Shown here: positions 1 through 64,000 of the stretch, one piece after another
Numbering within the stretch: the stretch's first letter is position 1
Layout of the letters: every line of letters starts with the position of its first letter
Virus record (IMG/VR): IMGVR_UViG_3300046653_000093
Span: 151,809 to 215,808 of that record
DNA: 64,000 nt
Strand: one strand, 5' to 3'
Translations under genes and position numbers: made by a program
The notes under the pieces: generated by a model
Seen by the model: only the letters and a program-made list of their open reading frames with translations
Told to the model about the DNA's origin: nothing
The model's database searches: none

Positions 1-1907
1 TCGCCAAGCGTTGGTACTGTCGGCAACGTTATCTTGTGTACATCTGGGAGAGATGGAAGACCAAGATCTGACCGATGTCCTGGGGCTATATTAGAAACTC
101 CGGCTTCTGCCCCTGGAGGTGGCTGATGTATCATTGTATTCTGTGTCGGTGAGGTTGCAGCAGCGTGTTTGCCACCAGATAACATAGAAAAGAAATCGTT
201 CTTAATGCCTTCTCCAGCCCCAGCCTTTACATTGAAAGCATTCCCCATCATCTCTCCCCAGTCTGGGTTTTGCTGTTGACTGCGTTCTTTACCATGGGAA
301 AGCATCTCAACTCCGGCATGCATTGCACCGCCTCTATTATCTCTAATACTAGAAAGCCCCATATTTTCAGCGATTGCTCCTAAGTACTTATCGACCTCTT
401 TGAACTCAGTATTATAAAACTTATCCTGTCTCAGACGAGCAACTTCCAATGTCTGATGAATTTTCATCATTGTAGTTTGCGTTTGCTCTTGAAGGCTAGC
501 TCCCTTTCCAAGCTGTCTTTCTAGCGCCAATCCCTTTTCACCTTCAGCGGCACCTGGCTTCAACATATCCATTACACCAGTCTTCATGGCCTCTAAAATT
601 CTATAAGCTTCCTCATCATTCTTAGCAATACCAGCAACACCAGTTAGATATTGCATTTGCTTATACAACTCTCCAGCAAGAGCCGGATTATCAACGGCAT
701 CTTTCCTGGTAAGAACTGGTCCTCCAAATTGGCTTTGCATTGCCGTCATTGTCTTCTTTACTACCTCATCCATGTGTCCAGTCGCAATAAGCTCATCAAT
801 TTGAAACTTACCAGCCAAGCCACCAGGGCCTCCAGTAGCTCCTGATATAAAGGCCTTCTTGGCTGTATCCATTTTTTCTATACCTTCACCAACACTAGTA
901 ATTACTTCCTTCATAGCCTCTGGGCTAATCTTACTGTCTGCGAATGCCCTATCAAACGCATTTACAAAATTAGTAGTTGCATTGGTGTTGTCGCCTAACA
1001 TCTTGAAGCTACCAGCAATGTTTAATACTGTCTGATTGAAACTCTCCATTCGGAGCTTAGAATCACCAGCTTTGTCGTGCATGTATGCCAGTGCCTCAGT
1101 GGCATCTTTCTCACTAGTGCCAAGGCGCGTATACATATCAGCTACTTGTTTTGCTGCCTCTAGCTCATTCATTTTGGCAGCGGCTGCCATTTGTGACACT
1201 CTTACAGTTTGTTCAGTATCACTCAATGATCCCGGAATTGAAGAAAGGGCTTTATTCAATTCCATTATAGAAGCAACTGTGTGCCCAGTTTCAGAAGCCG
1301 CCTTGATAGACATGTTTACGTAGCCCATATAAGCTTCGCTCATATCTTTGAATCTTTCACCCGATTGATCGGTAACGTCAGCAGCTCGTCCTTGAGCTAG
1401 AGACATACTAATCAATTCTCTTTCCAAGCTAATTACTCGATCTCTCCCTTCCAAAACAGCATTTGAAAAGTTCATTATCTTGGAGTTGCTTCCGAATATA
1501 TTATTCAATACTGGCGAAATACTCTTGAAGGCCGTTGTGATTTTTTCTCCAGCTTCTAAGCCAGATTCTCCCAACTTACCCATTCCAGTAATGTTTTTAT
1601 CAATTACCCCAAGCAAATCAAAGGTTCCCTCCATTACCCCAAGCAAATCAAAGGTTCCCTCCTTTACTTTCTGCCCAACAGATGTAAGAGACGTAAAACT
1701 GCTGAATAAATTTTGAGCGGCTTCTGCTAGCTGATGTATATGATCAGCGCCTTCTTTCCCTACATTTTTGAGTATGTCTGAAAATTTTACTGTAACTCCA
1801 GACAGGCCCTCGAATCTCTTGGCAAATTCACTCACAGCCTCCAAGGTCTTTCCCCCAAGAGCTTCAGCGAACTTTTTTAGATTCTCAAGAGAAATTGTTT
1901 CATCCAT
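1..1907 (-). CDS. Tape measure protein (partial, runs off left edge)
   Basis: ATG at 1907 overlaps the previous stop (TAATG). Hand translation gives an open, helical, Ala/Gly/Met-rich frame (MDETISLENLKKFAEALGG...). It follows sheath-tube-chaperones. Missing from the ORF track, probably because no stop lies within the window. Confidence 0.75.
   Translation of the reverse strand, partial: MDETISLENLKKFAEALGGKTLEAVSEFAKRFEGLSGVTVKFSDILKNVGKEGADHIHQLAEAAQNLFSSFTSLTSVGQKVKEGTFDLLGVMEGTFDLLGVIDKNITGMGKLGESGLEAGEKITTAFKSISPVLNNIFGSNSKIMNFSNAVLEGRDRVISLERELISMSLAQGRAADVTDQSGERFKDMSEAYMGYVNMSIKAASETGHTVASIMELNKALSSIPGSLSDTEQTVRVSQMAAAAKMNELEAAKQVADMYTRLGTSEKDATEALAYMHDKAGDSKLRMESFNQTVLNIAGSFKMLGDNTNATTNFVNAFDRAFADSKISPEAMKEVITSVGEGIEKMDTAKKAFISGATGGPGGLAGKFQIDELIATGHMDEVVKKTMTAMQSQFGGPVLTRKDAVDNPALAGELYKQMQYLTGVAGIAKNDEEAYRILEAMKTGVMDMLKPGAAEGEKGLALERQLGKGASLQEQTQTTMMKIHQTLEVARLRQDKFYNTEFKEVDKYLGAIAENMGLSSIRDNRGGAMHAGVEMLSHGKERSQQQNPDWGEMMGNAFNVKAGAGEGIKNDFFSMLSGGKHAAATSPTQNTMIHQPPPGAEAGVSNIAPGHRSDLGLPSLPDVHKITLPTVPTLG
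1603..1662. repeat. Perfect 30-bp tandem duplication (in frame) in tape measure gene
   Basis: attaccccaagcaaatcaaaggttccctcc x2; encodes EGTFDLLGV(M/I) twice. Confidence 0.95.
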
Positions 1908-2311
1908 TAACTAACCACCTTGCGCTTCTTGCGTTTTTTCTTCCCAACTTTATTGGACTCAAGAATTTGTTCACGAACCTTCTTGCTGGTTTCATCCAAA
2001 TTCGTGGCCTGCACATTTGGATTCTCCTGACGGATCATTCCTTGAGCCATTTCAAGATTGGAGAAAGATCCAATAAGAATAGCCTGGTTTCTTAGCTTCT
2101 GAGCCTCTAGCTCTTGATCATGAAGCCAACTTTCATATAACCATACCTTTAAATATGCGTTAATATCCTCATAGAAAGGATCATCTGGCAACTTATGAAA
2201 CAATTTCATTAGATATCTAATGAATTGATGCTCAGGTGTCCTGACCACTTTTGGAGATGGTTTCCGCCACCTCCTTCGCCTCTTCAACGGTCTTTGGAAT
2301 ATAACCGTCAT
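1907..2311 (-). CDS. Tail assembly chaperone, second (gpT-like) ORF; start uncertain, possibly reached by frameshift
   Basis: Lies between chaperone and tape measure and overlaps the end of the upstream gene in the +1 frame. Confidence 0.55.
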   Translation of the reverse strand: MTVIFQRPLKRRRRWRKPSPKVVRTPEHQFIRYLMKLFHKLPDDPFYEDINAYLKVWLYESWLHDQELEAQKLRNQAILIGSFSNLEMAQGMIRQENPNVQATNLDETSKKVREQILESNKVGKKKRKKRKVVS

Positions 2312-2891
2312 AGGTTTCTTGAGTTAAGGCTTCATAGTTGTTGAATAAATGGCTTATAAGCGCATGATCCATTTCATCAATCAGATCTTTACGAGCTAGT
2401 ACTTGCTCCTCATATGGAGAATTAGATGTACCAAGAATAATATCTATTGATTGATTATCTATCAAAAACAAAGAGTGCGACAGTGCTTCAACCCTAATTT
2501 TTGATAGGCTTGTTGGCGCGAATATCAATCGACCTTCCGAAGTTGTCAAACGCTCTGATTGTTCAACGACCTGAGCTAAGCAATTCTGCTCAAACGTCTT
2601 GAGCGTTCTCAAGCTGAAAACAACTGTGCCATTAGATGTGTCGATAGGAACATCTCTAGTCTTTCTCCCAAGTCCAGTAATAATATCTATACGACGCCTG
2701 GCATCACCAAGACTCTTATTATCAATCTGTTCCTGATGCTCCTGGGCCTGCCTGCGTAATGTGCTGGCTAGCTCTGGAGTCATCTGAGCTGGTGGCGGCA
2801 CTTGAGTTTCTTTGTCGTTTGAAACTACAAACCGCCTCTGTCCCGTTCCAGCGAAATTACTCTCACCAATTGTGCTGCTAATTCTACTCAT
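2232..2891 (-). CDS. Tail assembly chaperone (gpG-like)
   Basis: Position directly after tail tube; GGAG RBS; 219 aa. Confidence 0.6.
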   Translation of the reverse strand: MSRISSTIGESNFAGTGQRRFVVSNDKETQVPPPAQMTPELASTLRRQAQEHQEQIDNKSLGDARRRIDIITGLGRKTRDVPIDTSNGTVVFSLRTLKTFEQNCLAQVVEQSERLTTSEGRLIFAPTSLSKIRVEALSHSLFLIDNQSIDIILGTSNSPYEEQVLARKDLIDEMDHALISHLFNNYEALTQETYDGYIPKTVEEAKEVAETISKSGQDT

Positions 2892-2910
2892 AGATCACTC
2901 CTGTACAGCA

Positions 2911-2920
2911 CTATATATCA
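2911..2920 (-). promoter_or_regulatory. Second upstream motif TGATATATAG (representative copy)
   Basis: Related G(A/T)TATA(TA)G motifs lie upstream of iscS, portal, terminase, 52378 and 45398 genes. Confidence 0.4.
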
Positions 2921-2929
2921 GGAATTTGA

Positions 2930-3580
2930 TTATGGAAGGATGTTATCAACCACATTAATCAAACCTGCTGCATCAAGAGAGCCACGGCGCTTTCCAAGAT
3001 CTGTCTGCCTTTCAAATGCATCATTATCAATGATGGGAATCTGACGAGCATTTGGAGCAGGAACAACGTTCTGGCCTTGACCGAGATATGAATAAATATG
3101 CTCAGCTACCCAACCCATCGTTTCAGAAATAACATAATCAGAAACCTGATATGTAACTCCTAAGTTACGAATCCAAACATTCTTGATAACAGTGGTTATT
3201 ACGTTATCTGAGCCATTGAATCCATCAGCATCGCTTTCGTCTGCTGCAAAAATATCCAGAATGACAATATCAAAAGGAATACGCTGAGAAGCGGCATGAA
3301 TAAAGCCACGCGAAAATGCGGAAGCCATCCTCAAATTGTCGAATCTAACACGAGTGCAATCACCAGAAATATCAGTTGACTTCTGAGGAACTGAATCGAT
3401 GTGGCCATCAGTTCCGACCTCATCTATCATATGAATGTTTCGGTCTTCCTTGTAGGATATGCTCTGGATAGCGCCGATTGGATTACCATCGACTTGAATA
3501 ATGATCTCAGTTGAAACGCCCGTGCGGGTAACGTTACGACCTGCATCTGTAAGAATTGAACCAGTATGTGGATATACCAT
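2930..3580 (-). CDS. Tail tube protein
   Basis: Follows the sheath gene; beta-rich tube-like segments (IIIQVDGNPIGAIQSISYKEDR, TVIKNVWIRNLGVTY..DYVISE). Confidence 0.75.
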   Translation of the reverse strand: MVYPHTGSILTDAGRNVTRTGVSTEIIIQVDGNPIGAIQSISYKEDRNIHMIDEVGTDGHIDSVPQKSTDISGDCTRVRFDNLRMASAFSRGFIHAASQRIPFDIVILDIFAADESDADGFNGSDNVITTVIKNVWIRNLGVTYQVSDYVISETMGWVAEHIYSYLGQGQNVVPAPNARQIPIIDNDAFERQTDLGKRRGSLDAAGLINVVDNILP

Positions 3581-3594
3581 TTATCACCTTTAAT

Positions 3595-6060
3595 TTAGCT
3601 ATTAAGCTTACCAACGTTGATCAAAATATAAATCCAATTAGTTGGATATACTGGTTGAACAGCCACAGTAATATTCCACTGCCTTGGCTCTACTGAATCT
3701 CTATTTACAGTCAAACCTCCATAAGTAGTGATCAACCTCTGTTGAATGAAGGTTTGCATTAGAGACTGAGCAACAGCAAACAAAGTAGCTTTGAATGTTG
3801 GAGTCTCTGCTCGTCCAATGTATGGAGCGTAAGCTCTGCGCATAGAGAAGGAGATATAATCGCGAATAAATACAATGCTAATTTCCTCTTCAGTTGGCTC
3901 AAGAGAAGAAACTGTCGTCTTGCCCCAGATTACATTACCACCACCCTGGACAGGAGTAAGTACAGTAATTCCAGAGTTTACGATATTTTCTACAACCAAT
4001 GGAGAGAAAAGCTTGTTACGCAGAATACTAAATCCAACCAATCTCTTATTCGTAAGAGGTTCTTGAATTTGTGTATTACCAGAGAAATAACCTGCTACTG
4101 CCGCCGCAATAAAGAATCCGTCAATGAGAATGTTGTTTGCCCCAGCCTGAACGACAATCTGATCAGGATAGAAGTATACAACTCGGTACGAATCTCCAAA
4201 TGCATCTGGAACACTATAGTTAGCCAAATCCTCGGTATTTCCTACCAAAATATCCGCAACTGATGCGCCTTGAATACCTTCAAGAATACCGATGTCTTCA
4301 ACTGCTGCAGGTTTATTACCAATTACATTATCCGGCGTAAGGCCCTGAATAGCGCCTATGAACAAAAGCCTTTCATGTTTATTGCGGATGTCGCTCTGTG
4401 TCTCAACATGCACTTTTCCATTCTGGAAAATAGCACTAATCGTCTGGCTTGGTAGAGGCACAACCATATCGATATCGATTGCTTCCGCTGCTGTATAAGC
4501 TTCTAGCCATCCGGCATCATAAAAGTCAGCGTCCTTGGCATCTATTAAGGTGCAACGTAGCGACTGACCAAGGCTAAGTGCCATGTCTCTGGTCCAAAGG
4601 ATTCGAGCACTAGATAATGATGAATCAACAACTTCGAACTGAATACCATTCTCACTAACAAATGGGGTGGCACGCTTGATTTTTAGCTGATCTTGAACAA
4701 CTGCAACAATCTCAAATGTTCCATCGTTTCCATTTATAGAATCGAATATTACCACCGAGCGTGTAGCGGCAAGGTCTTCAAGGCCAAACGCAACGGTAGC
4801 ACTTGATAGCTGAGCATAATAACCATCTACCAAGTAGCCATCGCTTACCAAAACACCATCAGCTCCTTCTTTTTGTACCGAAGACTCTTCGACAACCGTA
4901 TAGGAATATGCAAAGTTATCCAAGAATGTAGCTGGATTTTCTGTGTAGAAAGGCTCCTTATTTGGAATAATTTGAGTCTCTAGCTTGGTAACTGGATCAG
5001 TTACAAAGAAATGAATATCGTTATCAGAATCTGGGGTAACATTCAAAGGAAGAATGAATGTAACATCATCAACATCATTGAAGCCATCGGCTGATTTAAC
5101 AAGATCATATGATAAGCGTCTTGGAACTGAAGGCTTGGCTTGAATTGTATAGATGCCAGGAGTTCCGTTTGCCCATGCTAATTGAGCACCCAACGATACT
5201 CTATTGGTAACCGATGGTTGTCCATGCTTTGCAATTACAGCATTCAAATCTGAGAAGAACTGTGGATCATTGAGTGATGCAAAAGAGATATAACGAGCAG
5301 TAAGATTATCTCCACTTACCAAAGTTCCGCTTTGAACTTCAACAACAAAGTTGTCTCCTTCAATGAACGGCGTAGCGCCTTCCGAGATTGAAAAACTCAA
5401 AACTCCATTAGAAATAAGTATTCCATTTGATTGCCAAGTGATTTGATTTCCGTAACCGTCTAGTAGAGTTCCGCTTACCGAACCACGAGCAATAAACTTT
5501 GCGTAACCATCGATTGGTTGTCCCATCGAATTTCGACGAACGCTTGAGCAACGAATCGTCCAAGTTTCTGGCGGGGCATTCACATCAACGAGCGTCAGAT
5601 TTGAGATAGTTCCATTTCCAGAATTGCTTCCAGCCGCCAAATAGAACGAGCCTCCCTGATCTACTAATGAAGCACCCTGCAACAAAATCTCTCCAGTTGT
5701 TGGGTCTACCTCGGCATCATATCCGGGGAAGTTCCCATCAATGGTATGTTCAAACACCTTAAGTGTGATACCATTCTTGAAAAGCAAAGATCTGTTTTGA
5801 ACAACTGGAGCTACGACAGTCTGCCCTTTCCCAAAAAGGAAGCGACGCCCATCAGAGCCTTTGGTTGTGGAATAAGTTGGGTCAAACCCATCGTTGCCCT
5901 TGCCATTAGCTGATCCAACAAGAACTTCTTCCGTTAAACCTTCACCAATAATAACTGGTATACGATTACCAACTGGTACGCTAACACCGGTCTGAATCGT
6001 TCTGGTTTCGGAATACGCACCAGGTACAACGCTAGAGGCTCCAGGTATGTCGGCTGCCAT
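3595..6060 (-). CDS. Contractile tail sheath protein
   Basis: N-terminal PGAYSET; sheath-type C-terminus (GITVLTP..VIWGKTT..EISIVFIRDYI..WNITVAVQPVYPTNWIYILINV); 821 aa. Confidence 0.88.
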   Translation of the reverse strand: MAADIPGASSVVPGAYSETRTIQTGVSVPVGNRIPVIIGEGLTEEVLVGSANGKGNDGFDPTYSTTKGSDGRRFLFGKGQTVVAPVVQNRSLLFKNGITLKVFEHTIDGNFPGYDAEVDPTTGEILLQGASLVDQGGSFYLAAGSNSGNGTISNLTLVDVNAPPETWTIRCSSVRRNSMGQPIDGYAKFIARGSVSGTLLDGYGNQITWQSNGILISNGVLSFSISEGATPFIEGDNFVVEVQSGTLVSGDNLTARYISFASLNDPQFFSDLNAVIAKHGQPSVTNRVSLGAQLAWANGTPGIYTIQAKPSVPRRLSYDLVKSADGFNDVDDVTFILPLNVTPDSDNDIHFFVTDPVTKLETQIIPNKEPFYTENPATFLDNFAYSYTVVEESSVQKEGADGVLVSDGYLVDGYYAQLSSATVAFGLEDLAATRSVVIFDSINGNDGTFEIVAVVQDQLKIKRATPFVSENGIQFEVVDSSLSSARILWTRDMALSLGQSLRCTLIDAKDADFYDAGWLEAYTAAEAIDIDMVVPLPSQTISAIFQNGKVHVETQSDIRNKHERLLFIGAIQGLTPDNVIGNKPAAVEDIGILEGIQGASVADILVGNTEDLANYSVPDAFGDSYRVVYFYPDQIVVQAGANNILIDGFFIAAAVAGYFSGNTQIQEPLTNKRLVGFSILRNKLFSPLVVENIVNSGITVLTPVQGGGNVIWGKTTVSSLEPTEEEISIVFIRDYISFSMRRAYAPYIGRAETPTFKATLFAVAQSLMQTFIQQRLITTYGGLTVNRDSVEPRQWNITVAVQPVYPTNWIYILINVGKLNS

Positions 6061-6746
6061 TAGACCACCTCATGAATAAGTTTGTTTGTTTTGTTGTTGA
6101 TACGCTTCATGCTAGCTCCCAAAATGATATTCTCTTTCGATCTGAGCGGTCTAAGATTCTCCAATCTCCATGCGTCTTTAAACCCAGGATCGGACTCGCA
6201 ACTATATACATGAGTAGCCATAGGTTTGATATGATCTAATTGCCAAGTCCAAGTATTTGAATCATTTTCGCCCCATGTTTTTGGATTGTAGTTGCCCCAA
6301 TTGTTCCAATTCATCCAAGGTTCGAATTTTGATTCTAAATGCAATTTCAATTCCTCAATAGAATACGGCAAAAATGCCAGAGTATCTATAATCTTAGCGA
6401 TGTTGCGGCTAGTGAGGGCATGCTTGATGCGCCTAGATACTCTTTTCTTCAACTTAATATGAACTTGATTTTCGTAATTTTCTCTATAAACCCTAACACG
6501 GTCTATATTTTTCATCTTCCAATTTTTCTTATAATCAGGATTTTCTTTGGTAAAATTTTTGGTTCTTTCTCTGGCCACGTCTGAGTTTTTTCTCTGAAAA
6601 TCGCGACACTCTTCTCTCTCACAATCTATACATTTATTTCTAAAGTAAAGTGGTACTTTGTTCCTGCTTAGGCATTGCCGAAAATTTTTAGATATCAAGT
6701 CCTTTTTGACGCCACATTTGACGCATATTCTAAGTATATTCTCCAT
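6060..6746 (-). CDS. Free-standing HNH homing endonuclease
   Basis: N-terminal CxxC pairs; LESKFEPWMNWNNWG..WQLDHIKP..LENLRPL..EN; paralog of 43916..44695. Confidence 0.8.
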   Translation of the reverse strand: MENILRICVKCGVKKDLISKNFRQCLSRNKVPLYFRNKCIDCEREECRDFQRKNSDVARERTKNFTKENPDYKKNWKMKNIDRVRVYRENYENQVHIKLKKRVSRRIKHALTSRNIAKIIDTLAFLPYSIEELKLHLESKFEPWMNWNNWGNYNPKTWGENDSNTWTWQLDHIKPMATHVYSCESDPGFKDAWRLENLRPLRSKENIILGASMKRINNKTNKLIHEVV

Positions 6747-6786
6747 ACAATCTCAGCTTTGCATTAAACTTATGCTCAGATATGCG

Positions 6787-7596
6787 TTACAAAGCCTCGA
6801 TTTGATCCAGAATCGATATGGACTCACTTATTGCAATATTGGGATTTGTAACGGTTTCAGATCCCCATGCCCTGAAATCTACGCAAAAATTGATACGCTC
6901 TACTATATTTTCTATTGGAATTAGGCGTCTCCACTCTGTACGAATATCCACGGTAATGGTTGCTTTGTAGAGTTTATCTTGTTGCCTATCTTCGCCTTCA
7001 GAAATTCCGCCAAGGGTTGGCTGCCCAGATTTCACTAACACACCGGCTTTTCTCAAACTATCAAATCTGATATCGGTAAAAAGCAGCATCACCATACTTA
7101 CCAAATTATCCCTATCTAAAATATCTCGGCTTATTACATCAATTGAAATTGTGCCTTCCCATGCACCGGCAAGGTCAATATATTTTGGAATGAAGAATTC
7201 TTTAGCATTACCGTAGCCATCAACTACGAGTTGCTTTTCATGTTCCACCACATCCCTATTTCTGTTTATTGAAATAGGAACGGATCTGGCCGAAATCATT
7301 TTTACCAGAAGAGCAGGGTAGAATATTGCATCGAACCTGAACGCCTCGCCGATGAAGATACGAGTGGTTTGTTCATCATTATTGAGTCCCGCCTCTAATG
7401 ACAGATCTGTATGATCAGGAACTTTTGGATAGCCCCACTCATCAGCTACATAATGAAACCAAGAATCCTTCGCAAACTCTTCCCGGAGCATCCCGATGAT
7501 GAGTTCCTTAGGATAGGCCATCAGGGTGTTTTGAACAACATGATGGATCTGGTTCAGGTCATGCCTTACAAAGCTTCCAGTTCCCGGGGTGGTCAT
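6787..7596 (-). CDS. Putative tail completion/terminator protein
   Basis: Located upstream of sheath; YPALLV and WEGTISIDVISRDILDRDNL pattern reminiscent of tail terminators. Confidence 0.5.
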   Translation of the reverse strand: MTTPGTGSFVRHDLNQIHHVVQNTLMAYPKELIIGMLREEFAKDSWFHYVADEWGYPKVPDHTDLSLEAGLNNDEQTTRIFIGEAFRFDAIFYPALLVKMISARSVPISINRNRDVVEHEKQLVVDGYGNAKEFFIPKYIDLAGAWEGTISIDVISRDILDRDNLVSMVMLLFTDIRFDSLRKAGVLVKSGQPTLGGISEGEDRQQDKLYKATITVDIRTEWRRLIPIENIVERINFCVDFRAWGSETVTNPNIAISESISILDQIEAL

Positions 7597-7629
7597 ACCG
7601 AAATGCTGGATTATGGCGATACGAATAAT

Positions 7630-10600
7630 TTAGCCAAAGAATGGTCTTGGCCTATAAATTGTGATATTTGCCCACTTTGGATTTGATACATATACATTAC
7701 TTACAGTTATAAATCCAGTAGTTGTAGCCCCACCGACATATACATTGAGATCAAAAAAACCATCGGAAGCCATTACGTGATGTATTGGCATTATCACGGT
7801 ATACGTACCAGGAGTAAGTGGAGACATACTATATGTCTCCACTGGTACGGAATTTTCCGACGCAGCTGCGCTCAAAAACAAATCGCCACCTGATGGTACG
7901 AAAACCCTTAGATAAATTTCTGCAAAGATAGTATCGCCAGTCAAAAGACTTGTAGAATACTTAACATCATTTGATGATGTATCAGGTAGCGCTGTTGTTG
8001 GGATTGTTACCGGAGCCGTTGGGCTTTGATATGCAATTCTATTATTTCCAAAAGCTAAGCCATTGGTCGTAATTATATATTGGTCATCTATAACAAGATG
8101 ACTGAAAGCATTATCTCGCACCACGCTGTTTGGAGCATGAATCCAACCACCAAAACCAAGCGTGCCATTCTGATGCTCTAACGTATTTCCAACAACTACT
8201 GTAGGTTGCTCTGTTGCTATCGGGGGAGTAAAGAAATATATTCCCCAGCCATTTGTTGGAATATTCTTTATAACGTTACCAGTGATTGTGCCACCACAAC
8301 CCCAAATTGTTAGGTTGTAATCGAATCCATCAATCTGGTTTCCTGAGCATACAACAGAACCACCATCATTACTAGTAATAATTAGGCCAATTGGCGTAAA
8401 TGGATTTGGGGGGCCTGGAATCGGTATAAGCGACAAGAACATTCCTGTATAACCAAGAATGACAACATTTCCAGACACAACACTCTTGAATAATCCACTA
8501 CTAGAAGTAGCATCAGCCTTCAAGAAATATGCATGGTTGTTAGTTACAATATTCTCAACCGGGAACTCTGGTACATCTGTAACTCCAATGCCATATGTAT
8601 ATGGAGCCGCAAAGATATTTGCCGTTGCAGAAACGCCAGAATAAATAACCTCGGCTATATTATCCTGCACAAAGAATGATCCGCTCATAGCAACATTGAA
8701 TGGACTTCCCTGAACCATCCATCCTATGTATCCGAACCTGTTATTTCGAATGGATACATTAGAAACCAAAGCTCTGCTGCGTTGAAGATACTGTCCAGCA
8801 TTAAGGTTATCTGGAATCCATCTTGATGTGATAATCATTCCCTGTTGAGCATCAACAGTATTTCCTGATATTACAGTATCTATAAATAACTGACCATCAT
8901 TAGCTGGGTCTGTTTCTGTATTTATAAAAGCAAGTGCCAAAGCAGTAGTCGAATTACCAAGGCCAACTGGCGTGCCACCAACAACAACAGTTCCACTATC
9001 AGAAAACCTATTGTTTGTAAATTTTCCGTTAGCAAACTCAGACCCATTTCCATAAACAGCTATGAATGGAGGCCTTTTATTTGAATCTGCAAAGAAAACA
9101 CAATTATCCACTCCATAGTTATCAATGAATCCAAGATTGACCATATCTACCAATACAGCTCCCCAGTTTCCATCAGTGCCTGTCAGGCCAATCGCGCTGG
9201 TATTGAAGAACTCATCAGGATATGTAGTCGCATAGCTAGAAAATGAAGCATCACGGTGTGGATGGTAATTTATAGTAGCTTCTTCAATTCTCCAATTACC
9301 ACTCTTAAATGATAGCCCTTTGGCGCTATTTATCTCGTATGTTCCACCTTTAAGTGTAACAAAATTATTGAAGGCTAGTTGCATCTCGGAATTGATCGTT
9401 ACAGTTTTGACCTTTACCTCAGCAACTCCATATTCATTCACCCAGTTCACCAAAGCCTGTGGAGTAATAAAGTTGGCATTGTATCCGGCAACTTGTTCCG
9501 TTGATGCCCAGGTGAAAGAACCGATATCCTGGTTGATGACATGTCTACGGGCATCAGTCACCAACAATGAAGAGAAGCCACCAGGATCTCCAATAGTTAC
9601 CATGGCTTTAGCTATAATTGTAAGGTCTTTCCTAGTATCTACAATATTTCTAAATGACAGAGATTCCACAAAGTATAGGCTATTTACCTCAAAGAATTCT
9701 ACACCGGTATCTTTTACAATGGCTTTTAGCTGTCCCGTTTCAGTCACGCAAATGAAGAACTCAACAACGTTAGTGATAGAAGATCTAACTTCTGGCAGTT
9801 TTACTTCTAGAGAATCAACCGGAACAAATGCGCCATTTACAAGCGCCATACCACCATTAAAGGTTAGCACGGAATTTGTAGCATCTGAAAATCCAAACGT
9901 AAAGCCTCTAACAACACCATTGGTATGAAGATAACGCTCACCAGCCTCAATAAATTTGATAGCTGAATCTGTAAAGTTTTCCTCTGATAATGTACCAAAT
10001 TCTCTCAAATCTGTAACAGACATGAAAGCTTGATCATTGTGACTTACACCGGCTATAACGAAGTATTCCTCATTCTCTATTAGACTACCGAATAGCTCAA
10101 TGTACGTCCATCCCAAGGATGGTATCGTGGTACCAGGATCAGCAACATCGTCTCTAAACTCAATATCAATGAAATTAACAAAGGTAACATCATAAAGTCT
10201 AATTATGGAATTCTTCTTACCATTGACAACATTACCAATATTTGCGCCATTCAAATCGCTAAGGTATATAGTAAATTCACCAGTTGATGAGTTGTATCCA
10301 ATAACGTTAAGTGTAATGTAATTGCGGAAATTAGAGCCGCCATAACCCTTCAACTTTGGTGAGACTCTTCGAATATTCCATCCGGAAAGACCAGCAACTC
10401 CAGTGCCTCCAACACCACCAGATGCTGCACCTGGTATACCTGGCGTGTTAGTAATGCTATCACTCTTGGGAATTCTAGCGCGCTCAACAGAAACAGACTT
10501 ACCAAGGTTATTTATGAATACTTCATGATAGTGGTTGTATCCTAACGGATCGTCACCGACCATATTATTCAAATTGAAAAATACAGAATCATCTGAAAGA

Positions 10601-12705
10601 TAAATCTTAACAGGGCTAGGAATACTAGATAGTGTAGGATCCCCCGTTCCATGAACACCATTTATAACTGTAATGTCTGTTTCTCCAACACCACCACAAG
10701 TGAACGAAACACTATCAATAATAAATCTTCCATATGCTGTAATATCTGGATTAGTAGGATCTATAGGTTGAACCACAATGGTTCTTCCAGCATTCAACCC
10801 CTCAGTTGCCAGATCTAATGGAATGGTATATTTTACTGCGTTTGGATAACCAGTTACATTACTAGCTGTGGCAACCCAATATCCATCACCTTCGGTAAAT
10901 CTTGGCTTTGCCAAAGAGTCTCTACGATTTCCATTGACAAAAACATTACGCCCACTAACAGGCATAATGATTAGCGTTGAAAAGTTTGCTGCTGCATCAG
11001 CACTTGCAAAAGTACCAATATGGACCGGGGTTGCAAAACCAGCACGGTGTCCACCAAGGCCTAATGCGTCATTGCCATCAACCGCATCTCCTACAACATT
11101 TCTTACATATATTCCTGGCACCAGTGATAGTGGCGGGGCGTATTGGCCAGAAATAATGCTAAAGGCAGCTCCTCCAATAGAATCCGCCAGCATAACACCA
11201 AACTCACCCTTGTAATTGAATGCAATAAAACGATAATTGTATCCGGCCTTTCTGAATTGTTTATTTGTCTCCTCAACAATGATATCAAGATTATATTTAC
11301 CAGGAGTTGCTCCAGCATTTCCAGTAATATCGATAGGGGCCAAATTTACAAAAGAAGATGGATTTCCATTTGGATACAATCTAAGATACAACAAGTAATG
11401 AGTTGCATCTATCTTATTAGCATCAAAACCAATACCAATAGCTACAGCTCCGCGCGGACTTCCTAAAATAACACTATCAACACGAAGGTCTGAAGATATA
11501 CTGGTATCTGGGTGAGCACCGGCCGCTGCAACAACGCCCCAAGTATCAATATTGAAATTTGGGCGATCAATTCTAGCAGATCCAAAGTATCCGTCAGTCC
11601 CATCGGCTCTAAATAGATTTGTTGATGTGACTCTAACAGACCAAGAAGATCCTGGCACAAAATTAATGGACTTTATTGGAAGCATTGCCTCAACGCCAAA
11701 GCCGTAATTAATCCTAACAATATCTCCAACTTTTACATTTGTAAATATATTATCAAAAGAGAAGCTTGTATTTGTTGGGATGAATGTTATAACATCATCT
11801 CCGTTTCCTATGTTATCATTTGGAGCCAACTGACTAGGCTCTGCCAAATATGCCTGAACTTTTGTTACTGGCACAACATTTACTGTGTATCCATCAGACA
11901 TCAAGTCTTGAATTAGTGCCTTCCTAGAAATTCCATTTGAATTTAGAGTTGCCCGATCAACCCCAATAGATAGGGTTTCTTGATTATCAATGAAATCTAG
12001 AGCCTCTTGAACATTTTGTGTGGTTACTGGAAGCTGCACGAATGTAGAGGCATCCACAGAAATAGCAGCTGCTGTATGAGCTAGAGCTGTAGCATTTTCG
12101 TGCCCAACCAACTCATTATTTATCTCAAGCAATGCTTCGGCGACTTGCGTGGCTGGACGAAGATGATTGTTTCTATCTAATAAACCAGTCCACGAATAAG
12201 TATCCCTGGAATCAACATGCACTGCATTTATGTCAATATGGCTAGCAACATGTCTCGCTTTAGTCAAATTATCTACGAGAAGTACGCCACCAGAAATATG
12301 AATTAGCAAATTGCTGTTTTCTTCTGCTACAAGCTCTTGAACCAATGCAAGTTGAGACTCAGCCACTGTAATAGCCGAATGCAAATCTGTGGTGGAATAA
12401 CTCAGGGCAAGCTTTGTCTCTTGAATTCCGGCATTTGACCCAACTTGATTATCGCTAATTGGAAGAGTAGCCAAACCAATAGCTTGCAAAGCCTCTGCTC
12501 TAGCATTGCCATCAGGGCCAATTAGAACAGAAATACGATCATTCACGCTAGACTTCGATCCTTGCGGATTGATACCAAGCGTTTTCTCAATTGCAAAAAC
12601 GGCATCTCTAAGTTGATTGATAGCCTGAGTACCAAACTCAGAGAGATTGTCATCAATCCTCAAAATTGTCGTATCATTATCTAATGAATTTGGATATCTT
12701 ATCAT
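7630..12705 (-). CDS. Large virion protein (fibre/collar-like) with C-terminal beta-helix (pectin-lyase-like) repeats
   Basis: 1691 aa; N-terminal YPNSLD..AINQLRDAVFAIEKTLG anchor; repeated ISGN/ITGN/VVGN/VRDN in the C-terminal third. Confidence 0.6.
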   Translation of the reverse strand: MIRYPNSLDNDTTILRIDDNLSEFGTQAINQLRDAVFAIEKTLGINPQGSKSSVNDRISVLIGPDGNARAEALQAIGLATLPISDNQVGSNAGIQETKLALSYSTTDLHSAITVAESQLALVQELVAEENSNLLIHISGGVLLVDNLTKARHVASHIDINAVHVDSRDTYSWTGLLDRNNHLRPATQVAEALLEINNELVGHENATALAHTAAAISVDASTFVQLPVTTQNVQEALDFIDNQETLSIGVDRATLNSNGISRKALIQDLMSDGYTVNVVPVTKVQAYLAEPSQLAPNDNIGNGDDVITFIPTNTSFSFDNIFTNVKVGDIVRINYGFGVEAMLPIKSINFVPGSSWSVRVTSTNLFRADGTDGYFGSARIDRPNFNIDTWGVVAAAGAHPDTSISSDLRVDSVILGSPRGAVAIGIGFDANKIDATHYLLYLRLYPNGNPSSFVNLAPIDITGNAGATPGKYNLDIIVEETNKQFRKAGYNYRFIAFNYKGEFGVMLADSIGGAAFSIISGQYAPPLSLVPGIYVRNVVGDAVDGNDALGLGGHRAGFATPVHIGTFASADAAANFSTLIIMPVSGRNVFVNGNRRDSLAKPRFTEGDGYWVATASNVTGYPNAVKYTIPLDLATEGLNAGRTIVVQPIDPTNPDITAYGRFIIDSVSFTCGGVGETDITVINGVHGTGDPTLSSIPSPVKIYLSDDSVFFNLNNMVGDDPLGYNHYHEVFINNLGKSVSVERARIPKSDSITNTPGIPGAASGGVGGTGVAGLSGWNIRRVSPKLKGYGGSNFRNYITLNVIGYNSSTGEFTIYLSDLNGANIGNVVNGKKNSIIRLYDVTFVNFIDIEFRDDVADPGTTIPSLGWTYIELFGSLIENEEYFVIAGVSHNDQAFMSVTDLREFGTLSEENFTDSAIKFIEAGERYLHTNGVVRGFTFGFSDATNSVLTFNGGMALVNGAFVPVDSLEVKLPEVRSSITNVVEFFICVTETGQLKAIVKDTGVEFFEVNSLYFVESLSFRNIVDTRKDLTIIAKAMVTIGDPGGFSSLLVTDARRHVINQDIGSFTWASTEQVAGYNANFITPQALVNWVNEYGVAEVKVKTVTINSEMQLAFNNFVTLKGGTYEINSAKGLSFKSGNWRIEEATINYHPHRDASFSSYATTYPDEFFNTSAIGLTGTDGNWGAVLVDMVNLGFIDNYGVDNCVFFADSNKRPPFIAVYGNGSEFANGKFTNNRFSDSGTVVVGGTPVGLGNSTTALALAFINTETDPANDGQLFIDTVISGNTVDAQQGMIITSRWIPDNLNAGQYLQRSRALVSNVSIRNNRFGYIGWMVQGSPFNVAMSGSFFVQDNIAEVIYSGVSATANIFAAPYTYGIGVTDVPEFPVENIVTNNHAYFLKADATSSSGLFKSVVSGNVVILGYTGMFLSLIPIPGPPNPFTPIGLIITSNDGGSVVCSGNQIDGFDYNLTIWGCGGTITGNVIKNIPTNGWGIYFFTPPIATEQPTVVVGNTLEHQNGTLGFGGWIHAPNSVVRDNAFSHLVIDDQYIITTNGLAFGNNRIAYQSPTAPVTIPTTALPDTSSNDVKYSTSLLTGDTIFAEIYLRVFVPSGGDLFLSAAASENSVPVETYSMSPLTPGTYTVIMPIHHVMASDGFFDLNVYVGGATTTGFITVSNVYVSNPKWANITIYRPRPFFG

Positions 12706-12716
12706 ATTCTTCTCAA

Positions 12717-14531
12717 TTATATTCGAATAAACTCAAAATCTCCCCAATTGTTATTACTAACAAACATTTGAGTAATAATACCTGAATCTGAAACTCCAGC
12801 AGATGCCCAAACCTGCACACCAAATGCACCAGGTGATGACTGCGCTTGCCAATAAATAGGAATCGTAACATATTCAAGTGCAGTCGCTGCTATTTGAAGA
12901 GTAAAGTCAGCAACATCAACTGCATCTTCATAAACTCTAATATTAAGCAAAATAGTACCGGAGGTTACATTAACCTTGAAATATATATTTCCTCTAATAA
13001 TATCACCAGTAAGTACACCTGCCCAAGCAACATTTACAAAATTAGCATCAGTATCTTGTATTTGTATATATCCACCAGTGTTACTCACGGTAAAATTAAT
13101 TCCATTAGTCGGAAAACCTGATTGAGCCGCAACTGTTGGTTGTTGAATAACATTTCCGCCGGAAAGACGAGTTAGAATTGTATCTAATCCCTGCGAAAAA
13201 AGAACGCCGCCATTAACAAATAAATAAACGCCAGACGGAGCTGTAACCGGAACAGCAGCGCTTTCTGTTATCTGCAGCGTACTACCAGCAAAACTAACTT
13301 TCCCAAGATTTGAGTTTATGTTTACGTTACCATCGCCACTAAGATTGACACTGAATCCAGCGTTCAAATTTAAGTCTCCACCAATTCCGGTATTGCTATT
13401 TTGAGCTTGAATAGTTAATGGTTGACCAGTGGCTAATGAAACTTGAGTAGTATCTTGAGATATTGTTGGGGTAACATCATCTGCACTAAATATGACGTTA
13501 GATATGATATCACCTAAAAATGATATCCCTCCACCAGGCGAACTATATATATAAACATTTCCAGCCACATTGGTGTTCGGGTTATACCCAGACTCTAGCC
13601 ACAAATTACCAGGGCTTCCACCTGGGAAATGTGGTGCACCATTGATAATTGACTGAGCCCTAATAAACATATCAGTGGCAATTTCTACATCATGGTCCCC
13701 TTGCGATAATAGAGCCGGATAAGCCTTATCAAACATCAGGCCAGTAGCAATAACATCAACAATACCTGGATAGCTAGTTAGATATACATTTCCTTTTTGG
13801 CCATTAAGAGTATCTCCAGATTCAAGAAATAAATTGCTAGGAGATCCAGAAGTATTCGTATTTCTCTGAGAAACGATGCGTAAATCGTTAGCTGCTCCTG
13901 AAGTGCTAATGTCGGCTTGTGTTATAACCGGATCAATAACAGAACTATTGAATTGTAAAATAGGCGAAGTCAAATCAATTGGAGCATCTCCACTTATCAA
14001 ACGTAAAGTTCCCCAATTGGCCGATGTTGAAATATTAGTGCCAGAAGCCAGCCATAATTCACCACCAGTACCTGAGAAAACAGAGTCTAAATTACTTTGT
14101 GCTTGAATTAGAAAATATGGAGCCCCACCAGGATAATTAGCAGAATCTTGAGATATTAATGGATACGCAGCACTAGCATCAAATATCAAACCAGAATATC
14201 CTCCATCATAGCTTATCTTGAGAGGCGATGGCTCAATATCATTAGTAGTTGTGAACTCAATATCATTAGTAGTTGTGAACATCGGAATTGATCCGGGGTT
14301 CGTGTCGATACTCCACGGTGTTCCAAGAGTCACAACATTTCCAAGCGTAATTAATAGGTTGTACAAATCAACCAACGCTTGTTGAACGTTTCCTGAATAA
14401 ATCTCAGAGATATTGCTGGCTGGATGAATCCAATCCCCGCCGGTCACGTGGGCATTAAAGTCCTGCTTAGCCGTAGCGGAAAATCCAGCTTGAATAGTCC
14501 GATTAGAACCTATGAATCTAGTCCTTGCCAT
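12717..14531 (-). CDS. Fibre-like virion protein with internal ~70-aa repeats
   Basis: Recurring I-x-A-Q-S..G(N/E)LWLESG..GNVY; 604 aa. Confidence 0.55.
   Translation of the reverse strand: MARTRFIGSNRTIQAGFSATAKQDFNAHVTGGDWIHPASNISEIYSGNVQQALVDLYNLLITLGNVVTLGTPWSIDTNPGSIPMFTTTNDIEFTTTNDIEPSPLKISYDGGYSGLIFDASAAYPLISQDSANYPGGAPYFLIQAQSNLDSVFSGTGGELWLASGTNISTSANWGTLRLISGDAPIDLTSPILQFNSSVIDPVITQADISTSGAANDLRIVSQRNTNTSGSPSNLFLESGDTLNGQKGNVYLTSYPGIVDVIATGLMFDKAYPALLSQGDHDVEIATDMFIRAQSIINGAPHFPGGSPGNLWLESGYNPNTNVAGNVYIYSSPGGGISFLGDIISNVIFSADDVTPTISQDTTQVSLATGQPLTIQAQNSNTGIGGDLNLNAGFSVNLSGDGNVNINSNLGKVSFAGSTLQITESAAVPVTAPSGVYLFVNGGVLFSQGLDTILTRLSGGNVIQQPTVAAQSGFPTNGINFTVSNTGGYIQIQDTDANFVNVAWAGVLTGDIIRGNIYFKVNVTSGTILLNIRVYEDAVDVADFTLQIAATALEYVTIPIYWQAQSSPGAFGVQVWASAGVSDSGIITQMFVSNNNWGDFEFIRI
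14232..14279. repeat. Perfect 24-bp tandem duplication (in frame)
   Basis: ctcaatatcattagtagttgtgaa x2; encodes FTTTNDIE twice. Confidence 0.95.
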
Positions 14532-14555
14532 ATTCTAATGCCCCAATATTGCGAG

Positions 14556-15368
14556 TTAAAGAATATCTTTGACAATATCAAATTTACGCCTCAAATACCT
14601 ATCGGAATCTATAATATCTGAATACAGCCAATTAGCAATCTGTCTGCATATGTTGTTTCCATTATATTGTAAAAGTGAAGTTCTCCATCCGTTCAAAGAC
14701 TTTTCTAAACATCTATCTGGTAAGCCTCCATACTCAACAAAGCAAGAATTCATTCCCCTTAAAAAATCTTCAGTACCTCTTGTAGAAAATACCATCTGCC
14801 CTTTGTGATTTGGTCTGGATTTAGCTTTGTGAATTGCCCAACATCCATCTCCGTCAAAATAACCACGACAAAAAGCAGATAACATATCTTGTTGTATATT
14901 TGGAAATTTTAGAATCTTTGTTTTCCTTGGTAAAATGCCAAACCTCTGTAAATCAACAACCATTTTTGGAGAACAAAAAGCAAATGAATAGCATACGGAA
15001 TTTTCAGACTCAACACGTGTTAATTTGTGTTCTGATCCAAGGTCTTTTTTAAATAACCTTAAATGATCAATATCCTTTTCGGCTAATGCAAGCCTAACTT
15101 GATTCTTGAAAACACACCCATCAGCAGCAATAAAACCAGCCCAATAACAAGATTTTAAAGTGTCATTTGAAAAGAAATCATGATTTACTGGCAGATTACC
15201 ATGATTATTGGACTTATAAACAATACCAAAACGCCTCATCATTGAGGATACAACGGCGTGTGAGGTATTATATTTTTCAGCTACTAACCTAAGAGAGCCT
15301 AATAATTCATAATCATTCAACAAAGATATTTTGGTTATTTCTTGAGAATTTTCAAATCTAGCATTCAT
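14556..15368 (-). CDS. Free-standing LAGLIDADG homing endonuclease
   Basis: Two LAGLIDADG motifs (YWAGFIAADGC, FCRGYFDGDGC) plus an HTH-like N-terminus. Confidence 0.88.
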   Translation of the reverse strand: MNARFENSQEITKISLLNDYELLGSLRLVAEKYNTSHAVVSSMMRRFGIVYKSNNHGNLPVNHDFFSNDTLKSCYWAGFIAADGCVFKNQVRLALAEKDIDHLRLFKKDLGSEHKLTRVESENSVCYSFAFCSPKMVVDLQRFGILPRKTKILKFPNIQQDMLSAFCRGYFDGDGCWAIHKAKSRPNHKGQMVFSTRGTEDFLRGMNSCFVEYGGLPDRCLEKSLNGWRTSLLQYNGNNICRQIANWLYSDIIDSDRYLRRKFDIVKDIL

Positions 15369-15382
15369 AAAATAATACTGAA

Positions 15383-17476
15383 CTATTCCATGTTTGATAG
15401 TATTATTGTGTGCGAATGATTTAAAACGGTACCCACAATACCCGCCGAGATCGGGTGGTTGTGCCCACGATCTATACTTGTCATTTGATTTATTTGGGAA
15501 ATATGCCTAATCTTCTCATTAATGGTGATTCTATGCATATGGGCGGGTATGCCTCCAGGGCCCATTACCATTCCAATGGAAGTAAGAATCTCAGATGGAA
15601 GAGTACTAGTGTCACGAATTGAACGAACTTGATAAATAGGATCTGTCTTACGTACACGTACTGCGGTGAACTTCTGAGCACCTGACTCAAAAAGCATAGT
15701 CCTATTTCTATCTACATCGATGATTTCATAACGCCATTCTTCAGTTCCATCTTGATTGAATCTGATTATAAAATCCCCATCCTTGACTGTTGGTGTCACC
15801 AACGTCCAACAATTAGCAATATAGGTATTCTCAATACCTGCGTCTTCACGTTTGAAATCTTCCTTGGTTGGTCCAAAGCGAACCAAAATCTTGCCGTCAC
15901 TTTCACGTGGATTGAAATATTGTTCATATCCAGTTACCAAAGAAGTTCCATAAGTATCTATTCCGCGATACGTTGTATTTTCGCGTGTAGAGCTGGTATG
16001 CCGCGATTGCTTTCCTGACCATTGACGTCGAAACAAAACTACCCGCTCTCCAGTGACCTGAAGTAGATACTCCTCTCTCATATCCATGTGTTCTTGAACG
16101 CTCAACCCGCGTACGGACCCATCACATTCCGATCCATCGGCATACTCTCCACCAAAATAGGTTCCTACGCACTTTCCTGATAACCAATCTGGCAAGAATG
16201 TACGATCCCAACCCGCTTGATCGTAGATTGGAAATCCGGCATTTGCAACATCTACAACATTGAGGTTGCCAGTTCCTGATAAGATATCTGTACGTTCCCG
16301 GAACCCATCTTTATTGGTTCTAGCATACTGCTCATCAAATCTGATGGTAACCATACCAATGGCCACATTAAGATCCTGCCAACCTTCCCAAAGGCGCACA
16401 AATGGATTGTCGTGATGATGTCGGTATCCGTCATATCCATCGATAGTATGCGGACGAGCACCGCTAGGGCCTCCATTAACCACATACCCATCAACATCCA
16501 CTAGAAAGTAGTCCCCACGTTTGAATGGAATCGTTCCATTATTAATGGCAAAACTCAAAATACCATTAGAAACAATAACTCCATCAGGATTCCATATTAC
16601 AGGATCTCCGTAGCCATCTAAAGCAGAGCCTGTTAGAGATCCAATCGCCCCAAACTTAGCATAGCCATCATTTTCAGAACCATCTAGCGAACAGAAAATC
16701 TTCCAATCTTGAATTATAGATTTTCCATCTATCAATTCCAAATTTGAAATATAGCCATTACCAACATTATTTCCAACACTATAACCATCTATATAAGATA
16801 GACTACTCAAAATATCATCTGATAAATAACCACGTTGTAATCCAGATAGATTTGGGAAAATCAAATATTCTGGACAATGACAATGATGCTCACGACGTTC
16901 TGAGCAATGGCAATGATGTCCCTTATCGCAATGGTGCTCTTCTGAGCAATTGCATTTTGGCCTTAATGTTCCAACATCAACATGAGAATAGAATATTAGT
17001 TCGTGTCCAATTTTGACAACTCCAATTGGCGGGAACCCGGCAACATCATTCAAATACATGATGTCATCGGTAGCTGTCATATTCTGAACCAAAACAGCTT
17101 CTGGGGCTATTTTAGATCCTGGATCGCCATCTAAGAGCTGATCGTATAGAAGCGTTCCGGATGCATATGCAGATCCCTTTACAGCAAAATAATAGGTTCT
17201 TCCAGGGCTAAATGCATCAAAAATATTAAGGGACAGAAACTGATCTTTGGTATTCGGCCTAACTATTAGCTTTACGCCCTCATCATAAATCTTAGTCTGA
17301 TTTGTAGACCAATATATGTTGTAAAAAAGATCCCAATTACCAGGCTGCTTTTGCTGAATGTATTCCTTGTACCATTGAAGCGCAACAGTATACCCATCCC
17401 CACCACATACCACTGTACGAACGCCATGGAGTGATGCGTCAAATGTACGCAGAAATACTGGAGGGTTGCATGCCAT
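15383..17476 (-). CDS. Putative neck/head-closure protein, multidomain
   Basis: FN3-like N-terminus (LQW..YNIYWS..PGRTYYFAVKG), His/Cys insert, a domain shared with the sheath, closure-like core (WTLVTPTVKDGDFIIR..WRYEI) and C-terminal HxH repeats. Confidence 0.5.
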   Translation of the reverse strand: MACNPPVFLRTFDASLHGVRTVVCGGDGYTVALQWYKEYIQQKQPGNWDLFYNIYWSTNQTKIYDEGVKLIVRPNTKDQFLSLNIFDAFSPGRTYYFAVKGSAYASGTLLYDQLLDGDPGSKIAPEAVLVQNMTATDDIMYLNDVAGFPPIGVVKIGHELIFYSHVDVGTLRPKCNCSEEHHCDKGHHCHCSERREHHCHCPEYLIFPNLSGLQRGYLSDDILSSLSYIDGYSVGNNVGNGYISNLELIDGKSIIQDWKIFCSLDGSENDGYAKFGAIGSLTGSALDGYGDPVIWNPDGVIVSNGILSFAINNGTIPFKRGDYFLVDVDGYVVNGGPSGARPHTIDGYDGYRHHHDNPFVRLWEGWQDLNVAIGMVTIRFDEQYARTNKDGFRERTDILSGTGNLNVVDVANAGFPIYDQAGWDRTFLPDWLSGKCVGTYFGGEYADGSECDGSVRGLSVQEHMDMREEYLLQVTGERVVLFRRQWSGKQSRHTSSTRENTTYRGIDTYGTSLVTGYEQYFNPRESDGKILVRFGPTKEDFKREDAGIENTYIANCWTLVTPTVKDGDFIIRFNQDGTEEWRYEIIDVDRNRTMLFESGAQKFTAVRVRKTDPIYQVRSIRDTSTLPSEILTSIGMVMGPGGIPAHMHRITINEKIRHISQINQMTSIDRGHNHPISAGIVGTVLNHSHTIILSNME

Positions 17477-17490
17477 AATTACATGCTGGA

Positions 17491-18078
17491 TTATCCTACA
17501 ACATTAATATCAACGTTGAATAGGCTCGCTAATTCCAGCAGTTTTTCACGTCTCTCATCTCTTTTTTTATCATCATCTTTATCACGTGTATGATGATCGA
17601 GCACCTGATCTACGTACTCCTCTGCCTCATCATCGCTTTTGGTATCAGAAATGTACTTAGTCTGATTGCGAAATCCTTCTTGTTCGGTAGGATTATCAAG
17701 ATAATTATCGTCAGTTGAACCAGGAGTTGCCTTGCTACCAGTAGTTTGCTGGCAAACATGAGTCATCTCATGCGGAAGATAATGATCATTTTCCTTCATC
17801 TTTTCATCGATATGAAGCCTTTCATGTGCAAGGTAATTATCATCATCTCCGCCGGTAAACAGGTCAACGTTCAAATAGATGACACCATGATCTGTACGCG
17901 CCGAAACTGGAATTTTGGCAACACAAATTGGCCACAAATCAAGCTCTTCTCTCTTGATATCATACTCCTTAAGCATGTCTTTGACTACATCGCTGTCAAA
18001 AACTCGCTTCTTGAGCTTATCAATAACAGGGGCCAGCTTCTTGTGTGGAAGGCCTTTGGTTACAATCTCTTCCGGCAT
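17491..18078 (-). CDS. Zn metallopeptidase-like protein (HExxH)
   Basis: GVIYLN..YLPHEMTHVCQ..YLDNPTEQEGF; start refined to MPEEIV. Confidence 0.65.
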   Translation of the reverse strand: MPEEIVTKGLPHKKLAPVIDKLKKRVFDSDVVKDMLKEYDIKREELDLWPICVAKIPVSARTDHGVIYLNVDLFTGGDDDNYLAHERLHIDEKMKENDHYLPHEMTHVCQQTTGSKATPGSTDDNYLDNPTEQEGFRNQTKYISDTKSDDEAEEYVDQVLDHHTRDKDDDKKRDERREKLLELASLFNVDINVVG

Positions 18079-18103
18079 AATAAAGTGCGGGAATATGCAG
18101 GGA

Positions 18104-18535
18104 TTATTCCTGGATGAAATCCTCGTAGAAACTATCACTCTGCTTCAGATTACTTACCTGGGAATCCCAATTGTTCCATAATTCACGGGCAAGATTGGTA
18201 AAGTCATAAAAGTTTAAAACTCCAGGATTATAGCTAATGCCATTATCAGATATAGCTGGCCCTGGAATTTTGCTAGCTACCTCAGATGCTTTCTTGGCCA
18301 GCAACACATAAGCCGCATAAGTTACCAAGATGTCTGAAAGTTGGGCTACATTCTCCTCGTCTTCATCAAAAGAAAAATATGTTATAGCTGGTACCATATT
18401 GAACGCGCTCAGCGCTAATTGAAGAGCCAACCTAACATCATTGGTGTTGGTTTCATCACTATCAAGCCCAATACGAAATTTAACTACCTCTACAAGATTA
18501 TCTAAAACTGACATGCGAACCTCCAATGGGTTCAT
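18104..18535 (-). CDS. Neck/adaptor paralog
   Basis: ALSAFNMVPAITYFSFD..SDILV..ISDNGISY aligns with 18847..19758. Confidence 0.5.
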   Translation of the reverse strand: MNPLEVRMSVLDNLVEVVKFRIGLDSDETNTNDVRLALQLALSAFNMVPAITYFSFDEDEENVAQLSDILVTYAAYVLLAKKASEVASKIPGPAISDNGISYNPGVLNFYDFTNLARELWNNWDSQVSNLKQSDSFYEDFIQE

Positions 18536-18538
18536 ATA

Positions 18539-18826
18539 TCAGCCTGGCGGCGGAGGTGGAGGCGGAGGTACATCTAGAGCATTTACAATTGGCATTAGCT
18601 TTGCCGGCAAGGTTCCCTTAAGTAATAAGGTTGTGCCTTGCAGTATCAACCATGGATCTCCTGGTAGAGCGCCACGAATTACCTTGAGAAACCCTCCCAG
18701 TTTAGGATGCTTAAGAACCCAAGTATCCAGTTGACTTCGATGTCCTAATAGTAGATTGCAAATATACAGTGAAATGATCGCAATCCAAACATAATGAACT
18801 GTAATAAATGTAATTATCTGCTGCAT
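18539..18826 (-). CDS. Small membrane protein (holin-like)
   Basis: Hydrophobic N-terminus, Pro-rich tail; start refined to MQQIITF. Confidence 0.4.
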   Translation of the reverse strand: MQQIITFITVHYVWIAIISLYICNLLLGHRSQLDTWVLKHPKLGGFLKVIRGALPGDPWLILQGTTLLLKGTLPAKLMPIVNALDVPPPPPPPPG

Positions 18827-18846
18827 ATAAATATGCACTGATATTA

Positions 18847-19758
18847 TTAGAATATTTGACGTTCGCGGAGATGGCGTAAACGGCGCACTTGAGGACTTGC
18901 ACCACCAACGAATGATAGGGTTCCAAGACCGAGGGGTGAGGGTTTCATGTTGTGCTTAATCAACTTACATTTTTCGTACCAAGCATCCATTTCACTTTTG
19001 TACTGAGTATTCAAAAGCTCTGCCTGTTGTGGTGGTGTAAATCCAATACCATTATCATTGATAGTGAACTCTCTACCACGCTCAATCAGAGCCTGGGCAC
19101 CTAAAGCCAAATACAACGATCCTTGAACCAAAATGTCATGGAATTGCTCAATAATTGGAGTATCATCCCAAGTGAATAGGGTAAAATGAGGTATCTCGTT
19201 GAACATGGTAAGAGATTCGCAGATAAAGGCTACCAATTCATCAACTGTAAATACATCGCAATCCTTGTAAATTGGATTGCCATGCTCATCCATTCTACGC
19301 GCCTTGCCACGAGCCTTGAGCCTTGCCCTTAGTGATTTCACTACATTGTTGATGTTACAGATGGCAATTTGACTAAAATTAAAGCCTGGGTCATCTCCTA
19401 GTTTATGTAACCCATCAGTATTGAGTCCTGGAAGCTGGGAGTTGAATGTAGTGAATGTATATTCACCAAGTATATTATATTCCTGATAGAGGCCACTCCA
19501 AGCATCTCTCCAAGTTCCAACTGGGGGATAAAGACCAACACAGTAATTGAATTGATATGTACCTACACCAATTCTCATGACGCCAGAACTGGTTGGACCA
19601 ACAGCAACGCCACCACTAGGCTGAATAACCGTGACAGTTGGAAAGCTGTCCAAGTCAACAGGAGATCCATCAATAGCGAATTTAGCCGCAAGAGCTACAA
19701 TGTCATTTGGTTGTATAATCTCTGAGCGAGGAAGAGTGGCCATACTTCTATGCGCCAT
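18847..19758 (-). CDS. Putative head-tail adaptor/neck protein
   Basis: Ig-like N-terminus (GVGTYQFNY..GTWRDAW) plus helical adaptor-like C-terminus; position in neck region. Confidence 0.5.
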   Translation of the reverse strand: MAHRSMATLPRSEIIQPNDIVALAAKFAIDGSPVDLDSFPTVTVIQPSGGVAVGPTSSGVMRIGVGTYQFNYCVGLYPPVGTWRDAWSGLYQEYNILGEYTFTTFNSQLPGLNTDGLHKLGDDPGFNFSQIAICNINNVVKSLRARLKARGKARRMDEHGNPIYKDCDVFTVDELVAFICESLTMFNEIPHFTLFTWDDTPIIEQFHDILVQGSLYLALGAQALIERGREFTINDNGIGFTPPQQAELLNTQYKSEMDAWYEKCKLIKHNMKPSPLGLGTLSFVGGASPQVRRLRHLRERQIF

Positions 19759-19779
19759 TAAGCGAAGAACTTTGCGTCT

Positions 19780-22700
19780 TCAATACAGCGAGCTAAGTCC
19801 AGTATATAGTTCGGTTGCTTCGCCAAGCACATCAGCTTGTGTTGGAGTTTTAATCATCAATCGTCGTACAGACATATCTCCAGTTGATTGGCCACCAAAA
19901 TGTCCAGCATTTATATATAAACGATCTACGCCAATTAAAGTACCTCCGAAATCATTCACTATAGATGTTCCTGATGGATCAATTTTCCAACAATGAGTGC
20001 CATCAGCAGCATAAACAGCATATTGTAGGGTAGTGTCTGCTACAATTGTATTTCCTATAACAGTTTCAACGCTGCCTCCTTGGCCATAACGGATAGCTAA
20101 TAGAGTAGTACCGCTTTGCGCCAACGTAAAGCTCTGAGCAATACCAGAATCAATCTGGCCTAAATAAATTGTATTCCCAGCTTCTGTAACACCAGTCCAC
20201 CACATAATACCAATTATAAATGGTGGTGTACTGCTTCCGCCATATACTCCCCAATGATAGCCATCAATCAAACTAAGAATCTTACCAGGAGCCATTGTAG
20301 CTATGCGTCGGCCTCCAACAGGATCTGTTGTCATTTGAGGTGTGCTAGTAGCAGTAAGCACCGCAGTGCCCTCACGACTTGCCCATGATGTAATCGTGGT
20401 ACCAGTCAATGATACCCCATGTTCCATATCCCAATAACCACCAGTACTCCACGTTCCACGTTGTGGCAGATCCGGTTCAATGATAGCAAGTCGTGCTGAT
20501 TGTTGATGCCTGACACGCCAAGCCTCTCGACCAATTTCAACACATTGAGGTGCTGAATAATGTATCTGCCACAGCGTGCGATCTCCACCATCCAATCGCG
20601 TTAGATATGTACCAGGAACTGTTGCGGCAACCTGATCTTGTGCTGCGCGTACTGCATCAGAACTCATGTATGTCACAGTTGGTGTTGTGGTATTCGGGCC
20701 TAACCATTCATTCAGACGATGAATTCCGAATTGAATATTCGCACCATATAATCCACGAATCCACGAAATAAGGGCAGTCAAATCTGCGGCATAGGTAGCG
20801 GCAAGTGTACCAATTGTATTTGCCTCTGCTTCTCCCTGGATCCATAGAGCGTCCGTGAACTCATATAGACTAGTACCAAGTGCAGCGAGTGCACCGGCCA
20901 CAGTAGCCGGCAAATATACATAATCTGCACCGCTTGGCAACCAAGAAGTAATGGGTGTGCCGCCATGCCCACAATTAATTACAATAGCAGGAATATTATT
21001 TTTAACTGCCTCTGCCTGCCAACCTGTTCGTATGCCGGAGCCACTAGGGCCTGAAATTGGATCTGTATCCCATCCAGTCGTTGTAAGATATCCGCCATTG
21101 TCTCCTAGATAAAATGCATATCCAGGACGAGCTAGTATACCATTACCAACTAGTGTATTAGCGCCTGCCTTGATTGATACCGCGTTACTCTGACCAAAAA
21201 CCAATGTAATTGGCCATTGTGTAGGTAAGTAAGCCATTGCACGCAACTCAGTACATGATACAGTTAATTGTGGAACTGTCCACGCTGATCCGAAATGCTC
21301 TGCCAAATTTTCAACAACTGATCTTGCATTACCACCAAACAGCGTTCTGCTCGTGAAAGTTGCCGTAGTTGATGTGGCCATCACTCCACCAGCCGCCAAA
21401 GTTCCATCAATATATAAGGAGACTGAACTTGGGCCCGCAACAAGCTGCAGACATACCGGGACTGGTGCAACTGGTTGGGTTGTTAATTGAGTGACAGTGG
21501 CTCCGGCATCATTGGTTCGAGTGATAGACCAGACTCCAGTTGGATCGACACTCACTGCAAGACGGCTTGTCGTGCCATTGAGTGAGTATACCTGTCGCGC
21601 AGTACTAGTTGGGCTATGCTCTCGAACCCAAATACACATTTCGATTGTAGCTAATGTACAAGATGGTATTGAGTAGGTTAGAGCACATGAATTACCATAT
21701 CCTTCAACAAGTGCCGAATGACCAAACCAAATATCAGGTGAGAGTACAGGGCAGTAGCCATCAGTCCCCTGGGCCAGGATTAAATCAGTACTACCACGAG
21801 CAGGAGTAATATAGGATACTTTATCTTGTTGTAAATGCACATTAGATACTGTAATTACTGGGCCAGTTAGAGGAAATCTAGATGCGCCTCTGGTGCCTAT
21901 ATCACACAACTGCCCTTCAGCAACATTAACTGGAATAAGATTCGTTTCATAAATAACGTCAATCCATCCATCAGTTCTCGCACTAAAGCTGTATCCATTA
22001 TGATATCCAGATGGAGTTGTTAATTCATAAATTGTATAAGAAGTATCGCTACTTGGATATCTTAAACTTTGCAATGAAGGCAATTCAATAAATTGTGTAG
22101 ATGAAAATTCAAAAAATAGATGTTTTGCGTCGTATTCAGCTCCCGGTAAATACGAGAATGTAGCCCGTATCCAGCCAACGCTAGCTAGATTTCCCGGAGC
22201 AAGTCTAGCAAGACGACTACTGGTACCTGATTCAGTCAATGCAGATGCACGCGGAATTCCATCTTTATCAAATAAACTATTGACCGCAGTAAGCCCAGTC
22301 AATGTCCACGTGCCAGCAACTGGATTATTTCCAGACAGCGGCTTAATCTGAACCGTCTGCGTCTGAGAAAAATCAAAGAGCGTTGATGTGTACTCAGCTA
22401 GAGTGGCAATGGGCGGTGGGCCTTGCCATTCTGCCTCTGTTGCACTTATAGCAGTCAAAACTTGCCCAGGAGTTGGTGCCGCTGAGGCAGATATAGAAAC
22501 TACCGTAGTAGCAGTCTGTAATCCAGTAGCGTATTGAGCCACACCAATTGGTGTATGTACATGAGACGCATTAGTATTATCCTGTAGATATAGAGTTACA
22601 ACGGTTGTGCCGCTTCCGCCAATTTTTATAGCTTTATATTTGATTACCAATCTATCTGTTGATGTTACAGGGAACATTCCTTCGAACGGATTTGAATTAT

Positions 22701-23283
22701 ATAAAGTAGACGTATTACCAGTAATAATTGGTGTTGTTGTAGAAAATAAATAAGTATCGATATTACTAAGGTTACGAGAATATCCATCAATTTCTACAAC
22801 TACATATCCATCATTATTATCGACGCTTATAAAAGTATCAAATGCCCATTCTCCCTGTTGCACAAAAGGCTCTCCAATTGGTACTTCTGAAACGAACGTA
22901 CCAAGGACTACCGTTTGTCCAGAAGATATTGGTGACTTTAGAGTAATTTCAGAGCCAGGAGTATATTGACTAGTTGGAGTTAGCTGATAACCATCAGGCA
23001 ACGCATACCCATCAAGATAGAATACCTCTCCTGCTGCAATGCTTGGAACTGGTGTCTGCCATTGAGCAGATGTGCCATTTATAGCCGTTACAACTTGTCC
23101 AACGGTTGGCGCTGTCGCTGAAGAAACCGAAACTACGGTAGATGATGTTCTGATTCCGGAGGAAATCCGATCATTTGAAAGGCGAGAGTCGTTTTGTGAA
23201 ACATAACCATCCGACATACTATCAAGTTTGGCGCTATCTTCAACGGTCATGAATCCAAAATCATCAGTGAATTTCTTTAACAT
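19780..23283 (-). CDS. Fibre/spike protein with LamG-like domains and SGNH (SASA-type) carbohydrate acetylesterase domain
   Basis: FGQSNA, GGTPITSW, WIQGEAEA, D..IHY SGNH blocks; SLYIDG LamG signature; N-terminal fibre anchor shared with the 34684 gene. Confidence 0.72.
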   Translation of the reverse strand: MLKKFTDDFGFMTVEDSAKLDSMSDGYVSQNDSRLSNDRISSGIRTSSTVVSVSSATAPTVGQVVTAINGTSAQWQTPVPSIAAGEVFYLDGYALPDGYQLTPTSQYTPGSEITLKSPISSGQTVVLGTFVSEVPIGEPFVQQGEWAFDTFISVDNNDGYVVVEIDGYSRNLSNIDTYLFSTTTPIITGNTSTLYNSNPFEGMFPVTSTDRLVIKYKAIKIGGSGTTVVTLYLQDNTNASHVHTPIGVAQYATGLQTATTVVSISASAAPTPGQVLTAISATEAEWQGPPPIATLAEYTSTLFDFSQTQTVQIKPLSGNNPVAGTWTLTGLTAVNSLFDKDGIPRASALTESGTSSRLARLAPGNLASVGWIRATFSYLPGAEYDAKHLFFEFSSTQFIELPSLQSLRYPSSDTSYTIYELTTPSGYHNGYSFSARTDGWIDVIYETNLIPVNVAEGQLCDIGTRGASRFPLTGPVITVSNVHLQQDKVSYITPARGSTDLILAQGTDGYCPVLSPDIWFGHSALVEGYGNSCALTYSIPSCTLATIEMCIWVREHSPTSTARQVYSLNGTTSRLAVSVDPTGVWSITRTNDAGATVTQLTTQPVAPVPVCLQLVAGPSSVSLYIDGTLAAGGVMATSTTATFTSRTLFGGNARSVVENLAEHFGSAWTVPQLTVSCTELRAMAYLPTQWPITLVFGQSNAVSIKAGANTLVGNGILARPGYAFYLGDNGGYLTTTGWDTDPISGPSGSGIRTGWQAEAVKNNIPAIVINCGHGGTPITSWLPSGADYVYLPATVAGALAALGTSLYEFTDALWIQGEAEANTIGTLAATYAADLTALISWIRGLYGANIQFGIHRLNEWLGPNTTTPTVTYMSSDAVRAAQDQVAATVPGTYLTRLDGGDRTLWQIHYSAPQCVEIGREAWRVRHQQSARLAIIEPDLPQRGTWSTGGYWDMEHGVSLTGTTITSWASREGTAVLTATSTPQMTTDPVGGRRIATMAPGKILSLIDGYHWGVYGGSSTPPFIIGIMWWTGVTEAGNTIYLGQIDSGIAQSFTLAQSGTTLLAIRYGQGGSVETVIGNTIVADTTLQYAVYAADGTHCWKIDPSGTSIVNDFGGTLIGVDRLYINAGHFGGQSTGDMSVRRLMIKTPTQADVLGEATELYTGLSSLY

Positions 23284-23294
23284 GTTTATCCTAT

Positions 23295-24200
23295 TTAGAC
23301 GGGACTAACCGAAGTAACACCAAATGGCCTTGATGCATTGATTGCATATGTTTCCCATTTGAATTTATATTCATTAAATGAGCTTTGTCCGCTGTTCCAT
23401 GTCCAAGCAATAATAGATTCATCGTATGAACTTGTACTCGCAAAAGCAAATTGTGTTGTTGTCTGAGATCCAGGGACAATGGTTATTTCACCAATAGAAC
23501 CAATAGAGGTCTCTCGGCTAAATGTGATTACAGCATCCTCTGGTAACCCTCCGGGAGGAGTTACTAACACGTAACCGTCAACCAGCGTGGCATATCCAAA
23601 ACCAACATCACTGCGTACTTCAACATCCTTTTCTGTCCAAGAAACAGAAGCTATGTATGTTCCAATCGCTGGGACACCATTAGGTATACACAGCCCATGT
23701 ATATATAATCCTGTGCCTATTCGAGTCATTAGCCTTGGATAATGAACGGCCTTTGAAAGGTCTGGAAATATTACTTGCTGAACAACTGGAACATAATATC
23801 CATCATTTGGCCCACGATGATTAACGTGAAAACAATCGTGATGATGACGGCGATGATGGTCATGACAATGATAACCATCAAAACAACTATCATGATCAAA
23901 ATGATTATGATAGTTGTGGTTATTCCACCATCTGTGCCATTCGTGACGATCTGTGGTGTGTCTTACACATGCCGTCCATAAATGATGGTGATGATGATGG
24001 TTAGAATATCCATCATATCCATCTGGATAGTATCCATCCGGTGGATCTGAATAATATCCGTCTGGCAGAAGATAGCCATAGCCATCTAGCCAATTTCCAT
24101 AGCCGTCCAAATCAGCAGGGTATCCGTTACTATCTAGCACTTGAACTATCAAACGAACCGTCTGTCCAGTATTAGCAAATATGTAATTTACAGAACCCAT
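23295..24200 (-). CDS. Virion protein with DGY-repeat and His-rich insertion
   Basis: 9 DGY motifs; His-rich segment including a His6 run; Ig-like segment (GTGLYIH..GTYIASVSW). Confidence 0.6.
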   Translation of the reverse strand: MGSVNYIFANTGQTVRLIVQVLDSNGYPADLDGYGNWLDGYGYLLPDGYYSDPPDGYYPDGYDGYSNHHHHHHLWTACVRHTTDRHEWHRWWNNHNYHNHFDHDSCFDGYHCHDHHRRHHHDCFHVNHRGPNDGYYVPVVQQVIFPDLSKAVHYPRLMTRIGTGLYIHGLCIPNGVPAIGTYIASVSWTEKDVEVRSDVGFGYATLVDGYVLVTPPGGLPEDAVITFSRETSIGSIGEITIVPGSQTTTQFAFASTSSYDESIIAWTWNSGQSSFNEYKFKWETYAINASRPFGVTSVSPV

Positions 24201-24214
24201 GCCTATATGCCCGG

Positions 24215-24781
24215 TTATTCGTCGTCAATATTTTTCTTGAAAATAGGATCTACGGCCAAAATCGGAGCACGATCTGCCGCATCCATATCTGCATTTTCTG
24301 CGGCAAAATCTTCAGCAGACCCCTCATCCATATCCAAATCAGGAAACTCAACTTGTTCAATCTCTGGTGGTTTCCTAACAGTACGAGTTGAACCCATATC
24401 CAAAACATGAGCCACTTCAATCTTCTTGGTAAATATCTGGGGCGCTACAGACCTAATCTTGATATGCTGTCCTTTCTTGTAAATTGAACCGCTTTGAATG
24501 CTATCATCAATCTGCTTTTTTGTGATATTATACATGGATAAGCCATTTTTCTTTTTAGCAAGCAAATTTAAGCTTTGCCCACGGCGAACTGTAATGGCTA
24601 GATCACTAATTGTAATATCTTGAAAACGATTTATATTCGTAACCCAAAGCTCTTCCGGCTTGGCTAGAGGATAAAACCTTTCCTGCAATCTCTGGCTACT
24701 ACTTTTCAACTTTATCCTCAGATACAATGGCACAATCGCAGACGGTTGTGCTGTCAGCTTCGCTGACAACAGATACTTCAA
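24215..24781 (-). CDS. Hypothetical protein (start uncertain)
   Basis: 188-aa ORF in operon orientation; acidic C-terminus. Confidence 0.5.
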   Translation of the reverse strand: MKYLLSAKLTAQPSAIVPLYLRIKLKSSSQRLQERFYPLAKPEELWVTNINRFQDITISDLAITVRRGQSLNLLAKKKNGLSMYNITKKQIDDSIQSGSIYKKGQHIKIRSVAPQIFTKKIEVAHVLDMGSTRTVRKPPEIEQVEFPDLDMDEGSAEDFAAENADMDAADRAPILAVDPIFKKNIDDE

Positions 24782-24977
24782 TCGCCTTTGGTTGCTTTCG
24801 ATTATTCAAACCAACAGAGAATATGACCTCTTGACCTTTCTTCAAAGTCTTGAAACCTTCGGTGATAATGTCAGACCAATGTATAAATAAATCGGCTTCA
24901 TCTACTCTGGAGATAAATCCGTAACCAAGCTTGGCATCAAACCAAACAACCTTTCCAACATACTTTTCTTCTTGCAT
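24699..24977 (-). CDS. cspA: Cold-shock domain protein (CspA family)
   Basis: GKVVWFDAKLGYGFI (RNP1), DLFIHWSDI (RNP2), EGFKTLKKGQEV. Confidence 0.9.
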   Translation of the reverse strand: MQEEKYVGKVVWFDAKLGYGFISRVDEADLFIHWSDIITEGFKTLKKGQEVIFSVGLNNRKQPKAIEVSVVSEADSTTVCDCAIVSEDKVEK

Positions 24978-25021
24978 AATCTTCCTCTTAGCAGGTATAA
25001 CCTGCGGCTTTCAGAATTATG

Positions 25022-25321
25022 CTAATATATTGCCTTCTTTTTGAGACCAATCTTAATTTCCAAAATCTCTCGCATTAGCAGACATGCAGCAAATTCTGCC
25101 AAATCACTATAATGTTTCTCAAGAAAAGCCGTATCGTCCCATGCGAAATTGGTAAAGGGCAGAATAGAATTGAATCTAGAAAGTGCTTGATTGGCAAATT
25201 CCACCAATTGGTCTGTTGTATACACGTCATATTCACGATGACATGTATCTAGTCTCAATTTAATCAGCTTCAGAACAATATTGATATTGTTAATGGCTAC
25301 TTGACTATAATCATCAATCAT
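25022..25321 (-). CDS. Short neck/adaptor paralog
   Basis: DVYTTDQLVEFANQALSRFNSILPFTNFAWDD aligns with DVFTVDELVAFICESLTMFNEIPHFTLFTWDD of 18847..19758; start refined to MIDDYSQ. Confidence 0.55.
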   Translation of the reverse strand: MIDDYSQVAINNINIVLKLIKLRLDTCHREYDVYTTDQLVEFANQALSRFNSILPFTNFAWDDTAFLEKHYSDLAEFAACLLMREILEIKIGLKKKAIY

Positions 25322-25322
25322 A

Positions 25323-25616
25323 TTAATCCACCCGAACCATTCCCTTATGTTGATCAATGGCTTCTTGATATCCGGTATCTGGTGGCAAAACACCAACGCC
25401 ATCAACTACCAAACCACCTACACAACCAATGGTCTTATGAATTTCTGCTATTCCCAGGGCAGCGATTTGATGACGCTCAAGATCAGACTTCGCTCCCTTA
25501 GCTGCATTCTGAAACTTCTCAAGAAGCTTCCTTACTTTATCTTCGCAGCCTTGCTGACGCGCCAACTGCAAAATGATTCTGATAGTCTCTCGCTCTGATT
25601 GAATTCTTCTTGTCAT
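25323..25616 (-). CDS. Hypothetical protein
   Basis: 97-aa ORF coupled to the upstream gene by ATGA overlap. Confidence 0.6.
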   Translation of the reverse strand: MTRRIQSERETIRIILQLARQQGCEDKVRKLLEKFQNAAKGAKSDLERHQIAALGIAEIHKTIGCVGGLVVDGVGVLPPDTGYQEAIDQHKGMVRVD

Positions 25617-25942
25617 AAAAATACCTTCATTGATTCAGCTTTGGATTTGAAAGGAGGGTTGGCCAAACCAGGGATATTGCTTTTACCATTCTCTTCATAT
25701 ACCAATGTACGTTTATATGGCAATTTAGTAGATGGAAAAATTCCAATGATCTTGATCTGCGGAGGGGCTGCGTGAATTAGATTATGACAATTACTACAGA
25801 TGATTGCGATATTCATCTCGTGATTGCTAGTATCCGGGTCCGTCCGCTCTACAATATGATGCTTGTGAAGAACAGCTGTATTATTCTCTTCACATATCTC
25901 ACATACACTAGGAACCAGCCTTACTTTCTTACGCCTTCCCAT
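25613..25942 (-). CDS. Small HNH endonuclease
   Basis: CEIC..LHKHHI..NHEMNIAIICSNCHNLIH; start refined to MGRRKK. Confidence 0.8.
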   Translation of the reverse strand: MGRRKKVRLVPSVCEICEENNTAVLHKHHIVERTDPDTSNHEMNIAIICSNCHNLIHAAPPQIKIIGIFPSTKLPYKRTLVYEENGKSNIPGLANPPFKSKAESMKVFL

Positions 25943-25943
25943 A

Positions 25944-27032
25944 TTATGTGAATATATCAGGCTTTGGACAATATTTAACGATGGCCTGAGCTGCAACTCT
26001 AGCCTCTCTATCTCCGTAATCTCCCCATTGGGAAATTCGAATATTGTCCTGAGAACTTCCACCATAACCAAGCGCCGTCATGATTGGATTCGTATTTGAG
26101 TGCAAAGATCCACAAGCAGAACCAAGGCCCACAAATATTCCTTCAGCTTCCAATTGAGCCATTACATGTGGACCCATCTTTTTCCCGATGTTCAAGAAAG
26201 TAGCATGTGGAACTCTAGTTGAATTCTCGCCAATTATTTCAATACCAATTGAACTTACTGCTGATTCAATTATAGAGCGAAATGTCAATGCCCTATGATA
26301 TCTTGGCTGTAATGTCTTGATAGCTTCTTCTAATGCCACAGAAGCGGCTATAATCATTCCAGCATCAGGTGTTCCTGGCCGATCAAAGTAATATCTACTT
26401 CCAGTCCCAAATTCTCTCCACCATTTATTATCTCTTATATATAAGAAACCAACATTTACAGGACCACCAAATTTATGAGCCCCAAATGCAGCTATCATCA
26501 AATTTGGTATACTAGAAACATTAACTGGAATCTTACCAAGTGATTGGCTCATATCACAAAAGAATGGAACCTTAATGTTCTCTATATCTTGTATTGTGCC
26601 AGTTTCATTCTGTACATGAATACATATAAAAGCAGACTTTTCAGGAGGTGTAAATGTACAAGCTACAATTCCGTCTTTATTTACAAATAAATCATTGTTA
26701 CCAAAGAGTTCTCTAGCTTTTATTGCCACTGATTTATGTTCGATTGTAGAACAGTATACATTCTTGAAATTCTGTTCGCGTAGAAGTTCCAGGCCCCATT
26801 CGCAGGCTTGAGTGCAGGACGAAGTAAATATGATTTGATTGGGATTTTCTGCGCCGATCAATTTGGCAATTTTGGTTCTAGCTGCCTCAATTTCAGAAGC
26901 TGCTTGCCGTCCTGGCATTGAAATTGACATAGCATGGCCATGTCCCCCAATGGACTTATTGAAGTTTATGTATGCTTCAAGAGCTTTTGGATGAAGTGGA
27001 ATATGAGCATTCGAGTCAAGAAATAATTGCAT
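25944..27032 (-). CDS. iscS: Cysteine desulfurase (IscS/NifS family, PLP-dependent)
   Basis: FLDSNA, IEHKSV, NETGTIQ, DMSQSLGKIP, GAHKFGGP (PLP Lys), RPGT, GSAC (catalytic Cys). Confidence 0.9.
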   Translation of the reverse strand: MQLFLDSNAHIPLHPKALEAYINFNKSIGGHGHAMSISMPGRQAASEIEAARTKIAKLIGAENPNQIIFTSSCTQACEWGLELLREQNFKNVYCSTIEHKSVAIKARELFGNNDLFVNKDGIVACTFTPPEKSAFICIHVQNETGTIQDIENIKVPFFCDMSQSLGKIPVNVSSIPNLMIAAFGAHKFGGPVNVGFLYIRDNKWWREFGTGSRYYFDRPGTPDAGMIIAASVALEEAIKTLQPRYHRALTFRSIIESAVSSIGIEIIGENSTRVPHATFLNIGKKMGPHVMAQLEAEGIFVGLGSACGSLHSNTNPIMTALGYGGSSQDNIRISQWGDYGDREARVAAQAIVKYCPKPDIFT

Positions 27033-27052
27033 TAATAGTCTATATATCCCGA

Positions 27053-27565
27053 TTATACGGTGACTTCTTGAATCATTATGCTGGCATGTTCATTAACGGT
27101 AGCAACTGGACGACATTGAGCTGTATTGGTTGCCGTTCTCCATTGAAGAAGAATGGTATGCGCTCCTGCAGCTAATCCTGTTTTCCTATATACAATAGAA
27201 GCCACATTTGGTTGATTTGCTGCCGATGGACGAAGACCCGCTCCACGAACAGCAGCAGCATCAATATTAAGTTGTATATCCATATTTATATTAGGATTTG
27301 TATTACTAATACTTGCAGAAACTTCAATAAGTAAAACAGATCCTGCCGAAATAGTAATGGATTGAGTAAGTAACGTAACAAAAGCAGCTGAGCCTGTTGT
27401 TGTATTTGTGGCTTGTTCAGTAAATGTGCTTTGAAGTAATGTAGCTAATTGGATGGGAGTTTTAAATTCCCAACCGTCATTGGTAGCATTGCGTTTTAAT
27501 ATAGCATTAGCCACCCCTGCAGGTACGACCTCTGTATTAGTACAATAAAGAGCATGATCTGACAT
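27053..27565 (-). CDS. Small fibre-associated protein
   Basis: N-terminal ILKRNATNDGWE shared with 27620..29248; beta-sandwich-like C-terminus (GLAAGAHTILLQWR). Confidence 0.5.
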   Translation of the reverse strand: MSDHALYCTNTEVVPAGVANAILKRNATNDGWEFKTPIQLATLLQSTFTEQATNTTTGSAAFVTLLTQSITISAGSVLLIEVSASISNTNPNINMDIQLNIDAAAVRGAGLRPSAANQPNVASIVYRKTGLAAGAHTILLQWRTATNTAQCRPVATVNEHASIMIQEVTV

Positions 27566-27619
27566 AATTTACCTTGTAAAGTTTAATTTATTGCTGAAGA
27601 TTAATTTTTCTCGACTATA

Positions 27620-29248
27620 TTATGGAGCAATAACTACACTTCCTTGGGCTCTCCAAGCAATCGTAGTACCTACCACACCGGTAACGTTGATATTGACTGC
27701 CGTGCCAGTGATGGTGAATGTTGCATCTACTGTAAAACCAGTATCAGCCACAGTAGCTTCTACTTTAGTTGTTCCAACCTGAGTTACAGTTCCACCAGCT
27801 CTTCGGAAACCACCGAAAAGTTTGAATGATCCAGAAGCAGTACCATCTGATTTTCTAGCAGTAATCAAGACACTCAAAGTAACCGCATGCAAATCTGAGG
27901 GGGTATAAGCAGTTATATCAAATGGAGTAGCATTCGTGGTTGTGGTAGTTACATTAAATGTATCTCCGGCGATATTATCCAACTTGGCTTTATCGGTAGA
28001 GATCATGAATCCATTAACACTCTGCGTAACCGCTGCGTGAATGGTTCCACCACCTCTGGTGCCGTGTTGAGCATCAGTAGCTAGAATGCCAACCTGAATG
28101 TCATCTGGATTGATGATAATAGATCCATCGGCATTAGCCACGGCATTGAGGGTGATATTACCACTTAGGGTACCACCACCAGTGAGACCTGACCCGGCTC
28201 CAACTGTTGTAGTTGTTGGTACGGCACTAGCTGGCAAACCTGAAAGCTTTGTGAACTCAGCTGATGACATAAATCCGTTATTGGATCCATCGGCTAGATT
28301 GTGAGCCAAACCACCTTGGCTTCCAGCCGGTTGTTGCCCATGGCTATGAACATGAGCTGCGTCTGAGAATCTTCCTGTTGTCCCTGCCGCATCAGTAGTT
28401 CCTACATCTTGAACATCAGAAAGCAAACCAGGAACAACACCACTAGCTGCCGCCGTTGATGAAACTTTCCCCAAACCAAAAGCTATTGGAACTGTAGCTA
28501 AAGTACCTACAATTGCTACATATAATGAAACATTTGTTAGAGATGTTGTTGGAGTAAACGAAACAGGAAATCCATCTGATGTTCTTCTGTAATAGAACCA
28601 CAATCTCCATTTTAGATTAGCTCCAAGATCAGATCTATAGCTAAGAACTCCATAAACTTCCTGAGCATCCTGTCCAACAGGTATCGGACTAAGTACATCT
28701 GAGACCTGAGCTAAAGTACCATCAGATGTAGCAACTTGAACTGTAACACCATGCTGACCTGGAAAATCAGTTGGATTGTAAGGTTGGGTTATGGCTGGAG
28801 TAGATCCAAGTCCACCTTGTCCAGTTCCGGTTCCTGTTTCAGCTGCAGCACTAGCAAAAGAAGGCGCAACGACCCCAAGAATACCTGAACCAGCAATTGA
28901 TCCGCCCGGAGATTGACCAACAAATAGAGCGTCTGCAAGTGATAGTGGTTCACTAGTTCCAGTGGTTTGAGTTTCAGTGATTAGTGTGTAAGCCGCACGA
29001 AGTACCGAACTAACACCAACACTATCGGCATAAGAAGTAGTGGCCGCATCAGATGATCCTGGGCTTGGCGAAGCAACATTAACAATCTTCTGGCCATTAA
29101 TATCAATGCTTGAAGCAGCATCATTAAGAATGGTTTCTGGAGACTTCTGTTCCCAGCCATCATTGGTAGTATTGCGCCTTAAAATTCCACGTCCGACATT
29201 GACTGGAAATTCCTCTTTACCTGGACCATATTGTGCAAAACTAGACAT
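27620..29248 (-). CDS. Tail fibre protein
   Basis: Fibre motifs DAATTSYAD, HVHSHG, NGFMS..KL (x2), AGSGLTGGGTLSGNITL. Confidence 0.65.
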   Translation of the reverse strand: MSSFAQYGPGKEEFPVNVGRGILRRNTTNDGWEQKSPETILNDAASSIDINGQKIVNVASPSPGSSDAATTSYADSVGVSSVLRAAYTLITETQTTGTSEPLSLADALFVGQSPGGSIAGSGILGVVAPSFASAAAETGTGTGQGGLGSTPAITQPYNPTDFPGQHGVTVQVATSDGTLAQVSDVLSPIPVGQDAQEVYGVLSYRSDLGANLKWRLWFYYRRTSDGFPVSFTPTTSLTNVSLYVAIVGTLATVPIAFGLGKVSSTAAASGVVPGLLSDVQDVGTTDAAGTTGRFSDAAHVHSHGQQPAGSQGGLAHNLADGSNNGFMSSAEFTKLSGLPASAVPTTTTVGAGSGLTGGGTLSGNITLNAVANADGSIIINPDDIQVGILATDAQHGTRGGGTIHAAVTQSVNGFMISTDKAKLDNIAGDTFNVTTTTTNATPFDITAYTPSDLHAVTLSVLITARKSDGTASGSFKLFGGFRRAGGTVTQVGTTKVEATVADTGFTVDATFTITGTAVNINVTGVVGTTIAWRAQGSVVIAP

Positions 29249-29259
29249 TTGATACTCCT

Positions 29260-29814
29260 TTAAGAAACAACTTCCACATGTGCGTGCCAGTCAATAGTAC
29301 CAGATAAGCCTGTAACTATGATAACTATATTGGGCCCACTTACCGAATCGGAAACAGATAAATTTGGATCTTCTATATAATCAGGACTTGGCACTAAATC
29401 TTGCAATATTGCAGGAGATCCTGCTCCAATACGTTTGGCAGTAAACTCCCTAACAAACTTACCAATAACAACGCCAGAGCTGCGTATTGCAATAATAGTT
29501 GCCCGAACCGATATAGATCCACCAATAGAAATCGTATGACTATAGAGTGTTGTTGGTACTGAATTGGTTGTTGTAATAGATACAAAATCTTCATCTGGTG
29601 ATGATAAAAATTGAGTATCATCACCCCATTGAACGCTATCTTGACCGTCTATGACATGGAGACCATCAGCTGTTCCAAAAGTACCAGAAGGAGCCGCTGT
29701 GTATCTACCATATCCGTCAATCCAAGCTATAAAACCTGCTTGAACAGCCGTTTGCAAAGCTAATAAATCAAGATTAGCCAAATGAAAGCTTTGCTTAATA
29801 TATAGTTCTGTCAT
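29260..29814 (-). CDS. Fibre-associated protein
   Basis: C-terminal domain (TTTNSVPT..IIAIRSSG..KRIGAG..IDWHA) similar to C-terminus of 27620..29248; start refined to MTELYIK. Confidence 0.5.
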   Translation of the reverse strand: MTELYIKQSFHLANLDLLALQTAVQAGFIAWIDGYGRYTAAPSGTFGTADGLHVIDGQDSVQWGDDTQFLSSPDEDFVSITTTNSVPTTLYSHTISIGGSISVRATIIAIRSSGVVIGKFVREFTAKRIGAGSPAILQDLVPSPDYIEDPNLSVSDSVSGPNIVIIVTGLSGTIDWHAHVEVVS

Positions 29815-29852
29815 ATCTACAACATGCATAAATATTAGGTATACAATTATAA

Positions 29853-31211
<1,359 letters not shown>

Positions 31212-31580
31212 TTACGTTCCTATATGCCAAATATGAACGTCTACAGTACCAATACCAGCAAAATATATCTCATTCTCTCCTCTTGGTCCAAAGTCAAGAG
31301 TTTGCCCAGAGCTAATACGCCCATGGATATTGTAACCAGAGAAAGAATATATTACGTCTGTTCCGCTAACACCAACCAACATTATTCTACGAGCCCCGCG
31401 AAAAGCTGTACGAACTTGAGGTGTTATTGGGAAAAGCGGATAGTAACCGTCATAGCCATCATAAGGTGTTCCTATCGGCGCAACATATCCATCACCCCAT
31501 GTACCACTTGTTACAGATGTGTTTGTACTTACGACCTTAAAAAAATTGTAATCCTTTCCTGTATTAACTGGCTTGCCCAT
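31212..31580 (-). CDS. Small virion protein (3 DGY motifs)
   Basis: GAGG RBS before MGKPVN; beta-rich. Confidence 0.55.
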   Translation of the reverse strand: MGKPVNTGKDYNFFKVVSTNTSVTSGTWGDGYVAPIGTPYDGYDGYYPLFPITPQVRTAFRGARRIMLVGVSGTDVIYSFSGYNIHGRISSGQTLDFGPRGENEIYFAGIGTVDVHIWHIGT

Positions 31581-31662
31581 TATAACCTCAAATACATACA
31601 AAAATATACCATTGAGCCTTCTAAAACTTAAATATCAAGCTAGAACATCCATATCTATTATA

Positions 31663-32445
31663 TCATGGCAAGCTCTGCCAAATTATATAGACAGTTACAG
31701 CTCCAGTTGTCGGAGAATTAGTTTCTGTTACATTTGCGAATATCGCCTGAGATGCTGGGTATATCGCTTCAAATCCAGTTGACTGAGACATATCACTGCC
31801 TAATGATGTTAGCGCAAATCCGCCAACAATAGATCCTACCGCTACAGATGGTATTATTGTTTGAGAAACAACTATTTGCTGCCCACCAGAAGTGGAGCCT
31901 ATACTAATCGCTGAGCTAGGACTACCGCCACCAGTAATTGCTGTCTTCACTCTCAAATCAATTGATATCAATTTCCATCGACCGGAACCAGATGGACTAG
32001 AAGTCCTAGTATCAATAAGAGTATTGGCAGTAGTTGTAAGATCAATATCAAAAGAAACAGCTATATATGGAGATGGAGCCGCTTGACCAAGACGAGTATC
32101 TATTCTTGCAATATGTTCGCCAATATATCCGTCTATCGGAGGTGCATAGTTAACTGGTAAATATGATAGCTCTATAAAGTATCCATCAACAGGATCACTT
32201 CCACCAGCCTCATGGGTGCTTGCGTGTGTTGCTGGTGTTCTTGAATTTACATAACCTATCGTCGCATAACCATCGATAGCTAAAAGAATTTCATTATCCA
32301 CAGCCTCTACCATTTCCAGGGCGGCTGAATACCCATCCAATACAGCTCCTAGGCCATCAAGTTTAACCTTATCTGCGGCTGACATTTCTCCATTAGCTAA
32401 TTGAGAAGAAAGAAGACTTGGATCTTTGTAATTTATTGTACCCAT
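31663..32445 (-). CDS. Fibre/adaptor protein
   Basis: GEMSAADKVKLDG fibre motif; HASTHEAGGSDP module shared with the collagen fibre; start refined to MGTINY (GAGG RBS). Confidence 0.6.
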   Translation of the reverse strand: MGTINYKDPSLLSSQLANGEMSAADKVKLDGLGAVLDGYSAALEMVEAVDNEILLAIDGYATIGYVNSRTPATHASTHEAGGSDPVDGYFIELSYLPVNYAPPIDGYIGEHIARIDTRLGQAAPSPYIAVSFDIDLTTTANTLIDTRTSSPSGSGRWKLISIDLRVKTAITGGGSPSSAISIGSTSGGQQIVVSQTIIPSVAVGSIVGGFALTSLGSDMSQSTGFEAIYPASQAIFANVTETNSPTTGAVTVYIIWQSLP

Positions 32446-32516
32446 AAAACCCCTCGCACATGCTGGCGTAGCCGCTGGTTTATCAACAACATACAAAAAT
32501 ATCCGTTGCGCTTCAT

Positions 32517-34684
32517 TTATTGAGCATAGATGCTGTATACATCATTATTTCCTGATTCAGCCACAAGCGATACAGCATTGAGTCCAGTAAGTGATAGGTT
32601 TGAAATTACGAAGGAAGCTCCATTGCCTGTATATGACAAGGTGTTATCAGCTGTAGCCATCCAGATTGTGGCTACATTTGTGGCCATATCTGGTGCAAGC
32701 ATGACACAATCTACAGAACCATCAGCATTAACCGTTGCATAGCCTGAAGCCCCACCAACAACTGTACCTAAGGCACCGGTGATCAGGTTGAAGTTGGCAA
32801 ATCCAGAGCCTCCACCTACTGCTAAAGCCACCCAATTTCTACCGGTTGGCTTGATACGCACTCGGAAGACAACTGGTCCTCTCACATAACCTGGTATTGT
32901 ACCAACCACAGTAGATATATCATGACCGCCAGTGCTATTATCCTCTACCAGTGTTGTGTTGTTCCAAGAAGCGACTCCTGCATCAATAAGGAATGAAAGA
33001 GTGCCTGTCACAGCCATTGTGCTTGCTACAAGCGAATAGCTTGGTATTCCATGAGCCGAGCCACCAGGAGCCGTTCTCGCCAAAGATACAGAGCTATTAG
33101 GGGTAGTCCAAGGCGCTGGAAAGAATACTGGCGTTGTTCCGTTTAGCGTGACCGAACCACTATTAGTGTAGCGGAACTGTGTTCCCGCCGGATTTGGTGG
33201 CGTTACTAAATTAACTTTACCGTATGTAACAATATTTCCTGAACCTATAGAGTTAATATTTTCAGGCACAGCTAACTGTCCTCTAACGTTTCTGATGTCT
33301 AAACTGTGGCCCGACACTCCAGTAGTAACCAAGGTAGTTGAACTATCCACAATTAATGCATCGACAATATTATCTTTGCTGATACAAGCATCACCATAGA
33401 TGATACCTGCTGAGATTCCGGACACAAGCAACTTCCCAAAGTGGTTTCTGTTGCACCCAAGAGTTCCATTTGCACCCAAGACTACGAGCGCTGTAACTAG
33501 ACCTGGAGTTTGTGCACTCGCATTCAAGTCTGAGATATCATTATCACAGAAATCAGAGCCAGTCCAAAACACGCCTGCAGTACCAATTACATTGACAGCC
33601 TTGAGTCCGCGAATCGTATTTCGATGGCACCCACACTCATCTGCTGGGATATCAATATTGATCGAAGTTGCGATAAATGGTCCACAGCAGTTCTCACCAG
33701 TGGCCCCATCAATAGTTGAATCCCAAGTAGTATTTAACCATACCGTGTATCCAATATTCTCACTCTTGACATTGCGAACAACAGCACCACGTTGCCCTTC
33801 GATAGCAAACCCAGAACGATTCGAATCAGTGCCATCCAACCCTATCGTAATAACATTATCAACCAAGTTATCTCTACCACTAATATCAAAGCCAACTAGT
33901 GAGGTACTGGATGTTCCTGCTGTTTGCTGGATAATTCCAGGACCAATTACTGAGCATCTCCAAACAGAGATCAACTCAATGAATCGATTGTCCGCATAGG
34001 AACCATCAAAAGCACATAAAATTTTGGCATTATTCAACTTTACATTGAAATTGATTACTGGTGAATATTTATAAATGTTACTTGCAGGTATGGAGAACAA
34101 TACAGGGGCATCCAAATTGACAGTTGTGCCAACAACCGATATTGCCTGAAACGAGACCCGTGCACCTTTGTTCGTACTGATCCAAAAATAATCTCCAGCT
34201 ACCAATGGTGTACCAGACCATGTAACTGTGAGACTATTAACTCTAGCCGCAGTAGCTCCAATAGATCCTATTGTGGCGGGAGTTCCTGGGTTGGCTACAA
34301 TCGGGCAAGTTCCAAGACCAAAAGTAGTAGTTGTAATTATCGTATTTCCATTAAGATCTAGCGTAATATTAGAACGATATTTCCATTAAGATCTAGCGTA
34401 ATATTAGAACGAGCAGCGATAATGGTGTGATTACAAATATAAGGAAGTGTAGATTTTCTCAACTTTACGGTAGATCCATAAGGTGCCGCTTGTACAATTG
34501 TATTGATTGCAGACCAGTCATCTGTTGTCGAACCATCAATTGGAGGCCCAGCCCAAACGATTACGGAATCATTTCTAGAAACATAACCATCTGATATGTT
34601 ATTAAGCTTGATGCTATCTTCCGCTTGAAAGAAACCAAAAGATTCTTCCTTCACATGTCCCGGGAATTTCTGGAATTTAGACAA
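32517..34684 (-). pseudogene. Tailspike/fibre gene (beta-helix) split by a 35-bp tandem duplication
   Basis: Removing one repeat copy fuses ORFs 34358..34684 and 32517..34205 into a single 710-aa frame (..RSNITLDLNGNTIITTTTFGLG..PLVAGDYFW..); DGSTTDDWSAIN tailspike-like motif. Confidence 0.8.
34343..34412. repeat. Perfect 35-bp tandem duplication (frameshifting)
   Basis: tatttccattaagatctagcgtaatattagaacga x2. Confidence 0.95.
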
Positions 34685-34730
34685 GTTAACCTCAAATATT
34701 TAGCTCCATATATTTACTTACAACAATGAT

Positions 34731-34743
34731 ATGCAAAAATATT
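34731..34743 (-). promoter_or_regulatory. Putative late promoter element AATA-N5-GCAT (representative copy)
   Basis: TA-N5-GCAT found upstream of at least 12 gene starts; see findings. Confidence 0.6.
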
Positions 34744-34751
34744 CGTTGCAT

Positions 34752-34782
34752 AAACAAAAAGCCCCGGTTTGCACCGAGGCTC
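34752..34782 (-). terminator. Rho-independent terminator after major capsid gene
   Basis: Minus strand GCCTCGGT-GCAA-ACCGGGGC followed by TTTTTGTTT. Confidence 0.85.
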
Positions 34783-34813
34783 TCTGTATTCATTTTGAAC
34801 TAACTAGCTAGCA

Positions 34814-35815
34814 TTATCCGACGATTGTTGACTTGCGAGAAGCAGCAACGGCGCGTGGGTTCACGATACCGATACCAATCTCTTCCGACACAACCCATCC
34901 TAGTTTTAACTGTTTTGGTTCATCAGCTGGGATAACTTCGATGTCCTGACGGATTGGAAGCACACCAACGAACTCTGGGTCAGAGGCACCGTAGACTGTT
35001 CCTGGTGGAACGATCTTCGAAACCATAATGTCAGCGCCCCAGATGTGAGCATACAGACCTGTCTGAAGAATCTCACGCTGCGTAACTGGATCAATTTCAC
35101 CAGCCGAGGTTCCGGAAGATGCCCAGTTAAGGATGTCCGTAAACTCATTGATGTTCATGAAGTACTTCGTTGTTACAAGGTCCCAACGATCAATCTGAAC
35201 CTTGATCTCAACCAAGTCTCTCTTCAACAGACCGCTGTCTGTGATGTCCTGCAACGTGTTTTCAACACTCGATGCTGCGTCGATAGCCGCAAAGATGTTT
35301 GCATCTTCTTGAGCCATCAATTCTTGACGGGCCTTTTGAACGGCACGGTCAATAACGTTGAATCGACGACGACGAACCTCAGAGATACGAACTGTTGGGT
35401 TCGAATAAAGCTCGAACGTTGGCACAACGATACGATCACCGAACACACGAGACTCACCACCGGTACCATTGCTGGAAATGACGGTAGCTGCTACGTCAAT
35501 ATCACGCTCATACTTCGGGTCAACGCCTTGTGGAAGAGGATCAACCACCAACAGACGACGGGCAATTCCCTGATAATCCAAGTTACGACGAATTGGGTTC
35601 GCCATAGCCTGAGCAAGAGCAAGCTTTCCTTCCTGTGTCATAATCGCACGAGCAATAAGCTCATCGCGCTTTTCGTCATTCAAACCTGGTTGGCCCGAAA
35701 GAGCCATATTTGAAGGCTGGCCCTCTTCGAGGATCGCAGCGTACTTAACTAGCGTATTCAATGCATCCTTTACGGATGTGGCATTCATACCACCACGGGT
35801 ATCAAATAAAGACAT
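34814..35815 (-). CDS. Major capsid protein (HK97 fold)
   Basis: 333 aa from MSLFDTRGG with AGGAG RBS; LAQAMANPIRRNLDYQGIARR, IDRAVQKARQELMAQED, GWVVSEEIGIGIVNPRAVA; followed by terminator. Confidence 0.85.
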   Translation of the reverse strand: MSLFDTRGGMNATSVKDALNTLVKYAAILEEGQPSNMALSGQPGLNDEKRDELIARAIMTQEGKLALAQAMANPIRRNLDYQGIARRLLVVDPLPQGVDPKYERDIDVAATVISSNGTGGESRVFGDRIVVPTFELYSNPTVRISEVRRRRFNVIDRAVQKARQELMAQEDANIFAAIDAASSVENTLQDITDSGLLKRDLVEIKVQIDRWDLVTTKYFMNINEFTDILNWASSGTSAGEIDPVTQREILQTGLYAHIWGADIMVSKIVPPGTVYGASDPEFVGVLPIRQDIEVIPADEPKQLKLGWVVSEEIGIGIVNPRAVAASRKSTIVG

Positions 35816-35874
35816 ATATAATCTCCTAATGTTTGTTTGTAAGCTGCCAAAATCCATCAACAGCTAGCGGAAGA

Positions 35875-35895
35875 GGAGGGGAATTCCACCCCTCC
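35875..35895. promoter_or_regulatory. Intergenic stem-loop upstream of the capsid gene
   Basis: ggagggg-aattcca-cccctcc inverted repeat without a U-tract. Confidence 0.45.
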
Positions 35896-35914
35896 AAATC
35901 CATATATCGATCAA

Positions 35915-36610
35915 TTATGTAAGCGGAGGCGAGAAGTAGAACAGAGCACGGAATGCTCCACCACTTGGGTTCAGGATTGTTCCTGATGGGCTCAAGGCAG
36001 CCGTTACCAATGTGACCGGGGTTGTTACCAAGCTTCCACCCTTATAAGATTCGAAGTTCAAGAACCTTCCGACAATTGCATAACCATCAGAGTCAAAGTT
36101 CACCGAAGCGTTAGGTGTCAACAGACCAGCAGCCGTTGCGTACAACGGAGCACCAATCTTGAGGCTTGAGTTAGTTGGTACCAAGCCCGTGAGGACCGTG
36201 GTGTCAACTGCATCCAAAGTCACAGCGTATGTACCTGGCTTGTCCCACAGAGTGACCTTGCCAGAAGCGTATGCCGTGTGTGGGCCCAAGTTAACTGCTG
36301 GAGCCTGCAGACCATATGAATACTGTCCGGCGATTCCACCAATTAATGAACCAAACAAAGTTCCATATCCAAAGATACCTTCGTCAACCAACATAAGAGG
36401 ACGATCACCAGGAACCAAAACCGTAGTAACAACTGGTCGAGATGTTCCTACGTATCCGTCCTGATTCACATCAGCAGCTGCTTTATCAGCAGTGCGTGAT
36501 ACACCCTTAATCGTCGCGACTTCTCCACCCTTTAGGGTGATATAGATACCATCTGCGCCGTCAAATTGTCCTAGCGGTTGAATGCCAGGCTGAACAAGTT
36601 CTAATGCCAT
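35915..36610 (-). CDS. Capsid decoration/cement-like protein
   Basis: Directly upstream of MCP; VTLWDKPGTY..LKIGAPLYATAAGLLT similar to the 44703 and 43512 paralogs. Confidence 0.6.
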   Translation of the reverse strand: MALELVQPGIQPLGQFDGADGIYITLKGGEVATIKGVSRTADKAAADVNQDGYVGTSRPVVTTVLVPGDRPLMLVDEGIFGYGTLFGSLIGGIAGQYSYGLQAPAVNLGPHTAYASGKVTLWDKPGTYAVTLDAVDTTVLTGLVPTNSSLKIGAPLYATAAGLLTPNASVNFDSDGYAIVGRFLNFESYKGGSLVTTPVTLVTAALSPSGTILNPSGGAFRALFYFSPPLT

Positions 36611-36774
36611 AATTATTTCCTATTTGCACCACTTCTTTGGTGCGCCATGCGTCTTACATCTTTAGGTCTTACTTAAGTCGGTTTATGGGAACCGAGACAC
36701 CATAGTCTCGATTTATAAGGTATCGAGCAACCTCTATAATAAATGCAACTGTAGTAGTAGATGAGAAATTATTT

Positions 36775-37284
36775 TTATACATTTTCTATCAAATTCGTCA
36801 GCTGCTTCATACGCTCATCAATACTCATAGTTTTTGGCTGTTTTTCAGGGATTTTTGGAACACTTTTTTTACCAGAAGAAGGTATTTTTCTAGGTGTGGT
36901 ACTGCCCTCGGTGCCCTGATTTTGATTACCCGTTGGGCTCCACTCATCAGAATTTGCGTCATCTTGTGAAATGAACATACTGTTCATTGGTGTTCCGCTA
37001 AGGCGATTAGGGTCGCTTGGATCACCAAGGTCATCAAGATTAGCTTGGCCAAACTTTGATAGTAGTGTGAGTGCGGCATCCACATCAGATATGGATGCAT
37101 TTGGATTTAGCTGTCCATTGCGCCAAATCATTCCCCTTACAGATGGAACGCTTGCTGCAATTAGATTGTCGAGTCCCCTCATGACTCTGCGAAACTTCAA
37201 ATCAGAATCAATAGCAATGCTAGGAGATTTACTGTGTAAGTATCTCTTCCAGTCTTCTATTGTGTTCTGAGATCTCTCATCCAT
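36775..37284 (-). CDS. Hypothetical protein (putative internal head protein)
   Basis: 169 aa, translationally coupled block. Confidence 0.5.
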   Translation of the reverse strand: MDERSQNTIEDWKRYLHSKSPSIAIDSDLKFRRVMRGLDNLIAASVPSVRGMIWRNGQLNPNASISDVDAALTLLSKFGQANLDDLGDPSDPNRLSGTPMNSMFISQDDANSDEWSPTGNQNQGTEGSTTPRKIPSSGKKSVPKIPEKQPKTMSIDERMKQLTNLIENV

Positions 37285-38524
37285 TTAATCCTAAATTAGC
37301 AAGCAATTCGTTATTAAGATCACCCATCGATGGCTTTTGTGGGGTTGGCTGATTTGAGGCAATTTGAGCGTTAGTATTCGTCGGCTTTGGTTGCGCTTCT
37401 TTCGATGCGGCCTGAGCTAATGTCTCATGAATTTCTGGAGTCTTTTCTTTGGCGACATCAATAGCGCCTTGGAACTTTACAAGCTCTTGATCAATCGCCC
37501 CCAACAAACCTCCACTTGTGCTCTCTTGCTTTCCAGGGGCAAATTGCTTGATGGTAGAAAATACATCGGCTTTACCTTCAAGGGCATAGATAAGTGTCTC
37601 TTCTGGAGTATCTGTGAATGAACGTGTAAGAGCGTGCAGCTTTGCTGACCAGGAACCTCTTTCCTCGGTATCTTCACTAGCCATAATACGAATCGCACTA
37701 GCCCATCCTTTGATAGCTCCTTTGATTTTGGCCAATTGATTCATGTAATTTGTAACTATTTGATGAGCGGCTTCAGCCTTCTTCTTTTCATCTTCTTGCT
37801 GAGCGGCAGAAATTGATTCATCAACAGAATGAATTGGAACAAGTTGAGTCTTTACATTGTATACTTGCTTTGCCATATTCATTGCATTAATCATATCTCT
37901 TCTGATTGGAGCTGCATAGGCTCGATCAGATAATGGATTAAGTGCAGTTATTACCTTCTGAGCATTTTGATAAACGTCCTCAGCTGGAGGAGCTCCCGAG
38001 AAGAAATAATAACCCAGCCCCAATACTGCTGCCGCTATGCCGGCTACTGCTAAAGGGGCAATTGCCTCCTTTTTCATCTGGCGCTCTTCCAAACGCTGAG
38101 CACAAGAATCAGCAAGTACCATCAACTTCTCTTCTTCTTGACTGTCAAGCGTAAACGCTGACCTTATCAAAGAATCTAAAAGTTCTTTTTTTGCCGCAAC
38201 ATATCGCCTTTGTGTCAGTTGCCCATTCGGCATCTTCAACGCAATATAGGCCATCATGTCCTGATGCTGTTGTTCATTTTCAACAACAGAATTCATTGCA
38301 TCATAAGCACGACCAACTGTAGCTGTTTCTGGATGAGCAAATTCAACAATGTTCTTTTTCTTTTCCGGCTCTGGCTCGATGTTGTATAGCAAACGAATAG
38401 CATCGTCGGAAAGTGAGTCATAACTTCGCGGCAAAGTGCCAGATTGGCCATCCTCTTCGGCCACCGAAATTAGCCCTTGAGCAACGGCTATCTTTTCAAA
38501 TTCATCCCAAATATCATGGCTCAT
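37277..38524 (-). CDS. Putative internal head/ejection protein with TM segment
   Basis: KKEA followed by hydrophobic IAPLAVAGIAAAVLGLGYYFF; start refined to MSHDIW. Confidence 0.5.
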   Translation of the reverse strand: MSHDIWDEFEKIAVAQGLISVAEEDGQSGTLPRSYDSLSDDAIRLLYNIEPEPEKKKNIVEFAHPETATVGRAYDAMNSVVENEQQHQDMMAYIALKMPNGQLTQRRYVAAKKELLDSLIRSAFTLDSQEEEKLMVLADSCAQRLEERQMKKEAIAPLAVAGIAAAVLGLGYYFFSGAPPAEDVYQNAQKVITALNPLSDRAYAAPIRRDMINAMNMAKQVYNVKTQLVPIHSVDESISAAQQEDEKKKAEAAHQIVTNYMNQLAKIKGAIKGWASAIRIMASEDTEERGSWSAKLHALTRSFTDTPEETLIYALEGKADVFSTIKQFAPGKQESTSGGLLGAIDQELVKFQGAIDVAKEKTPEIHETLAQAASKEAQPKPTNTNAQIASNQPTPQKPSMGDLNNELLANLGLNG

Positions 38525-38525
38525 A

Positions 38526-39599
38526 TTATTTTCTCCCTTCATTCACGGATTTGAAAACATCATCAATGAACAGCTTCACAACCTCATCCCTTGATTTGTA
38601 GGGATCTGGAATAACCACTTCAAGTTGCCCAGGTTTCCAGTCCTCTGTTATTTCACGGACGGCATTCCAAAAAGAAGGTGTATTCAATATAATGCTTTTA
38701 TATTGGTCTAGACTTGGATATGACTGCAATGCCCATTTCAAAAGCATTTCGTGAGGTTGCTGTCCATTTAGTTCTTCAACCCACATGTCACCTGGTTTTG
38801 TTTTGTAAACATAAGAATTCACACCAGTAGGAGCTGGCGTCTGAGAACTACTAACCTGAGGTGCAGATGCTGCTGGTGTAATAGATCCTTGTCCAACTTC
38901 ACCTGGCTTCTTTGAAAATGCTGAGGTAGCAACTCCAGCTACCGCAAGCAAACCAGCAGATAGAAGTATCGTTTTCAAGAACCACGACAGCAAGCCAACA
39001 ATTATATTGCCCCTTCGTCTCGCACTAAATAGATTAAGTAAACCCTTCAATGGATTAAGCCAACCGCCTTCTGCACGATTGCGCTCAAGATATGAATTAC
39101 TTTTACCTATTGCTTCTTTGGTAAGTTGGCCTTTATTCCTCATCGCTCGTAATGGATAGAAAAGGTCATCAGCTTCGCCCTCTTCTGGCTGAGGTTCTGT
39201 TGAAGAGGTCTCTGAAGCTTCAGGTATGGCGGCTTGAGCTGCATTATTAATCTGCTCAGCGGTTACTGGTTTACCAGCCTCGATATCCGGCAAAATGGCA
39301 TTCTTAATTTTCTCGTAGATTGCTGTAAGATCATATCCAAAATGCTCTGCTATAGCAACCAAAGCGCCTAGTAAGGGATGAATACCAAAAAACAATGCTG
39401 GGGCTAAAAGATCTACAATCTTTCTTGGAGTGCTATAGTTTCCACCTACCAACGAAGAAACTTCATTACCAATACTTGGCAGAATAGCCGCTAGATCAAA
39501 AGCGTACTTCTCAAACCGATTGTCATTAAATTCAGCAAGAACCTGAAACGTTTCTTCAAGCAGAATTGTATCGGATACATACTGAATATCACCATTCAT
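38526..39599 (-). CDS. Putative internal head/ejection protein with TM segments
   Basis: Hydrophobic LLAPALFFGIHPLLGALVAIA and IIVGLLSWFLKTILLSAGLLAVAGVA; KYA and KEA motifs. Confidence 0.5.
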   Translation of the reverse strand: MNGDIQYVSDTILLEETFQVLAEFNDNRFEKYAFDLAAILPSIGNEVSSLVGGNYSTPRKIVDLLAPALFFGIHPLLGALVAIAEHFGYDLTAIYEKIKNAILPDIEAGKPVTAEQINNAAQAAIPEASETSSTEPQPEEGEADDLFYPLRAMRNKGQLTKEAIGKSNSYLERNRAEGGWLNPLKGLLNLFSARRRGNIIVGLLSWFLKTILLSAGLLAVAGVATSAFSKKPGEVGQGSITPAASAPQVSSSQTPAPTGVNSYVYKTKPGDMWVEELNGQQPHEMLLKWALQSYPSLDQYKSIILNTPSFWNAVREITEDWKPGQLEVVIPDPYKSRDEVVKLFIDDVFKSVNEGRK

Positions 39600-41401
39600 T
39601 ATTGTCCTTTTCTAGCCCTTTCCATTCTTTCTTTATACTCTCTTCCCCAAACGCCAAGCAGACCCCTAATCTTATCTTCCCACTTACCAAGAAAATCATG
39701 CTGCTTTTCAAGGGTTGATTGAAGTTCATTATACTTTTGCTCCAGCAATCTATCATCATGCTTACCGCGCTCTTTCCAATCATTAAACTGATTGATTGCA
39801 GTAGTGCTCCACTCATTATAGATGTCCCTCAATGAGTCCCTAACCGCCGCTGCCCATGGCCCAAAATTCGCATATTTTTCAGCATCATTAGTACCAGCTA
39901 CATTACTTAGAGCTATTTGTTCCCATCCACCAAATGACCAATCCTTAATATTTAGTTGTGGTAACAAACCTCCAATAGTCAAATCAGAAACAGATTTGCT
40001 TTGTCTGCTAGGAAAGTTCTGCATGATGATAAAATTACCAAGAGGTGGCCCTTGATTTGTTCTACCATAAGTATGTCCACTACTACCCTCACCTTCGCCC
40101 TCATCGCGTCGCTGATGAGCTTTACCAGTAGTTCCACCAGCTCCAGTGCCATGCAAAAGTTCCCTAATCATCTTCCTGGTTACAACTGGAACTTTTGGAT
40201 TACCACTAGCTTTGATAGCTTTTATTAGATCGTTCTTTATATCATTCCAAGCATTGGATATACTTTCCATTTGTTGGGCATAAAACTTACCAAGTTGAGC
40301 ATCATATTTATTTGCAATCTTACCTTTCCTATCTGGTCGTGGACTTGGCAAAGATCCTGGCTTTCCAGCGGTTCCATTCCACGCCCCATATAGTGCATCA
40401 AATTCTGCGTTTGCTCTTTGCAAAAACCATTTGATACTATCTTCAATAACACTCAGGCAGTGTGAATCAGAAGATTGAGCAGGGGCAACTGGAGCGGCCA
40501 CGACTGGAGCAGCGTCTTGTCCTAATCGGAAAATAGTTCTATCCAAAATCTCACTTGCCAATTTTCCGAAATAATCATCTAATGCCGCAGTAGCTGGAGC
40601 TTTAGCGGGAGCTAGTTTAGGAGCAGGCTGAGGTTCGGAATCTAATGGATTACAAGGGAAGTGAGGTTTCAGCCCACTCATAAAATCAAAGAAGCTTAGA
40701 AGATCTGCTAAATCTCCCATTGTTACTGGATGACGTCCCCAACCAACACCAAACGGATCTGATAAACCAGAATCTGGAAGAGATGGATCAATAACATCAA
40801 CAACAATCATTCCAGATCCCTCGGCAACAGATTCAACAGATGTTTGAATGCCAAGCGCACCGAATATTCTTGAGATGTTGTTTATGTTCTCACGAGCCTT
40901 CTCAATCAACTCTGCATCTTTCATTGATTGATATGGAATCGTACCAGTGCCTTCAGAAATTATTACGTCCTTGATGTTTAGCTGGGTCACCAAAGTCTTA
41001 ATTGCAACAAGTGCATCATGGGTATTCTTTCCCCATACACCATCGGCAGCTGCTGCACGCGATGAAGCCGACGATCCTGTTCTGGCAAAATGCACAGCCT
41101 GATCTGTAATGAGCTTAGCAGTCACCTTGGTATTTGGATCTTGTTGCTGTAAAGTGATAACAACTGATTGAGCAACATCTGGTTTACTTAGCTGAGTTCC
41201 TAAATCAACCATTAGGTTTTGCATTGTAGCAACTGTGCCATCAACATCTTTGTTGGTTGATTTAACGCCACCGGCAGGGGCTCCTCCACCACTAGGTGCG
41301 GCTCCGCCATGTCCACCAGGAATATGAGCCTTTCCTGTAACGCCACCACCGCCGACGCCAACCCAAGAGGCTACGTCCTGCCCAGCAAACTTAGAAGTCA
41401 T
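39599..41401 (-). CDS. Putative ejection protein with peptidoglycan-binding-like motif
   Basis: ADGVWGKNTHDAL (DGxxGxxT pattern of PG_binding_1 domains); 600 aa. Confidence 0.45.
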   Translation of the reverse strand: MTSKFAGQDVASWVGVGGGGVTGKAHIPGGHGGAAPSGGGAPAGGVKSTNKDVDGTVATMQNLMVDLGTQLSKPDVAQSVVITLQQQDPNTKVTAKLITDQAVHFARTGSSASSRAAAADGVWGKNTHDALVAIKTLVTQLNIKDVIISEGTGTIPYQSMKDAELIEKARENINNISRIFGALGIQTSVESVAEGSGMIVVDVIDPSLPDSGLSDPFGVGWGRHPVTMGDLADLLSFFDFMSGLKPHFPCNPLDSEPQPAPKLAPAKAPATAALDDYFGKLASEILDRTIFRLGQDAAPVVAAPVAPAQSSDSHCLSVIEDSIKWFLQRANAEFDALYGAWNGTAGKPGSLPSPRPDRKGKIANKYDAQLGKFYAQQMESISNAWNDIKNDLIKAIKASGNPKVPVVTRKMIRELLHGTGAGGTTGKAHQRRDEGEGEGSSGHTYGRTNQGPPLGNFIIMQNFPSRQSKSVSDLTIGGLLPQLNIKDWSFGGWEQIALSNVAGTNDAEKYANFGPWAAAVRDSLRDIYNEWSTTAINQFNDWKERGKHDDRLLEQKYNELQSTLEKQHDFLGKWEDKIRGLLGVWGREYKERMERARKGQ

Positions 41402-43122
41402 TATTTTCTCCCTTTGGCAGATTCTACAATTTTTCTCACACTGGACAAGAATATGTTCTTGTTAGGAGCATCAATGCCCATATCAGAAAGAGCCTCTTGA
41501 AGTTCAACCCATGGCTTGTTCTGATACTCATCAATAATTTCTTTGAGTTGTTGTATCTTGTTAGAAATATTCACTGCTTTCTTAGCCACGTCTATATCTT
41601 CGCTTTGTGTTTGTTCGCCCCAATATGTAGATGCCGCTTCAAGCTGTGATGTATCCATAGTAAATGGCTGAAGCTGATCTGAGCTCGCCATAGACTTGTA
41701 TTGATCCGAAATGGAGGTTCTTATACCATTTACCCAATTAACTATCTGATCAATAAGACCGGCATTCACTGCTCTCATTTGGCTGAATGTTGGTTCCTTG
41801 CTAAACTTAGCTAAAGCATCACTAATATCTTTTCCAATTCTAATCAATTGCCTCAGCGCAGTACTTACATCAGTTAGCCTGTCACCAGTCTTGATAGCAT
41901 TCAACTCGGTATACAATCTTTCAGGAAGACTTCTCATTACTGTTTGAGCTTTCACAATCGTATCGTTGTTTTCTCCAAAAGCAGATACATATACAGCTCT
42001 AACCTGTTGGGCTAGCCATTGACAAGCGGCCCAAGCATTATCATTATTTGTAGCAAACTGAATTCCGCCAGCAAAAATGTAGGATGAATCGTTGTTAGGA
42101 TTCATATAAGTAGATTCAAAAACCTGGCCAATACCAATGGCAGTAGATATCTTGCGAAGTGTATCTACTTGTGCCGTTGGAATAAGAGCATGAGCATTTT
42201 GTAGTTTTGTATATAGCGCTTCTGCAGTAACAGCTGGAACTTCGCCTTGCGTCAAAACACCTTCTGCGACAGCAACCTGTGCTACATTATTCCAAGAAGT
42301 AATGCTTCTTGGATTAACCTGAATGCCAGCTAAACGAGCAAAATAAATATATGCCGCTTGTTGCTCTGTGCCTGCCGGATCTGTAAGAATAAATGCGTCT
42401 AAAGACGGAGCGCTCTTTCTGGCAGTGTCAAACTCTTCTAATGTGGTTTGGACATTTGCAAGAATAGCCCTTCTTGTCTTCGGAGTTTCTCTACTTACAG
42501 TTGATGTTATTGGCGATATGCTTTGCTGGGGAGCTGCCTCTGAGGCAGCTGGTCCTCCTTGAGGCGCTCCTCCTTGGGAAGATGTATAATATCCTGGCGC
42601 TCCGCCCTCTTGCGCAACCTTATTAATCATCGAGGCCAATGTGGCCAATCGATTCATAGCCTGCTTTCCTGTAGGCTCCTTACGAGTTACAGCAAGAATT
42701 TTATCAGCGATACTCTGCATCGTTTCAAATGTTCCAAGATCTCCAGAACCCTCAATGAGATTCACGTCTCCATCGCGATGCGCAAAGTTAATCAAATCTT
42801 TATTTGTCTCTTGAGTAACATTATAAAATGCATTTTCTGCTTGCTTGAACATAACCAGCTTTTTTTCAAGATCTTCAGCTTGAACAATAAGACCTTTTCG
42901 TCTCATTGCATAAGCTAAGCGGGCGACATCAACAATGAGATCTTCAGAGGGAGAAGCATCAACTTCTTGATTGATGATTCTGGTTTGTTCAACCTCTTGG
43001 GCTGCAAGCTTAATTAGCTCGGAATCTGTGGGTTTGAAAAATCCCTTCTTCACAGCCTGACGCTCAAGTTCGCGGTATACTTCAGACTGATATAGATTAT
43101 CTGTATATTTTGAAAGCGTCAT
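41401..43122 (-). CDS. Putative internal head/ejection protein
   Basis: Helical; KLA and KVA motifs; FAHRDG resembles FAHPET in the 37277 gene; start refined to MTLSKY. Confidence 0.5.
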   Translation of the reverse strand: MTLSKYTDNLYQSEVYRELERQAVKKGFFKPTDSELIKLAAQEVEQTRIINQEVDASPSEDLIVDVARLAYAMRRKGLIVQAEDLEKKLVMFKQAENAFYNVTQETNKDLINFAHRDGDVNLIEGSGDLGTFETMQSIADKILAVTRKEPTGKQAMNRLATLASMINKVAQEGGAPGYYTSSQGGAPQGGPAASEAAPQQSISPITSTVSRETPKTRRAILANVQTTLEEFDTARKSAPSLDAFILTDPAGTEQQAAYIYFARLAGIQVNPRSITSWNNVAQVAVAEGVLTQGEVPAVTAEALYTKLQNAHALIPTAQVDTLRKISTAIGIGQVFESTYMNPNNDSSYIFAGGIQFATNNDNAWAACQWLAQQVRAVYVSAFGENNDTIVKAQTVMRSLPERLYTELNAIKTGDRLTDVSTALRQLIRIGKDISDALAKFSKEPTFSQMRAVNAGLIDQIVNWVNGIRTSISDQYKSMASSDQLQPFTMDTSQLEAASTYWGEQTQSEDIDVAKKAVNISNKIQQLKEIIDEYQNKPWVELQEALSDMGIDAPNKNIFLSSVRKIVESAKGRK

Positions 43123-43123
43123 A

Positions 43124-43447
43124 TTAATCCTCAAGGTCAAGCAGTGCTAAGCCATTCAAAAAGTTTGGATCTACCTTATCTTTCAGCTCTGGGTGTTGCT
43201 TTATTGCATCCGCCGCCTTTTTGAGATATGCTTTCAACGCGGGGTCACTGGCAACCTTCTCGCGAAAAGCTTCAATATCAGCCATCACTTGGTTCTCATG
43301 ATCGATAGCAGCGGTAACAGCATTCACCTTCTGAAGTTGCTCTCGCGCAAGCTCAGCTTGAGAATAGTTTCTCCACACTTCCGAGCTATTCATCACTCGT
43401 CTAGTCTGGTCATCGTCGAAAAAATCCTTCCAAACCTGATCGTTCAT
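43124..43447 (-). CDS. Hypothetical protein
   Basis: SSEVWRNY resembles QSEVYREL in the next gene; preceded by TA-N5-GCAT motif. Confidence 0.55.
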   Translation of the reverse strand: MNDQVWKDFFDDDQTRRVMNSSEVWRNYSQAELAREQLQKVNAVTAAIDHENQVMADIEAFREKVASDPALKAYLKKAADAIKQHPELKDKVDPNFLNGLALLDLED

Positions 43448-43511
43448 GTAAAACACCTTTAAATATGGCTATGGCAAACCTATTGGTATGCTTAGTTAGT
43501 GATAGTTTTCC

Positions 43512-43913
43512 TCAAAGCCACAAAATCTGCATGTAGTTCTTTTTAGAACCAGCCGGAGTAATAACCTTGGCCAATAAAAGAGCGCCCTCAAATGGTTGCC
43601 TACTGCTCAAAACACCATATTCATTACAGTATAGAGAGCTTCCAACTTTGATATCACTTTCCCTATCAAATCTATTCAAATCTACAATCATTCTTTGGGG
43701 ATATACATTTGCCATCTGCCTAAAATCTACAACATTACCACCAAAACAACGATTTCCTACCAATCCAAATGGAGCGCTTCCATCACATAAATCTATTACT
43801 AAATTATCTTTGTATTCAACAATACTAACAACATGACCCGGAGAAACGCTAACCCCTGGTTTTACGGGAAAGTGTATAGGATCTACGAATAAAGACTCGA
43901 TAAGTTTGAACAT
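43512..43913 (-). CDS. Decoration-like protein, short paralog of 44703..45398
   Basis: CDGSAPFGLV vs SDGRAPFGII; SLYCNEYGVLSSRQP vs ILFVSENGKLTTSQP; both end in ..WL. Confidence 0.55.
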   Translation of the reverse strand: MFKLIESLFVDPIHFPVKPGVSVSPGHVVSIVEYKDNLVIDLCDGSAPFGLVGNRCFGGNVVDFRQMANVYPQRMIVDLNRFDRESDIKVGSSLYCNEYGVLSSRQPFEGALLLAKVITPAGSKKNYMQILWL

Positions 43914-43915
43914 TG

Positions 43916-44695
43916 CTAAACCCCTGACGCTCTTTTTTGAGTCTCATCTGCTAGGGATACCGGCTTATTGCCCTTTTTGATATTGGCAATCGTTTCAAGC
44001 GGGCGAAGATTCTCTAGAGCCCATAGCTTTTGAAAGTTCTCGCAATCAAGTGAATCAAAGGTAAGTTTGCTTTTAGGGATTATATGATCTATCTGCCAGG
44101 TAAGTTTGCTTTTATCATAAACGCCATAATTATCCCAATTCATCCATGTCTCCCACAAAGATTCGATGTGAGATTTCAATTCCGCTGCAGTATACGGTAA
44201 TCGTTTGAATATTTCTTTTTCAAGACTTTTGCTAACATGAAATGGTTTAGTGGCCAGAATAGATCTTCTTATATAGGCCGACACATTCATACTCAATCTA
44301 TAAACAGGCTCAAGCCTTCGTTTGGAATAATACACCTTATGTGATTTCTTGATTACATCAGCATTATTAATAACCCAATTCTTGTAACTTTCTCCTTGAC
44401 AAATTTTACACCAGCTATAAACTCCAAGATTTGAACAGTTGGTTTTATGATATTGATCAATTGTTTTATATTGATTGCAATTGCTGCAAATTTTTCCATC
44501 AAGCTTTGGCTTTGCTCTCTTTTTTAGAGTTTGGTAATGCTGTTTTTGTTTGATTAAGATGATACTTCTATTCTCGGCATGATACTGATTATGGCATATT
44601 TTACATTGAGCCGACATACCATCAGACATAGACTTGTTTTTGTAAAATTCGCTTAAAGACTTAACCTCCTTGCATTTACAGCATTTCTTATCCAT
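43916..44695 (-). CDS. Free-standing HNH homing endonuclease
   Basis: Two CxxC..CKxC zinc modules; IESLWETWMNWDNYG..WQIDHIIP..LENLRPL; start refined to MDKKCC. Confidence 0.8.
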   Translation of the reverse strand: MDKKCCKCKEVKSLSEFYKNKSMSDGMSAQCKICHNQYHAENRSIILIKQKQHYQTLKKRAKPKLDGKICSNCNQYKTIDQYHKTNCSNLGVYSWCKICQGESYKNWVINNADVIKKSHKVYYSKRRLEPVYRLSMNVSAYIRRSILATKPFHVSKSLEKEIFKRLPYTAAELKSHIESLWETWMNWDNYGVYDKSKLTWQIDHIIPKSKLTFDSLDCENFQKLWALENLRPLETIANIKKGNKPVSLADETQKRASGV

Positions 44696-44702
44696 AAACA
44701 CT

Positions 44703-45398
44703 CTATAACCAAACGAATTCCAAAGTGCCAAAGGCAGCCGTTGGTGGCCCGGTCACCATCGCTACTCCAGGATAATCTTCATTTGGTTGTGATGTGGTTA
44801 ATTTTCCATTTTCAGATACAAATAATATAGAATTCAATGGATAACGCTGATTTGTCTCATACATATCGCATTGGAAAATTCCTCGTTGGAACCATACAGT
44901 AACATGGCCACTTCCAAGCGTAGAGTCATCACCAGATACGTTTGGAATTTGATATGTGTAGCTAACAATGGTACGAATCGAATCCGGAATACCATCTCCA
45001 TCAAAATCGAAGTTGAGCACTGTTCCGGCCGGGAATAGAACAACACCATTGCGGGCAATAAGTGCTACATCGACTGGTGATGTAATAAAGCTAGACGGAA
45101 TGATGTTTGGATTGCGAAGTTCCCATTTCAAATCAACCGTAGTAACTAATTGGCCACCCTCTTCAACTGCTGACAAAACCGGAACAATTACTTCTTCATC
45201 AATTGATGGGGCTGTAAAGGCTCTGGTTTTGAAATCATCAATAATACCAAATGGCGCTCTGCCATCACTTACACCACAGACTAAGTTATTTCCACGTAAA
45301 TAAAGCTGGGCAATCATTCCTGGTTCAAACTCAGCTACTGGATCAACTGGATATGATACTGGTATAGCATTTCCTATTTGTACAATCTTTAAACTCAT
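44703..45398 (-). CDS. Capsid decoration/cement-like protein
   Basis: Strong RBS (AAGGAGAGG); DDSTLGSGHVTVW..LFVSENGKLTT. Confidence 0.55.
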   Translation of the reverse strand: MSLKIVQIGNAIPVSYPVDPVAEFEPGMIAQLYLRGNNLVCGVSDGRAPFGIIDDFKTRAFTAPSIDEEVIVPVLSAVEEGGQLVTTVDLKWELRNPNIIPSSFITSPVDVALIARNGVVLFPAGTVLNFDFDGDGIPDSIRTIVSYTYQIPNVSGDDSTLGSGHVTVWFQRGIFQCDMYETNQRYPLNSILFVSENGKLTTSQPNEDYPGVAMVTGPPTAAFGTLEFVWL

Positions 45399-45429
45399 AC
45401 CTCTCCTTGCGAACTATAACAGTATATAT

Positions 45430-45457
45430 AACAAAGCCCCGGCAATACCGAGGCTCT
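45430..45457 (-). terminator. Rho-independent terminator (same stem as the post-MCP terminator)
   Basis: GCCTCGGT-ATT-GCCGGGGC followed by TTTGTT. Confidence 0.75.
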
Positions 45458-45483
45458 GTACTGAAGAAAATATCTTCAAATTA

Positions 45484-46104
45484 TTATGTCATCAATCCAC
45501 TGAGTTGCTGTACGGCAGCTGGGTTTTGAACCTGCTTGCCAATTTCTCCAACAATACGTGGCCAATTCGCTGCAAATGCCCAATCTTCTCCGTGTCCACC
45601 ATTCTTTACATAACTAACAAAATTCTGTGTATCTTCTGGGAGAGGGCCCTTTCCATATTGACCAAAAAGCCAATTTGCAAACTGAGGAGCATTGGCTAGT
45701 CTTGGATTTTCAGCCGCATTCTGGAACTTGAAAATATTGAAGTCGTCAACCTTTTCCATTACTGGAGCATTACCAACATCGCCATCATCAGCTTTTGCTT
45801 TATCTGCGTTTGGATGAAATGGTGTTACTGGTTTTGGTTCCTTCTTGAGCAATCCTATCATTCCAAATTCTTTAGGATCTAGTTTGCCCTTATCTGGCAC
45901 TGTTGATTTTGGCGCTTCTTGTGCAATCTTCAAAATGGCACTGTAAGAAGCAGCCGCTGCAGCTTTTGCGATATCTTCCCAAGTTGGAGAAGTCTTAAAG
46001 CTTCTGCCCGCAACCTTCCAAACTGGTGGGTTGAGAATTGCATTATATGTAGCCAAAGCCGCTGCTTGTGCAGCTTTCTTGGCGATCTGTTCTTTACGTG
46101 TCAT
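45484..46104 (-). CDS. Hypothetical Ala-rich head-region protein
   Basis: Internal repeat IAKxA..AAA..Y.AIL; KVA and KIA motifs; GGAGG RBS. Confidence 0.55.
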   Translation of the reverse strand: MTRKEQIAKKAAQAAALATYNAILNPPVWKVAGRSFKTSPTWEDIAKAAAAASYSAILKIAQEAPKSTVPDKGKLDPKEFGMIGLLKKEPKPVTPFHPNADKAKADDGDVGNAPVMEKVDDFNIFKFQNAAENPRLANAPQFANWLFGQYGKGPLPEDTQNFVSYVKNGGHGEDWAFAANWPRIVGEIGKQVQNPAAVQQLSGLMT

Positions 46105-46121
46105 TATTTCCTCCAATATAT

Positions 46122-46496
46122 TTAGTCAGTGTCAAGTCCTAAAAACTTAAAAACATTCTCGGCTTCCTTCTTATTTGTTTTATCAAAGAAATTCTCACAA
46201 TTTTTTCGATAATCAGGATCCGAATAAAAGCGCATTACATGAGCCTTTTGATTGAATTCTGGTAAAAATTCAACATCAGATGTACTATCTGCTAACGATA
46301 TCATTACTGCAGTTACTTCTTCTGCACGAGCTGTTCTACCAACTCTTTCGAAACTTTCAGCCGCATTATTCAGCGCCTGCATTGCTGCAAAAACTAACTG
46401 ATCATATTGCTGAGACTCTTCTAAAAGAGCTTCCTGTTGGGCATTTTGCATACCCTCAAAAAGCTCCTCTGCGCAAGATCCTTGCTTGAAAATCAT
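46122..46496 (-). CDS. Hypothetical protein
   Basis: 124 aa; ALNNAAESFERVG resembles segments in neighbours (LLKARNLLENAG; LCNASEILDEAG). Confidence 0.55.
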   Translation of the reverse strand: MIFKQGSCAEELFEGMQNAQQEALLEESQQYDQLVFAAMQALNNAAESFERVGRTARAEEVTAVMISLADSTSDVEFLPEFNQKAHVMRFYSDPDYRKNCENFFDKTNKKEAENVFKFLGLDTD

Positions 46497-46708
46497 ATTG
46501 ATACCTCTATAGTACTTTCATCAATAGTTTGTGCTCTTTTGATAATTGCGTCAACAGCAGCACATTGAAGTGTCATACCGGCATTTTCAAGCAAGTTACG
46601 AGCTTTAAGAAGAGAGGATATGGCCTCATCTGCTCCGAGAGATTTCTTAAGATCTCTACTGAGAAAAAAGGCCATATCTTGTTCTATTTTTGTGGTGAAA
46701 TTTTTCAT
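46493..46708 (-). CDS. Hypothetical protein
   Basis: 71 aa, AAGG RBS; shares a helical motif with neighbours. Confidence 0.55.
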   Translation of the reverse strand: MKNFTTKIEQDMAFFLSRDLKKSLGADEAISSLLKARNLLENAGMTLQCAAVDAIIKRAQTIDESTIEVSI

Positions 46709-46715
46709 GTTACCT

Positions 46716-47006
46716 TTATGGGGTCCTTACACCAAGTGATTCCAGAAGTGATACCATAGATGCCTTCTTCTTTTTCTTATCTTTATCAGAAATATCAATA
46801 CTTGGATACTTACTATGTACGGCCCTCTTTACGGCACTTTGTAGTTCTTTCAACGAACCACTCCACCATGGCGGGGCTGACGTATATTGGTGAGATCTGG
46901 CAAGAGCATTTCGAGCACGGCCAATAGTATCAATAGGAAAGTGATCTTTATCATCCTTTACTTTTGGATGCTTATCACCAAATATGGCAGCCGGCTTATT
47001 ACGCAC
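46716..47006 (-). CDS. Basic protein domain (FPIDT..RARNALAR), possibly a -1 frameshift extension of the upstream Lys-rich protein
   Basis: Frame is open upstream of the GTG back to the slippery T TTT TTA at 47045-47051. Confidence 0.55.
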   Translation of the reverse strand: MRNKPAAIFGDKHPKVKDDKDHFPIDTIGRARNALARSHQYTSAPPWWSGSLKELQSAVKRAVHSKYPSIDISDKDKKKKKASMVSLLESLGVRTP

Positions 47007-47038
47007 CTTAGCTTTTGGATCTTTATCTCCAGCTGCCT

Positions 47039-48061
47039 TTATGCTAAAAAACCTTTAGCCAACTCCTCTGCTAACTTCTGTAAAGATGTTTTCTTGCTCG
47101 CAACACTACGAGTCAATTCATCAAGATTAGGCTCTTCTGCCTCTGCATTGCCATCCTCTCCGATACCCTCAACCAATGATTCAATATCTGGATCATCAAG
47201 ATCAAGCTCACCTTCACTAGCACCTTCAGCTTCAGCAGGCTGATCAAGAATAGACCAATCACCTTCGCCCTCAGCAGGCTCTTCAAGTTCTTGCATCAAT
47301 TTCTCGAACTCTTTGTTGTCATCTGAATCTTCGGCCATACCCATATCGCCGCAATCAGCATCGCCGCAATCAATAACTTCGGAGGCATCATCGGACGCTT
47401 TTTTGGTAGTCTTCTTTTTGTCGTCCTTCTTGTCGTCTTTGCCCTTTGGCTTGGCCTTATCGTCTTTCTTGTCGTCCTTCTTCTTCAACCAAGGAGGTAG
47501 CCCTTTGGCATCATTCTTGTCGCCTTTTTTAGCATCTTCCTTTTTCTTGGCATCTTCCTTCTTTTTTTCGGCGGCCTTCTTCTCTTCTTCCTTCTTCTTG
47601 GCTGCGGCTTCTTCCTTCTTGTCTTTGCCCTTGCCTTTTTCTTCCTTCTTCTTGGCAGCGGTTTTTACAAGGTTATCAAGAGCTAACAATGTGAGAGCTG
47701 ATGCCTTAGAGAGTCCTGCCTCGTCCAAAATTTCGGAAGCGTTGCACAAACTCTTAATACAAGATTCGTACTTGGTCATAGCCTTCTTTTTTGCAGCTTT
47801 GGCCTTAGCCTTCTCTTTCTCGGCCTTCTCCTTTGCCTTCTCTTTTTCAGCTTTGGCCTTGGCCTTTTCCTTGTCAGCCTTTGCCTTCTCTTTTTCAGCT
47901 TCGGCCTTAGCCTTCGCCTTTTCTTTGGCAGCCTTTTCCTTATCGTCTTCTTTCTTTGCAGCCATCTTTGTGAATTGTGGTTCTGCCTTTGTGAAAATAG
48001 ACTGATATACTGGGCTGGCCATAATACCATTCATCTCTGTAGCAATATCAAATTTAGACAT
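47039..48061 (-). CDS. Lys/Ala/Glu-rich low-complexity protein (histone-like, putative DNA-condensing) with acidic tail
   Basis: KEKAKAKAE repeats, KKEDAKK, acidic C-terminus; start refined to MSKFDIA (GAGG RBS). Confidence 0.6.
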   Translation of the reverse strand: MSKFDIATEMNGIMASPVYQSIFTKAEPQFTKMAAKKEDDKEKAAKEKAKAKAEAEKEKAKADKEKAKAKAEKEKAKEKAEKEKAKAKAAKKKAMTKYESCIKSLCNASEILDEAGLSKASALTLLALDNLVKTAAKKKEEKGKGKDKKEEAAAKKKEEEKKAAEKKKEDAKKKEDAKKGDKNDAKGLPPWLKKKDDKKDDKAKPKGKDDKKDDKKKTTKKASDDASEVIDCGDADCGDMGMAEDSDDNKEFEKLMQELEEPAEGEGDWSILDQPAEAEGASEGELDLDDPDIESLVEGIGEDGNAEAEEPNLDELTRSVASKKTSLQKLAEELAKGFLA

Positions 48062-48079
48062 ATTTACCTCATTATGGAT

Positions 48080-48102
48080 GGGCGGGGCCTTCAACCCCGC
48101 CC
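48080..48102. promoter_or_regulatory. GC-rich intergenic stem-loop
   Basis: gggcgggg-ccttcaa-ccccgccc; no U-tract on the coding strand. Confidence 0.5.
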
Positions 48103-48113
48103 GGCCCAGAAAA

Positions 48114-51100
48114 TTAGAACTTCAAACCTTTTGACTCAAAGTAGTTATCAAAGAAACTCTTGATATCTTGCTCGCCTTCTTGTGCAACCTTGGCCATTGG
48201 TAGAATTACTTCGCCTGAACTTAGAAGACCAACCATAGGAATGGAAGCCTGCTTGTTCATAGATGGTTGTCGTGCCAAAATATTCTTGATGCTCTCAAAT
48301 CCCGCGTCATTCCACTTCATAATGTCGTTGACTTGTGAATCAAGCTGACCCTCAGTAATCATGCCTTTAGCAATCATTTGATGGGCAACTTCATAAGCTC
48401 TCTTGATACGTCCCTTGTAAGACTCAACTTCCTCAGCTTGCTTGGCTTTGGCATGTTCCTGTGTCAACTTGGTTGCGAAATCTTTACTTTCTGTATCGCC
48501 CTGACCAAACAGTTCCTTCCAATATTTAACTGCTTCCGCGTCAACACCATGGGAAACCAACTTATCAACATCATCAGCCTTCATCTTGCCTTCTGCAACT
48601 AGAGCCTGAATCATCTCAGCTTGCTTACGTACACGAGGTGGCATATTGGCCAACTCAAGCATGTAGCTTTGAATATCCTTTGGCACATGGAATTCAGCAC
48701 CTGGAACATTTGGCTTTACATCCAAGTTACCGGCGTCAACTGCACTAACACTGCCACCTGGATGCGCATCGTTAGACAATTCATTAAACCCAAGCAAGCC
48801 CTTTTCAGCTAGCTTTATACGTGCCTGGGCACGCCCTTCTTTAGTTGATAGTTCCAAAGTTCCTCCTGCTGTTACTGTTACCTCTCCTAGTTGCTGAGTT
48901 GTTCCATCTGGAGTCTTCAACGACAACTTGGCATCTGCCTTATCCGAAGCTCCCTTGCCCTTGATGTTAGCTAACCAGCTATCGAATGTACCTCCGTCTT
49001 CCGCCGCACCTTCATCAGCACATGGCAATTCACCAGTTGCTGCGTCTGCAGACTCTTCTTCAGCTCCATCCTTTGCATCGGCGCATTCTTCATCTTCTGC
49101 TCCGTCTTTTGCATCAGCGGCATCAGCACATTCCTCGGTTCCGTCAGCTGCATCTGCAGTCTCTTCGGTTTCTTCTTCCGAAGCGAAAATTGCGTCAAGA
49201 AGATCTTTTTCTGGATCTTTCTGTGAAGCGCGCTTCTCCAACTCAGCAGTTCCGTAAGCATACTTAACAACAGCCTCCATCAACTTACCAGCATCAACCA
49301 ACATGGCCTTTGCATCTTTGACTGCCGAAATTGTTAGTGCGTTCAGATATTCACGCTGCTCTTCGGTCATAGAAGCATAAGTTTCCTTATAGACCCTCTT
49401 TGCTGTGTTGATTTCACGCATGTGCTTCGCCAAAGAAGTAATCGTCTCATCGACGCCCTCTTGCAACATACCATTCACGCGCTTACGCATTGACTGAAGT
49501 TGAGACGCGGTCTTTGGCCCTTCCGAGAACTCTGCATCACCTGCAGGCTCAACGTCTGGCATAGCATCTGCATCTTCAGAAACAGCACCACTGACCTTGT
49601 CACGAAGATCACTAAGTTTGCCACCCATCTCATCAAACAAAGACTGAAGGTCATCGACGATTTCATCAGTATTCCCGCCCTTTCCGCCAACATTCTTTGG
49701 TGGCTCAAGTGGAGGAAGATCTGCGCCGCCTGCAGCACCATCGACTGGAGGAGCTGGAGGAGCAGCTGGAGCTGCTTGTGCGTTCTTTAATAGAGCGTCT
49801 GCTGTAGCCTGAAAGCCCTCGGTCTGAATGCGATTCAGCAATGACTTACCAAAACGCTCAGTAGCAACGGCGTCATAAAGAGACTCTGAATTACCCTTGG
49901 TAATTTGATCAACAGAGGCGCGAAGAATTGCTTTATCATTAGCATAAACGACCCAGCTCGAAGCTGACTTATTGACACGGCCATCAGGAAGAGCAACCTT
50001 CTCAAAACGAGCCTTCACCAACGAAGCACGAAGCAACTTCTCCTTCTCTTTCTCGTCGTCATCATAAAGACCTTCGACATCGCCAACGCCTGGGAATGGT
50101 TTTTCACCAACCATTTGCTTATCAAGCATACGGTCTTTCTCATTCAAAGGATCCTTTGAATATTGAACTTTACCTGGCTTTGGCTCTTCTGTGCCTAGGT
50201 AATATCCCTTGCTCTGCAGTTGTTCCTTTGCCTTCTTAAGAGCGGCTTCGCGGAACAATGCGCGCTCGTGCTCATCAGCTAAACGCTGAAGTTCTTTCTT
50301 TACCTTCTCGTCACCTGGGTACATACCCTCTTCGTCACCTGTGTTTGGGAAAGGAGCCGGACCATGTAAATTCTTGTCCATCAATCTCGCCTTCTCATTC
50401 AAAGGATCCTTTGAATATTGAGCCTGTCCCGGCTTTGGTTCTTCTGTACCTTGAAAATATGCATTCTTCTTTGTCATGGTTGGTTCCTCATTATTAGATA
50501 CTACTCTAAGTAAATTCTCCTGTAGGCTAGCCAGTTTCGTCTGCGCTCCCAAAATTGCTCTCTGTAACTCTGAGGCGTAAGTTGGGAAAGCCTCAGGCGG
50601 ATTTATCTGAGTCGATGGTTCTGCACCAGATTCTTCCATCGACCAGCTAGAGCGAGTTGGGCCAACCGCATCGCTCTCATCACTTTCATCAAAGTCATTG
50701 GCCATAGATTCGATCTTGCCCATCAGACTTTGAAGGTCTTTCTGAATAGATGTCAAATCTTGCCTAGACAAACCTTTCTTTACTTCCAAATAATCTGAAA
50801 GTAACCCGGCAGCCTTAGCAATATCACTGGCAATAATATGCTTAACCTTGGCTTTTGGGTCTGCTCCGGAAACAACTAATGACAGTTCAATCGGAGTCAA
50901 ATCTAGGTTGATTTCACCGTAGCAGCTCTTGTTCTTCATATGTTGGCAGAAATCTTTTTCAGTTCTGGCGACTCTGTGGCAGTCGGAACATACAGCTCGC
51001 CCTACGGCTGTACCCATCGAAACATTGTTGGCAACCCCTGTCTTAACCTTATCGGCCAAGTCACCATAATTTTTCGCATCAAGAGCACAAAGAGCAATTA

Positions 51101-51575
51101 CTCTCTTTCTACGGTCATCATATACGGTGTCAACAATAACGCCTCGAATCTTATCAACCGACTGTGATTGATGATCGAGGCATAATGGACGACCGACCCA
51201 ATTTTTATATGCTACTTTCAACTCTGCTTCTGGAAAGATGTCTCGGTTATTATTCCGATAAGGCATAAGGGTTTTTTCATTACAAACCCACTTTACACCG
51301 CCTTCCTTAGTAGATTCCCAAGCAGCTTCGACATCTTTTCCTTGTGATGTCTTCTTTGGGGTTCCATCATCATTAATGCAAGCTGCCTCAGCGGCATGCA
51401 TCATCACGCAAGTAAAATATAAGAAGTCTTTTGCTTTTGGAGCGATAACCTTCAACTCTTGAGCAAACTTGTACATGCGGTTTTCAATATCCAAATCCAT
51501 ATCATCTGCCAATTTCTCAATTGGCTTGATATCCTCTGGTCTGATGAAAACCGATTCTCCTAGTTTAATAAGCAT
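48114..51575 (-). CDS. Prohead protease fused to long scaffold/internal region
   Basis: N-terminal protease-like block NNNRDIF..GRPLCLDH..RGVIVD..VSMGT..CSDC..CQHM..IELSLVVSGADPKA, followed by coiled-coil, acidic and repeat regions; 1153 aa. Confidence 0.75.
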   Translation of the reverse strand: MLIKLGESVFIRPEDIKPIEKLADDMDLDIENRMYKFAQELKVIAPKAKDFLYFTCVMMHAAEAACINDDGTPKKTSQGKDVEAAWESTKEGGVKWVCNEKTLMPYRNNNRDIFPEAELKVAYKNWVGRPLCLDHQSQSVDKIRGVIVDTVYDDRRKRVIALCALDAKNYGDLADKVKTGVANNVSMGTAVGRAVCSDCHRVARTEKDFCQHMKNKSCYGEINLDLTPIELSLVVSGADPKAKVKHIIASDIAKAAGLLSDYLEVKKGLSRQDLTSIQKDLQSLMGKIESMANDFDESDESDAVGPTRSSWSMEESGAEPSTQINPPEAFPTYASELQRAILGAQTKLASLQENLLRVVSNNEEPTMTKKNAYFQGTEEPKPGQAQYSKDPLNEKARLMDKNLHGPAPFPNTGDEEGMYPGDEKVKKELQRLADEHERALFREAALKKAKEQLQSKGYYLGTEEPKPGKVQYSKDPLNEKDRMLDKQMVGEKPFPGVGDVEGLYDDDEKEKEKLLRASLVKARFEKVALPDGRVNKSASSWVVYANDKAILRASVDQITKGNSESLYDAVATERFGKSLLNRIQTEGFQATADALLKNAQAAPAAPPAPPVDGAAGGADLPPLEPPKNVGGKGGNTDEIVDDLQSLFDEMGGKLSDLRDKVSGAVSEDADAMPDVEPAGDAEFSEGPKTASQLQSMRKRVNGMLQEGVDETITSLAKHMREINTAKRVYKETYASMTEEQREYLNALTISAVKDAKAMLVDAGKLMEAVVKYAYGTAELEKRASQKDPEKDLLDAIFASEEETEETADAADGTEECADAADAKDGAEDEECADAKDGAEEESADAATGELPCADEGAAEDGGTFDSWLANIKGKGASDKADAKLSLKTPDGTTQQLGEVTVTAGGTLELSTKEGRAQARIKLAEKGLLGFNELSNDAHPGGSVSAVDAGNLDVKPNVPGAEFHVPKDIQSYMLELANMPPRVRKQAEMIQALVAEGKMKADDVDKLVSHGVDAEAVKYWKELFGQGDTESKDFATKLTQEHAKAKQAEEVESYKGRIKRAYEVAHQMIAKGMITEGQLDSQVNDIMKWNDAGFESIKNILARQPSMNKQASIPMVGLLSSGEVILPMAKVAQEGEQDIKSFFDNYFESKGLKF

Positions 51576-51742
51576 TAGCTCTCCATTGAATTTTTATCTT
51601 TAACTCCAGACTCTTTTGCAGAAATGCGTTCTTGCGCTTTCTCTAAGGCTGTAGCTAAAGCAGATTTGCGTTCGGTATCATCCTCAATTTCGTAAGGATC
51701 AACAACGCTAATAATTTCTGCATCGCCAGTTTTTACTAACAT
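51575..51742 (-). CDS. Small hypothetical protein (55 aa; not in ORF track)
   Basis: MLVKTGDAEIISVVDPYEIEDDTERKSALATALEKAQERISAKESGVKDKNSMES; GGAG RBS; TAATG coupling to the protease gene. Confidence 0.65.
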   Translation of the reverse strand: MLVKTGDAEIISVVDPYEIEDDTERKSALATALEKAQERISAKESGVKDKNSMES

Positions 51743-51754
51743 ACCAATCTCCAA

Positions 51755-52378
51755 TTAGCTCTCTTGCAAAGCTTTCTGCCTTTCCTTGAAGAGCTGAACG
51801 ACCAACGGGACTCGTTCCTCAATGGGCTCACTATCACCGTCCGAAATATCCTTTGCCCAATTCTTTGCCAAAATATTACTGTCTATGTGCTCCAAAATAC
51901 GATCTCTAATCAACTGCTCAATTTGATTCATCTGCTTCTTGAGCGAGTCAATCGTCGAAATCAAGTGATCTCGGAACTCGGAACTATTAAGATTCGAGAA
52001 TATTGACACAAAAGTATCAACATATTTATCTAATTCTCTAATAGCTCCAATAAATGATTCCATTATCTCTTCGGTAGCGGTATCCGTGCTGAAAGAATTC
52101 ATCAAGGCCACACACTTATAAGCCTTCTTTACTATTTTCCTGAACTTCAATTTCACCTGGTCACGGTATTCCCTGAAAGTTTTTCTGTAATCTGTAACCA
52201 TCTCCATATCAATATTTTGATGCTTCTGGAATGGAACATAGATTAGATCAAGATAATCTTTTGTATCTTGTAACCCCGAGATAAGCTGCTCAAAATATTC
52301 CTCTGCCTTTTCCGCAACCCTCTTTTCAGATTCCGGAACACCAAAATGCATTTGAATAGAGTAAGCTTTTCGATACAT
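51755..52378 (-). CDS. Hypothetical helical protein
   Basis: 207-aa ORF in operon orientation. Confidence 0.55.
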   Translation of the reverse strand: MYRKAYSIQMHFGVPESEKRVAEKAEEYFEQLISGLQDTKDYLDLIYVPFQKHQNIDMEMVTDYRKTFREYRDQVKLKFRKIVKKAYKCVALMNSFSTDTATEEIMESFIGAIRELDKYVDTFVSIFSNLNSSEFRDHLISTIDSLKKQMNQIEQLIRDRILEHIDSNILAKNWAKDISDGDSEPIEERVPLVVQLFKERQKALQES

Positions 52379-52410
52379 TATTTATTAATCCTATATCACA
52401 GTATTACCAT

Positions 52411-53493
52411 TTATACCTGTCCAGGTCCCGAATATGGCAGCTGAACAATGCCAGCCGCGCCATCCGGCATTCCACCTACTCCGGCTCCACTTCCTGGATA
52501 TACAAATGTATAATCTGTAGAATTATCCCTAAGACCAACTTCAACAACATCACCAATTCCGGCAACATCATTTACATCATCTTCTTCTTGTATATCTACT
52601 AAAACATCAGGGTCAATTACCAAATATTGATTATATCTGAGAATAGCCACATCAATATCTTTGGTAAGAATATCATGTATTAAAGTATCTGTAATAGGTT
52701 TATCAAATTTCTCAAAAATAGCTGATGAATCTAGATTGGCAGAAAACATTTTACCAGAAGAGTCTTTTTGTTTTTTATTAGCCGCCTCCATTGAGGTGCA
52801 CCAATAATTGCCTGGTTTGAGCAAATCTGAAGCCTTACATCTAATGTAAATGCGAACATATGCATTCTTATTCAAGGAAGCTATTTTCGCAATTCTACTA
52901 AGCTGACTGAACTCTATATCTGTGCCAGGCGGCAGATTGAAATTAACCGGCCTCGTAATAGTCATGTCATTAACAGCCGGATTTTGCGGAGAGAATGAAT
53001 TCGTCTCCCGTGTCAGAGACACCGCATCGATAGCATTGCTTTTATCGTCTTCCAATTCATTAGCAAATTGCTTGACGGCATCATAATAGCTTCGCGTAAC
53101 CTTTGGAGGTAGGTATGCACCCATTCCGAATTCAGCTGCCTCTTTGAGAGCTTTCTCAACTGGCCATCCTGTGTAGATACGATACATCGCCACACTCATT
53201 CCAGTTCGATCCTTGCCATGAAGGCAATGAATGTATGTAGGCCCATCATGCGTGAGGGTTGGAATGATTCTTTTCTTTAAGGCGGCTACCTTTGGATCGC
53301 TTCCATCGCCCAAGCCCCAAATAATATGCTTGAGCCCAAGCTCTTCACAAATCGAATCTATATTGTGTCCACACTCATCATCCAAACTAACAATCTTATT
53401 TATTCCCAATCCCTTGAGAAAAATCAAATCATGAGCAGACGGACATCCTCCTCTGTATAAATTCTTGGATACTTGTGAAAATCTAGCTGGCAT
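52411..53493 (-). CDS. Cys-dependent protein-tyrosine/dual-specificity phosphatase-like protein with extra C-terminal domain
   Basis: NLYRGGCP, GINKIVSL, YIHCLHGKDRTG (HCx5R P-loop); start refined to MPARF. Confidence 0.85.
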   Translation of the reverse strand: MPARFSQVSKNLYRGGCPSAHDLIFLKGLGINKIVSLDDECGHNIDSICEELGLKHIIWGLGDGSDPKVAALKKRIIPTLTHDGPTYIHCLHGKDRTGMSVAMYRIYTGWPVEKALKEAAEFGMGAYLPPKVTRSYYDAVKQFANELEDDKSNAIDAVSLTRETNSFSPQNPAVNDMTITRPVNFNLPPGTDIEFSQLSRIAKIASLNKNAYVRIYIRCKASDLLKPGNYWCTSMEAANKKQKDSSGKMFSANLDSSAIFEKFDKPITDTLIHDILTKDIDVAILRYNQYLVIDPDVLVDIQEEDDVNDVAGIGDVVEVGLRDNSTDYTFVYPGSGAGVGGMPDGAAGIVQLPYSGPGQV

Positions 53494-53791
53494 CTTCATC
53501 CTTGAAATCAATTGCTTTTATAGCAACCATCAAGGCAATTTCAGCCGGCTCATCTACATCCTCATTTAAAGCTCTATCAAATGCTACCTTAAATGCCTTT
53601 TGAAACTTCAATCGCCGATCATCATCGCCTTTTCGTAGCTTTCTCATTACATAACTATAGCTCAGATCTGCCCTTGGATTTTCTGTATCAGTTATCGCAG
53701 CATAAGCAAAAAGAGCATCCTTCGTTAGCTCGGACTCGCCAAGCAACCTCAAATCTTTGCAAATGGATGCTAATTCACTGGCTATGCTCAT
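53483..53791 (-). CDS. Hypothetical protein
   Basis: 102 aa ORF. Confidence 0.55.
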   Translation of the reverse strand: MSIASELASICKDLRLLGESELTKDALFAYAAITDTENPRADLSYSYVMRKLRKGDDDRRLKFQKAFKVAFDRALNEDVDEPAEIALMVAIKAIDFKDEDAS

Positions 53792-53793
53792 TA

Positions 53794-54216
53794 TTAAATT
53801 CCCTTACTCTTAATCTTCTTCACCCTACCTTTGAAGCAATTCATAACATCAACTCCATCTAATGGAGACACCAAATAAACATTGTAGGAATTGAATAATA
53901 TAACTGTCTTGAATTTCCTAATAGGTGTTTCTACTTCGCATTCTATGGCGAAAACCTCGCCTCTTCCCCAAAGAACTTTACCTTCAACAAATAGATTGTT
54001 GGATATCTCGAAATCAGCATAATTGGTAGTTCCGCCAGATTCTCCCCAGTAAACCTGAATAGTTTTACCTTTGTAGAAATGGCCAACTGCCTCTGCTAAA
54101 GAAGTGATGTGTGAATATTTAGCTTCATCAGATTCATAAACATTTTCTGCGGCATAGATATTTGAACCATCTTCCGCAATATTGATTATGTCATTTTTGT
54201 TGTTTTCATCACTCAT
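53794..54216 (-). CDS. Hypothetical protein
   Basis: GGAG RBS before MSDENN. Confidence 0.55.
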   Translation of the reverse strand: MSDENNKNDIINIAEDGSNIYAAENVYESDEAKYSHITSLAEAVGHFYKGKTIQVYWGESGGTTNYADFEISNNLFVEGKVLWGRGEVFAIECEVETPIRKFKTVILFNSYNVYLVSPLDGVDVMNCFKGRVKKIKSKGI

Positions 54217-55568
54217 CTTATTCTCCAACAATCAAAGGCAACCTTCCTAAAACTTTTGTCTAGAACTTCAGATTCAATTACCTCTAGTTCCGAAATGCCG
54301 GGAACAACCTCAACGTCAATTCCCATTTTAGTGAGATTCAAAAACTCATCAGCTAGATACTTAGATATGCCAAAAATTGCAGGTAGGGAAGCCATCTTGC
54401 TTCCATAAACTTCCACTTGCACTTCTATATCATCATCTTGGTGTCTTACCGAGCACGTAGCATCAATTTCTTGCCTCAACGCACTGGCTAATACTCGCGC
54501 AAATTGAGCTTTGTAATCAAAAGTTTGCCCATTGACTTTGATCAATGCCTGGGTTTTGGGCAGTGCCTTTTTTAGTAGAGCTCTTTTGACAATTCTTGTA
54601 ATTGGTCCATCAGACGCAACTGTTGGCTCTGGCTCTGCTGGTACTGGTTTTGGCTCCACAATAGGCTCAGACGGAGGTTTGTAATTTTTGAGACTATTCG
54701 ATGGATCAGTAGAGAGCCAAACTCCTAACATAGATAATTGATCCCTTTTAGGAATTCTAGTGCCTAAATCTGTTAGGATAACCTTATCAATAGGAATTAG
54801 AATCTCATTAGTCCCTGTAGGAAATGCTACAGGCGGCAAATGCAATTCAACTCTCATTTCATTCGAATATCTATTTTTTACCTGTTCAGAAACTGGAGAG
54901 AAGTTCACCACTTCCAACATTGAATCATTTAGGATGGAAAACTTAAGGTTCTCCAAAAATTGATTATAGTATGGAGCCATATAATCAAGCATACTGGCAT
55001 CAAACAAACGCCCTAGATTTCGCCATATAGTTTCTTTGACATTGGTACTTATAGAAATGTTTTCTGGGCCATATTTTCGATACCAAGAAAACATAGATAT
55101 TGGTTGGTTGATTCGCCTGCCAATTGGAACTTCAGACCTAAACTCTTCTGGTAACTGTTCCCATAGCTTCTGAACTAAGGTCTTATCTTTATGATAATCC
55201 TTCGCTACCCAACGAAGATTCTTGCCAGCTAAGGTATTTCCGCCTTTACCAACATATTCCTCTTGATGTTCCAACATTGCATCTCGAAGCGTCTCAATTT
55301 TTCTGACACTATCAGAAAGCAAAGATGGAAGTACTTCAGAAGTAATACGGTCAACAGCTTCAGCATCCTGACTTCTAACAGCCTCATCTAATCTCTTGAA
55401 TGTTCGTTCAACTGGTTCTCTAAGGGCTTTGAGTGCTTTTCTGTTTTTTCGAGTAGCAAACCAATCCTTAACTTTTTGAACGACTCCAGCAATTTTAACT
55501 AGATCTCCAGTATTCGCCTGTAGCTCTAAAGCTGCATATCGCAATATCTGAAGATCTTCGTTCTCCAT
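54213..55568 (-). CDS. Hypothetical head-region protein
   Basis: 451 aa; multiple K-x-A motifs. Confidence 0.55.
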   Translation of the reverse strand: MENEDLQILRYAALELQANTGDLVKIAGVVQKVKDWFATRKNRKALKALREPVERTFKRLDEAVRSQDAEAVDRITSEVLPSLLSDSVRKIETLRDAMLEHQEEYVGKGGNTLAGKNLRWVAKDYHKDKTLVQKLWEQLPEEFRSEVPIGRRINQPISMFSWYRKYGPENISISTNVKETIWRNLGRLFDASMLDYMAPYYNQFLENLKFSILNDSMLEVVNFSPVSEQVKNRYSNEMRVELHLPPVAFPTGTNEILIPIDKVILTDLGTRIPKRDQLSMLGVWLSTDPSNSLKNYKPPSEPIVEPKPVPAEPEPTVASDGPITRIVKRALLKKALPKTQALIKVNGQTFDYKAQFARVLASALRQEIDATCSVRHQDDDIEVQVEVYGSKMASLPAIFGISKYLADEFLNLTKMGIDVEVVPGISELEVIESEVLDKSFRKVAFDCWRIR

Positions 55569-56776
55569 TATTTGACTTCCTTTCCATCGACCATAACTTT
55601 TGGAGTGCCAACGTACCGGAGGTACTGTTCTGGATTTTTGTATCCACGATTAAATGCTTCAGCAACTCTCTCTTTTGAAAAGCGAGGAAGATCTTGTACT
55701 ACATCATAAATACAAACATCTATGGCTTGCCCTCTAATACGGTCCAAATCAACAGCTGTTTTCAGCAAACTAATGCTGCGCTGCTCATCACCAAGCTGAT
55801 CACAGAGCTCAGATGCTTGGGCCAATAGAGCAGTGCCAATACCAACATGACCATTCAATATCGCTGTCCTGGCATTAGCGATCATATCATTTACATCCTT
55901 GGCTGCTTTCTGACTTGGAGGATTACCAGAAAGGATTGGTCCCGCTGATGGCACTGGTGGCGGTGTAGGTGGCACCGGTGAAGTTGGAGCAGCTGCTGGC
56001 GGGGTTATTTGAGGCTGAGATACTTCGGCAGGTTTAGCAGGCTCAGCTGGAAAGTTGGCTATATACATACGCTTCAGATGCTCTTTTTCATTACCTAGCT
56101 TCTTTTGATATTCTCTAGCAAGTCGCACATACTCCATGATATTTCTACGATTGTCATCCAATACAGCAAATGCCTGATCGATTAGAGCGTATGTGCTTTC
56201 AGCAATGGCCATTGCTTCTCGCGCCGCATTTTGTTGCTTGCCTTGTATATTTTTGAAAATCTTATCGAAAAGAACTCCCTCTAATTCTTTTTTGGTAGGT
56301 ATTTTTTCCTGAAGCCATTGGGTAACGCCAGCTTCAATAATCAATTCTGGGTCTGGTGAAGCTGCTACTCGTGGAACTTTTCGAACACCAAGCTGTTCTT
56401 CAAGCTGTTGTCTCTCAAAATCATCCATCGTATTTTGAGAAAACTCAGAATATATTTCACTACCGATAGTATCCAACTCATCTATCTGATCAATGAAAAC
56501 GCCATTAACAGAATCTAAAATAGAATTGGCATATTGGAAAACTCTTAAGAAATCACGATTCTTCATTGCCATTCGAGCTTGATGTAACTGATCGCGCAAG
56601 CTAGGCTTCAATCTCGTAATATTATCACGCATCGCCTTATCAACGGCATCTACAGCTGCAATTAACCTGCGATATTTGCTGGAGGACATCTGCCGAATCC
56701 ATTCCATTGGATTTAGGGATCTCCCAAGCATCTTAGTTACAGATCTCTTTTGAGCTTCTTTTTCAAAGTTATTCAT
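55568..56776 (-). CDS. Hypothetical head-region protein
   Basis: Follows portal; Pro-rich linker; KEA and KTA motifs. Confidence 0.55.
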   Translation of the reverse strand: MNNFEKEAQKRSVTKMLGRSLNPMEWIRQMSSSKYRRLIAAVDAVDKAMRDNITRLKPSLRDQLHQARMAMKNRDFLRVFQYANSILDSVNGVFIDQIDELDTIGSEIYSEFSQNTMDDFERQQLEEQLGVRKVPRVAASPDPELIIEAGVTQWLQEKIPTKKELEGVLFDKIFKNIQGKQQNAAREAMAIAESTYALIDQAFAVLDDNRRNIMEYVRLAREYQKKLGNEKEHLKRMYIANFPAEPAKPAEVSQPQITPPAAAPTSPVPPTPPPVPSAGPILSGNPPSQKAAKDVNDMIANARTAILNGHVGIGTALLAQASELCDQLGDEQRSISLLKTAVDLDRIRGQAIDVCIYDVVQDLPRFSKERVAEAFNRGYKNPEQYLRYVGTPKVMVDGKEVK

Positions 56777-56817
56777 GTAGCGCTCCAACTATAAGAAGCC
56801 AAAATATGCGCTGTGTG

Positions 56818-58728
56818 TTATCCTGGAGGAGCTGGTGGTTTCGGTGCTCCACCGCCGCCTCCGCCAATCGGAGATGGTGGTGGTGATCCAGACATTGGAC
56901 CAGGTCCGGGAGGTGCTCCTAATCCCCCACCTAATCCACCTGGTGCCGCTCCTCCACCTGGTGGAGTTATGAATGGACTTTCTCCTGGTACTGGTTGATC
57001 AATCTGAGTCACCTCATCAATCTCATCGCCAGGTCCAAGAGCCCTTAGCTCATGAAGATCATATTGTGCTAGAGAGGCTAGTTCTTTGATTCGAATTGCA
57101 TCTTGAATATCTTCGTAGCGAATCTTTCTCTGCTCTTCTTCGTATTCAAGACCAAGGCTTCTATATAGCGTTTGCAATGAAGCGCGCTTAGCCACACCTT
57201 CGCCGGTTGTAAGCTGAACCATCTGATTGATGTAACTATCCATATCAAACAATGACATGTGATTCCAATCAATCTCTGGAACAATAAGAGTCTTCTCTCC
57301 GTCAATTAGGTCATAAAAGTCCTGGATTTGTGCAATTGGAGCGAAGATTTTTCTCTTCAACCAACTAGACATCATTTGACGGAATTGCATGTATCTCTGT
57401 CGCAACACATCCAAAGCAACAGATCCTGTTGCATAAGTGGTATCACTGCCATCCATAATAACCGATGGAACCATCAAGCCAATATAGATCTCTTTGATAA
57501 GCTGAGTCACGTCAGCCGAAGTATCATAAATACCCTGGCCATATCCAATACGATCAACGGTTACGGCATCATGGGTGAAAATCTTGAAGTCCCTATCGTA
57601 TTGAGCTTGCTCGAATACGTGTCTCCAGTTCTCAAGATCAACTGGGCTTGGACGGAATTCCTGGTTTCCAATCTTAACCAATGTCAATGGATTGACCATG
57701 TTATCTGCTTGTGCATACTTAGATTCGCGCAATTTGTCCCACAACATAAGAGCTCGGAAACACGAAACAATAAGGCCCGTTCCACGAATTTCGTATGGGG
57801 AAATTCTTCTAGCCATATGATGCACATAGAAGTTGTTTAGGGGGATTTGCTCATTCTTTCGTACATGCTCAATGATCGAAGGGTCCAGCTGCTTGCGCTG
57901 TTGTAGATCTGATGGTTGATTACCAAAAACTACTCGTCTAAGATTCTCATCTGGGCGCATACTAATGATTGGCTCTGCCGCAATTACGCTACGCTGTACG
58001 TTGACATAATCCGGATTGAGAATCATCAGGCGGCTCCAACTTCCCTTGCTCTCGTCTAACTCGCAATAAGTAAAGGCCTCACCAAGAATCCAAAATTCTT
58101 GGGCTGCCATACAGGCAATATTCATTAGATCAATTTCCTCCGACATTTGGGAGAAGAACTTCTCTACCTTCGGATTCTTTGATTTGATATTCAACTTAGC
58201 AATTGGATAAGTTGAGTGTAATGTAATTGCATTATGAACAATTGGATTCAATGCAAAAAAGCTGCGGCTCCAAGCATTGATAGTTGGACGGTCTCTTGGT
58301 AAGTTGAGGTTCGAGTTCAACCATAGAGGAGAGTAGACTTCGGGAACTTGCCTTACAGAATCGTTAGAGCCACGCCAGCCCCCACCAGCAGAAGAGGCAA
58401 CATTGCCGACCCCACTGGCCATTTTATACATACCCTTGCCATTGTGAGTAACTACACCTAAACTAGTTTGAGCATTCCGAACTTCGCTGCGGCCACTCCT
58501 AGAAGATGAGAAACCAGACCCTTGCTCTCTCAGCTCTCCAGCATCAATCTGCATTTCCATAATATCTCGGCGTTGATCACTAACGCCACGAGCCATTCGA
58601 TTGGAAACCTCAGGAATACTAGAGAGAGCTATATTTTTGGCCATTAAGCTTTCAGAACGAGAAGCTATCTTAGCATTCCTTTCAATAAGGTCTTGCGCAC
58701 GTGTTTTGGTATTATTAATATCCATCAT
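56818..58728 (-). CDS. Portal protein
   Basis: Follows terminase; NPIVHNAITLH, EFWILGEAF, ILNPDYV, PYEIRGTGLIVSCFRAL, IYIGLMVP; Gly/Pro-rich tail. Confidence 0.8.
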   Translation of the reverse strand: MMDINNTKTRAQDLIERNAKIASRSESLMAKNIALSSIPEVSNRMARGVSDQRRDIMEMQIDAGELREQGSGFSSSRSGRSEVRNAQTSLGVVTHNGKGMYKMASGVGNVASSAGGGWRGSNDSVRQVPEVYSPLWLNSNLNLPRDRPTINAWSRSFFALNPIVHNAITLHSTYPIAKLNIKSKNPKVEKFFSQMSEEIDLMNIACMAAQEFWILGEAFTYCELDESKGSWSRLMILNPDYVNVQRSVIAAEPIISMRPDENLRRVVFGNQPSDLQQRKQLDPSIIEHVRKNEQIPLNNFYVHHMARRISPYEIRGTGLIVSCFRALMLWDKLRESKYAQADNMVNPLTLVKIGNQEFRPSPVDLENWRHVFEQAQYDRDFKIFTHDAVTVDRIGYGQGIYDTSADVTQLIKEIYIGLMVPSVIMDGSDTTYATGSVALDVLRQRYMQFRQMMSSWLKRKIFAPIAQIQDFYDLIDGEKTLIVPEIDWNHMSLFDMDSYINQMVQLTTGEGVAKRASLQTLYRSLGLEYEEEQRKIRYEDIQDAIRIKELASLAQYDLHELRALGPGDEIDEVTQIDQPVPGESPFITPPGGGAAPGGLGGGLGAPPGPGPMSGSPPPSPIGGGGGGAPKPPAPPG

Positions 58729-58757
58729 TATCCTCTATATCACTACACGGCCAGTAC

Positions 58758-60626
58758 TTATCCACGGCCACCAAACATCTTAGGAATATACCCAACAACT
58801 GCCTGGATTGGACGTGCGCTTGTAGCTAGTTCGTATTTCATATATTGTGGATTGCTAATCGTGAATCCCTGGGTTACATCGAATTTCCAAGCCAAATAGG
58901 CATTCAATAGCGCCATCAAACCGTCGTTAGCTACAGACCCTTTTACATACTTTTTTAAAGGCTCCCCTGACTTATCCCTAGTAACTTTAATCTCCATACT
59001 TGCGCAATGTTCGATTAGCCATTCGATTCGGTCTAAGCTCCCACCTGGAAACTTGATACGGCCTTCTTTCAAAAGCCCAAGCAACTCTGAAATATAATAG
59101 TCTTTTTCGAATACAACTGTCTTTGGCCACTCATCATTTGAATATTTTATGCGTCCATTTACCTTATGCGAAGAACGAGATGCCAAAAACTTCTCATCAT
59201 AAATTAGTTGCAATTTATGTGTCAAGTCATATGCATCACCAATGTCGCCGATGGATAATGTCATATTGTAGCGCCTAAACATTTCCTCAACTGTATTCAT
59301 CTTCGTCTCTGGATCTGGTCTAAGCAACCGAGTGGCAAATTCAACATTGAATACATTTCCAGAGGCAGTTAAAATAACAGCACAACTATAGGAACCTTTA
59401 CGTCCTCGCCCAGACATCTGTTCAAGCGCTCCTCTCTGGCCCCAGTCGAATCCTGCATAAACTCGACGACCTTCATCAGGATAAATATACTTGACCATCT
59501 TGCGACCCTTATCGATGCACTTATCGCGAATCTCTTGGGACGTAATTGTTCCGCCTTCGCCGTCGTAGAATTCACCAAGAACTTCGTTCATGTAAACGCG
59601 CTCGGTATTAATTGGACTACGCTCTGGCTTTGCTTTCTCTATGGTCTCTTTGGTAAAATTTGGAATGTATAATTGATTGATGTGATAGCCAACAAAATCA
59701 CACTTCTCAGGATCGTTGATTGGAATCCATCGGCCACGTTCCTGAGCTTCAAGCTTATCTTGTTCGCAATGACACTCAGTACATCGAACAATCAAGCCAT
59801 AGAGCCATACCTCTTCCCAGTTCACACCAGGATGATATAGAGGAAAATATTTTCCACATCTTTCACAGCGCAAATGAAAGTAATTCTGTGAAGAATTCTG
59901 CCACATATTCCAATAAGATCCGCCTTTGGTCTTGGGCGTTCCATAATATACTTGAACACCTTCACCAGCCATTCCGTATCTGGATTGCGCTAGAATCTTT
60001 GTAGCTGCACCGATAGCAGCGTCGGACATGTCTTGTACCTCATCAAAGAAAGTACCATCACAAGTACGACCACGAATTCTATCGCCGTCGATACCGGTCG
60101 ATTCAATCCAAATCTGATTTCCAAACATGAATTTTTTGAAATGCATGTTGTTATTAGTCGGACTAGACAAATCCAAACGCGCTTCCATGTATGACTTCAG
60201 AATGCCATTGCTCTTCATCATTCCTGGAACTGGAGCCGCGTGACCAATGATTGGATCAAGTTTATCTTTTGTATACGCTGCCGCTAAAGATAACGTCGGG
60301 AACAAATGCATCATGCGCATTGGTGGACGTTCGTTAGTACCAAACAATCCACAGGCACTGAAGTAACACTCAAGAGCTGCCGCCATCGTCGTCGCCCCCA
60401 CCTGCCGTCCTTTCACAAGAACAATGGGTTTTGAGTTTGGCTCAATAGCTTTGAGTGCTATGTATCTGTAAATGTCGGCGAATGGCTTATAGCCAGTACC
60501 TTCTAATTGTAACGGCTTACCATCAACAGTTAAATATTTTGCACAAAAATATACCGGATCAAGACTTAGAATTCCGTCACGAAGTTTATAAAATAACTCA
60601 TTAAATCCTATTTCTGCAGATTTCAT
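58758..60626 (-). CDS. Terminase large subunit (lambda GpA-like with Zn finger)
   Basis: Walker A VLVKGRQVGATT, RIRG, Walker B FFDEVQD, YGTPK, CERC/CTEC, nuclease AGFDWG. Confidence 0.9.
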   Translation of the reverse strand: MKSAEIGFNELFYKLRDGILSLDPVYFCAKYLTVDGKPLQLEGTGYKPFADIYRYIALKAIEPNSKPIVLVKGRQVGATTMAAALECYFSACGLFGTNERPPMRMMHLFPTLSLAAAYTKDKLDPIIGHAAPVPGMMKSNGILKSYMEARLDLSSPTNNNMHFKKFMFGNQIWIESTGIDGDRIRGRTCDGTFFDEVQDMSDAAIGAATKILAQSRYGMAGEGVQVYYGTPKTKGGSYWNMWQNSSQNYFHLRCERCGKYFPLYHPGVNWEEVWLYGLIVRCTECHCEQDKLEAQERGRWIPINDPEKCDFVGYHINQLYIPNFTKETIEKAKPERSPINTERVYMNEVLGEFYDGEGGTITSQEIRDKCIDKGRKMVKYIYPDEGRRVYAGFDWGQRGALEQMSGRGRKGSYSCAVILTASGNVFNVEFATRLLRPDPETKMNTVEEMFRRYNMTLSIGDIGDAYDLTHKLQLIYDEKFLASRSSHKVNGRIKYSNDEWPKTVVFEKDYYISELLGLLKEGRIKFPGGSLDRIEWLIEHCASMEIKVTRDKSGEPLKKYVKGSVANDGLMALLNAYLAWKFDVTQGFTISNPQYMKYELATSARPIQAVVGYIPKMFGGRG

Positions 60627-60683
60627 TTATACCTATCTATATAACACATATATGAAAATACAGATAAATGTATAGAATTACAA

Positions 60684-61562
60684 TTACAGATGGCCTTTAT
60701 CTGGCTCTAATAGGGTAAACGGATCCTTGTTTGAGTCTTTGTCCCCTGAATAATCAACGTGAGTACCCACACCACGTCCAATGTGAGATGGGACATCATT
60801 CCTAGCAACGCCCTTATTAATGAGTCTTCCGTTGATCCAATCTAGCAACTCCCTGTCTGAGAAAATTCGATGGTCAACCCCGTCTCTACTAAAGGTTTCA
60901 ATCAATGAATGGAGAATGGCTGGCATCTGAATGCCAATATTTGTCTCTATTACGTTATTGAGAAAGTGCTCAATAGCCGGATTTTCTACGAGTAAATCTG
61001 GTTTCTCGGCATCATCTGCCTCAGAGATTAATTTTTTTTTTCCAGGGTTAGCCTGTAGTTCCTCTTCGGTCATATCGCGAGCTTCGCCATAATCAAGATT
61101 CCTTCGGAAGGCATCAATGGCATCGTCCTTATCACCATCGTCTTCGTCCTCCTCTTCTTCCTCGTCTTCATCTTCCTCGTCCTCATCATCATCCTCTTCG
61201 TCTTTGTCCTCTTCTTCCTCATCTTCGTCTTCGTCATCTTCGGAAGCTTTGGCAATTATTTCGCTAGCAATGGCACTAAGATCGCTTTCGCTGGCTCGCT
61301 TCATATATTCATCAAGCCCAGTTTGACGCTGATAGTCCTTCACAGCCTCTTCGACAGAGCTATACTTTGGCTTCTGGCCACTAACGATAGCACTCATCAT
61401 TTCATAAATAGAAGGCTGATGCTGACGATCCCTAGCAACTTCAACGGCAGTCTTAGAAGAAGCCATTTTAGTAGCAAGCAGATCAATCCAATCTGGACAC
61501 TGATCGTCAGGCTCTCGGCTAATCTCATCGGTTCTGTAAAAGGCACCCTTGTAATTACGCAT
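60684..61562 (-). CDS. Hypothetical protein with long poly-Asp/Glu tract
   Basis: About 35-residue E/D run; KMA and KRA motifs. Confidence 0.6.
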   Translation of the reverse strand: MRNYKGAFYRTDEISREPDDQCPDWIDLLATKMASSKTAVEVARDRQHQPSIYEMMSAIVSGQKPKYSSVEEAVKDYQRQTGLDEYMKRASESDLSAIASEIIAKASEDDEDEDEEEEDKDEEDDDEDEEDEDEEEEEDEDDGDKDDAIDAFRRNLDYGEARDMTEEELQANPGKKKLISEADDAEKPDLLVENPAIEHFLNNVIETNIGIQMPAILHSLIETFSRDGVDHRIFSDRELLDWINGRLINKGVARNDVPSHIGRGVGTHVDYSGDKDSNKDPFTLLEPDKGHL

Positions 61563-61646
61563 ATTTATCCTCTGTATTATGCAGCAAGCTGTATTATAGA
61601 ATTATTTTTGTATTGTTTAGATAATATTCGGATTTATCGCGCATCA

Positions 61647-62495
61647 TTATCCTCGGTATTGCGCACTCCAATCAAACCCATCATTTCTATAAGTTTCAAT
61701 GTGACTGCCAACAGCATATCCTCTATCCTGAGACATAGGAAATCCCATATCTGCTAATAACTGGGAAAGTTCAGCCTGCTCCCTTTTATCAAGAGTATAT
61801 TCTTCTACTTGACGCTTGAATATATCCTCAATATCATGTCCGGCCGATACCATTCCATTGATACAAACACGCGCAATTCTTGAAATCAACAATGGAACTG
61901 TAATCGTAATACCAGTGATATTTGTGGCCTTTTGAGCCTCTTTGACAATGCCAGAATCTTCTGACCAGCTCTTGCTCTTCTTCTTCTTGTGACGCTTGTA
62001 CTTATCAACCTTCACACTCTCTAGACGGTCTAGTAGGCGCTCAAGTCCATTTTCAATTTGCTCACGAGCCCGCTCGGCCTGTGCGGCATCAATCTCATCT
62101 TTGAAATCGGTACGCATAGCTTTTGATATCTCACGATCCAACGCTTCAAAATAAGCAATTGCCTTTTCCAATCCGGTAGTATCATAACCAGAATGTGGGG
62201 GAACGCCATTGAACATTTTGCTAAGCCAAGGAAGGAAGCTAGAGTGTTCCCATTTCCATGCATCAGAATCTGCAGGATCGGCCTCTACCTCAATATCTTC
62301 GTCATCACCGTCATTCTCTACAATAATATCCTGTGCATCAGGAGCACCCGGAATCTTGTCAAGATTGAAAATGACTTCATGAGGATCTTTTGAGACCTCA
62401 ATATTATCACCTATTTCAAAGGACGGAAAATGATGCCCGCCTCCCATCAAAGGGACAATAACTTCTCCTAAATCTTGTGCGCGTTTTTCTACCAT
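61647..62495 (-). CDS. Hypothetical head-region protein
   Basis: GAGG RBS before MVEKRAQD; KRA and KEA motifs. Confidence 0.6.
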   Translation of the reverse strand: MVEKRAQDLGEVIVPLMGGGHHFPSFEIGDNIEVSKDPHEVIFNLDKIPGAPDAQDIIVENDGDDEDIEVEADPADSDAWKWEHSSFLPWLSKMFNGVPPHSGYDTTGLEKAIAYFEALDREISKAMRTDFKDEIDAAQAERAREQIENGLERLLDRLESVKVDKYKRHKKKKSKSWSEDSGIVKEAQKATNITGITITVPLLISRIARVCINGMVSAGHDIEDIFKRQVEEYTLDKREQAELSQLLADMGFPMSQDRGYAVGSHIETYRNDGFDWSAQYRG

Positions 62496-62530
62496 TACAA
62501 CCTCAATGTTGCTAACAAACCTATTCTGAA

Positions 62531-62769
62531 TTATTCGTATAAATTCTTCCATACCTTGTAAGCCAATATCTTGCGAATATAGTCTTTTGAGACCTTAAAC
62601 CTAATAAATAAATTAGAAACTCCTTGATAATATAGATTTCTAATATTAATAATATCCTCAGATTTTAATTTTATTCTATTTTTCCAGGCATCACTCATCT
62701 TCTTTTTGTTTCTTGGCTAACAATTCTTCCACTAAGCTTTTTGGAGACCTTCTCTTTTTGCTGACTCAT
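62531..62769 (-). pseudogene. Degenerate homing endonuclease relic (NUMOD3-like plus HTH-like tail)
   Basis: SQETKR/(frameshift)/MSDAWKNRIKLKSEDIINIRNLY..FKVSKDYIRKILAYKVWKNL; no nuclease domain. Confidence 0.5.
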
Positions 62770-63251
62770 ATTTTCCTTATAATATCAATTATATAACTAC
62801 CTTGAAGGCTATAAGTTCCAAAGTATAAGTTTCTCGTCACATTGTAGTCGCTGAGGTAACCGGCGGGATAAGTAGTCAGACCTGTGATGATACCATTGAA
62901 CATCTTGGAATAATATGGTGATGGCATCAGTGGTTGAGCCGGACCTTGCCCAGGAGCCGTATCATCGTGATTACATTCTACCGCATCATTATGTTCTAGA
63001 ATATGCCCCGCATACTTACAAGGAGACGGTTCATCTGAGCTTCGTAATAAATTCCAAGCAAGAAGCTTAGCATTAGCGGCAGCTAACATTTCCTTTTCAT
63101 CCTCGGATGCTTCCTTGCCCATAACTCCAAACGGTGCCATTTGGTCTACATAATCGCCGGCATTTTTGCAGGCAAATGGTATTGGAAGACCGAATGGGCA
63201 TTTGTTCTCTTCATTCTTACGAACTTCTGCTATTTTTAAATGACGCTTCAT
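62766..63251 (-). CDS. Hypothetical Cys-containing protein
   Basis: CPFGLPIPFAC..CKYA..VEC; start refined to MKRHLKIA (ATGA overlap). Confidence 0.55.
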   Translation of the reverse strand: MKRHLKIAEVRKNEENKCPFGLPIPFACKNAGDYVDQMAPFGVMGKEASEDEKEMLAAANAKLLAWNLLRSSDEPSPCKYAGHILEHNDAVECNHDDTAPGQGPAQPLMPSPYYSKMFNGIITGLTTYPAGYLSDYNVTRNLYFGTYSLQGSYIIDIIRKI

Positions 63252-63991
63252 AATGCCACCGGTTGTTGCTGTGCAAGAATTCTTGGAATACCAACAACGT
63301 TCCAAAGTTTCATAGTCGAAAGTAACTGCATAGTTTTCTTGACATCAGCCCTTGTGGCATCGGCCAACTTTCTCCTAGAAAATCCAACAGATACTTCTTC
63401 CTTAATCTTGTCGTGGTGATTCAAAACCCACATGATAATGTCTCTTTCAACTGTAAATCCAAGCTTTGCTGCAAGGTAAATCGCTCGCACCACACGCTTC
63501 GGGTCATCTCTAAGAGTGATACGTGGTGGCAATGGGGTCCGGATAATCTTCTTCTTTATATCATCTATAGCCAGACCTGTCGGATCTACAATCTTGCGCA
63601 ATGCCAATGGGATGATAAGAGTGTTACAGGTGAAGTCACGACTGAATAATTCCAACAGCATGCTAGAAGGATCTTTGATGCCGGCCTTTTCTAAAAAGTA
63701 TGCGGCATCTGGAGAATTAAAGTTTGAAGAGAAGTCGAATTTGATTTTGTTTATATACAGCTGATAATGGCCATCAGGAAAGCGTATTGGGTTGACTTTG
63801 AATTGTTGTGCTGTCAACTCTGCTAACTGATGAATGGATTCGTCCCCAGAAGTAATATCAACATCCTCTACTCTATTGATACGATTAAGGATTTTATCAC
63901 GCGGAAGTCCGCCGACAATATATGGCTCAGACAAGCCATTGTCTTTAGCAAGGCGCTTCACGTCCAGTAATACATCCCTAACTCCGGCCAT
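63248..63991 (-). CDS. Class II nucleotidyltransferase (CCA-adding/poly(A) polymerase family)
   Basis: YIVGGLPRD..EDVDI (motif A), SRDFTCNTL (motif B), DPTG..DDI, RDDPKRVVRA (motif D). Confidence 0.85.
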   Translation of the reverse strand: MAGVRDVLLDVKRLAKDNGLSEPYIVGGLPRDKILNRINRVEDVDITSGDESIHQLAELTAQQFKVNPIRFPDGHYQLYINKIKFDFSSNFNSPDAAYFLEKAGIKDPSSMLLELFSRDFTCNTLIIPLALRKIVDPTGLAIDDIKKKIIRTPLPPRITLRDDPKRVVRAIYLAAKLGFTVERDIIMWVLNHHDKIKEEVSVGFSRRKLADATRADVKKTMQLLSTMKLWNVVGIPRILAQQQPVAL

Positions 63992-64000
63992 TCTTCTCCT

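What the first reader, a model, noticed from the sequence alone, without database searches (positions are those of the whole stretch)
36775..43447. Candidate ejectosome block with cleavage-unmasked membrane segments
Seen: six tightly coupled genes under one TA-N5-GCAT element. One protein has a hydrophobic helix directly after a K-x-A site (MKKEA|IAPLAVAGIAAAVLGLGYYFF), another has two hydrophobic segments, and one has a DGxxGxxT peptidoglycan-binding-like motif. Inference: internal proteins that are ejected to build a trans-envelope channel or membrane compartment after protease removal of propeptides, which is unexpected alongside a tape measure and contractile tail.
Basis: inference. Interest (0 to 1): 0.6.

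Follow-up and report, generated by a model that had tools for sequence, protein, structure and literature searches.

The report
Megaphage head-operon proteins with hidden membrane helices
Six back-to-back genes in the head-building operon of an uncultured giant phage encode unknown but conserved proteins with membrane-type helices and a cell-wall-binding-like motif; they are probably proteins packed in the head and shot into the host, but nothing here proves it.

Summary
The sequence observations hold. Six minus-strand genes (36775-43447) are translationally coupled. They lie between a protease-scaffold fusion and the decoration and major capsid genes of a roughly 390-kb contractile-tailed relative of phage G. 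The g421 hydrophobic helix after K-x-A, the two g357 hydrophobic segments and the g600 DGxWGxxT motif are all present and conserved across a large metagenomic clade.

New findings:
- g421 and g579 share a paralogous N-terminal domain of about 155 aa. The domain defines a family of at least 1,631 unannotated clusters.
- The conserved K-x-A sites in g421 and g357 fall in low-confidence linkers of the AlphaFold models.
- The block appears co-transcribed with the capsid gene, between two strong terminator-like hairpins.

No protein matches a known family or fold. Peptidoglycan-binding homology is only sub-threshold.

Best reading (confidence about 0.4): these are internal head proteins, loaded through an N-terminal targeting domain, trimmed by the prohead protease and ejected to act on the host envelope. 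This parallels the long-propeptide ejection proteins of SPN3US and phiKZ, so it is not unexpected beside a contractile tail. Cleavage, presence in virions and channel formation are all untested.

Rival readings that remain open:
- a late lysis-type cassette, as at the same position in phage G
- membrane-bound assembly factors
- plain core proteins

The parts
43488..43498 (-). TA-N5-GCAT element (TAACTAAGCAT) in the 55-64-nt gap upstream of g110
   Evidence: The motif is enriched in intergenic DNA on the sense strand, but promoter function is untested.
43124..43447 (-). g110: small acidic protein (pI 4.8). Found only in the 9 nearest loci.
   Evidence: There is only a weak, sub-threshold PHROG hit to a tail assembly chaperone (E 0.0035).
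41401..43122 (-). g579: conserved N-terminal domain, then a Q/A/P/G-rich linker and a variable C-terminal part. No hydrophobic helix.
   Evidence: Only the first 160 aa or so are conserved across the clade.
42586..43128 (-). N-terminal domain of g579, paralogous to that of g421 (shared AHP motif)
   Evidence: hhalign probability 95.6%, E 1.3e-8 over 141 columns. hmmsearch E 2.4e-7. A and H are invariant over 78 sequences.
39599..41401 (-). g600: Gly-rich N-terminus, DGxWGxxT module and low-complexity linkers. Distant relatives have two genes here.
   Evidence: No residue that is E or H is invariant among the 8 orthologues, so a standard hydrolase is unlikely.
40982..41239 (-). Peptidoglycan-binding-like module of g600 (aa 55-140: V..MQ..M..L helix ... 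DGVWGKNT..AL)
   Evidence: The motif is invariant. Matches to the peptidoglycan-binding clan are all sub-threshold.
38526..39599 (-). g357: protein with two conserved hydrophobic segments and a confidently modelled C-terminal domain (aa 273-357)
   Evidence: No fold match: Z at most 5.1, TM at most 0.31.
39351..39407 (-). g357 hydrophobic segment 1 (aa 65-83), modelled as a helix-break-helix
38916..39005 (-). g357 hydrophobic segment 2 (aa 199-228), part of one long helix. K209, S214, A215 and G216 are nearly invariant.
37277..38524 (-). g421: N-terminal domain, K-x-A, hydrophobic helix, then a four-helix bundle. It is the most widely conserved member of the block.
38063..38071 (-). K158-E-A160 junction of g421 (numbered from the ORF start at 38542). 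It lies in a pLDDT<50 linker (aa 155-160).
38000..38065 (-). Ala/Gly-rich hydrophobic helix of g421 (aa 160-181)
37388..37990 (-). Four-helix bundle of g421 (aa 185-385, pLDDT 85-97)
   Evidence: Only generic helical-bundle matches, Z at most 11.1.
36775..37284 (-). g169: hydrophilic protein (GRAVY -0.78) with a disordered-looking basic tail. Found in 12 loci.
48114..51575 (-). Context: 1153-aa prohead protease domain (aa 108-216) fused to a long acidic, repetitive, scaffold-like region
   Evidence: phrog_18299 E 1.4e-15. 36% identity to phage G gp19. Sequence.
35915..36610 (-). Context: g231, at the position of a capsid decoration protein
   Evidence: Present in 76 of 80 loci. Phage G gp26 is the positional analogue.
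34814..35815 (-). Context: major capsid protein (start at MSLFD...)
   Evidence: phrog_2522 E 1.9e-76. 53% identity to phage G gp27. N-terminal alignment.
45431..45459 (-). Context: strong terminator-like hairpin upstream of the unit
   Evidence: -27 kcal/mol for the folded stretch, followed by a U-run
34754..34787 (-). Context: strong terminator-like hairpin after the capsid gene
   Evidence: -26 kcal/mol for the folded stretch, followed by a U-run

Best explanation
The block is a clade-specific part of the late head-morphogenesis operon of a roughly 390-kb contractile-tailed relative of phage G.

Its products are most likely internal head proteins. The proposed sequence of events is:
1. g579 and g421 are loaded into the prohead through their shared N-terminal domain of about 155 aa.
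2. They are trimmed by the prohead protease, possibly at the conserved K-x-A junctions.
3. They leave the head with the DNA.
4. In the host envelope, the Ala/Gly-rich helix of g421 and the hydrophobic segments of g357 enter the membrane, and the DGxWGxxT module of g600 contacts peptidoglycan.

Shown here: gene order, coupling, conservation, the paralogy, the hydrophobic segments, the motif and the lack of known homologues.

Inferred only: packaging, cleavage, ejection and membrane action.
For: Position and co-expression:
- The block lies between the protease-scaffold fusion and the decoration and capsid genes.
- It sits within one unit bounded by the only two strong terminator-like hairpins, which also holds the capsid gene.
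- All junctions are translationally coupled.
- The arrangement is syntenic in up to 63 of 80 related loci. Identity is 25-40% where the capsid protein keeps 79%, the fast evolution typical of internal proteins.

Shared N-terminal domain:
- It is present in two proteins with unrelated C-terminal parts.
- It is always at residues 2-160 in 1,631 cluster representatives.
- It is poorly modelled on its own.
- This parallels the propeptides of about 125 residues of SPN3US gp50, gp53 and gp54, which are read as capsid-targeting sequences (PMC5694885).

Candidate cleavage sites:
- Conserved K-x-A sites lie at the pLDDT<50 linkers of g421 (aa 155-160) and g357 (aa 29-33).
- Two conserved phi-K-x-A sites lie in the capsid protein's N-terminal 35 residues.

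Route to the envelope:
- None of the six proteins has a signal peptide, yet g600 carries a peptidoglycan-binding-like module.

The scaffold role is already covered by the 1153-aa fusion and a 351-aa hydrophilic protein.
Against: - There are no proteomic, expression or cleavage data. The phage is uncultured.
- No similarity to any known ejection, pilot or core protein in PHROGs, Pfam, PDB, BFVD or the ESM Atlas.
- The N-terminal domain is the best-conserved part, which is unusual for a disposable propeptide.
- K.A enrichment is modest: 24 against 15.1 expected for the block.
- Phage G has a lysis cassette at the same map position, so position alone is weak evidence.
- No endolysin was found elsewhere in the near-identical 392-kb record among seven families. 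This leaves room for a lysis role.
Confidence: 0.4

Rival explanations
1. The block is a late envelope-acting (lysis-type) cassette that happens to sit in the head operon. g357 and g421 would be membrane proteins that permeabilise or bridge the envelope at the end of infection. g600 would bind the wall.
For: - Phage G has an endolysin (gp22/23) and two membrane proteins (gp24, gp25, the latter annotated as holin) at exactly this position, between protease and decoration/capsid.
- The near-identical 392-kb record, estimated 91% complete, has no match to seven common lysin families.
- g600 has a conserved peptidoglycan-binding-like motif and no signal peptide, as endolysins do.
Against: - At 357 and 421 aa these proteins are far larger than holins. 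g421's helix is central, not N-terminal as in i-spanins, and none of the six N-termini shows a lipoprotein-type sequence, judged by eye from the translations (no predictor was run).
- g600 has no invariant E or H that could be catalytic and no hydrolase domain.
- There is no sequence similarity to the phage G genes.
- The N-terminal domain shared with the non-membrane protein g579 has no counterpart in lysis systems.
Confidence: 0.2
2. The proteins are membrane-anchored prohead assembly factors. They would tether or nucleate the portal-scaffold initiation complex at the inner membrane, as gp40 does for T4 proheads, and would not be in the virion.
For: - The genes are in the head operon.
- The residues flanking the g421 helix fit an N-in topology: K/R before it in 193 of 202 family members.
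- T4 proheads assemble on the membrane (PMC5694885, introduction).
Against: - This does not explain the wall-binding-like module in a protein without a signal peptide.
- It would require export of the 240-aa C-terminal bundle of g421.
- Relatives such as Tunturi_5 have a single gene between protease and decoration, so the block is not needed for this capsid type.
Confidence: 0.15
3. The proteins are plain internal core or scaffold accessory proteins. Their hydrophobic helices would be buried protein-protein interfaces and never meet a membrane.
For: - The block occupies the map position of scaffold genes.
- The proteins are acidic with low-complexity linkers and helical bundles.
- In the g421 model, several structural matches start at residues 160-166, so they align the hydrophobic helix together with the bundle.
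Against: - Segments with Kyte-Doolittle scores of 1.9-2.4 over 19 residues, flanked by K/R, are conserved in about 80% of 251 members. This is unusual for a soluble core protein.
- The conserved DGxWGxxT module points outside the capsid.
- Scaffold function is already provided by the 1153-aa fusion.
Confidence: 0.15

Closest known systems
Ejection (internal head) proteins of the giant myophages SPN3US and phiKZ, e.g. SPN3US gp47, gp50, gp53 and gp54 and phiKZ gp86 (PMC5694885)
   Same: - The phage is giant and contractile-tailed.
- The genes lie among head genes.
- Paralogous proteins carry long N-terminal regions. Those of SPN3US are 124-127 residues and are read as capsid-targeting propeptides removed by the prohead protease.
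- The proteins evolve fast and are unannotated.
   Different: - No sequence or fold similarity was found.
- The protease here matched PHROG phrog_18299 and phage G gp19; no comparison with the T4 gp21/phiKZ gp175 (S80) proteases was run.
- The candidate cleavage motif is K-x-A rather than S/A/G-x-E.
- Conserved membrane-type helices and a wall-binding-like module are present here.
- Processing and packaging are unproven here.
Podophage ejectosome or core proteins (T7 gp14, gp15, gp16; P22 gp7, gp20, gp16; N4 ejection proteins, PMC13434306)
   Same: The concept is the same: proteins stored in the head that leave with the DNA and span the envelope, some with membrane helices and a wall-directed domain (from established knowledge of T7 gp16).
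   Different: - There were no PHROG or Pfam matches to those families.
- Those phages lack a contractile tail.
- Their genes lie after the capsid and tail genes, not between protease and capsid.
- No muralytic domain was found here.
Phage G gp22-gp25 (endolysin plus two membrane proteins) at the same map position
   Same: - The map position is the same, between prohead protease and decoration/capsid.
- The capsid lineage is related (53% identity).
- Membrane-type helices are present.
- gp22 and gp25 were reported in particle proteomics (PMC12484599).
   Different: - There is no sequence similarity.
- The phage G proteins are small (118-173 aa) with N-terminal helices, and they come with a recognisable muramidase/amidase.
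- That proteome also lists many non-structural proteins, so presence in it is weak evidence.
Peptidoglycan-binding domains of clan PGBD (Pfam PG_binding_1 PF01471, PG_binding_3 PF09374)
   Same: - The motif D-G-x-[WF]-G-x-x-T-x-x-A-[LV] is present.
- It is preceded by a V/M..M/L....G helix.
- Distant relatives have the canonical spacing.
   Different: All matches are below threshold. In the window's own protein, about 50 residues are inserted between the first helix and the motif.

Membership tests
Giant-myophage ejection proteins with long propeptides (SPN3US/phiKZ type) | Encoded within the head gene region of a contractile-tailed giant phage | tested here: met
   Terminase, portal, protease, capsid and sheath were mapped. 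The block lies between protease and capsid.
Giant-myophage ejection proteins with long propeptides (SPN3US/phiKZ type) | N-terminal region of more than 100 residues shared by paralogues, separate from the mature part | tested here: met
   g421 aa 1-157 is paralogous to g579 aa 5-185. The C-terminal parts are unrelated.
Giant-myophage ejection proteins with long propeptides (SPN3US/phiKZ type) | Cleavage by the prohead protease at a defined motif | not testable with these tools
   There is only indirect evidence: conserved K-x-A in low-pLDDT linkers and modest K.A excess.
Giant-myophage ejection proteins with long propeptides (SPN3US/phiKZ type) | Presence in purified virions and loss on ejection | not testable with these tools
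   The phage is uncultured and no proteome is available.
Giant-myophage ejection proteins with long propeptides (SPN3US/phiKZ type) | Sequence or fold homology to known members | tested here: not met
   No PHROG or Pfam hit. tblastn of g421 and g357 against 50,697 phage records found nothing. BFVD returned only an uncharacterised homologue.
Podophage ejectosome proteins (T7 gp14-16, P22 gp7/20/16) | Match to the family profiles | tested here: not met
   No PHROG or Pfam match at E<=0.01 or 0.1.
PGBD clan (PG_binding_1 / PG_binding_3) | Profile match above the curated threshold | tested here: not met
   - 0 of 8 full-length g600 orthologues match.
- The six-frame search of the window's own genome at E<=10 does not hit g600.
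- Of 17 domain slices, PG_binding_3 matches 4 (best E 0.019) and PG_binding_1 matches 1 (E 0.16), all below cut-off.
PGBD clan (PG_binding_1 / PG_binding_3) | DGxxGxxT core motif with a preceding helix, conserved | tested here: met
   - D, G, W, G and T are invariant in 17 sequences.
- The motif is present in 20 of 25 loci.
- hhalign places it on the DGIFGNNT of phiKZ gp144 (E 0.057).
- The PDB profile search aligns it with the N-terminal domain of cell-wall hydrolase 4xxt_A (E 0.79).
PGBD clan (PG_binding_1 / PG_binding_3) | Three-helix fold | not tested
The Atlas's own model of g600 is poor (mean pLDDT 0.44).
Holin / spanin / endolysin lysis cassette | Recognisable muralytic enzyme in or next to the cassette | tested here: not met
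   No hydrolase domain in the six proteins. g600 has no invariant E or H.
Holin / spanin / endolysin lysis cassette | Small membrane proteins (holin), or an N-terminally anchored i-spanin with a lipoprotein o-spanin | tested here: not met
   The proteins are 357 and 421 aa. g421's helix is at aa 160-181. No lipoprotein-type N-terminus was seen by eye in the translations; no predictor was run.
Prohead scaffolding protein | Acidic, helical protein encoded between protease and capsid, needed for shell assembly | tested here: inconclusive
   Position and acidity fit. However, the scaffold-like 1153-aa fusion and a 351-aa hydrophilic protein already occupy that role, and the membrane-type helices are atypical.

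The most novel reading that the evidence does not exclude
g421 works like a class I viral fusion protein kept inside a phage head. The prohead protease would cut at K158-x-A160 and make an Ala/Gly-rich, fusion-peptide-like helix the new N-terminus of a helical bundle. On ejection this would spring into the host membrane. Together with g357 and the wall-binding g600 it would build a trans-envelope conduit or compartment for a genome of about 390 kb, in a phage that also has a contractile tail.
Probability: 0.12. Interest if true: 0.8.

Novelty: new variant of a known kind. Interest (0 to 1): 0.5.

Why it matters
How phages with 400-kb genomes get their DNA across the host envelope is unknown. 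Phage G is the only cultured member of this capsid lineage. This block defines a large, unannotated protein family: at least 1,631 clusters at 50% identity share the N-terminal domain. The architecture (targeting-like domain, conserved K-x-A junction, membrane helix, helical bundle) is testable by expression, cleavage and membrane assays without culturing the phage. If the N-terminal domain does target proteins to the capsid, it would extend the long-propeptide rule of phiKZ-like phages to an unrelated giant-phage lineage, whose protease is most similar to phage G gp19 and which would use a different candidate motif (K-x-A).

Tried and rejected
- **Family scans.** PHROGs and Pfam on all six proteins gave nothing usable.
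- **Cultured phages.** megablast of the block and tblastn of g421 and g357 against 50,697 phage records found no match. Local tblastn against the phage G head region matched only the capsid protein and the protease.
- **Solved structures by sequence.** PDB profile searches with A1, A2 and A4 gave only coiled-coil-type or chance hits.
- **Structure.**
  - The AlphaFold model of g421 matched only generic four-helix bundles (Z at most 11.1, below the tool's noise mark of about 13 for helical bundles).
  - The g357 model matched nothing (Z at most 5.1).
  - Weak (Z 4.0-4.4) resemblance of the g357 C-terminal domain to the N-terminal parts of the phage neck chains 9jlf_b, 8hdr_a and 9cc7_D is noted but not relied on.
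- **ESM Atlas by features.** No usable hit for g421 or g600.
- **Word-index protein search with A1.** 207 hits, all in the same clade and all hypothetical.
- **Complex prediction.** g357 with g421 (aa 150-421) gave no answer (score 0.01). This is evidence neither for nor against binding.
- **PG_binding_1.** The model does not reach g600, even at E<=10 in the window's own genome.
- **Lysin search.** Seven lysin families searched in the 392-kb near-identical record found nothing. Other lysin families were not searched.
- **K.A counts against shuffles.** The excess is only modest, so K-x-A as a protease motif stays a hypothesis.
- **Promoter and terminator scan.** The sigma-70 promoter and simple terminator scan of 34000-46500 gave no more sites than shuffles. 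The two strong hairpins were found by reading and then folding the sequence.
- **Not used.** The sequencing-run and read-laying tools were not used.

Full report
**Setting**

All genes of the window run on the minus strand. The window is the last 64 kb of a 215.8-kb viral contig that CheckV rates about 50% complete. A 392-kb IMG/VR record, rated 91% complete, carries the same block at 99-100% protein identity.

In the direction of transcription the window holds:
- large terminase, 58758-60626, and portal, 56818-58728;
- a 1153-aa protein, 48114-51575. Residues 108-216 match a head maturation protease (phrog_18299, E 1.4e-15) and phage G gp19 (36% identity). The rest is long, acidic and repetitive, which looks like a scaffold;
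- several small genes and an HNH/endonuclease VII gene, 43916-44731;
- the six-gene block;
- a 231-aa gene at the position of a decoration protein;
- the major capsid protein, 34814-35860 (phrog_2522, E 1.9e-76; 53% identity to Bacillus phage G gp27);
- fibre-like genes and a tail sheath, 3595-6060.

The phage is therefore a contractile-tailed megaphage of the phage G capsid lineage.

**The observation**

The six genes are real open reading frames and are tightly coupled. Each junction is TAATG, TAA-N-ATG or ATGGATGA, with a GGAG-like box in the end of the upstream gene. Alignment with orthologues moves two starts: g579 begins at the ATG at 43122 and g421 at the ATG at 38524.

The Kyte-Doolittle scan confirms one hydrophobic segment in g421 (aa 160-178, score 1.96). 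It confirms two in g357 (aa 65-83 and aa 199-228). None of the other four proteins has one. g600 has DGVWGKNT at aa 120-127.

The TA-N5-GCAT element lies at 43488-43498. The bare pattern is at chance level in the window, 46 against 48.8 expected. But 8 of the 30 sense-strand copies lie in the 2.8% of intergenic DNA, several exactly 7 nt before an ATG. Genome-wide, 15 of 66 minus-strand copies are intergenic against 2 of 56 plus-strand copies. It is probably a real late-gene signal, but it is not specific to this block.

Folding shows strong hairpin-plus-U structures only at 45431-45459 and 34754-34787. The likely transcription unit therefore runs from g231b through the HNH gene, g133, the six genes and g231 to the capsid gene. 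This argues against expression only as early non-structural genes.

**Conservation**

A capsid-protein scan of IMG/VR returned 214 relatives. 80 loci were kept, on contigs of up to 480 kb. Local tblastn found:

| Gene | Loci with a match (of 80) |
|---|---|
| g421 | 63 |
| g357 | 45 |
| g579 (N-terminal 160 aa only, in the distant ones) | 32 |
| g169 | 12 |
| g600 | 10 |
| g110 | 9 |

The matches are always in the same order. Identity is 25-40% where the capsid protein keeps about 79%.

The hydrophobic helix of g421, the K before it, and both hydrophobic segments of g357 are conserved throughout.

At the g600 position, distant relatives have two genes. The first usually carries DGxWGP[RK]T, and the motif is present in 20 of 25 loci.

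**A shared N-terminal domain**

The first 155 residues or so of g421 and g579 are paralogous:
- hhalign gives probability 95.6%, E 1.3e-8, over 141 columns.
- An HMM of the g579 domain hits g421 at E 2.4e-7 among the genome's ORFs.
- An Ala and the His of an AHP motif are invariant over 78 sequences.

A profile of this domain, searched against 1.84 billion cluster representatives, found 1,631 proteins at E<=0.001. In the 150 listed, the domain sits at residues 2-160 of proteins mostly 400-460 aa long. Of 251 full-length members, 202 have a hydrophobic segment starting at median residue 160. In 193 of those it is preceded by K or R. None carries a functional name.

**Structure**

AlphaFold2 on 51 sequences models g421 with mean pLDDT 71:
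- The N-terminal domain is poor (pLDDT 40-60).
- Residues 155-160, the K-x-A junction, are below 50.
- The hydrophobic helix scores 70-79.
- Residues 185-385 form a confident four-helix bundle (pLDDT 85-97).

Matches are only to generic helical bundles. The best Z is 11.1, below the tool's noise mark for helical proteins.

g357 is modelled at mean pLDDT 78. Its low-confidence linkers are at aa 29-33, another conserved K-x-A, and at aa 233-264. It has no fold match.

**The K-x-A idea**

Conserved [KR]-x-[AGS] pairs are found at:
- g421 residues 17, 127 and 158;
- g357 residues 31 and 161;
- g579 residues 27, 44 and 99;
- g600 residues 280 and 292.

Most of these have a hydrophobic residue two positions upstream. 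The capsid protein's N-terminal 35 residues hold two conserved copies, SVKDA and LVKYA. The scaffold-like tail of the protease protein has 21 K.A against 12.4 expected (5 of 500 shuffles reach that count). The six block proteins together have 24 against 15.1.

This is suggestive but not proof. A lysine before a membrane helix is also what the positive-inside rule predicts.

**The peptidoglycan-binding-like module**

PG_binding_1 does not match any of the 8 full-length orthologues. It does not match g600 in a six-frame search of the window's own genome at E<=10.

The distant relatives have canonical spacing...VMDTM.RIG, then 8-10 residues, then DG.WGPRTN.AL. With them included, weak but convergent signals appear:
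- PG_binding_3 matches 4 of 17 slices (best E 0.019) and PG_binding_1 matches 1 (E 0.16).
- The only PDB profile hit is the N-terminal domain of cell-wall hydrolase 4xxt_A, aligned on the motif (E 0.79).
- hhalign sets the motif on the DGIFGNNT of phiKZ endolysin gp144 (E 0.057).

I call this 'peptidoglycan-binding-like', not a member of the family. g600 has no invariant Glu or His, so it is unlikely to be a standard wall hydrolase.

**Interpretation**

The best-supported reading is that these are internal head proteins. The reasons are:
- they lie in the late head unit;
- they evolve fast;
- two of them share a long N-terminal module that ends at a flexible, conserved junction;
- none has a signal peptide, although one has a wall-binding-like module and two have membrane-type helices. 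Reaching the envelope would then require either ejection from the virion or release at lysis.

The closest precedent is the set of ejection proteins of the giant myophages SPN3US and phiKZ. Their N-terminal propeptides of about 125 residues are removed by the prohead protease and are read as capsid-targeting sequences (PMC5694885).

There is no homology to those proteins, or to podophage ejectosome proteins.

**Rivals**

*Lysis-type cassette.* Phage G carries endolysin gp22/23 and the membrane proteins gp24 and gp25 at the same map position. gp22 and gp25 were reported in particle proteomics, but that list also contains many non-structural proteins (PMC12484599). No match to seven lysin families was found in the 392-kb near-identical record. 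A lysis-type role therefore cannot be excluded, although the sizes, the helix positions and the lack of a catalytic domain argue against it.

*Assembly factors or core proteins.* Membrane-bound assembly factors and plain core proteins are the other rivals. The distant relative Tunturi_5 has a single gene between protease and decoration. The block is therefore an accessory of this clade, not a requirement of the capsid type.

**Verdict**

- The proteins are new families. The kind of system, if the best reading is right, is a new variant of the giant-phage ejection-protein theme.
- The complex prediction gave no answer and is not used as evidence.

Noticed in passing
window 48114-51575 (-): The 1153-aa protein fuses a prohead protease domain (aa 108-216) to a very long acidic region. 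That region contains two near-repeats of about 100 aa (YFQGTEEPKPGQAQYSKDPLNEK... and YYLGTEEPKPGKVQYSKDPLNEK...). It looks like a protease-scaffold fusion far larger than phage G gp19 (300 aa).
   Followed up: partly
window 52411-53511 (-): A 366-aa protein between portal and protease has a tyrosine/dual-specificity phosphatase domain (PF03162, E 2.5e-14, above cut-off). Given its place in the head module, it could be a packaged effector.
   Followed up: no
window 43512-45398 (-): An HNH/endonuclease VII gene (43916-44731) sits between g231b (231 aa, present in 39 loci) and g133. g133 matches the N-terminal and C-terminal parts of g231b (33% and 26% identity) but lacks its middle. The HNH gene is present in only 6 of 80 loci. 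This looks like a mobile endonuclease insertion beside a partial duplication.
   Followed up: partly
window 7603-7613, 14538-14548, 17483-17493, 24207-24217 (-): Copies of TA-N5-GCAT end exactly 7 nt before the ATG of tail-region genes that lack a clear Shine-Dalgarno box. The element may be a late promoter giving very short leaders, or a translation signal.
   Followed up: partly
L016, L019, L024, L060, L075, L076 and others, between the g579-like and g357-like genes: Where the window has the single gene g600, distant clade members have two genes, of about 350-430 aa and about 500 aa. The DGxWGxxT motif is in the first one. This is either a fusion in the window's subclade or a split in the others.
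   Followed up: partly
G001 (392-kb record behind L002): No match to Phage_lysozyme, Amidase_2, SLT, Peptidase_M15_4, Peptidase_M23, Glyco_hydro_19 or Glyco_hydro_108 in a record rated 91% complete. The phage's endolysin is unidentified.
   Followed up: partly
window 32517-34205 (-): A 562-aa Gly/Thr/Ser-rich protein just after the capsid gene has a sub-threshold match to the Latrotoxin_C domain (E 4e-4, 20.5 bits against a cut-off of 25). This is probably chance.
   Followed up: no
window 63248-63991 (-): A tRNA nucleotidyltransferase-like gene (phrog_2244, E 9e-16) lies upstream of the terminase region.
   Followed up: no
window 38526-38774 (-), g357 aa 276-357: The confidently modelled C-terminal domain of g357 weakly resembles the N-terminal part of phage neck and adaptor chains: 9jlf_b, 8hdr_a and 9cc7_D, at Z 4.0-4.4. 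This is too weak to use. It could hint at docking near the portal.
   Followed up: no

What the first reader, a model, noticed from the sequence alone, without database searches (positions are those of the whole stretch)
46716..47056. Candidate -1 ribosomal frameshift (U UUU UUA) extending the Lys-rich protein
Seen: the 47039 gene ends GGT TTT TTA GCA TAA, containing the canonical X XXY YYZ heptamer T TTT TTA (47045-47051). The -1 frame has a stop just before the heptamer and then runs open (..SIKAAGDKDPKAKVRNKPAAIF..) through the whole 46716 ORF, whose GTG lacks a well-spaced RBS. Inference: two isoforms of a DNA-condensing protein, the longer with a basic FPIDT..RARNALAR domain. Programmed frameshifts are well known for tail chaperones and some capsid or tail proteins, less so for such a protein.
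Basis: partly seen in the sequence, partly recalled or inferred. Interest (0 to 1): 0.6.

Follow-up and report, generated by a model that had tools for sequence, protein, structure and literature searches.

The report
Conserved -1 frameshift in phage head gene
A head-assembly gene of a huge peat-soil phage is split into two overlapping reading frames, most likely joined by a programmed -1 ribosomal slip, a known trick found here in a new gene family and backed by strong comparative evidence.

Summary
The 340-aa ORF (ATG 48061, stop 47041-47039, minus strand) ends GGT TTT TTA GCA TAA. The -1 frame has a TAA just before the heptamer T TTT TTA (47051-47045), then stays open for 109 more codons.

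The frameshift reading is strongly supported:
- Thirteen distinct related sequences keep the same -1 split. Ten use T TTT TTA and three use C CCT TTY.
- Many relatives encode both parts as one in-frame ORF.
- The window's GTG (47006) is ATT, GTA or GTT in relatives. The 13 codons before it evolve as coding sequence.
- The downstream domain is under strong purifying selection (dN/dS 0.05-0.19).
- A relative that lost the domain also lost the slippery run.
- An independent DNA run and an RNA-library contig both show six T.

A 9-bp stem starts 7 nt after the heptamer and is conserved, but its covariation is not significant.

The "DNA-condensing" idea is not supported. The short product is acidic (pI 5.4), largely disordered, and lies in the head module next to a protease-scaffold gene. 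The extension is a divergent DUF6582-like domain that other phages fuse to head proteases.

This is a new member of a known kind. No protein-level evidence exists.

The parts
47039..48061 (-). 0-frame ORF for the short isoform (340 aa, 37 kDa, pI 5.4). It has a conserved N-terminal motif (MSKFDIA..MNGIM), a charged K/E helix, a helical hairpin (residues about 97-142), an acidic disordered region and a SLQKLAEEL motif. Stop TAA is at 47041-47039.
   Evidence: Start ATG 48061 chosen from homolog N-termini and GAGGT at 48070-48066.
47063..47068 (-). SD-like GAGGAG 11 nt upstream of the heptamer. It is a possible dnaX-type upstream stimulator.
   Evidence: a GAGG(A/T)G-like element lies 6-12 nt upstream of the heptamer in 12 of 14 related sites and is absent in L021 and L022. 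Its function is inferred only.
47055..47057 (-). TAA that closes the -1 frame just upstream of the slippery site.
47045..47051 (-). Slippery heptamer T TTT TTA (X XXY YYZ in the 0 frame).
   Evidence: It is invariant in 10 distinct split relatives although the preceding codon varies (GGT/AGT/GAT, always ending in T). It is replaced by C CCT TTT or C CCT TTC in L088, L090 and L092. It has decayed to A ATT TTG in L091, which lacks the -1 ORF.
47029..47037 (-). 5' arm (GGCAGCUGG) of the predicted stem, starting 7 nt after the heptamer.
   Evidence: same stem from MFE and RNAalifold; covariation not significant.
46986..46994 (-). 3' arm (CCGGCUGCC) of the predicted stem.
46716..47045 (-). -1 frame extension: 109 codons from AGC at 47045-43, with the stop at 46718-16. 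Joined to residues 1-339 it gives a predicted 448-aa, 49-kDa long isoform with junction ...AKGFL|SIKAAGDK...
47004..47006 (-). GTG that gene callers use as the start of a separate 96-aa ORF. It is probably an internal Val codon.
   Evidence: it is ATT in L018, GTA in L021 and GTT in L084. No ORF is called at all in L092. The 13 codons upstream are conserved as coding sequence.
46785..46994 (-). Core of the C-terminal domain (KDHFPIDT..RARNALAR..APPWW.GSL.EL..AV), a divergent DUF6582-like fold of short strands plus helices.
   Evidence: pLDDT above 90 over residues about 21-90; DUF6582 link; no solved-structure match.

Best explanation
One head-morphogenesis gene of a huge phage is encoded in two overlapping frames. 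Ribosomes translating the 0 frame mostly stop at TAA 47041-39 and make a 340-aa acidic, largely disordered, scaffold-like protein. A fraction slip back one base on U UUU UUA (47051-45), with tRNA-Phe and tRNA-Leu re-pairing to UUU UUU. A hairpin 7 nt downstream and perhaps an SD-like GAGGAG 11 nt upstream probably help. Those ribosomes continue in the -1 frame for 109 codons and make a 448-aa isoform with a basic DUF6582-like C-terminal domain. The slip efficiency would set the ratio of the two forms. Shown here: the sequence anatomy; conservation of the heptamer and the -1 relation; in-frame homologs; purifying selection on the -1 ORF, including the stretch before the GTG; and that the split is not a sequencing error. 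Inferred: that the shift is ribosomal, its efficiency, the role of the stem and the SD-like element, and that the C-domain is a procapsid or protease-associated docking module.
For: 1) Anatomy confirmed. 2) Ten distinct sequences share the split with T TTT TTA: the window, L017, L018, L019, L020, L021, L022, L084, L085 and L089. The codon before the heptamer varies in amino acid (Gly/Ser/Asp) but always ends in T, and the 0-frame stop follows 1-3 codons later. 3) Three further lineages use a different canonical heptamer at the same junction, always -1: C CCT TTT TGA in L088, and C CCT TTC TAA in L090 and L092. 4) Single in-frame ORFs join the same two parts in L023, L024, L025, L032, L045, L047, L052 and in proteins P0082-P0097. 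5) The GTG is ATT, GTA or GTT in L018, L021 and L084. The 13 codons between the heptamer and the GTG vary 4/5/10 by codon position and carry in-frame indels of 12 and 3 nt. 6) The C-domain has dN/dS 0.05-0.19 at dS 0.7-1.8 between split lineages. 7) L091 has lost the C-domain, and its run has become GGA ATT TTG. 8) The same cassette (AGT TTT TTA GTG TAA) sits at another module boundary in L047 and opens a 95-codon -1 ORF homologous to a separate gene in L024. 9) Six T are seen in independent DNA run X5 and in an RNA-library contig spanning the junction. 10) A 9-bp stem 7 nt downstream is predicted by MFE in most relatives and by RNAalifold, with two compensatory pairs.
Against: There is no protein or reporter evidence. 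In E. coli, U UUU UUA is much less shift-prone than A AAA AAG (PMC5009743), and the U_UUA tetramer is only 1.8-3.6 times above background (PMC4066793). The host here is unknown. Stem covariation is not significant (32 of 500 shuffles reach the observed pairing; covariation term about 0). Both arms encode Ala-Ala and Pro-Ala-Ala, so the pairing could come from coding alone, and L084 lacks the stem. The runs were laid as contigs, which cannot exclude a minority of U7 transcripts. The C-domain tree is unresolved, so the ten T TTT TTA cases may stem from one ancestor.
Confidence: 0.8

Rival explanations
1. Transcriptional slippage: RNA polymerase adds one extra U on the T6 run, making an mRNA in which the two ORFs are in frame. 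The ribosome does not shift.
For: The site is a homopolymer run. One added U restores the frame exactly as a -1 ribosomal shift would. The runs were laid as contigs, which drop rare variants.
Against: Six U is short for efficient polymerase slippage (general knowledge; review PMC5009743). Three lineages use C CCU UUY, with runs of only 3-5 identical bases, which fit tandem tRNA re-pairing but not polymerase stuttering. The base before the run is constrained to T as the X of X XXY YYZ. The only RNA-library contig across the site has T6.
Confidence: 0.07
2. Two separate genes: the downstream ORF starts independently at GTG 47006 and the slippery run is incidental.
For: GTG is present in the window and in most close relatives, and gene callers annotate a 90-98 aa protein there.
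Against: There is no spaced SD: AAGG abuts the GTG, while real starts have GAGGT 4-7 nt upstream. The GTG is ATT, GTA or GTT in L018, L021 and L084, and L092 has no called start. The 13 codons upstream are conserved as protein, with in-frame indels. In-frame fusions occur in many relatives. The heptamer is invariant.
Confidence: 0.05
3. Artefact or dead gene: a homopolymer sequencing or assembly error, or a recent inactivating indel with the C-domain decaying.
For: A T run sits next to a frame change, which is the classic error signature.
Against: The sequence is identical in an independent DNA run and on a second, 392-kb contig. Compared with in-frame L024, the one-base difference lies after the T run, not in it. 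Thirteen distinct lineages share the split. dN/dS is 0.05-0.19 at saturated dS.
Confidence: 0.02

Closest known systems
C-terminally extended head proteins made by -1 frameshifting: T7/T3 gene 10A/10B and Lactobacillus phage A2 major head protein (cited in PMC5009743 and PMC5221750)
   Same: An X XXY YYZ heptamer sits a few codons before the stop of a head-module gene. A minority product carries an extra C-terminal domain read in the -1 frame. A structure downstream is proposed as a stimulator.
   Different: Here the gene is not the major capsid protein. It is a disordered, scaffold-like protein next to the protease-scaffold gene. The extension is a DUF6582-like domain, not an Ig-like domain. 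The phage is a huge one of at least 392 kb, and the family shows in-frame, split and domain-less states.
dnaX tau/gamma of E. coli (heptamer plus upstream SD plus downstream hairpin; other bacteria use other means or none), as reviewed in PMC5009743
   Same: The signal has three possible parts: an SD-like GAGGAG 11 nt upstream, a heptamer, and a stem 7 nt downstream. Homologs in other lineages reach the same two-product or one-product outcome in different ways.
   Different: In dnaX the shift makes the short product, whereas here it makes the long one. In-frame relatives L023 and L024 keep the heptamer and stem and would be dnaX-like if they shift, but this is untested. The heptamer is U UUU UUA, not A AAA AAG.
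CsoS2A/CsoS2B carboxysome scaffold (PRF in about half of species; PMC5009743)
   Same: A long, disordered, repetitive scaffold protein of an icosahedral shell is made as two isoforms differing by a C-terminal module. Frameshifting is used in only part of the family.
   Different: The sequences and the host system are unrelated. In CsoS2 the shift truncates the protein. A shell-binding role for the C-terminal module is only an analogy here.
Tail assembly chaperone G/GT-type frameshift of dsDNA phages (Xu, Hendrix & Duda 2004, cited in PMC5221750)
   Same: It is a conserved -1 shift joining two overlapping ORFs of a morphogenetic, non-enzymatic protein. It is recognised by conservation of the frame arrangement rather than of the sequence.
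   Different: The position is wrong. This gene lies in the head module (terminase, portal, protease-scaffold upstream), not between the major tail protein and the tape measure. No sequence similarity was found.
Pfam PF20223 (DUF6582)
   Same: 24 of 52 relatives of the C-domain match at E<=1, best 5.7e-5. Atlas feature and shape searches point to DUF6582 clusters.
   Different: The window's own domain gives no Pfam hit even at E<=10. TM scores are only 0.41-0.45. The family has no known function.

Membership tests
Programmed -1 ribosomal frameshift site (tandem-slippage type) | X XXY YYZ heptamer in the 0 frame | tested here: met
   T TTT TTA at 47051-45 in register. Related sites carry T TTT TTA, C CCT TTT or C CCT TTC, all in register.
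Programmed -1 ribosomal frameshift site (tandem-slippage type) | Overlapping -1 ORF open from the heptamer, with a 0-frame stop soon after | tested here: met
   The -1 frame is open 47054-46719. The 0-frame stop is one codon after the heptamer.
Programmed -1 ribosomal frameshift site (tandem-slippage type) | Heptamer and frame relation conserved across diverged homologs; downstream frame under purifying selection | tested here: met
   13 distinct split sequences. dN/dS is 0.05-0.19 at dS 0.7-1.8. The heptamer is invariant while flanking codons change.
Programmed -1 ribosomal frameshift site (tandem-slippage type) | Stimulatory RNA structure 5-9 nt downstream | tested here: inconclusive
   A 9-bp stem lies 7 nt downstream (MFE -23.8 kcal/mol, z -1.8 to -2.5). 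RNAalifold gives the same stem with 2 compensatory pairs. Shuffle tests are not significant, and the stem is absent in L084.
Programmed -1 ribosomal frameshift site (tandem-slippage type) | Trans-frame protein product detected, and shift abolished by heptamer mutation | not testable with these tools
   This needs mass spectrometry or a reporter assay.
Tail assembly chaperone (G/GT-like) frameshift | Gene pair located between the major tail protein and the tape measure protein | tested here: not met
   The gene follows terminase (58758-60626), portal (56818-58728) and protease-scaffold (48114-51575). Synteny is with head genes in relatives too.
Pfam DUF6582 (PF20223) | Match to the family HMM at or above its gathering score | tested here: inconclusive
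   The window's domain has no hit at E<=10. 24 of 52 relatives hit at E<=1, best 5.7e-5. Atlas leads are at score 0.90 and TM 0.41-0.45.
Phage scaffolding / internal head-assembly protein | Encoded in the head module beside the protease; helical or disordered, highly charged | tested here: met
   (context). (mean pLDDT 56, helices plus long disordered acidic region). (charge).
Phage scaffolding / internal head-assembly protein | Present in procapsids and removed or cleaved on maturation; required for head assembly | not testable with these tools
   This needs an isolate, virion and procapsid proteomics, or genetics.
   The short isoform has pI 5.4 and 85 D+E against 79 K+R. There are no Pfam or PHROG hits and no structural match for the C-domain.

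The most novel reading that the evidence does not exclude
In this family of huge-phage head proteins, a portable -1 frameshift cassette (NNU UUU UUA NNN stop, or C CCU UUY stop, plus a stem) acts as a stoichiometry valve at module boundaries. It gates a DUF6582-like domain in the window. It gates a different acidic module in L047 and L093. In the in-frame relatives that keep the heptamer and stem (L023, L024), it would work in reverse, truncating the protein as in dnaX. On this reading every lineage makes both a short and a long isoform, and the DUF6582-like domain is the part that anchors the scaffold to the protease, portal or shell.
Probability: 0.3. Interest if true: 0.7.

Novelty: new member of a known kind. 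Interest (0 to 1): 0.55.

Why it matters
Gene callers split this gene in two, or miss the second half altogether, as in L092. A whole family of huge-phage head proteins is therefore mis-annotated in public catalogues. Recognising the frameshift gives the correct long product. It links the uncharacterised DUF6582-like domain to head assembly. It also offers a natural series of states (in-frame, -1 split with two kinds of heptamer, domain lost, and the cassette moved to another boundary) for studying how programmed frameshifts arise and are kept. It would be a phage case of a frameshift in a scaffold-like head protein rather than in a capsid or tail protein. The mechanism itself is textbook.

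Tried and rejected
- DNA similarity to deposited phage genomes found no match.
- Pfam and PHROGs on the K-rich protein, the extension and the small downstream ORFs found nothing.
- A PDB sequence search with the domain profile found nothing.
- Foldseek against PDB and BFVD, and VIA-align wide, gave no meaningful match for the C-domain (best Z 4.0).
- The short isoform was folded. Confidence was too low (pLDDT 56) to justify a fold search, so none was run.
- A tree of the C-domain, meant to count origins of the split state, was unresolved: 15 of 22 branches were open. One origin versus several is left open.
- Covariation tests of the stem were not significant.
- The tail-chaperone interpretation was rejected on gene context.
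- The sequencing-error and GTG-start readings were rejected (see rivals).
- A search of the 215.8-kb record for a second copy of the domain found only this one.
- The promoter and terminator scan showed nothing above shuffle expectation between the two frames.
- The joined long isoform was not sent to the folding or search tools, because a -1 junction cannot be given by reference. In-frame homologs and the two parts were used instead.
- The large profile search and complex prediction were not used.

Full report
**Context.** The window is the last 64 kb of a 215.8-kb IMG/VR virus record estimated to be about 50% complete. A 392-kb contig carries the identical locus, so this is a huge phage. Runs holding the sequence come from peat, permafrost and lake metagenomes. 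All genes in the window lie on the minus strand. Upstream of the finding are a large terminase (58758-60626), a portal (56818-58728) and a 1153-aa protein whose residues 108-216 match head-maturation protease families (48114-51575). The finding therefore sits in the head-morphogenesis module.

**Observation.** Reading the minus strand, the upstream ORF ends GGT TTT TTA GCA TAA. The heptamer T TTT TTA is at 47051-47045 and the stop at 47041-39. The -1 frame has TAA at 47057-55 and is then open to 46719.
- Homolog N-termini and a GAGGT site place the real start at ATG 48061. The 0-frame product is then 340 aa, and the trans-frame product is 339 + 109 = 448 aa.
- The GTG at 47006 has AAGG directly abutting it, whereas neighbouring genes have GAGGT 4-7 nt before the start.
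- Among 54 ORFs and 19,691 codons of the window, in-frame X XXY YYZ heptamers occur at 0.0037 per codon. This is the only one within ten codons of a stop.

**Not an error.** An independent peat DNA run has a contig over 46925-47532 with no difference. A permafrost RNA-library contig covers 46875-47122 with six T and spans the junction. These are contigs, so minority variants cannot be excluded.

**Comparative evidence.** Searches of viral and metagenome contigs with the -1 ORF, and look-ups of proteins from the word search, gave four kinds of relative.
- **Same -1 split with T TTT TTA.** Ten distinct sequences share it: the window, L017, L018, L019, L020, L021, L022, L084, L085 and L089. The codon before TTT TTA is GGT, AGT or GAT, so the amino acid changes but the last base is always T. 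The codons after the heptamer vary, and the 0-frame stop follows one to three codons later.
- **Same -1 split with another canonical heptamer.** Three lineages have it at the same junction: C CCT TTT TGA in L088, and C CCT TTC TAA in L090 and L092. In L092 no gene was called over the downstream domain.
- **Single in-frame ORFs joining both parts.** These are L023, L024, L025, L032, L045, L047 and L052, plus proteins P0082-P0097. Compared with L024, the window's one-base difference lies just after the T run, not inside it.
- **Domain lost.** L091 lacks the downstream domain altogether. There the run has become GGA ATT TTG, and the next gene starts 12 nt after the stop. This is a natural control for the constraint on the heptamer.

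**Coding evidence for the -1 frame.**
- The window's GTG is ATT in L018, GTA in L021 and GTT in L084.
- The 13 codons between the heptamer and that position vary at 4, 5 and 10 sites by codon position. They carry in-frame insertions of 12 nt (L019) and 3 nt (L084).
- Over the domain, pairwise dN/dS between split lineages is 0.05-0.19 with dS of 0.7-1.8.
- The downstream frame is therefore translated, from the heptamer onward, in lineages that have no start codon for it.

**Stimulators.**
- A 9-bp stem (GGCAGCUGG / CCGGCUGCC; 47037-29 with 46994-86) starts 7 nt after the heptamer. Its MFE is -23.8 kcal/mol, with z -1.8 by the tool and -2.5 in my own shuffles.
- The same stem is the MFE solution in most relatives and the RNAalifold consensus of 14 sequences. 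Two pairs show compensatory change: G-C to A-U in L022, and A-U to G-C in L088 and L024.
- The shuffle controls are not significant and the covariation term is about zero. The arms encode Ala-Ala and Pro-Ala-Ala, so coding alone might explain the pairing. L084 lacks the stem.
- An SD-like GAGG(A/T)G lies 6-12 nt upstream of the heptamer in 12 of 14 sites, as in dnaX, but it also encodes conserved Glu-Glu.
- Both elements are plausible and neither is proven.

**What the protein is.**
- The short isoform has no family match. It has 85 acidic and 79 basic residues and a pI of 5.4. It is predicted with low confidence as a few helices plus long disordered acidic stretches. This is scaffold-like, not a basic DNA binder.
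- The extension folds confidently, with pLDDT above 90 over residues 21-90. It has no solved or viral structural neighbour.
- 24 of 52 relatives of the extension weakly match Pfam DUF6582, and Atlas searches point the same way.
- The domain is widespread in large phage contigs. It occurs standalone or fused to other proteins, including Mu-like head-maturation proteases in L064 and L070.
- I infer a head-assembly docking role. This is not shown.
- Only one copy of the domain exists in the 215.8-kb record.

**A further point.** In L047 the first junction is in frame and has no heptamer. The fused ORF nevertheless ends AGT TTT TTA GTG TAA, and the -1 frame runs on for 95 codons. That -1 ORF is 37% identical to the separate gene that follows in L024. 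L093 has the same cassette before a different acidic -1 ORF. L084 has a similar module fused in frame. The cassette thus recurs at different module boundaries of this family, which argues that it is functional in these phages.

**Rivals.**
- **Transcriptional slippage** fits the T6 run. It does not fit the C CCU UUY sites or the constraint on the base before the run.
- **Independent initiation at GTG** fails on start-codon loss, upstream coding conservation and the in-frame homologs.
- **Error or pseudogene** fails on the independent runs, the thirteen lineages and the dN/dS values.

**Weaknesses of the main reading.** There is no protein evidence. U UUU UUA is known to be weak in E. coli (PMC5009743, PMC4066793). 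The host is unknown. The C-domain tree is unresolved, so the ten T TTT TTA cases may descend from one ancestor. The shared ..LLESLG tail suggests as much.

**Verdict.** This is a well-supported programmed -1 frameshift of the classic kind in a new gene family, a scaffold-like head protein of huge phages. It is comparable in logic to T7 10A/10B, phage A2 gp5, dnaX and CsoS2. It is a new member of a known kind. Interest is moderate, raised by the unusually complete natural series of states and by the systematic mis-annotation it explains.

Noticed in passing
L047:2786-3075 (same contig as L010); L093:2064-2348; L024:2797-3030: The same cassette (NNT TTT TTA NNN TAA, with the -1 frame reading FFSV...) sits at other module boundaries of this family. 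In L047 it follows the in-frame C-domain and opens a 95-codon -1 ORF that is 37% identical to the separate 77-aa gene after the fused gene in L024. In L093 it opens a 93-codon acidic -1 ORF.
   Followed up: partly
L091:2140-2215: This relative lacks the C-terminal domain entirely. Its ORF ends GGA ATT TTG GCG TCG AAG TAA, so the slippery run has decayed, and the conserved 71-aa gene starts 12 nt later.
   Followed up: yes
L023:2500-2572 and L024:2500-2572: These in-frame relatives keep a slippery heptamer (T TTT TTT, T TTT TTA) and the downstream stem. A -1 slip there would hit a stop after 6 or 2 codons and give a truncated isoform, as in dnaX. This is untested.
   Followed up: partly
window 48114-51575 (-): A 1153-aa protein has a head-maturation protease match only at residues 108-216. 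The rest is a long acidic, low-complexity tail, so this looks like a giant protease-scaffold fusion.
   Followed up: partly
L084:2483-3001 (same contig as L011): The -1 ORF does not stop after the ..LLEVLG tail. It continues in frame to 172 codons, into a sequence resembling the separate small acidic gene of other relatives.
   Followed up: no
L064:1430-3457, L070:1676-3484: The DUF6582-like domain, preceded by a degenerate second copy, is fused N-terminally to a Mu-like prophage I head protease (PF10123).
   Followed up: partly
protein P0134: A split-type N-part homolog ending ..SKSFLT sits on a 463-kb contig labelled by NCBI as 'Candidatus Pacearchaeota archaeon'. This is probably a huge-phage contig binned into an archaeal MAG.
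   Followed up: no
window 43916-44731 (-) and 44703-45398 (-): An endonuclease VII / HNH-like protein is encoded within the head-gene block, and its start overlaps the end of the preceding 231-aa ORF by 29 nt.
   Followed up: no
window 46500-48200; runs X7 and X11: Contigs from peat and permafrost metatranscriptome libraries match parts of this locus at 99-100% identity. The phage or its transcripts are therefore present in RNA libraries. DNA carry-over is not excluded.
   Followed up: partly
window 14765 region (-): This is the only other in-frame T TTT TTA in the window's long ORFs. It lies mid-gene and is not near a stop.
   Followed up: no

Follow-up and report, generated by a model that had tools for sequence, protein, structure and literature searches.

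What happens in the first minutes of a phage infection is decided by injected effectors that were packaged in the capsid. To our knowledge, few packaged effectors have been characterised beyond Alt and the internal proteins (IPs) of phage T4, the Dar proteins of phage P1 and the vRNAP of phage N4. In phage T4, prohead core proteins come from the genes located between portal and protease/scaffold. Head-associated ADP-ribosyltransferases (ARTs) and polyvalent proteins are already known.

The active site of ART-PolyVal is H-Y-D, and InPase has been reported only from phage-type polyvalent proteins that are thought to be packaged (PMC5512222). The RES toxins (MbcT, P. putida RES and NatT) and ParT are minimal ART-fold toxins that utilise NAD+, and RES enzymes carry R-Y-N together with essential arginines (PMC9503650, PMC6436930). 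The cRec domain has been described only in contexts of NAD+ and cyclic-phosphate processing (PMC7824862), and PTP-superfamily phosphatases are recurrently coupled to ADP-ribose processing (PMC9503650).

In this study, we analysed a 64,000-nucleotide stretch of DNA (the window), which forms the final 64 kb of a linear virus record of 215,808 bp that CheckV estimates to be about 50% complete. One gene in it joins a PTP-superfamily phosphatase domain to an ART-fold domain. We believe, with middling confidence, that its product is a modular capsid-internal effector that is injected with the DNA, that its phosphatase would act on nucleotide-type substrates, and that its ART-fold domain would be non-catalytic.

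Gene and coordinates

The gene occupies 52411..53493 on the minus strand and encodes 360 aa, with the stop codon at 52411-52413. The ORF listing also held a longer alternative frame with a TTG start at 53511. The ATG at 53493 is preferred over the TTG, because the homologues begin with MPARF and this ATG is preceded, at a distance of 5 nt, by an AAGGA site resembling a Shine-Dalgarno sequence. The coordinates and start of the original prediction were therefore correct, and all the motifs that it had quoted were found in the ORF at the expected places. The ORF is read without the need for any alternative genetic code. Its features are as follows.

52411..53493, minus strand: whole ORF (P0001), with PTP domain, linker, ART-fold domain and Gly-rich tail
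53044..53493, minus strand: residues 1-150, PTP-superfamily Cys phosphatase domain of the Y_phosphatase2 / PFA-DSP / TpbA-like type
53200..53229, minus strand: aa 89-98, HCLHGKDRTG P-loop with nucleophile C90 and R96
52861..53043, minus strand: residues 151-211, linker, predicted disordered (pLDDT <50)
52861-52896, minus strand: aa 200-211, RIA, KIA and KNA
52579..52860, minus strand: residues 212-305, minimal ART-fold domain, new sequence family
aa 227-239 of the protein: PGNYWCTSMEAAN
aa 247-254 of the protein: GKMFSANL
aa 278-284 of the protein: KDIDVAI
aa 289-298 of the protein: QYLVIDPDVL
52414..52578, minus strand: residues 306-360, acidic motif and Gly-rich tail, predicted disordered (pLDDT about 30), strongly conserved

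Genomic location and relatives

All genes in the window are on the minus strand, and transcription runs from high to low coordinates. The genes around the target are as follows.

58758..60626, minus strand: terminase large subunit (TerL; phrog_675, 2.5e-55; Pfam GpA_ATPase)
56818..58728, minus strand: portal protein (phrog_16240, 1.3e-46)
53483..56788, minus strand: four ORFs without family match (406, 451, 145 and 102 aa), which separate the portal gene from the target and have syntenic counterparts in relatives
51575..52378, minus strand: downstream ORFs of 207 aa and 59 aa, corresponding to slots of 203-210 aa and 48-66 aa in relatives
48114..51575, minus strand: 1153-aa head maturation protease fused to a scaffold-like region (phrog_18299, 1.4e-15, aa 116-216)
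47039..48094, minus strand: 351-aa ORF without family match, putative major capsid protein by position only

TerL, the portal protein and the protease/scaffold surround the target, which bears out the head-module location proposed in the original prediction, and the synteny is kept down to 35% identity. A word-based search returned 76 homologues with 35-92% identity on contigs of up to 463 kb. The conserved order is TerL, portal, two large ORFs, two ORFs of about 100 aa, the target, an ORF of about 207 aa, an ORF of about 55 aa and the protease/scaffold. This order was found in a 446-kb contig, around the homologue with the lowest identity (35%) and in the surroundings of every architectural variant, and the two downstream slots were present in every relative examined. 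In two relatives, the large upstream syntenic ORF carries a peptidoglycan-hydrolase domain: an SLT domain in one (L011, 26.1 bits, above the cut-off) and a weak glucosaminidase match in the other (L013). The TerL of the nearest cultured phages is only about 25% identical, so the clade is regarded as uncultivated. The target is a core head-module gene of this uncultivated giant-phage clade, with relatives on contigs of 446-463 kb. One homologue is labelled 'Candidatus Pacearchaeota archaeon' in NCBI, and this entry is presumably a mis-binned phage contig. The genome also encodes one Macro protein and two NUDIX proteins, all outside the window.

Domains have been both gained and lost at this locus. 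Gains include the combinations cREC + PTP + ART fold (P0051-53), PTP + PTP + ART fold (P0083) and PTP ... InPase + ART fold (P0108, 1182 aa), as well as a 643-aa form (P0113). Forms without the PTP domain that retain the linker motifs, the ART fold and the tail were also found (P0079, P0093, P0095 and P0102), and P0095 and P0102 were confirmed in their own contigs at the locus of the target. Conversely, P0068 and P0077 have the PTP domain and the tail without the ART-fold domain. In a tally of 117 proteins, 100 had both domains, 12 had only the ART-fold domain and 4 had only the PTP domain; fragments may account for some of the short proteins.

Phosphatase domain

Residues 2-123 matched Pfam PF03162 (Y_phosphatase2) with a score of 53.5 bits (cut-off 27; E 2.8e-14), which is far above what chance would give. 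Weaker matches were obtained to other DSP-PTPase families, namely Tc-R-P, Y_phosphatase3, PTP-NADK and PTP-SAK; the PTP-NADK similarity was below the cut-off, with 17.6 bits in the target and 33-36 bits in relatives. In the full-length AF2 model, the pLDDT was >90 over residues 10-150, and the model has the PTP/DSP alpha-beta fold. Foldseek against the PDB matched this domain to AtPFA-DSP1 (7mom, E 1.7e-8), TpbA (4r0s) and Siw14 (6byf), with TMt values of 0.66-0.75. By sequence, the closest solved relatives were TpbA of P. aeruginosa (phmmer, 6e-10) and AtPFA-DSP1 (about 1e-6).

The CX5R(S/T) P-loop is complete in the target, including the catalytic Cys and Arg, and C90 is aligned with the catalytic cysteine C132 of TpbA in the phmmer alignment. 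Residues H89, C90, H92, G93, K94, D95, R96 and T97 were invariant in 34 homologues. Among 61 homologues, C90, G93, R96 and T97 were invariant, and H92, K94, D95 and D66 were at least 90% conserved. In the phmmer alignment, D66 falls opposite an Asp of TpbA, which makes it a candidate general-acid position by sequence alignment only. PFA-DSPs are reported to act without a classical general acid. The invariant loop, the PF03162 match and the fold matches agree with the original prediction of a PTP-like phosphatase with an intact P-loop, and the N-terminal domain looks like a catalytically competent PTP-superfamily phosphatase. The only result of nucleotide and protein searches of cultured-phage records was a PTP of Acinetobacter phage MD-2021a with 31% identity.

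ART-fold domain

In the full-length model, the second domain had a pLDDT of about 80 between the low-confidence linker (152-211) and tail (306-360). When it was modelled alone (AF2, 61-sequence alignment), the pLDDT was 83.7 and the pTM 0.73. As modelled, the second domain is a real autonomous fold, and its predicted structure has the split beta-sheet of the ART fold.

A fold search supported this assignment. Among the 50 matches listed, nearly all belonged to the ART superfamily, including diphtheria-type toxins, PARPs, Tpt1, Arr, Rhs ART toxins, the pseudo-PARPs PARP13 and TASOR, and a domain of the cyanophage A4 pre-ejectosome (6.7). The Foldseek search against the PDB gave a weak best E of 7.5e-3 with a list that was purely ART. 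Fold matches in BFVD were ART-PolyVal and PARP-catalytic phage proteins, and those in the ESM Atlas were RES (TM 0.72), ART-PolyVal (0.68) and DUF3990. The language-model neighbours were also ART families, with scores that serve as leads only. The original prediction had compared this domain with ARTs and had named a Foldseek search as a check. At fold level the comparison was right, since independent fold searches return almost only ART-superfamily proteins; the domain matches no ART sequence family, and the canonical catalytic positions are not conserved.

Sequence-profile searches of Pfam, NCBIfam and PDB with residues 152-360 and 205-312 gave no match, even at E<=10. With the ART-fold domain alone, tblastn returned a protein of Serratia phage MyoSmar at an E of about 3, which is considered a chance match because the MyoSmar protein belongs to the Pam3_Gp34 family. 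An exhaustive HMM search of 1.84 billion representative proteins found the domain in only 48 clusters (50% identity). Two of these are small stand-alone proteins with borderline scores, P0114 and P0116 (E 8e-5 and 8e-4), which retain the strand-1 'LYR' and the strand-5 'EEFVV/DEYVV', hallmark positions of active ARTs. Their alignment puts the canonical triad at residues 217, 250 and 289 of the target; this mapping is a sequence alignment to borderline homologues and not a residue-level superposition. Across 112 family members, position 217 was C, I or R (46%, 21% and 13%), position 250 was F or Y (55% and 41%), and position 289 was Q in 39% and otherwise variable. Thus, by this mapping, the canonical triad (strand-1 H/R, strand-2 Y/S, strand-5 E/D/Q/N) is absent, with only F/Y250 and S251 kept. 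In the same 112 members, W231 (97%), D281 (96%), A252 (93%), P295 (93%) and S251 (88%) were conserved.

The ART-fold domain therefore appears to have lost the strand-1 Arg/His and the strand-5 Glu that are conserved in active ARTs. Canonical ADP-ribosyl transfer by it seems unlikely, and the label 'ADP-ribosyltransferase' is doubtful. The domain may nevertheless bind a ligand or carry out some non-canonical catalysis, given that RES enzymes lack the canonical Glu and are active all the same (PMC6436930). We conclude that residues 212-305 form a new compact sequence family of roughly 95 residues with an ART fold.

No match to ART-PolyVal (PF18760) was found in Pfam, and the domain has no conserved strand-1 His, so the likeness is at fold level only. 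A search of the genome with PF18760 also gave no match, as did the controls. For RES (PF08808), there was no Pfam match at E<=10, and a profile search of the genome was negative. A RES alignment was built from the pSymA RES genes and their homologues, and hhalign of the domain profile against it gave a probability of 0.4%, which is not significant; the RES set was of low diversity (>=75% identical), and LFSA was aligned to IYSS.

These RES results bear on the possibility of a two-step NAD+ enzyme, in which a non-canonical RES-like NAD+ phosphorylase or NADase would produce ADP-ribose-1''-phosphate or a related compound and the PTP domain would remove the phosphate, or in which the pair would degrade phosphorylated immune signals derived from ADP-ribose. 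Such a pathway is attractive given the chemistry of MbcT (PMC6436930). However, the essential arginines R27 and R47 of MbcT have no conserved counterpart in the family, and the profile comparison and the Pfam search described above speak against it as well, so we consider it decidedly improbable.

Probable substrate of the phosphatase

We lean towards phosphates of nucleotides, NAD or ADP-ribose as substrates because of the fusions with cRec (PMC7824862), the coupling of PTP phosphatases to ADP-ribose processing (PMC9503650) and the partner domain with an NAD+-binding fold. The proposed link to NAD or ADP-ribose is drawn from the fold, from the cREC and InPase fusions in relatives and from the below-cut-off similarity to PTP-NADK.

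The main rival is a protein substrate. The target would then be an injected, TpbA-like protein phosphatase acting on pTyr, pSer or pThr of host or defence phosphoproteins, for example defence kinases, a BY-kinase or signalling targets, and the ART fold and the tail would be only an anchor in the capsid or the ejection apparatus, with no nucleotide ligand. A protein substrate is conceivable because TpbA, the closest solved relative by sequence, is a protein Tyr/Ser/Thr phosphatase. The degenerate triad, the structural use of an ART-like domain in the cyanophage A4 pre-ejectosome and the pseudo-PARPs among the fold matches are also in line with an anchor, as is the persistence of the ART-fold domain and the tail at the same locus in forms without the PTP domain. 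However, the best Pfam family of the target is the PFA-DSP/Siw14 type, which acts on phosphoanhydrides, and the cREC and InPase domains of relatives are tied to nucleotide and cyclic-phosphate chemistry (PMC7824862, PMC5512222). The high conservation of the polar residues S251 and D281 suggests a ligand site in the ART-fold domain. Furthermore, this domain is not an indispensable anchor, because some forms that are devoid of it retain the tail. For these reasons, we regard the protein phosphatase as rather unlikely.

Linker, tail and proposed packaging

The linker contains the conserved motifs DAVSLTR (53008-53028; D156 and R162 invariant) and PP..DIEFS.LSR.A, which persist in relatives without the PTP domain. 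The original prediction had pointed to a cluster of RIA, KIA and KNA motifs. The cluster is present in the target; it is not family-wide, and lies in an insertion, KIASLNKNAY, that is restricted to the closest relatives, with LSR-x-A alone being widely conserved. As a conserved cleavage cluster it was therefore rejected. An I-x-E cleavage motif (I301-x-E303), considered by analogy to T4 gp21, was dropped as too common to count as evidence. The N-terminal region of the 1153-aa protease gave no match among PDB sequences. The original prediction had also taken the protein for an apparent two-domain polyprotein. It is modular, because the linker is predicted to be disordered and there are relatives that lack one or the other domain; neither a cleavage site nor a protease specificity came to light that would make it a polyprotein in the strict sense.

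The acidic motif IQEEDDVND lies at 52567-52593, and the tail of the target ends with ...LPYSGPGQV, in line with the family consensus ...LP[YF][ST]G.GQV. The tail is the most constant element of the family and is kept both in variants without the PTP domain and in variants without the ART-fold domain. Neither paralogues nor shared motifs of the tail, the linker or the ART-fold domain were found when the partial genome was searched. When the tail by itself served as the query of a word search of the database, all matches within the length range searched (198-630 aa) belonged to this family, and the idea of a tail common to several cargo types was therefore unsupported. Because the tail is absent from the other proteins of the genome and from other database families, it is not a general capsid-targeting label. 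The Pfam and PHROG searches found no MuF, portal-fusion, DarA-N or MPTase domain in the target protein.

These observations bear on whether the protein is packaged at all. It could instead be a late cytoplasmic enzyme or assembly factor encoded in the head operon, for example one that dephosphorylates head or scaffold proteins ('phospho-DGY') or serves late metabolism. The absence of a known capsid-targeting domain and the restriction of the tail to one family fit such a role, and gene position is the sole ground for packaging. However, the slot between the portal and the protease/scaffold is strictly conserved down to 35% identity, giant genomes included, and syntenic neighbours carry peptidoglycan-hydrolase domains. 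The InPase-bearing form resembles a polyvalent protein (PMC5512222), and conserved disordered terminal motifs would be typical of incorporation signals. We therefore consider an unpackaged enzyme quite unlikely. Delivery from within the capsid together with the DNA is suggested because of the portal-protease/scaffold slot, the peptidoglycan-hydrolase neighbours, the shuffling of enzymes on a constant disordered tail and the InPase in one relative. SLT and glucosaminidase domains such as those of the neighbour genes are typical of proteins ejected through the cell wall.

Proposed function

As the most likely mechanism, we propose that the effector would be made late and built into the prohead interior, perhaps by means of the tail and the linker motifs. 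It would leave the capsid with the DNA and, in the manner of T4 Alt, MuF fusions and polyvalent proteins, do its work during the first minutes of infection. As the catalytic payload, the phosphatase would probably strip a terminal phosphate from a nucleotide-type small molecule, for example one that is derived from NAD+ or ADP-ribose or that bears a phosphoanhydride; a classical pTyr protein is the less probable substrate. For the ART-fold domain, recognition of an NAD- or ADP-ribose-like ligand or of a partner is more likely than transfer of ADP-ribose.

A bolder version, which we consider very unlikely, holds that the tail is a capsid-loading or ejection signal and that a non-canonical RES-like ART fold that cleaves or captures molecules derived from NAD+ or ADP-ribose, with a new active site (W231, S251 and D281), is coupled to a PTP that removes their phosphate, for example from ADP-ribose-1''-phosphate or phosphorylated ADP-ribose signals, as a countermeasure pre-packed against bacterial immunity based on NAD+ or ADP-ribose.

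The combination of PTP and ART fold in one protein is new. New too are a compact ART-fold family that is an orphan by sequence and whose triad is degenerate, and, in a clade of giant phages, a constant Gly-rich tail. If the proposed function is true, a cysteine phosphatase joins the set of packaged effectors, in uncultivated phages with genomes of about 0.4 Mb. The compact ART-fold family defined here escapes sequence methods. Because PTP, cREC, InPase and the ART fold come and go on a constant tail, the family would be a natural system for studying how cargo is addressed to the phage head. Whether phosphatases have a part in the conflict of phages with bacteria over NAD+ and ADP-ribose could be learned from this family as well. 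If the ART-fold domain is a mere structural pseudo-enzyme, the finding would be a useful but ordinary annotation.

Comparison with known systems

The phosphatase domain shares with the PFA-DSP/Siw14/TpbA branch the fold, the CX5R P-loop with its GK pair and RTG, a length of ~150 aa and an HMM score above the cut-off. In contrast, its identity to the solved PFA-DSP and TpbA members is only 21-24%, and the target is a phage head-module gene in which an ART-fold domain and a Gly-rich tail follow the phosphatase in one polypeptide. PFA-DSPs are known to act on inositol pyrophosphates, and TpbA, a protein Tyr/Ser/Thr phosphatase, on the periplasmic TpbB; any substrate of the target in the bacterial cytoplasm is putative.

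Compared with the RES toxins and ParT, the ART-fold domain has no sequence-profile relationship and does not conserve the essential Arg residues, and it is about 50 residues shorter. The target has no Xre or ParS antitoxin neighbour and belongs to a head module instead of a toxin-antitoxin pair. The likeness to bacterial ART toxins is likewise at fold level only. A moderate fold similarity links the domain to residues 1418-1610 of a pre-ejectosome protein of cyanophage A4 (PDB 9k3a chain B), which is a podophage protein of >1600 residues; in the published description, this domain is not identified as an ART.

T4 Alt is, like the target, an ART-fold protein tied to the head-gene region, and injection has been proposed for both. 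However, Alt has an N-terminal processing site and is an active enzyme of the R-S-E type, whereas the triad of the target is degenerate and the catalytic partner is the phosphatase.

The target differs from ART-PolyVal in having no PF18760 match and no H-Y-D triad. It is also much smaller than polyvalent proteins, with two domains in 360 aa, and has no MuF, portal, MPTase or LPD domains. Nevertheless, like polyvalent proteins, ART-PolyVal and MuF-effector fusions (Iyer et al. 2017, PMC5512222), it brings together unrelated enzyme-type domains in one polypeptide among virion genes. Its family also shares with polyvalent proteins the vocabulary of ART fold, InPase and phosphoesterase, the flexible linkers and the predicted delivery with DNA (PMC5512222). 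In our best reading, the target resembles a small polyvalent protein.

Transcription Layout and the Portal-to-Protease Block

The minus strand encoded every ORF of at least 90 aa among those that tile the whole window (1-64000). GC skew was below zero across the same 64,000 nt (cumulative -3.6). This strand bias and skew fit a single long co-directional block of late (structural) transcription. The end of an upstream 102-aa ORF overlapped the start codon of the PTP/ART-fold gene by 11 nt (window 53483-53493). In the homologue P0079, the PTP domain was deleted, and the counterpart of this 102-aa ORF formed an in-frame fusion with the remaining linker, ART-fold domain and tail.

In relatives with a syntenic head module, a peptidoglycan-hydrolase domain was present in the large ORF that separates the portal gene from the PTP/ART-fold gene:

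L011 2998-5790, large ORF, SLT (26.1 bits)
L013 2863-5043, large ORF, glucosaminidase (below cut-off)

The syntenic window ORFs, 55568-56788 and 54213-55568, gave no peptidoglycan-hydrolase match. Because of the domains on the relatives' large ORF, the results suggest that the entire portal-to-protease block codes for ejected internal proteins.

Protease/Scaffold Repeats and Inteins

The protease/scaffold fusion that follows in the head module has 1153 aa and contained two kinds of repeat:

48114-51575 (-), protease/scaffold fusion
starts near 50450 and 50195 (-), two copies, about 85 residues apart, of a ~65-aa unit, Y.[QL]GTEEPKPG..QYSKDPLNEK...
near 49082-49118 (-), Asp/Glu/Ala-rich acidic repeat region, motif ADA[AK]DGAE

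The original prediction had named phosphorylated DGY tyrosines as an alternative phosphatase substrate, and the Tyr-bearing repeats of this fusion may be what that prediction meant by "DGY"-type motifs.

Inteins or homing-endonuclease domains were present in the head genes of relatives (a 446-kb ENA contig; L001 7677-12194; L011 1-428), with LAGLIDADG or Intein_splicing in TerL and Hom_end_hint plus Intein_splicing in the protease/scaffold gene. Neither an intein nor a homing-endonuclease domain was seen in the 622-aa TerL of the window or in its protease/scaffold gene.

ADP-Ribose Functions and Relatives of the Family

Macro domains and NUDIX proteins are ADP-ribose- or nucleotide-processing functions. 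The 215,808-bp phage record (G000:C1) encoded one of the former and two of the latter, all beyond the window, and the Macro-domain match, at 24.7 bits, was barely above the cut-off:

72082-72420 (-), Macro-domain protein
40739-41017 (+), NUDIX protein
9504-9866 (+), NUDIX protein

Zero matches to cREC, NAPRTase, RES or ART-PolyVal were obtained in the available half-genome of this record.

P0010, a close homologue of the PTP/ART-fold protein, lies on a 463-kb contig named "Candidatus Pacearchaeota archaeon" in NCBI. As the family as a whole has a phage head-module context, we believe that the contig probably comes from a giant phage and was mis-binned. P0114 (99 aa) and P0116 (107 aa) are small stand-alone proteins and distant relatives of the ART-fold domain. 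Both kept the strand-1 Arg and the strand-5 Glu. They may be active mini-ARTs that bridge this orphan ART-fold family and the canonical ARTs.
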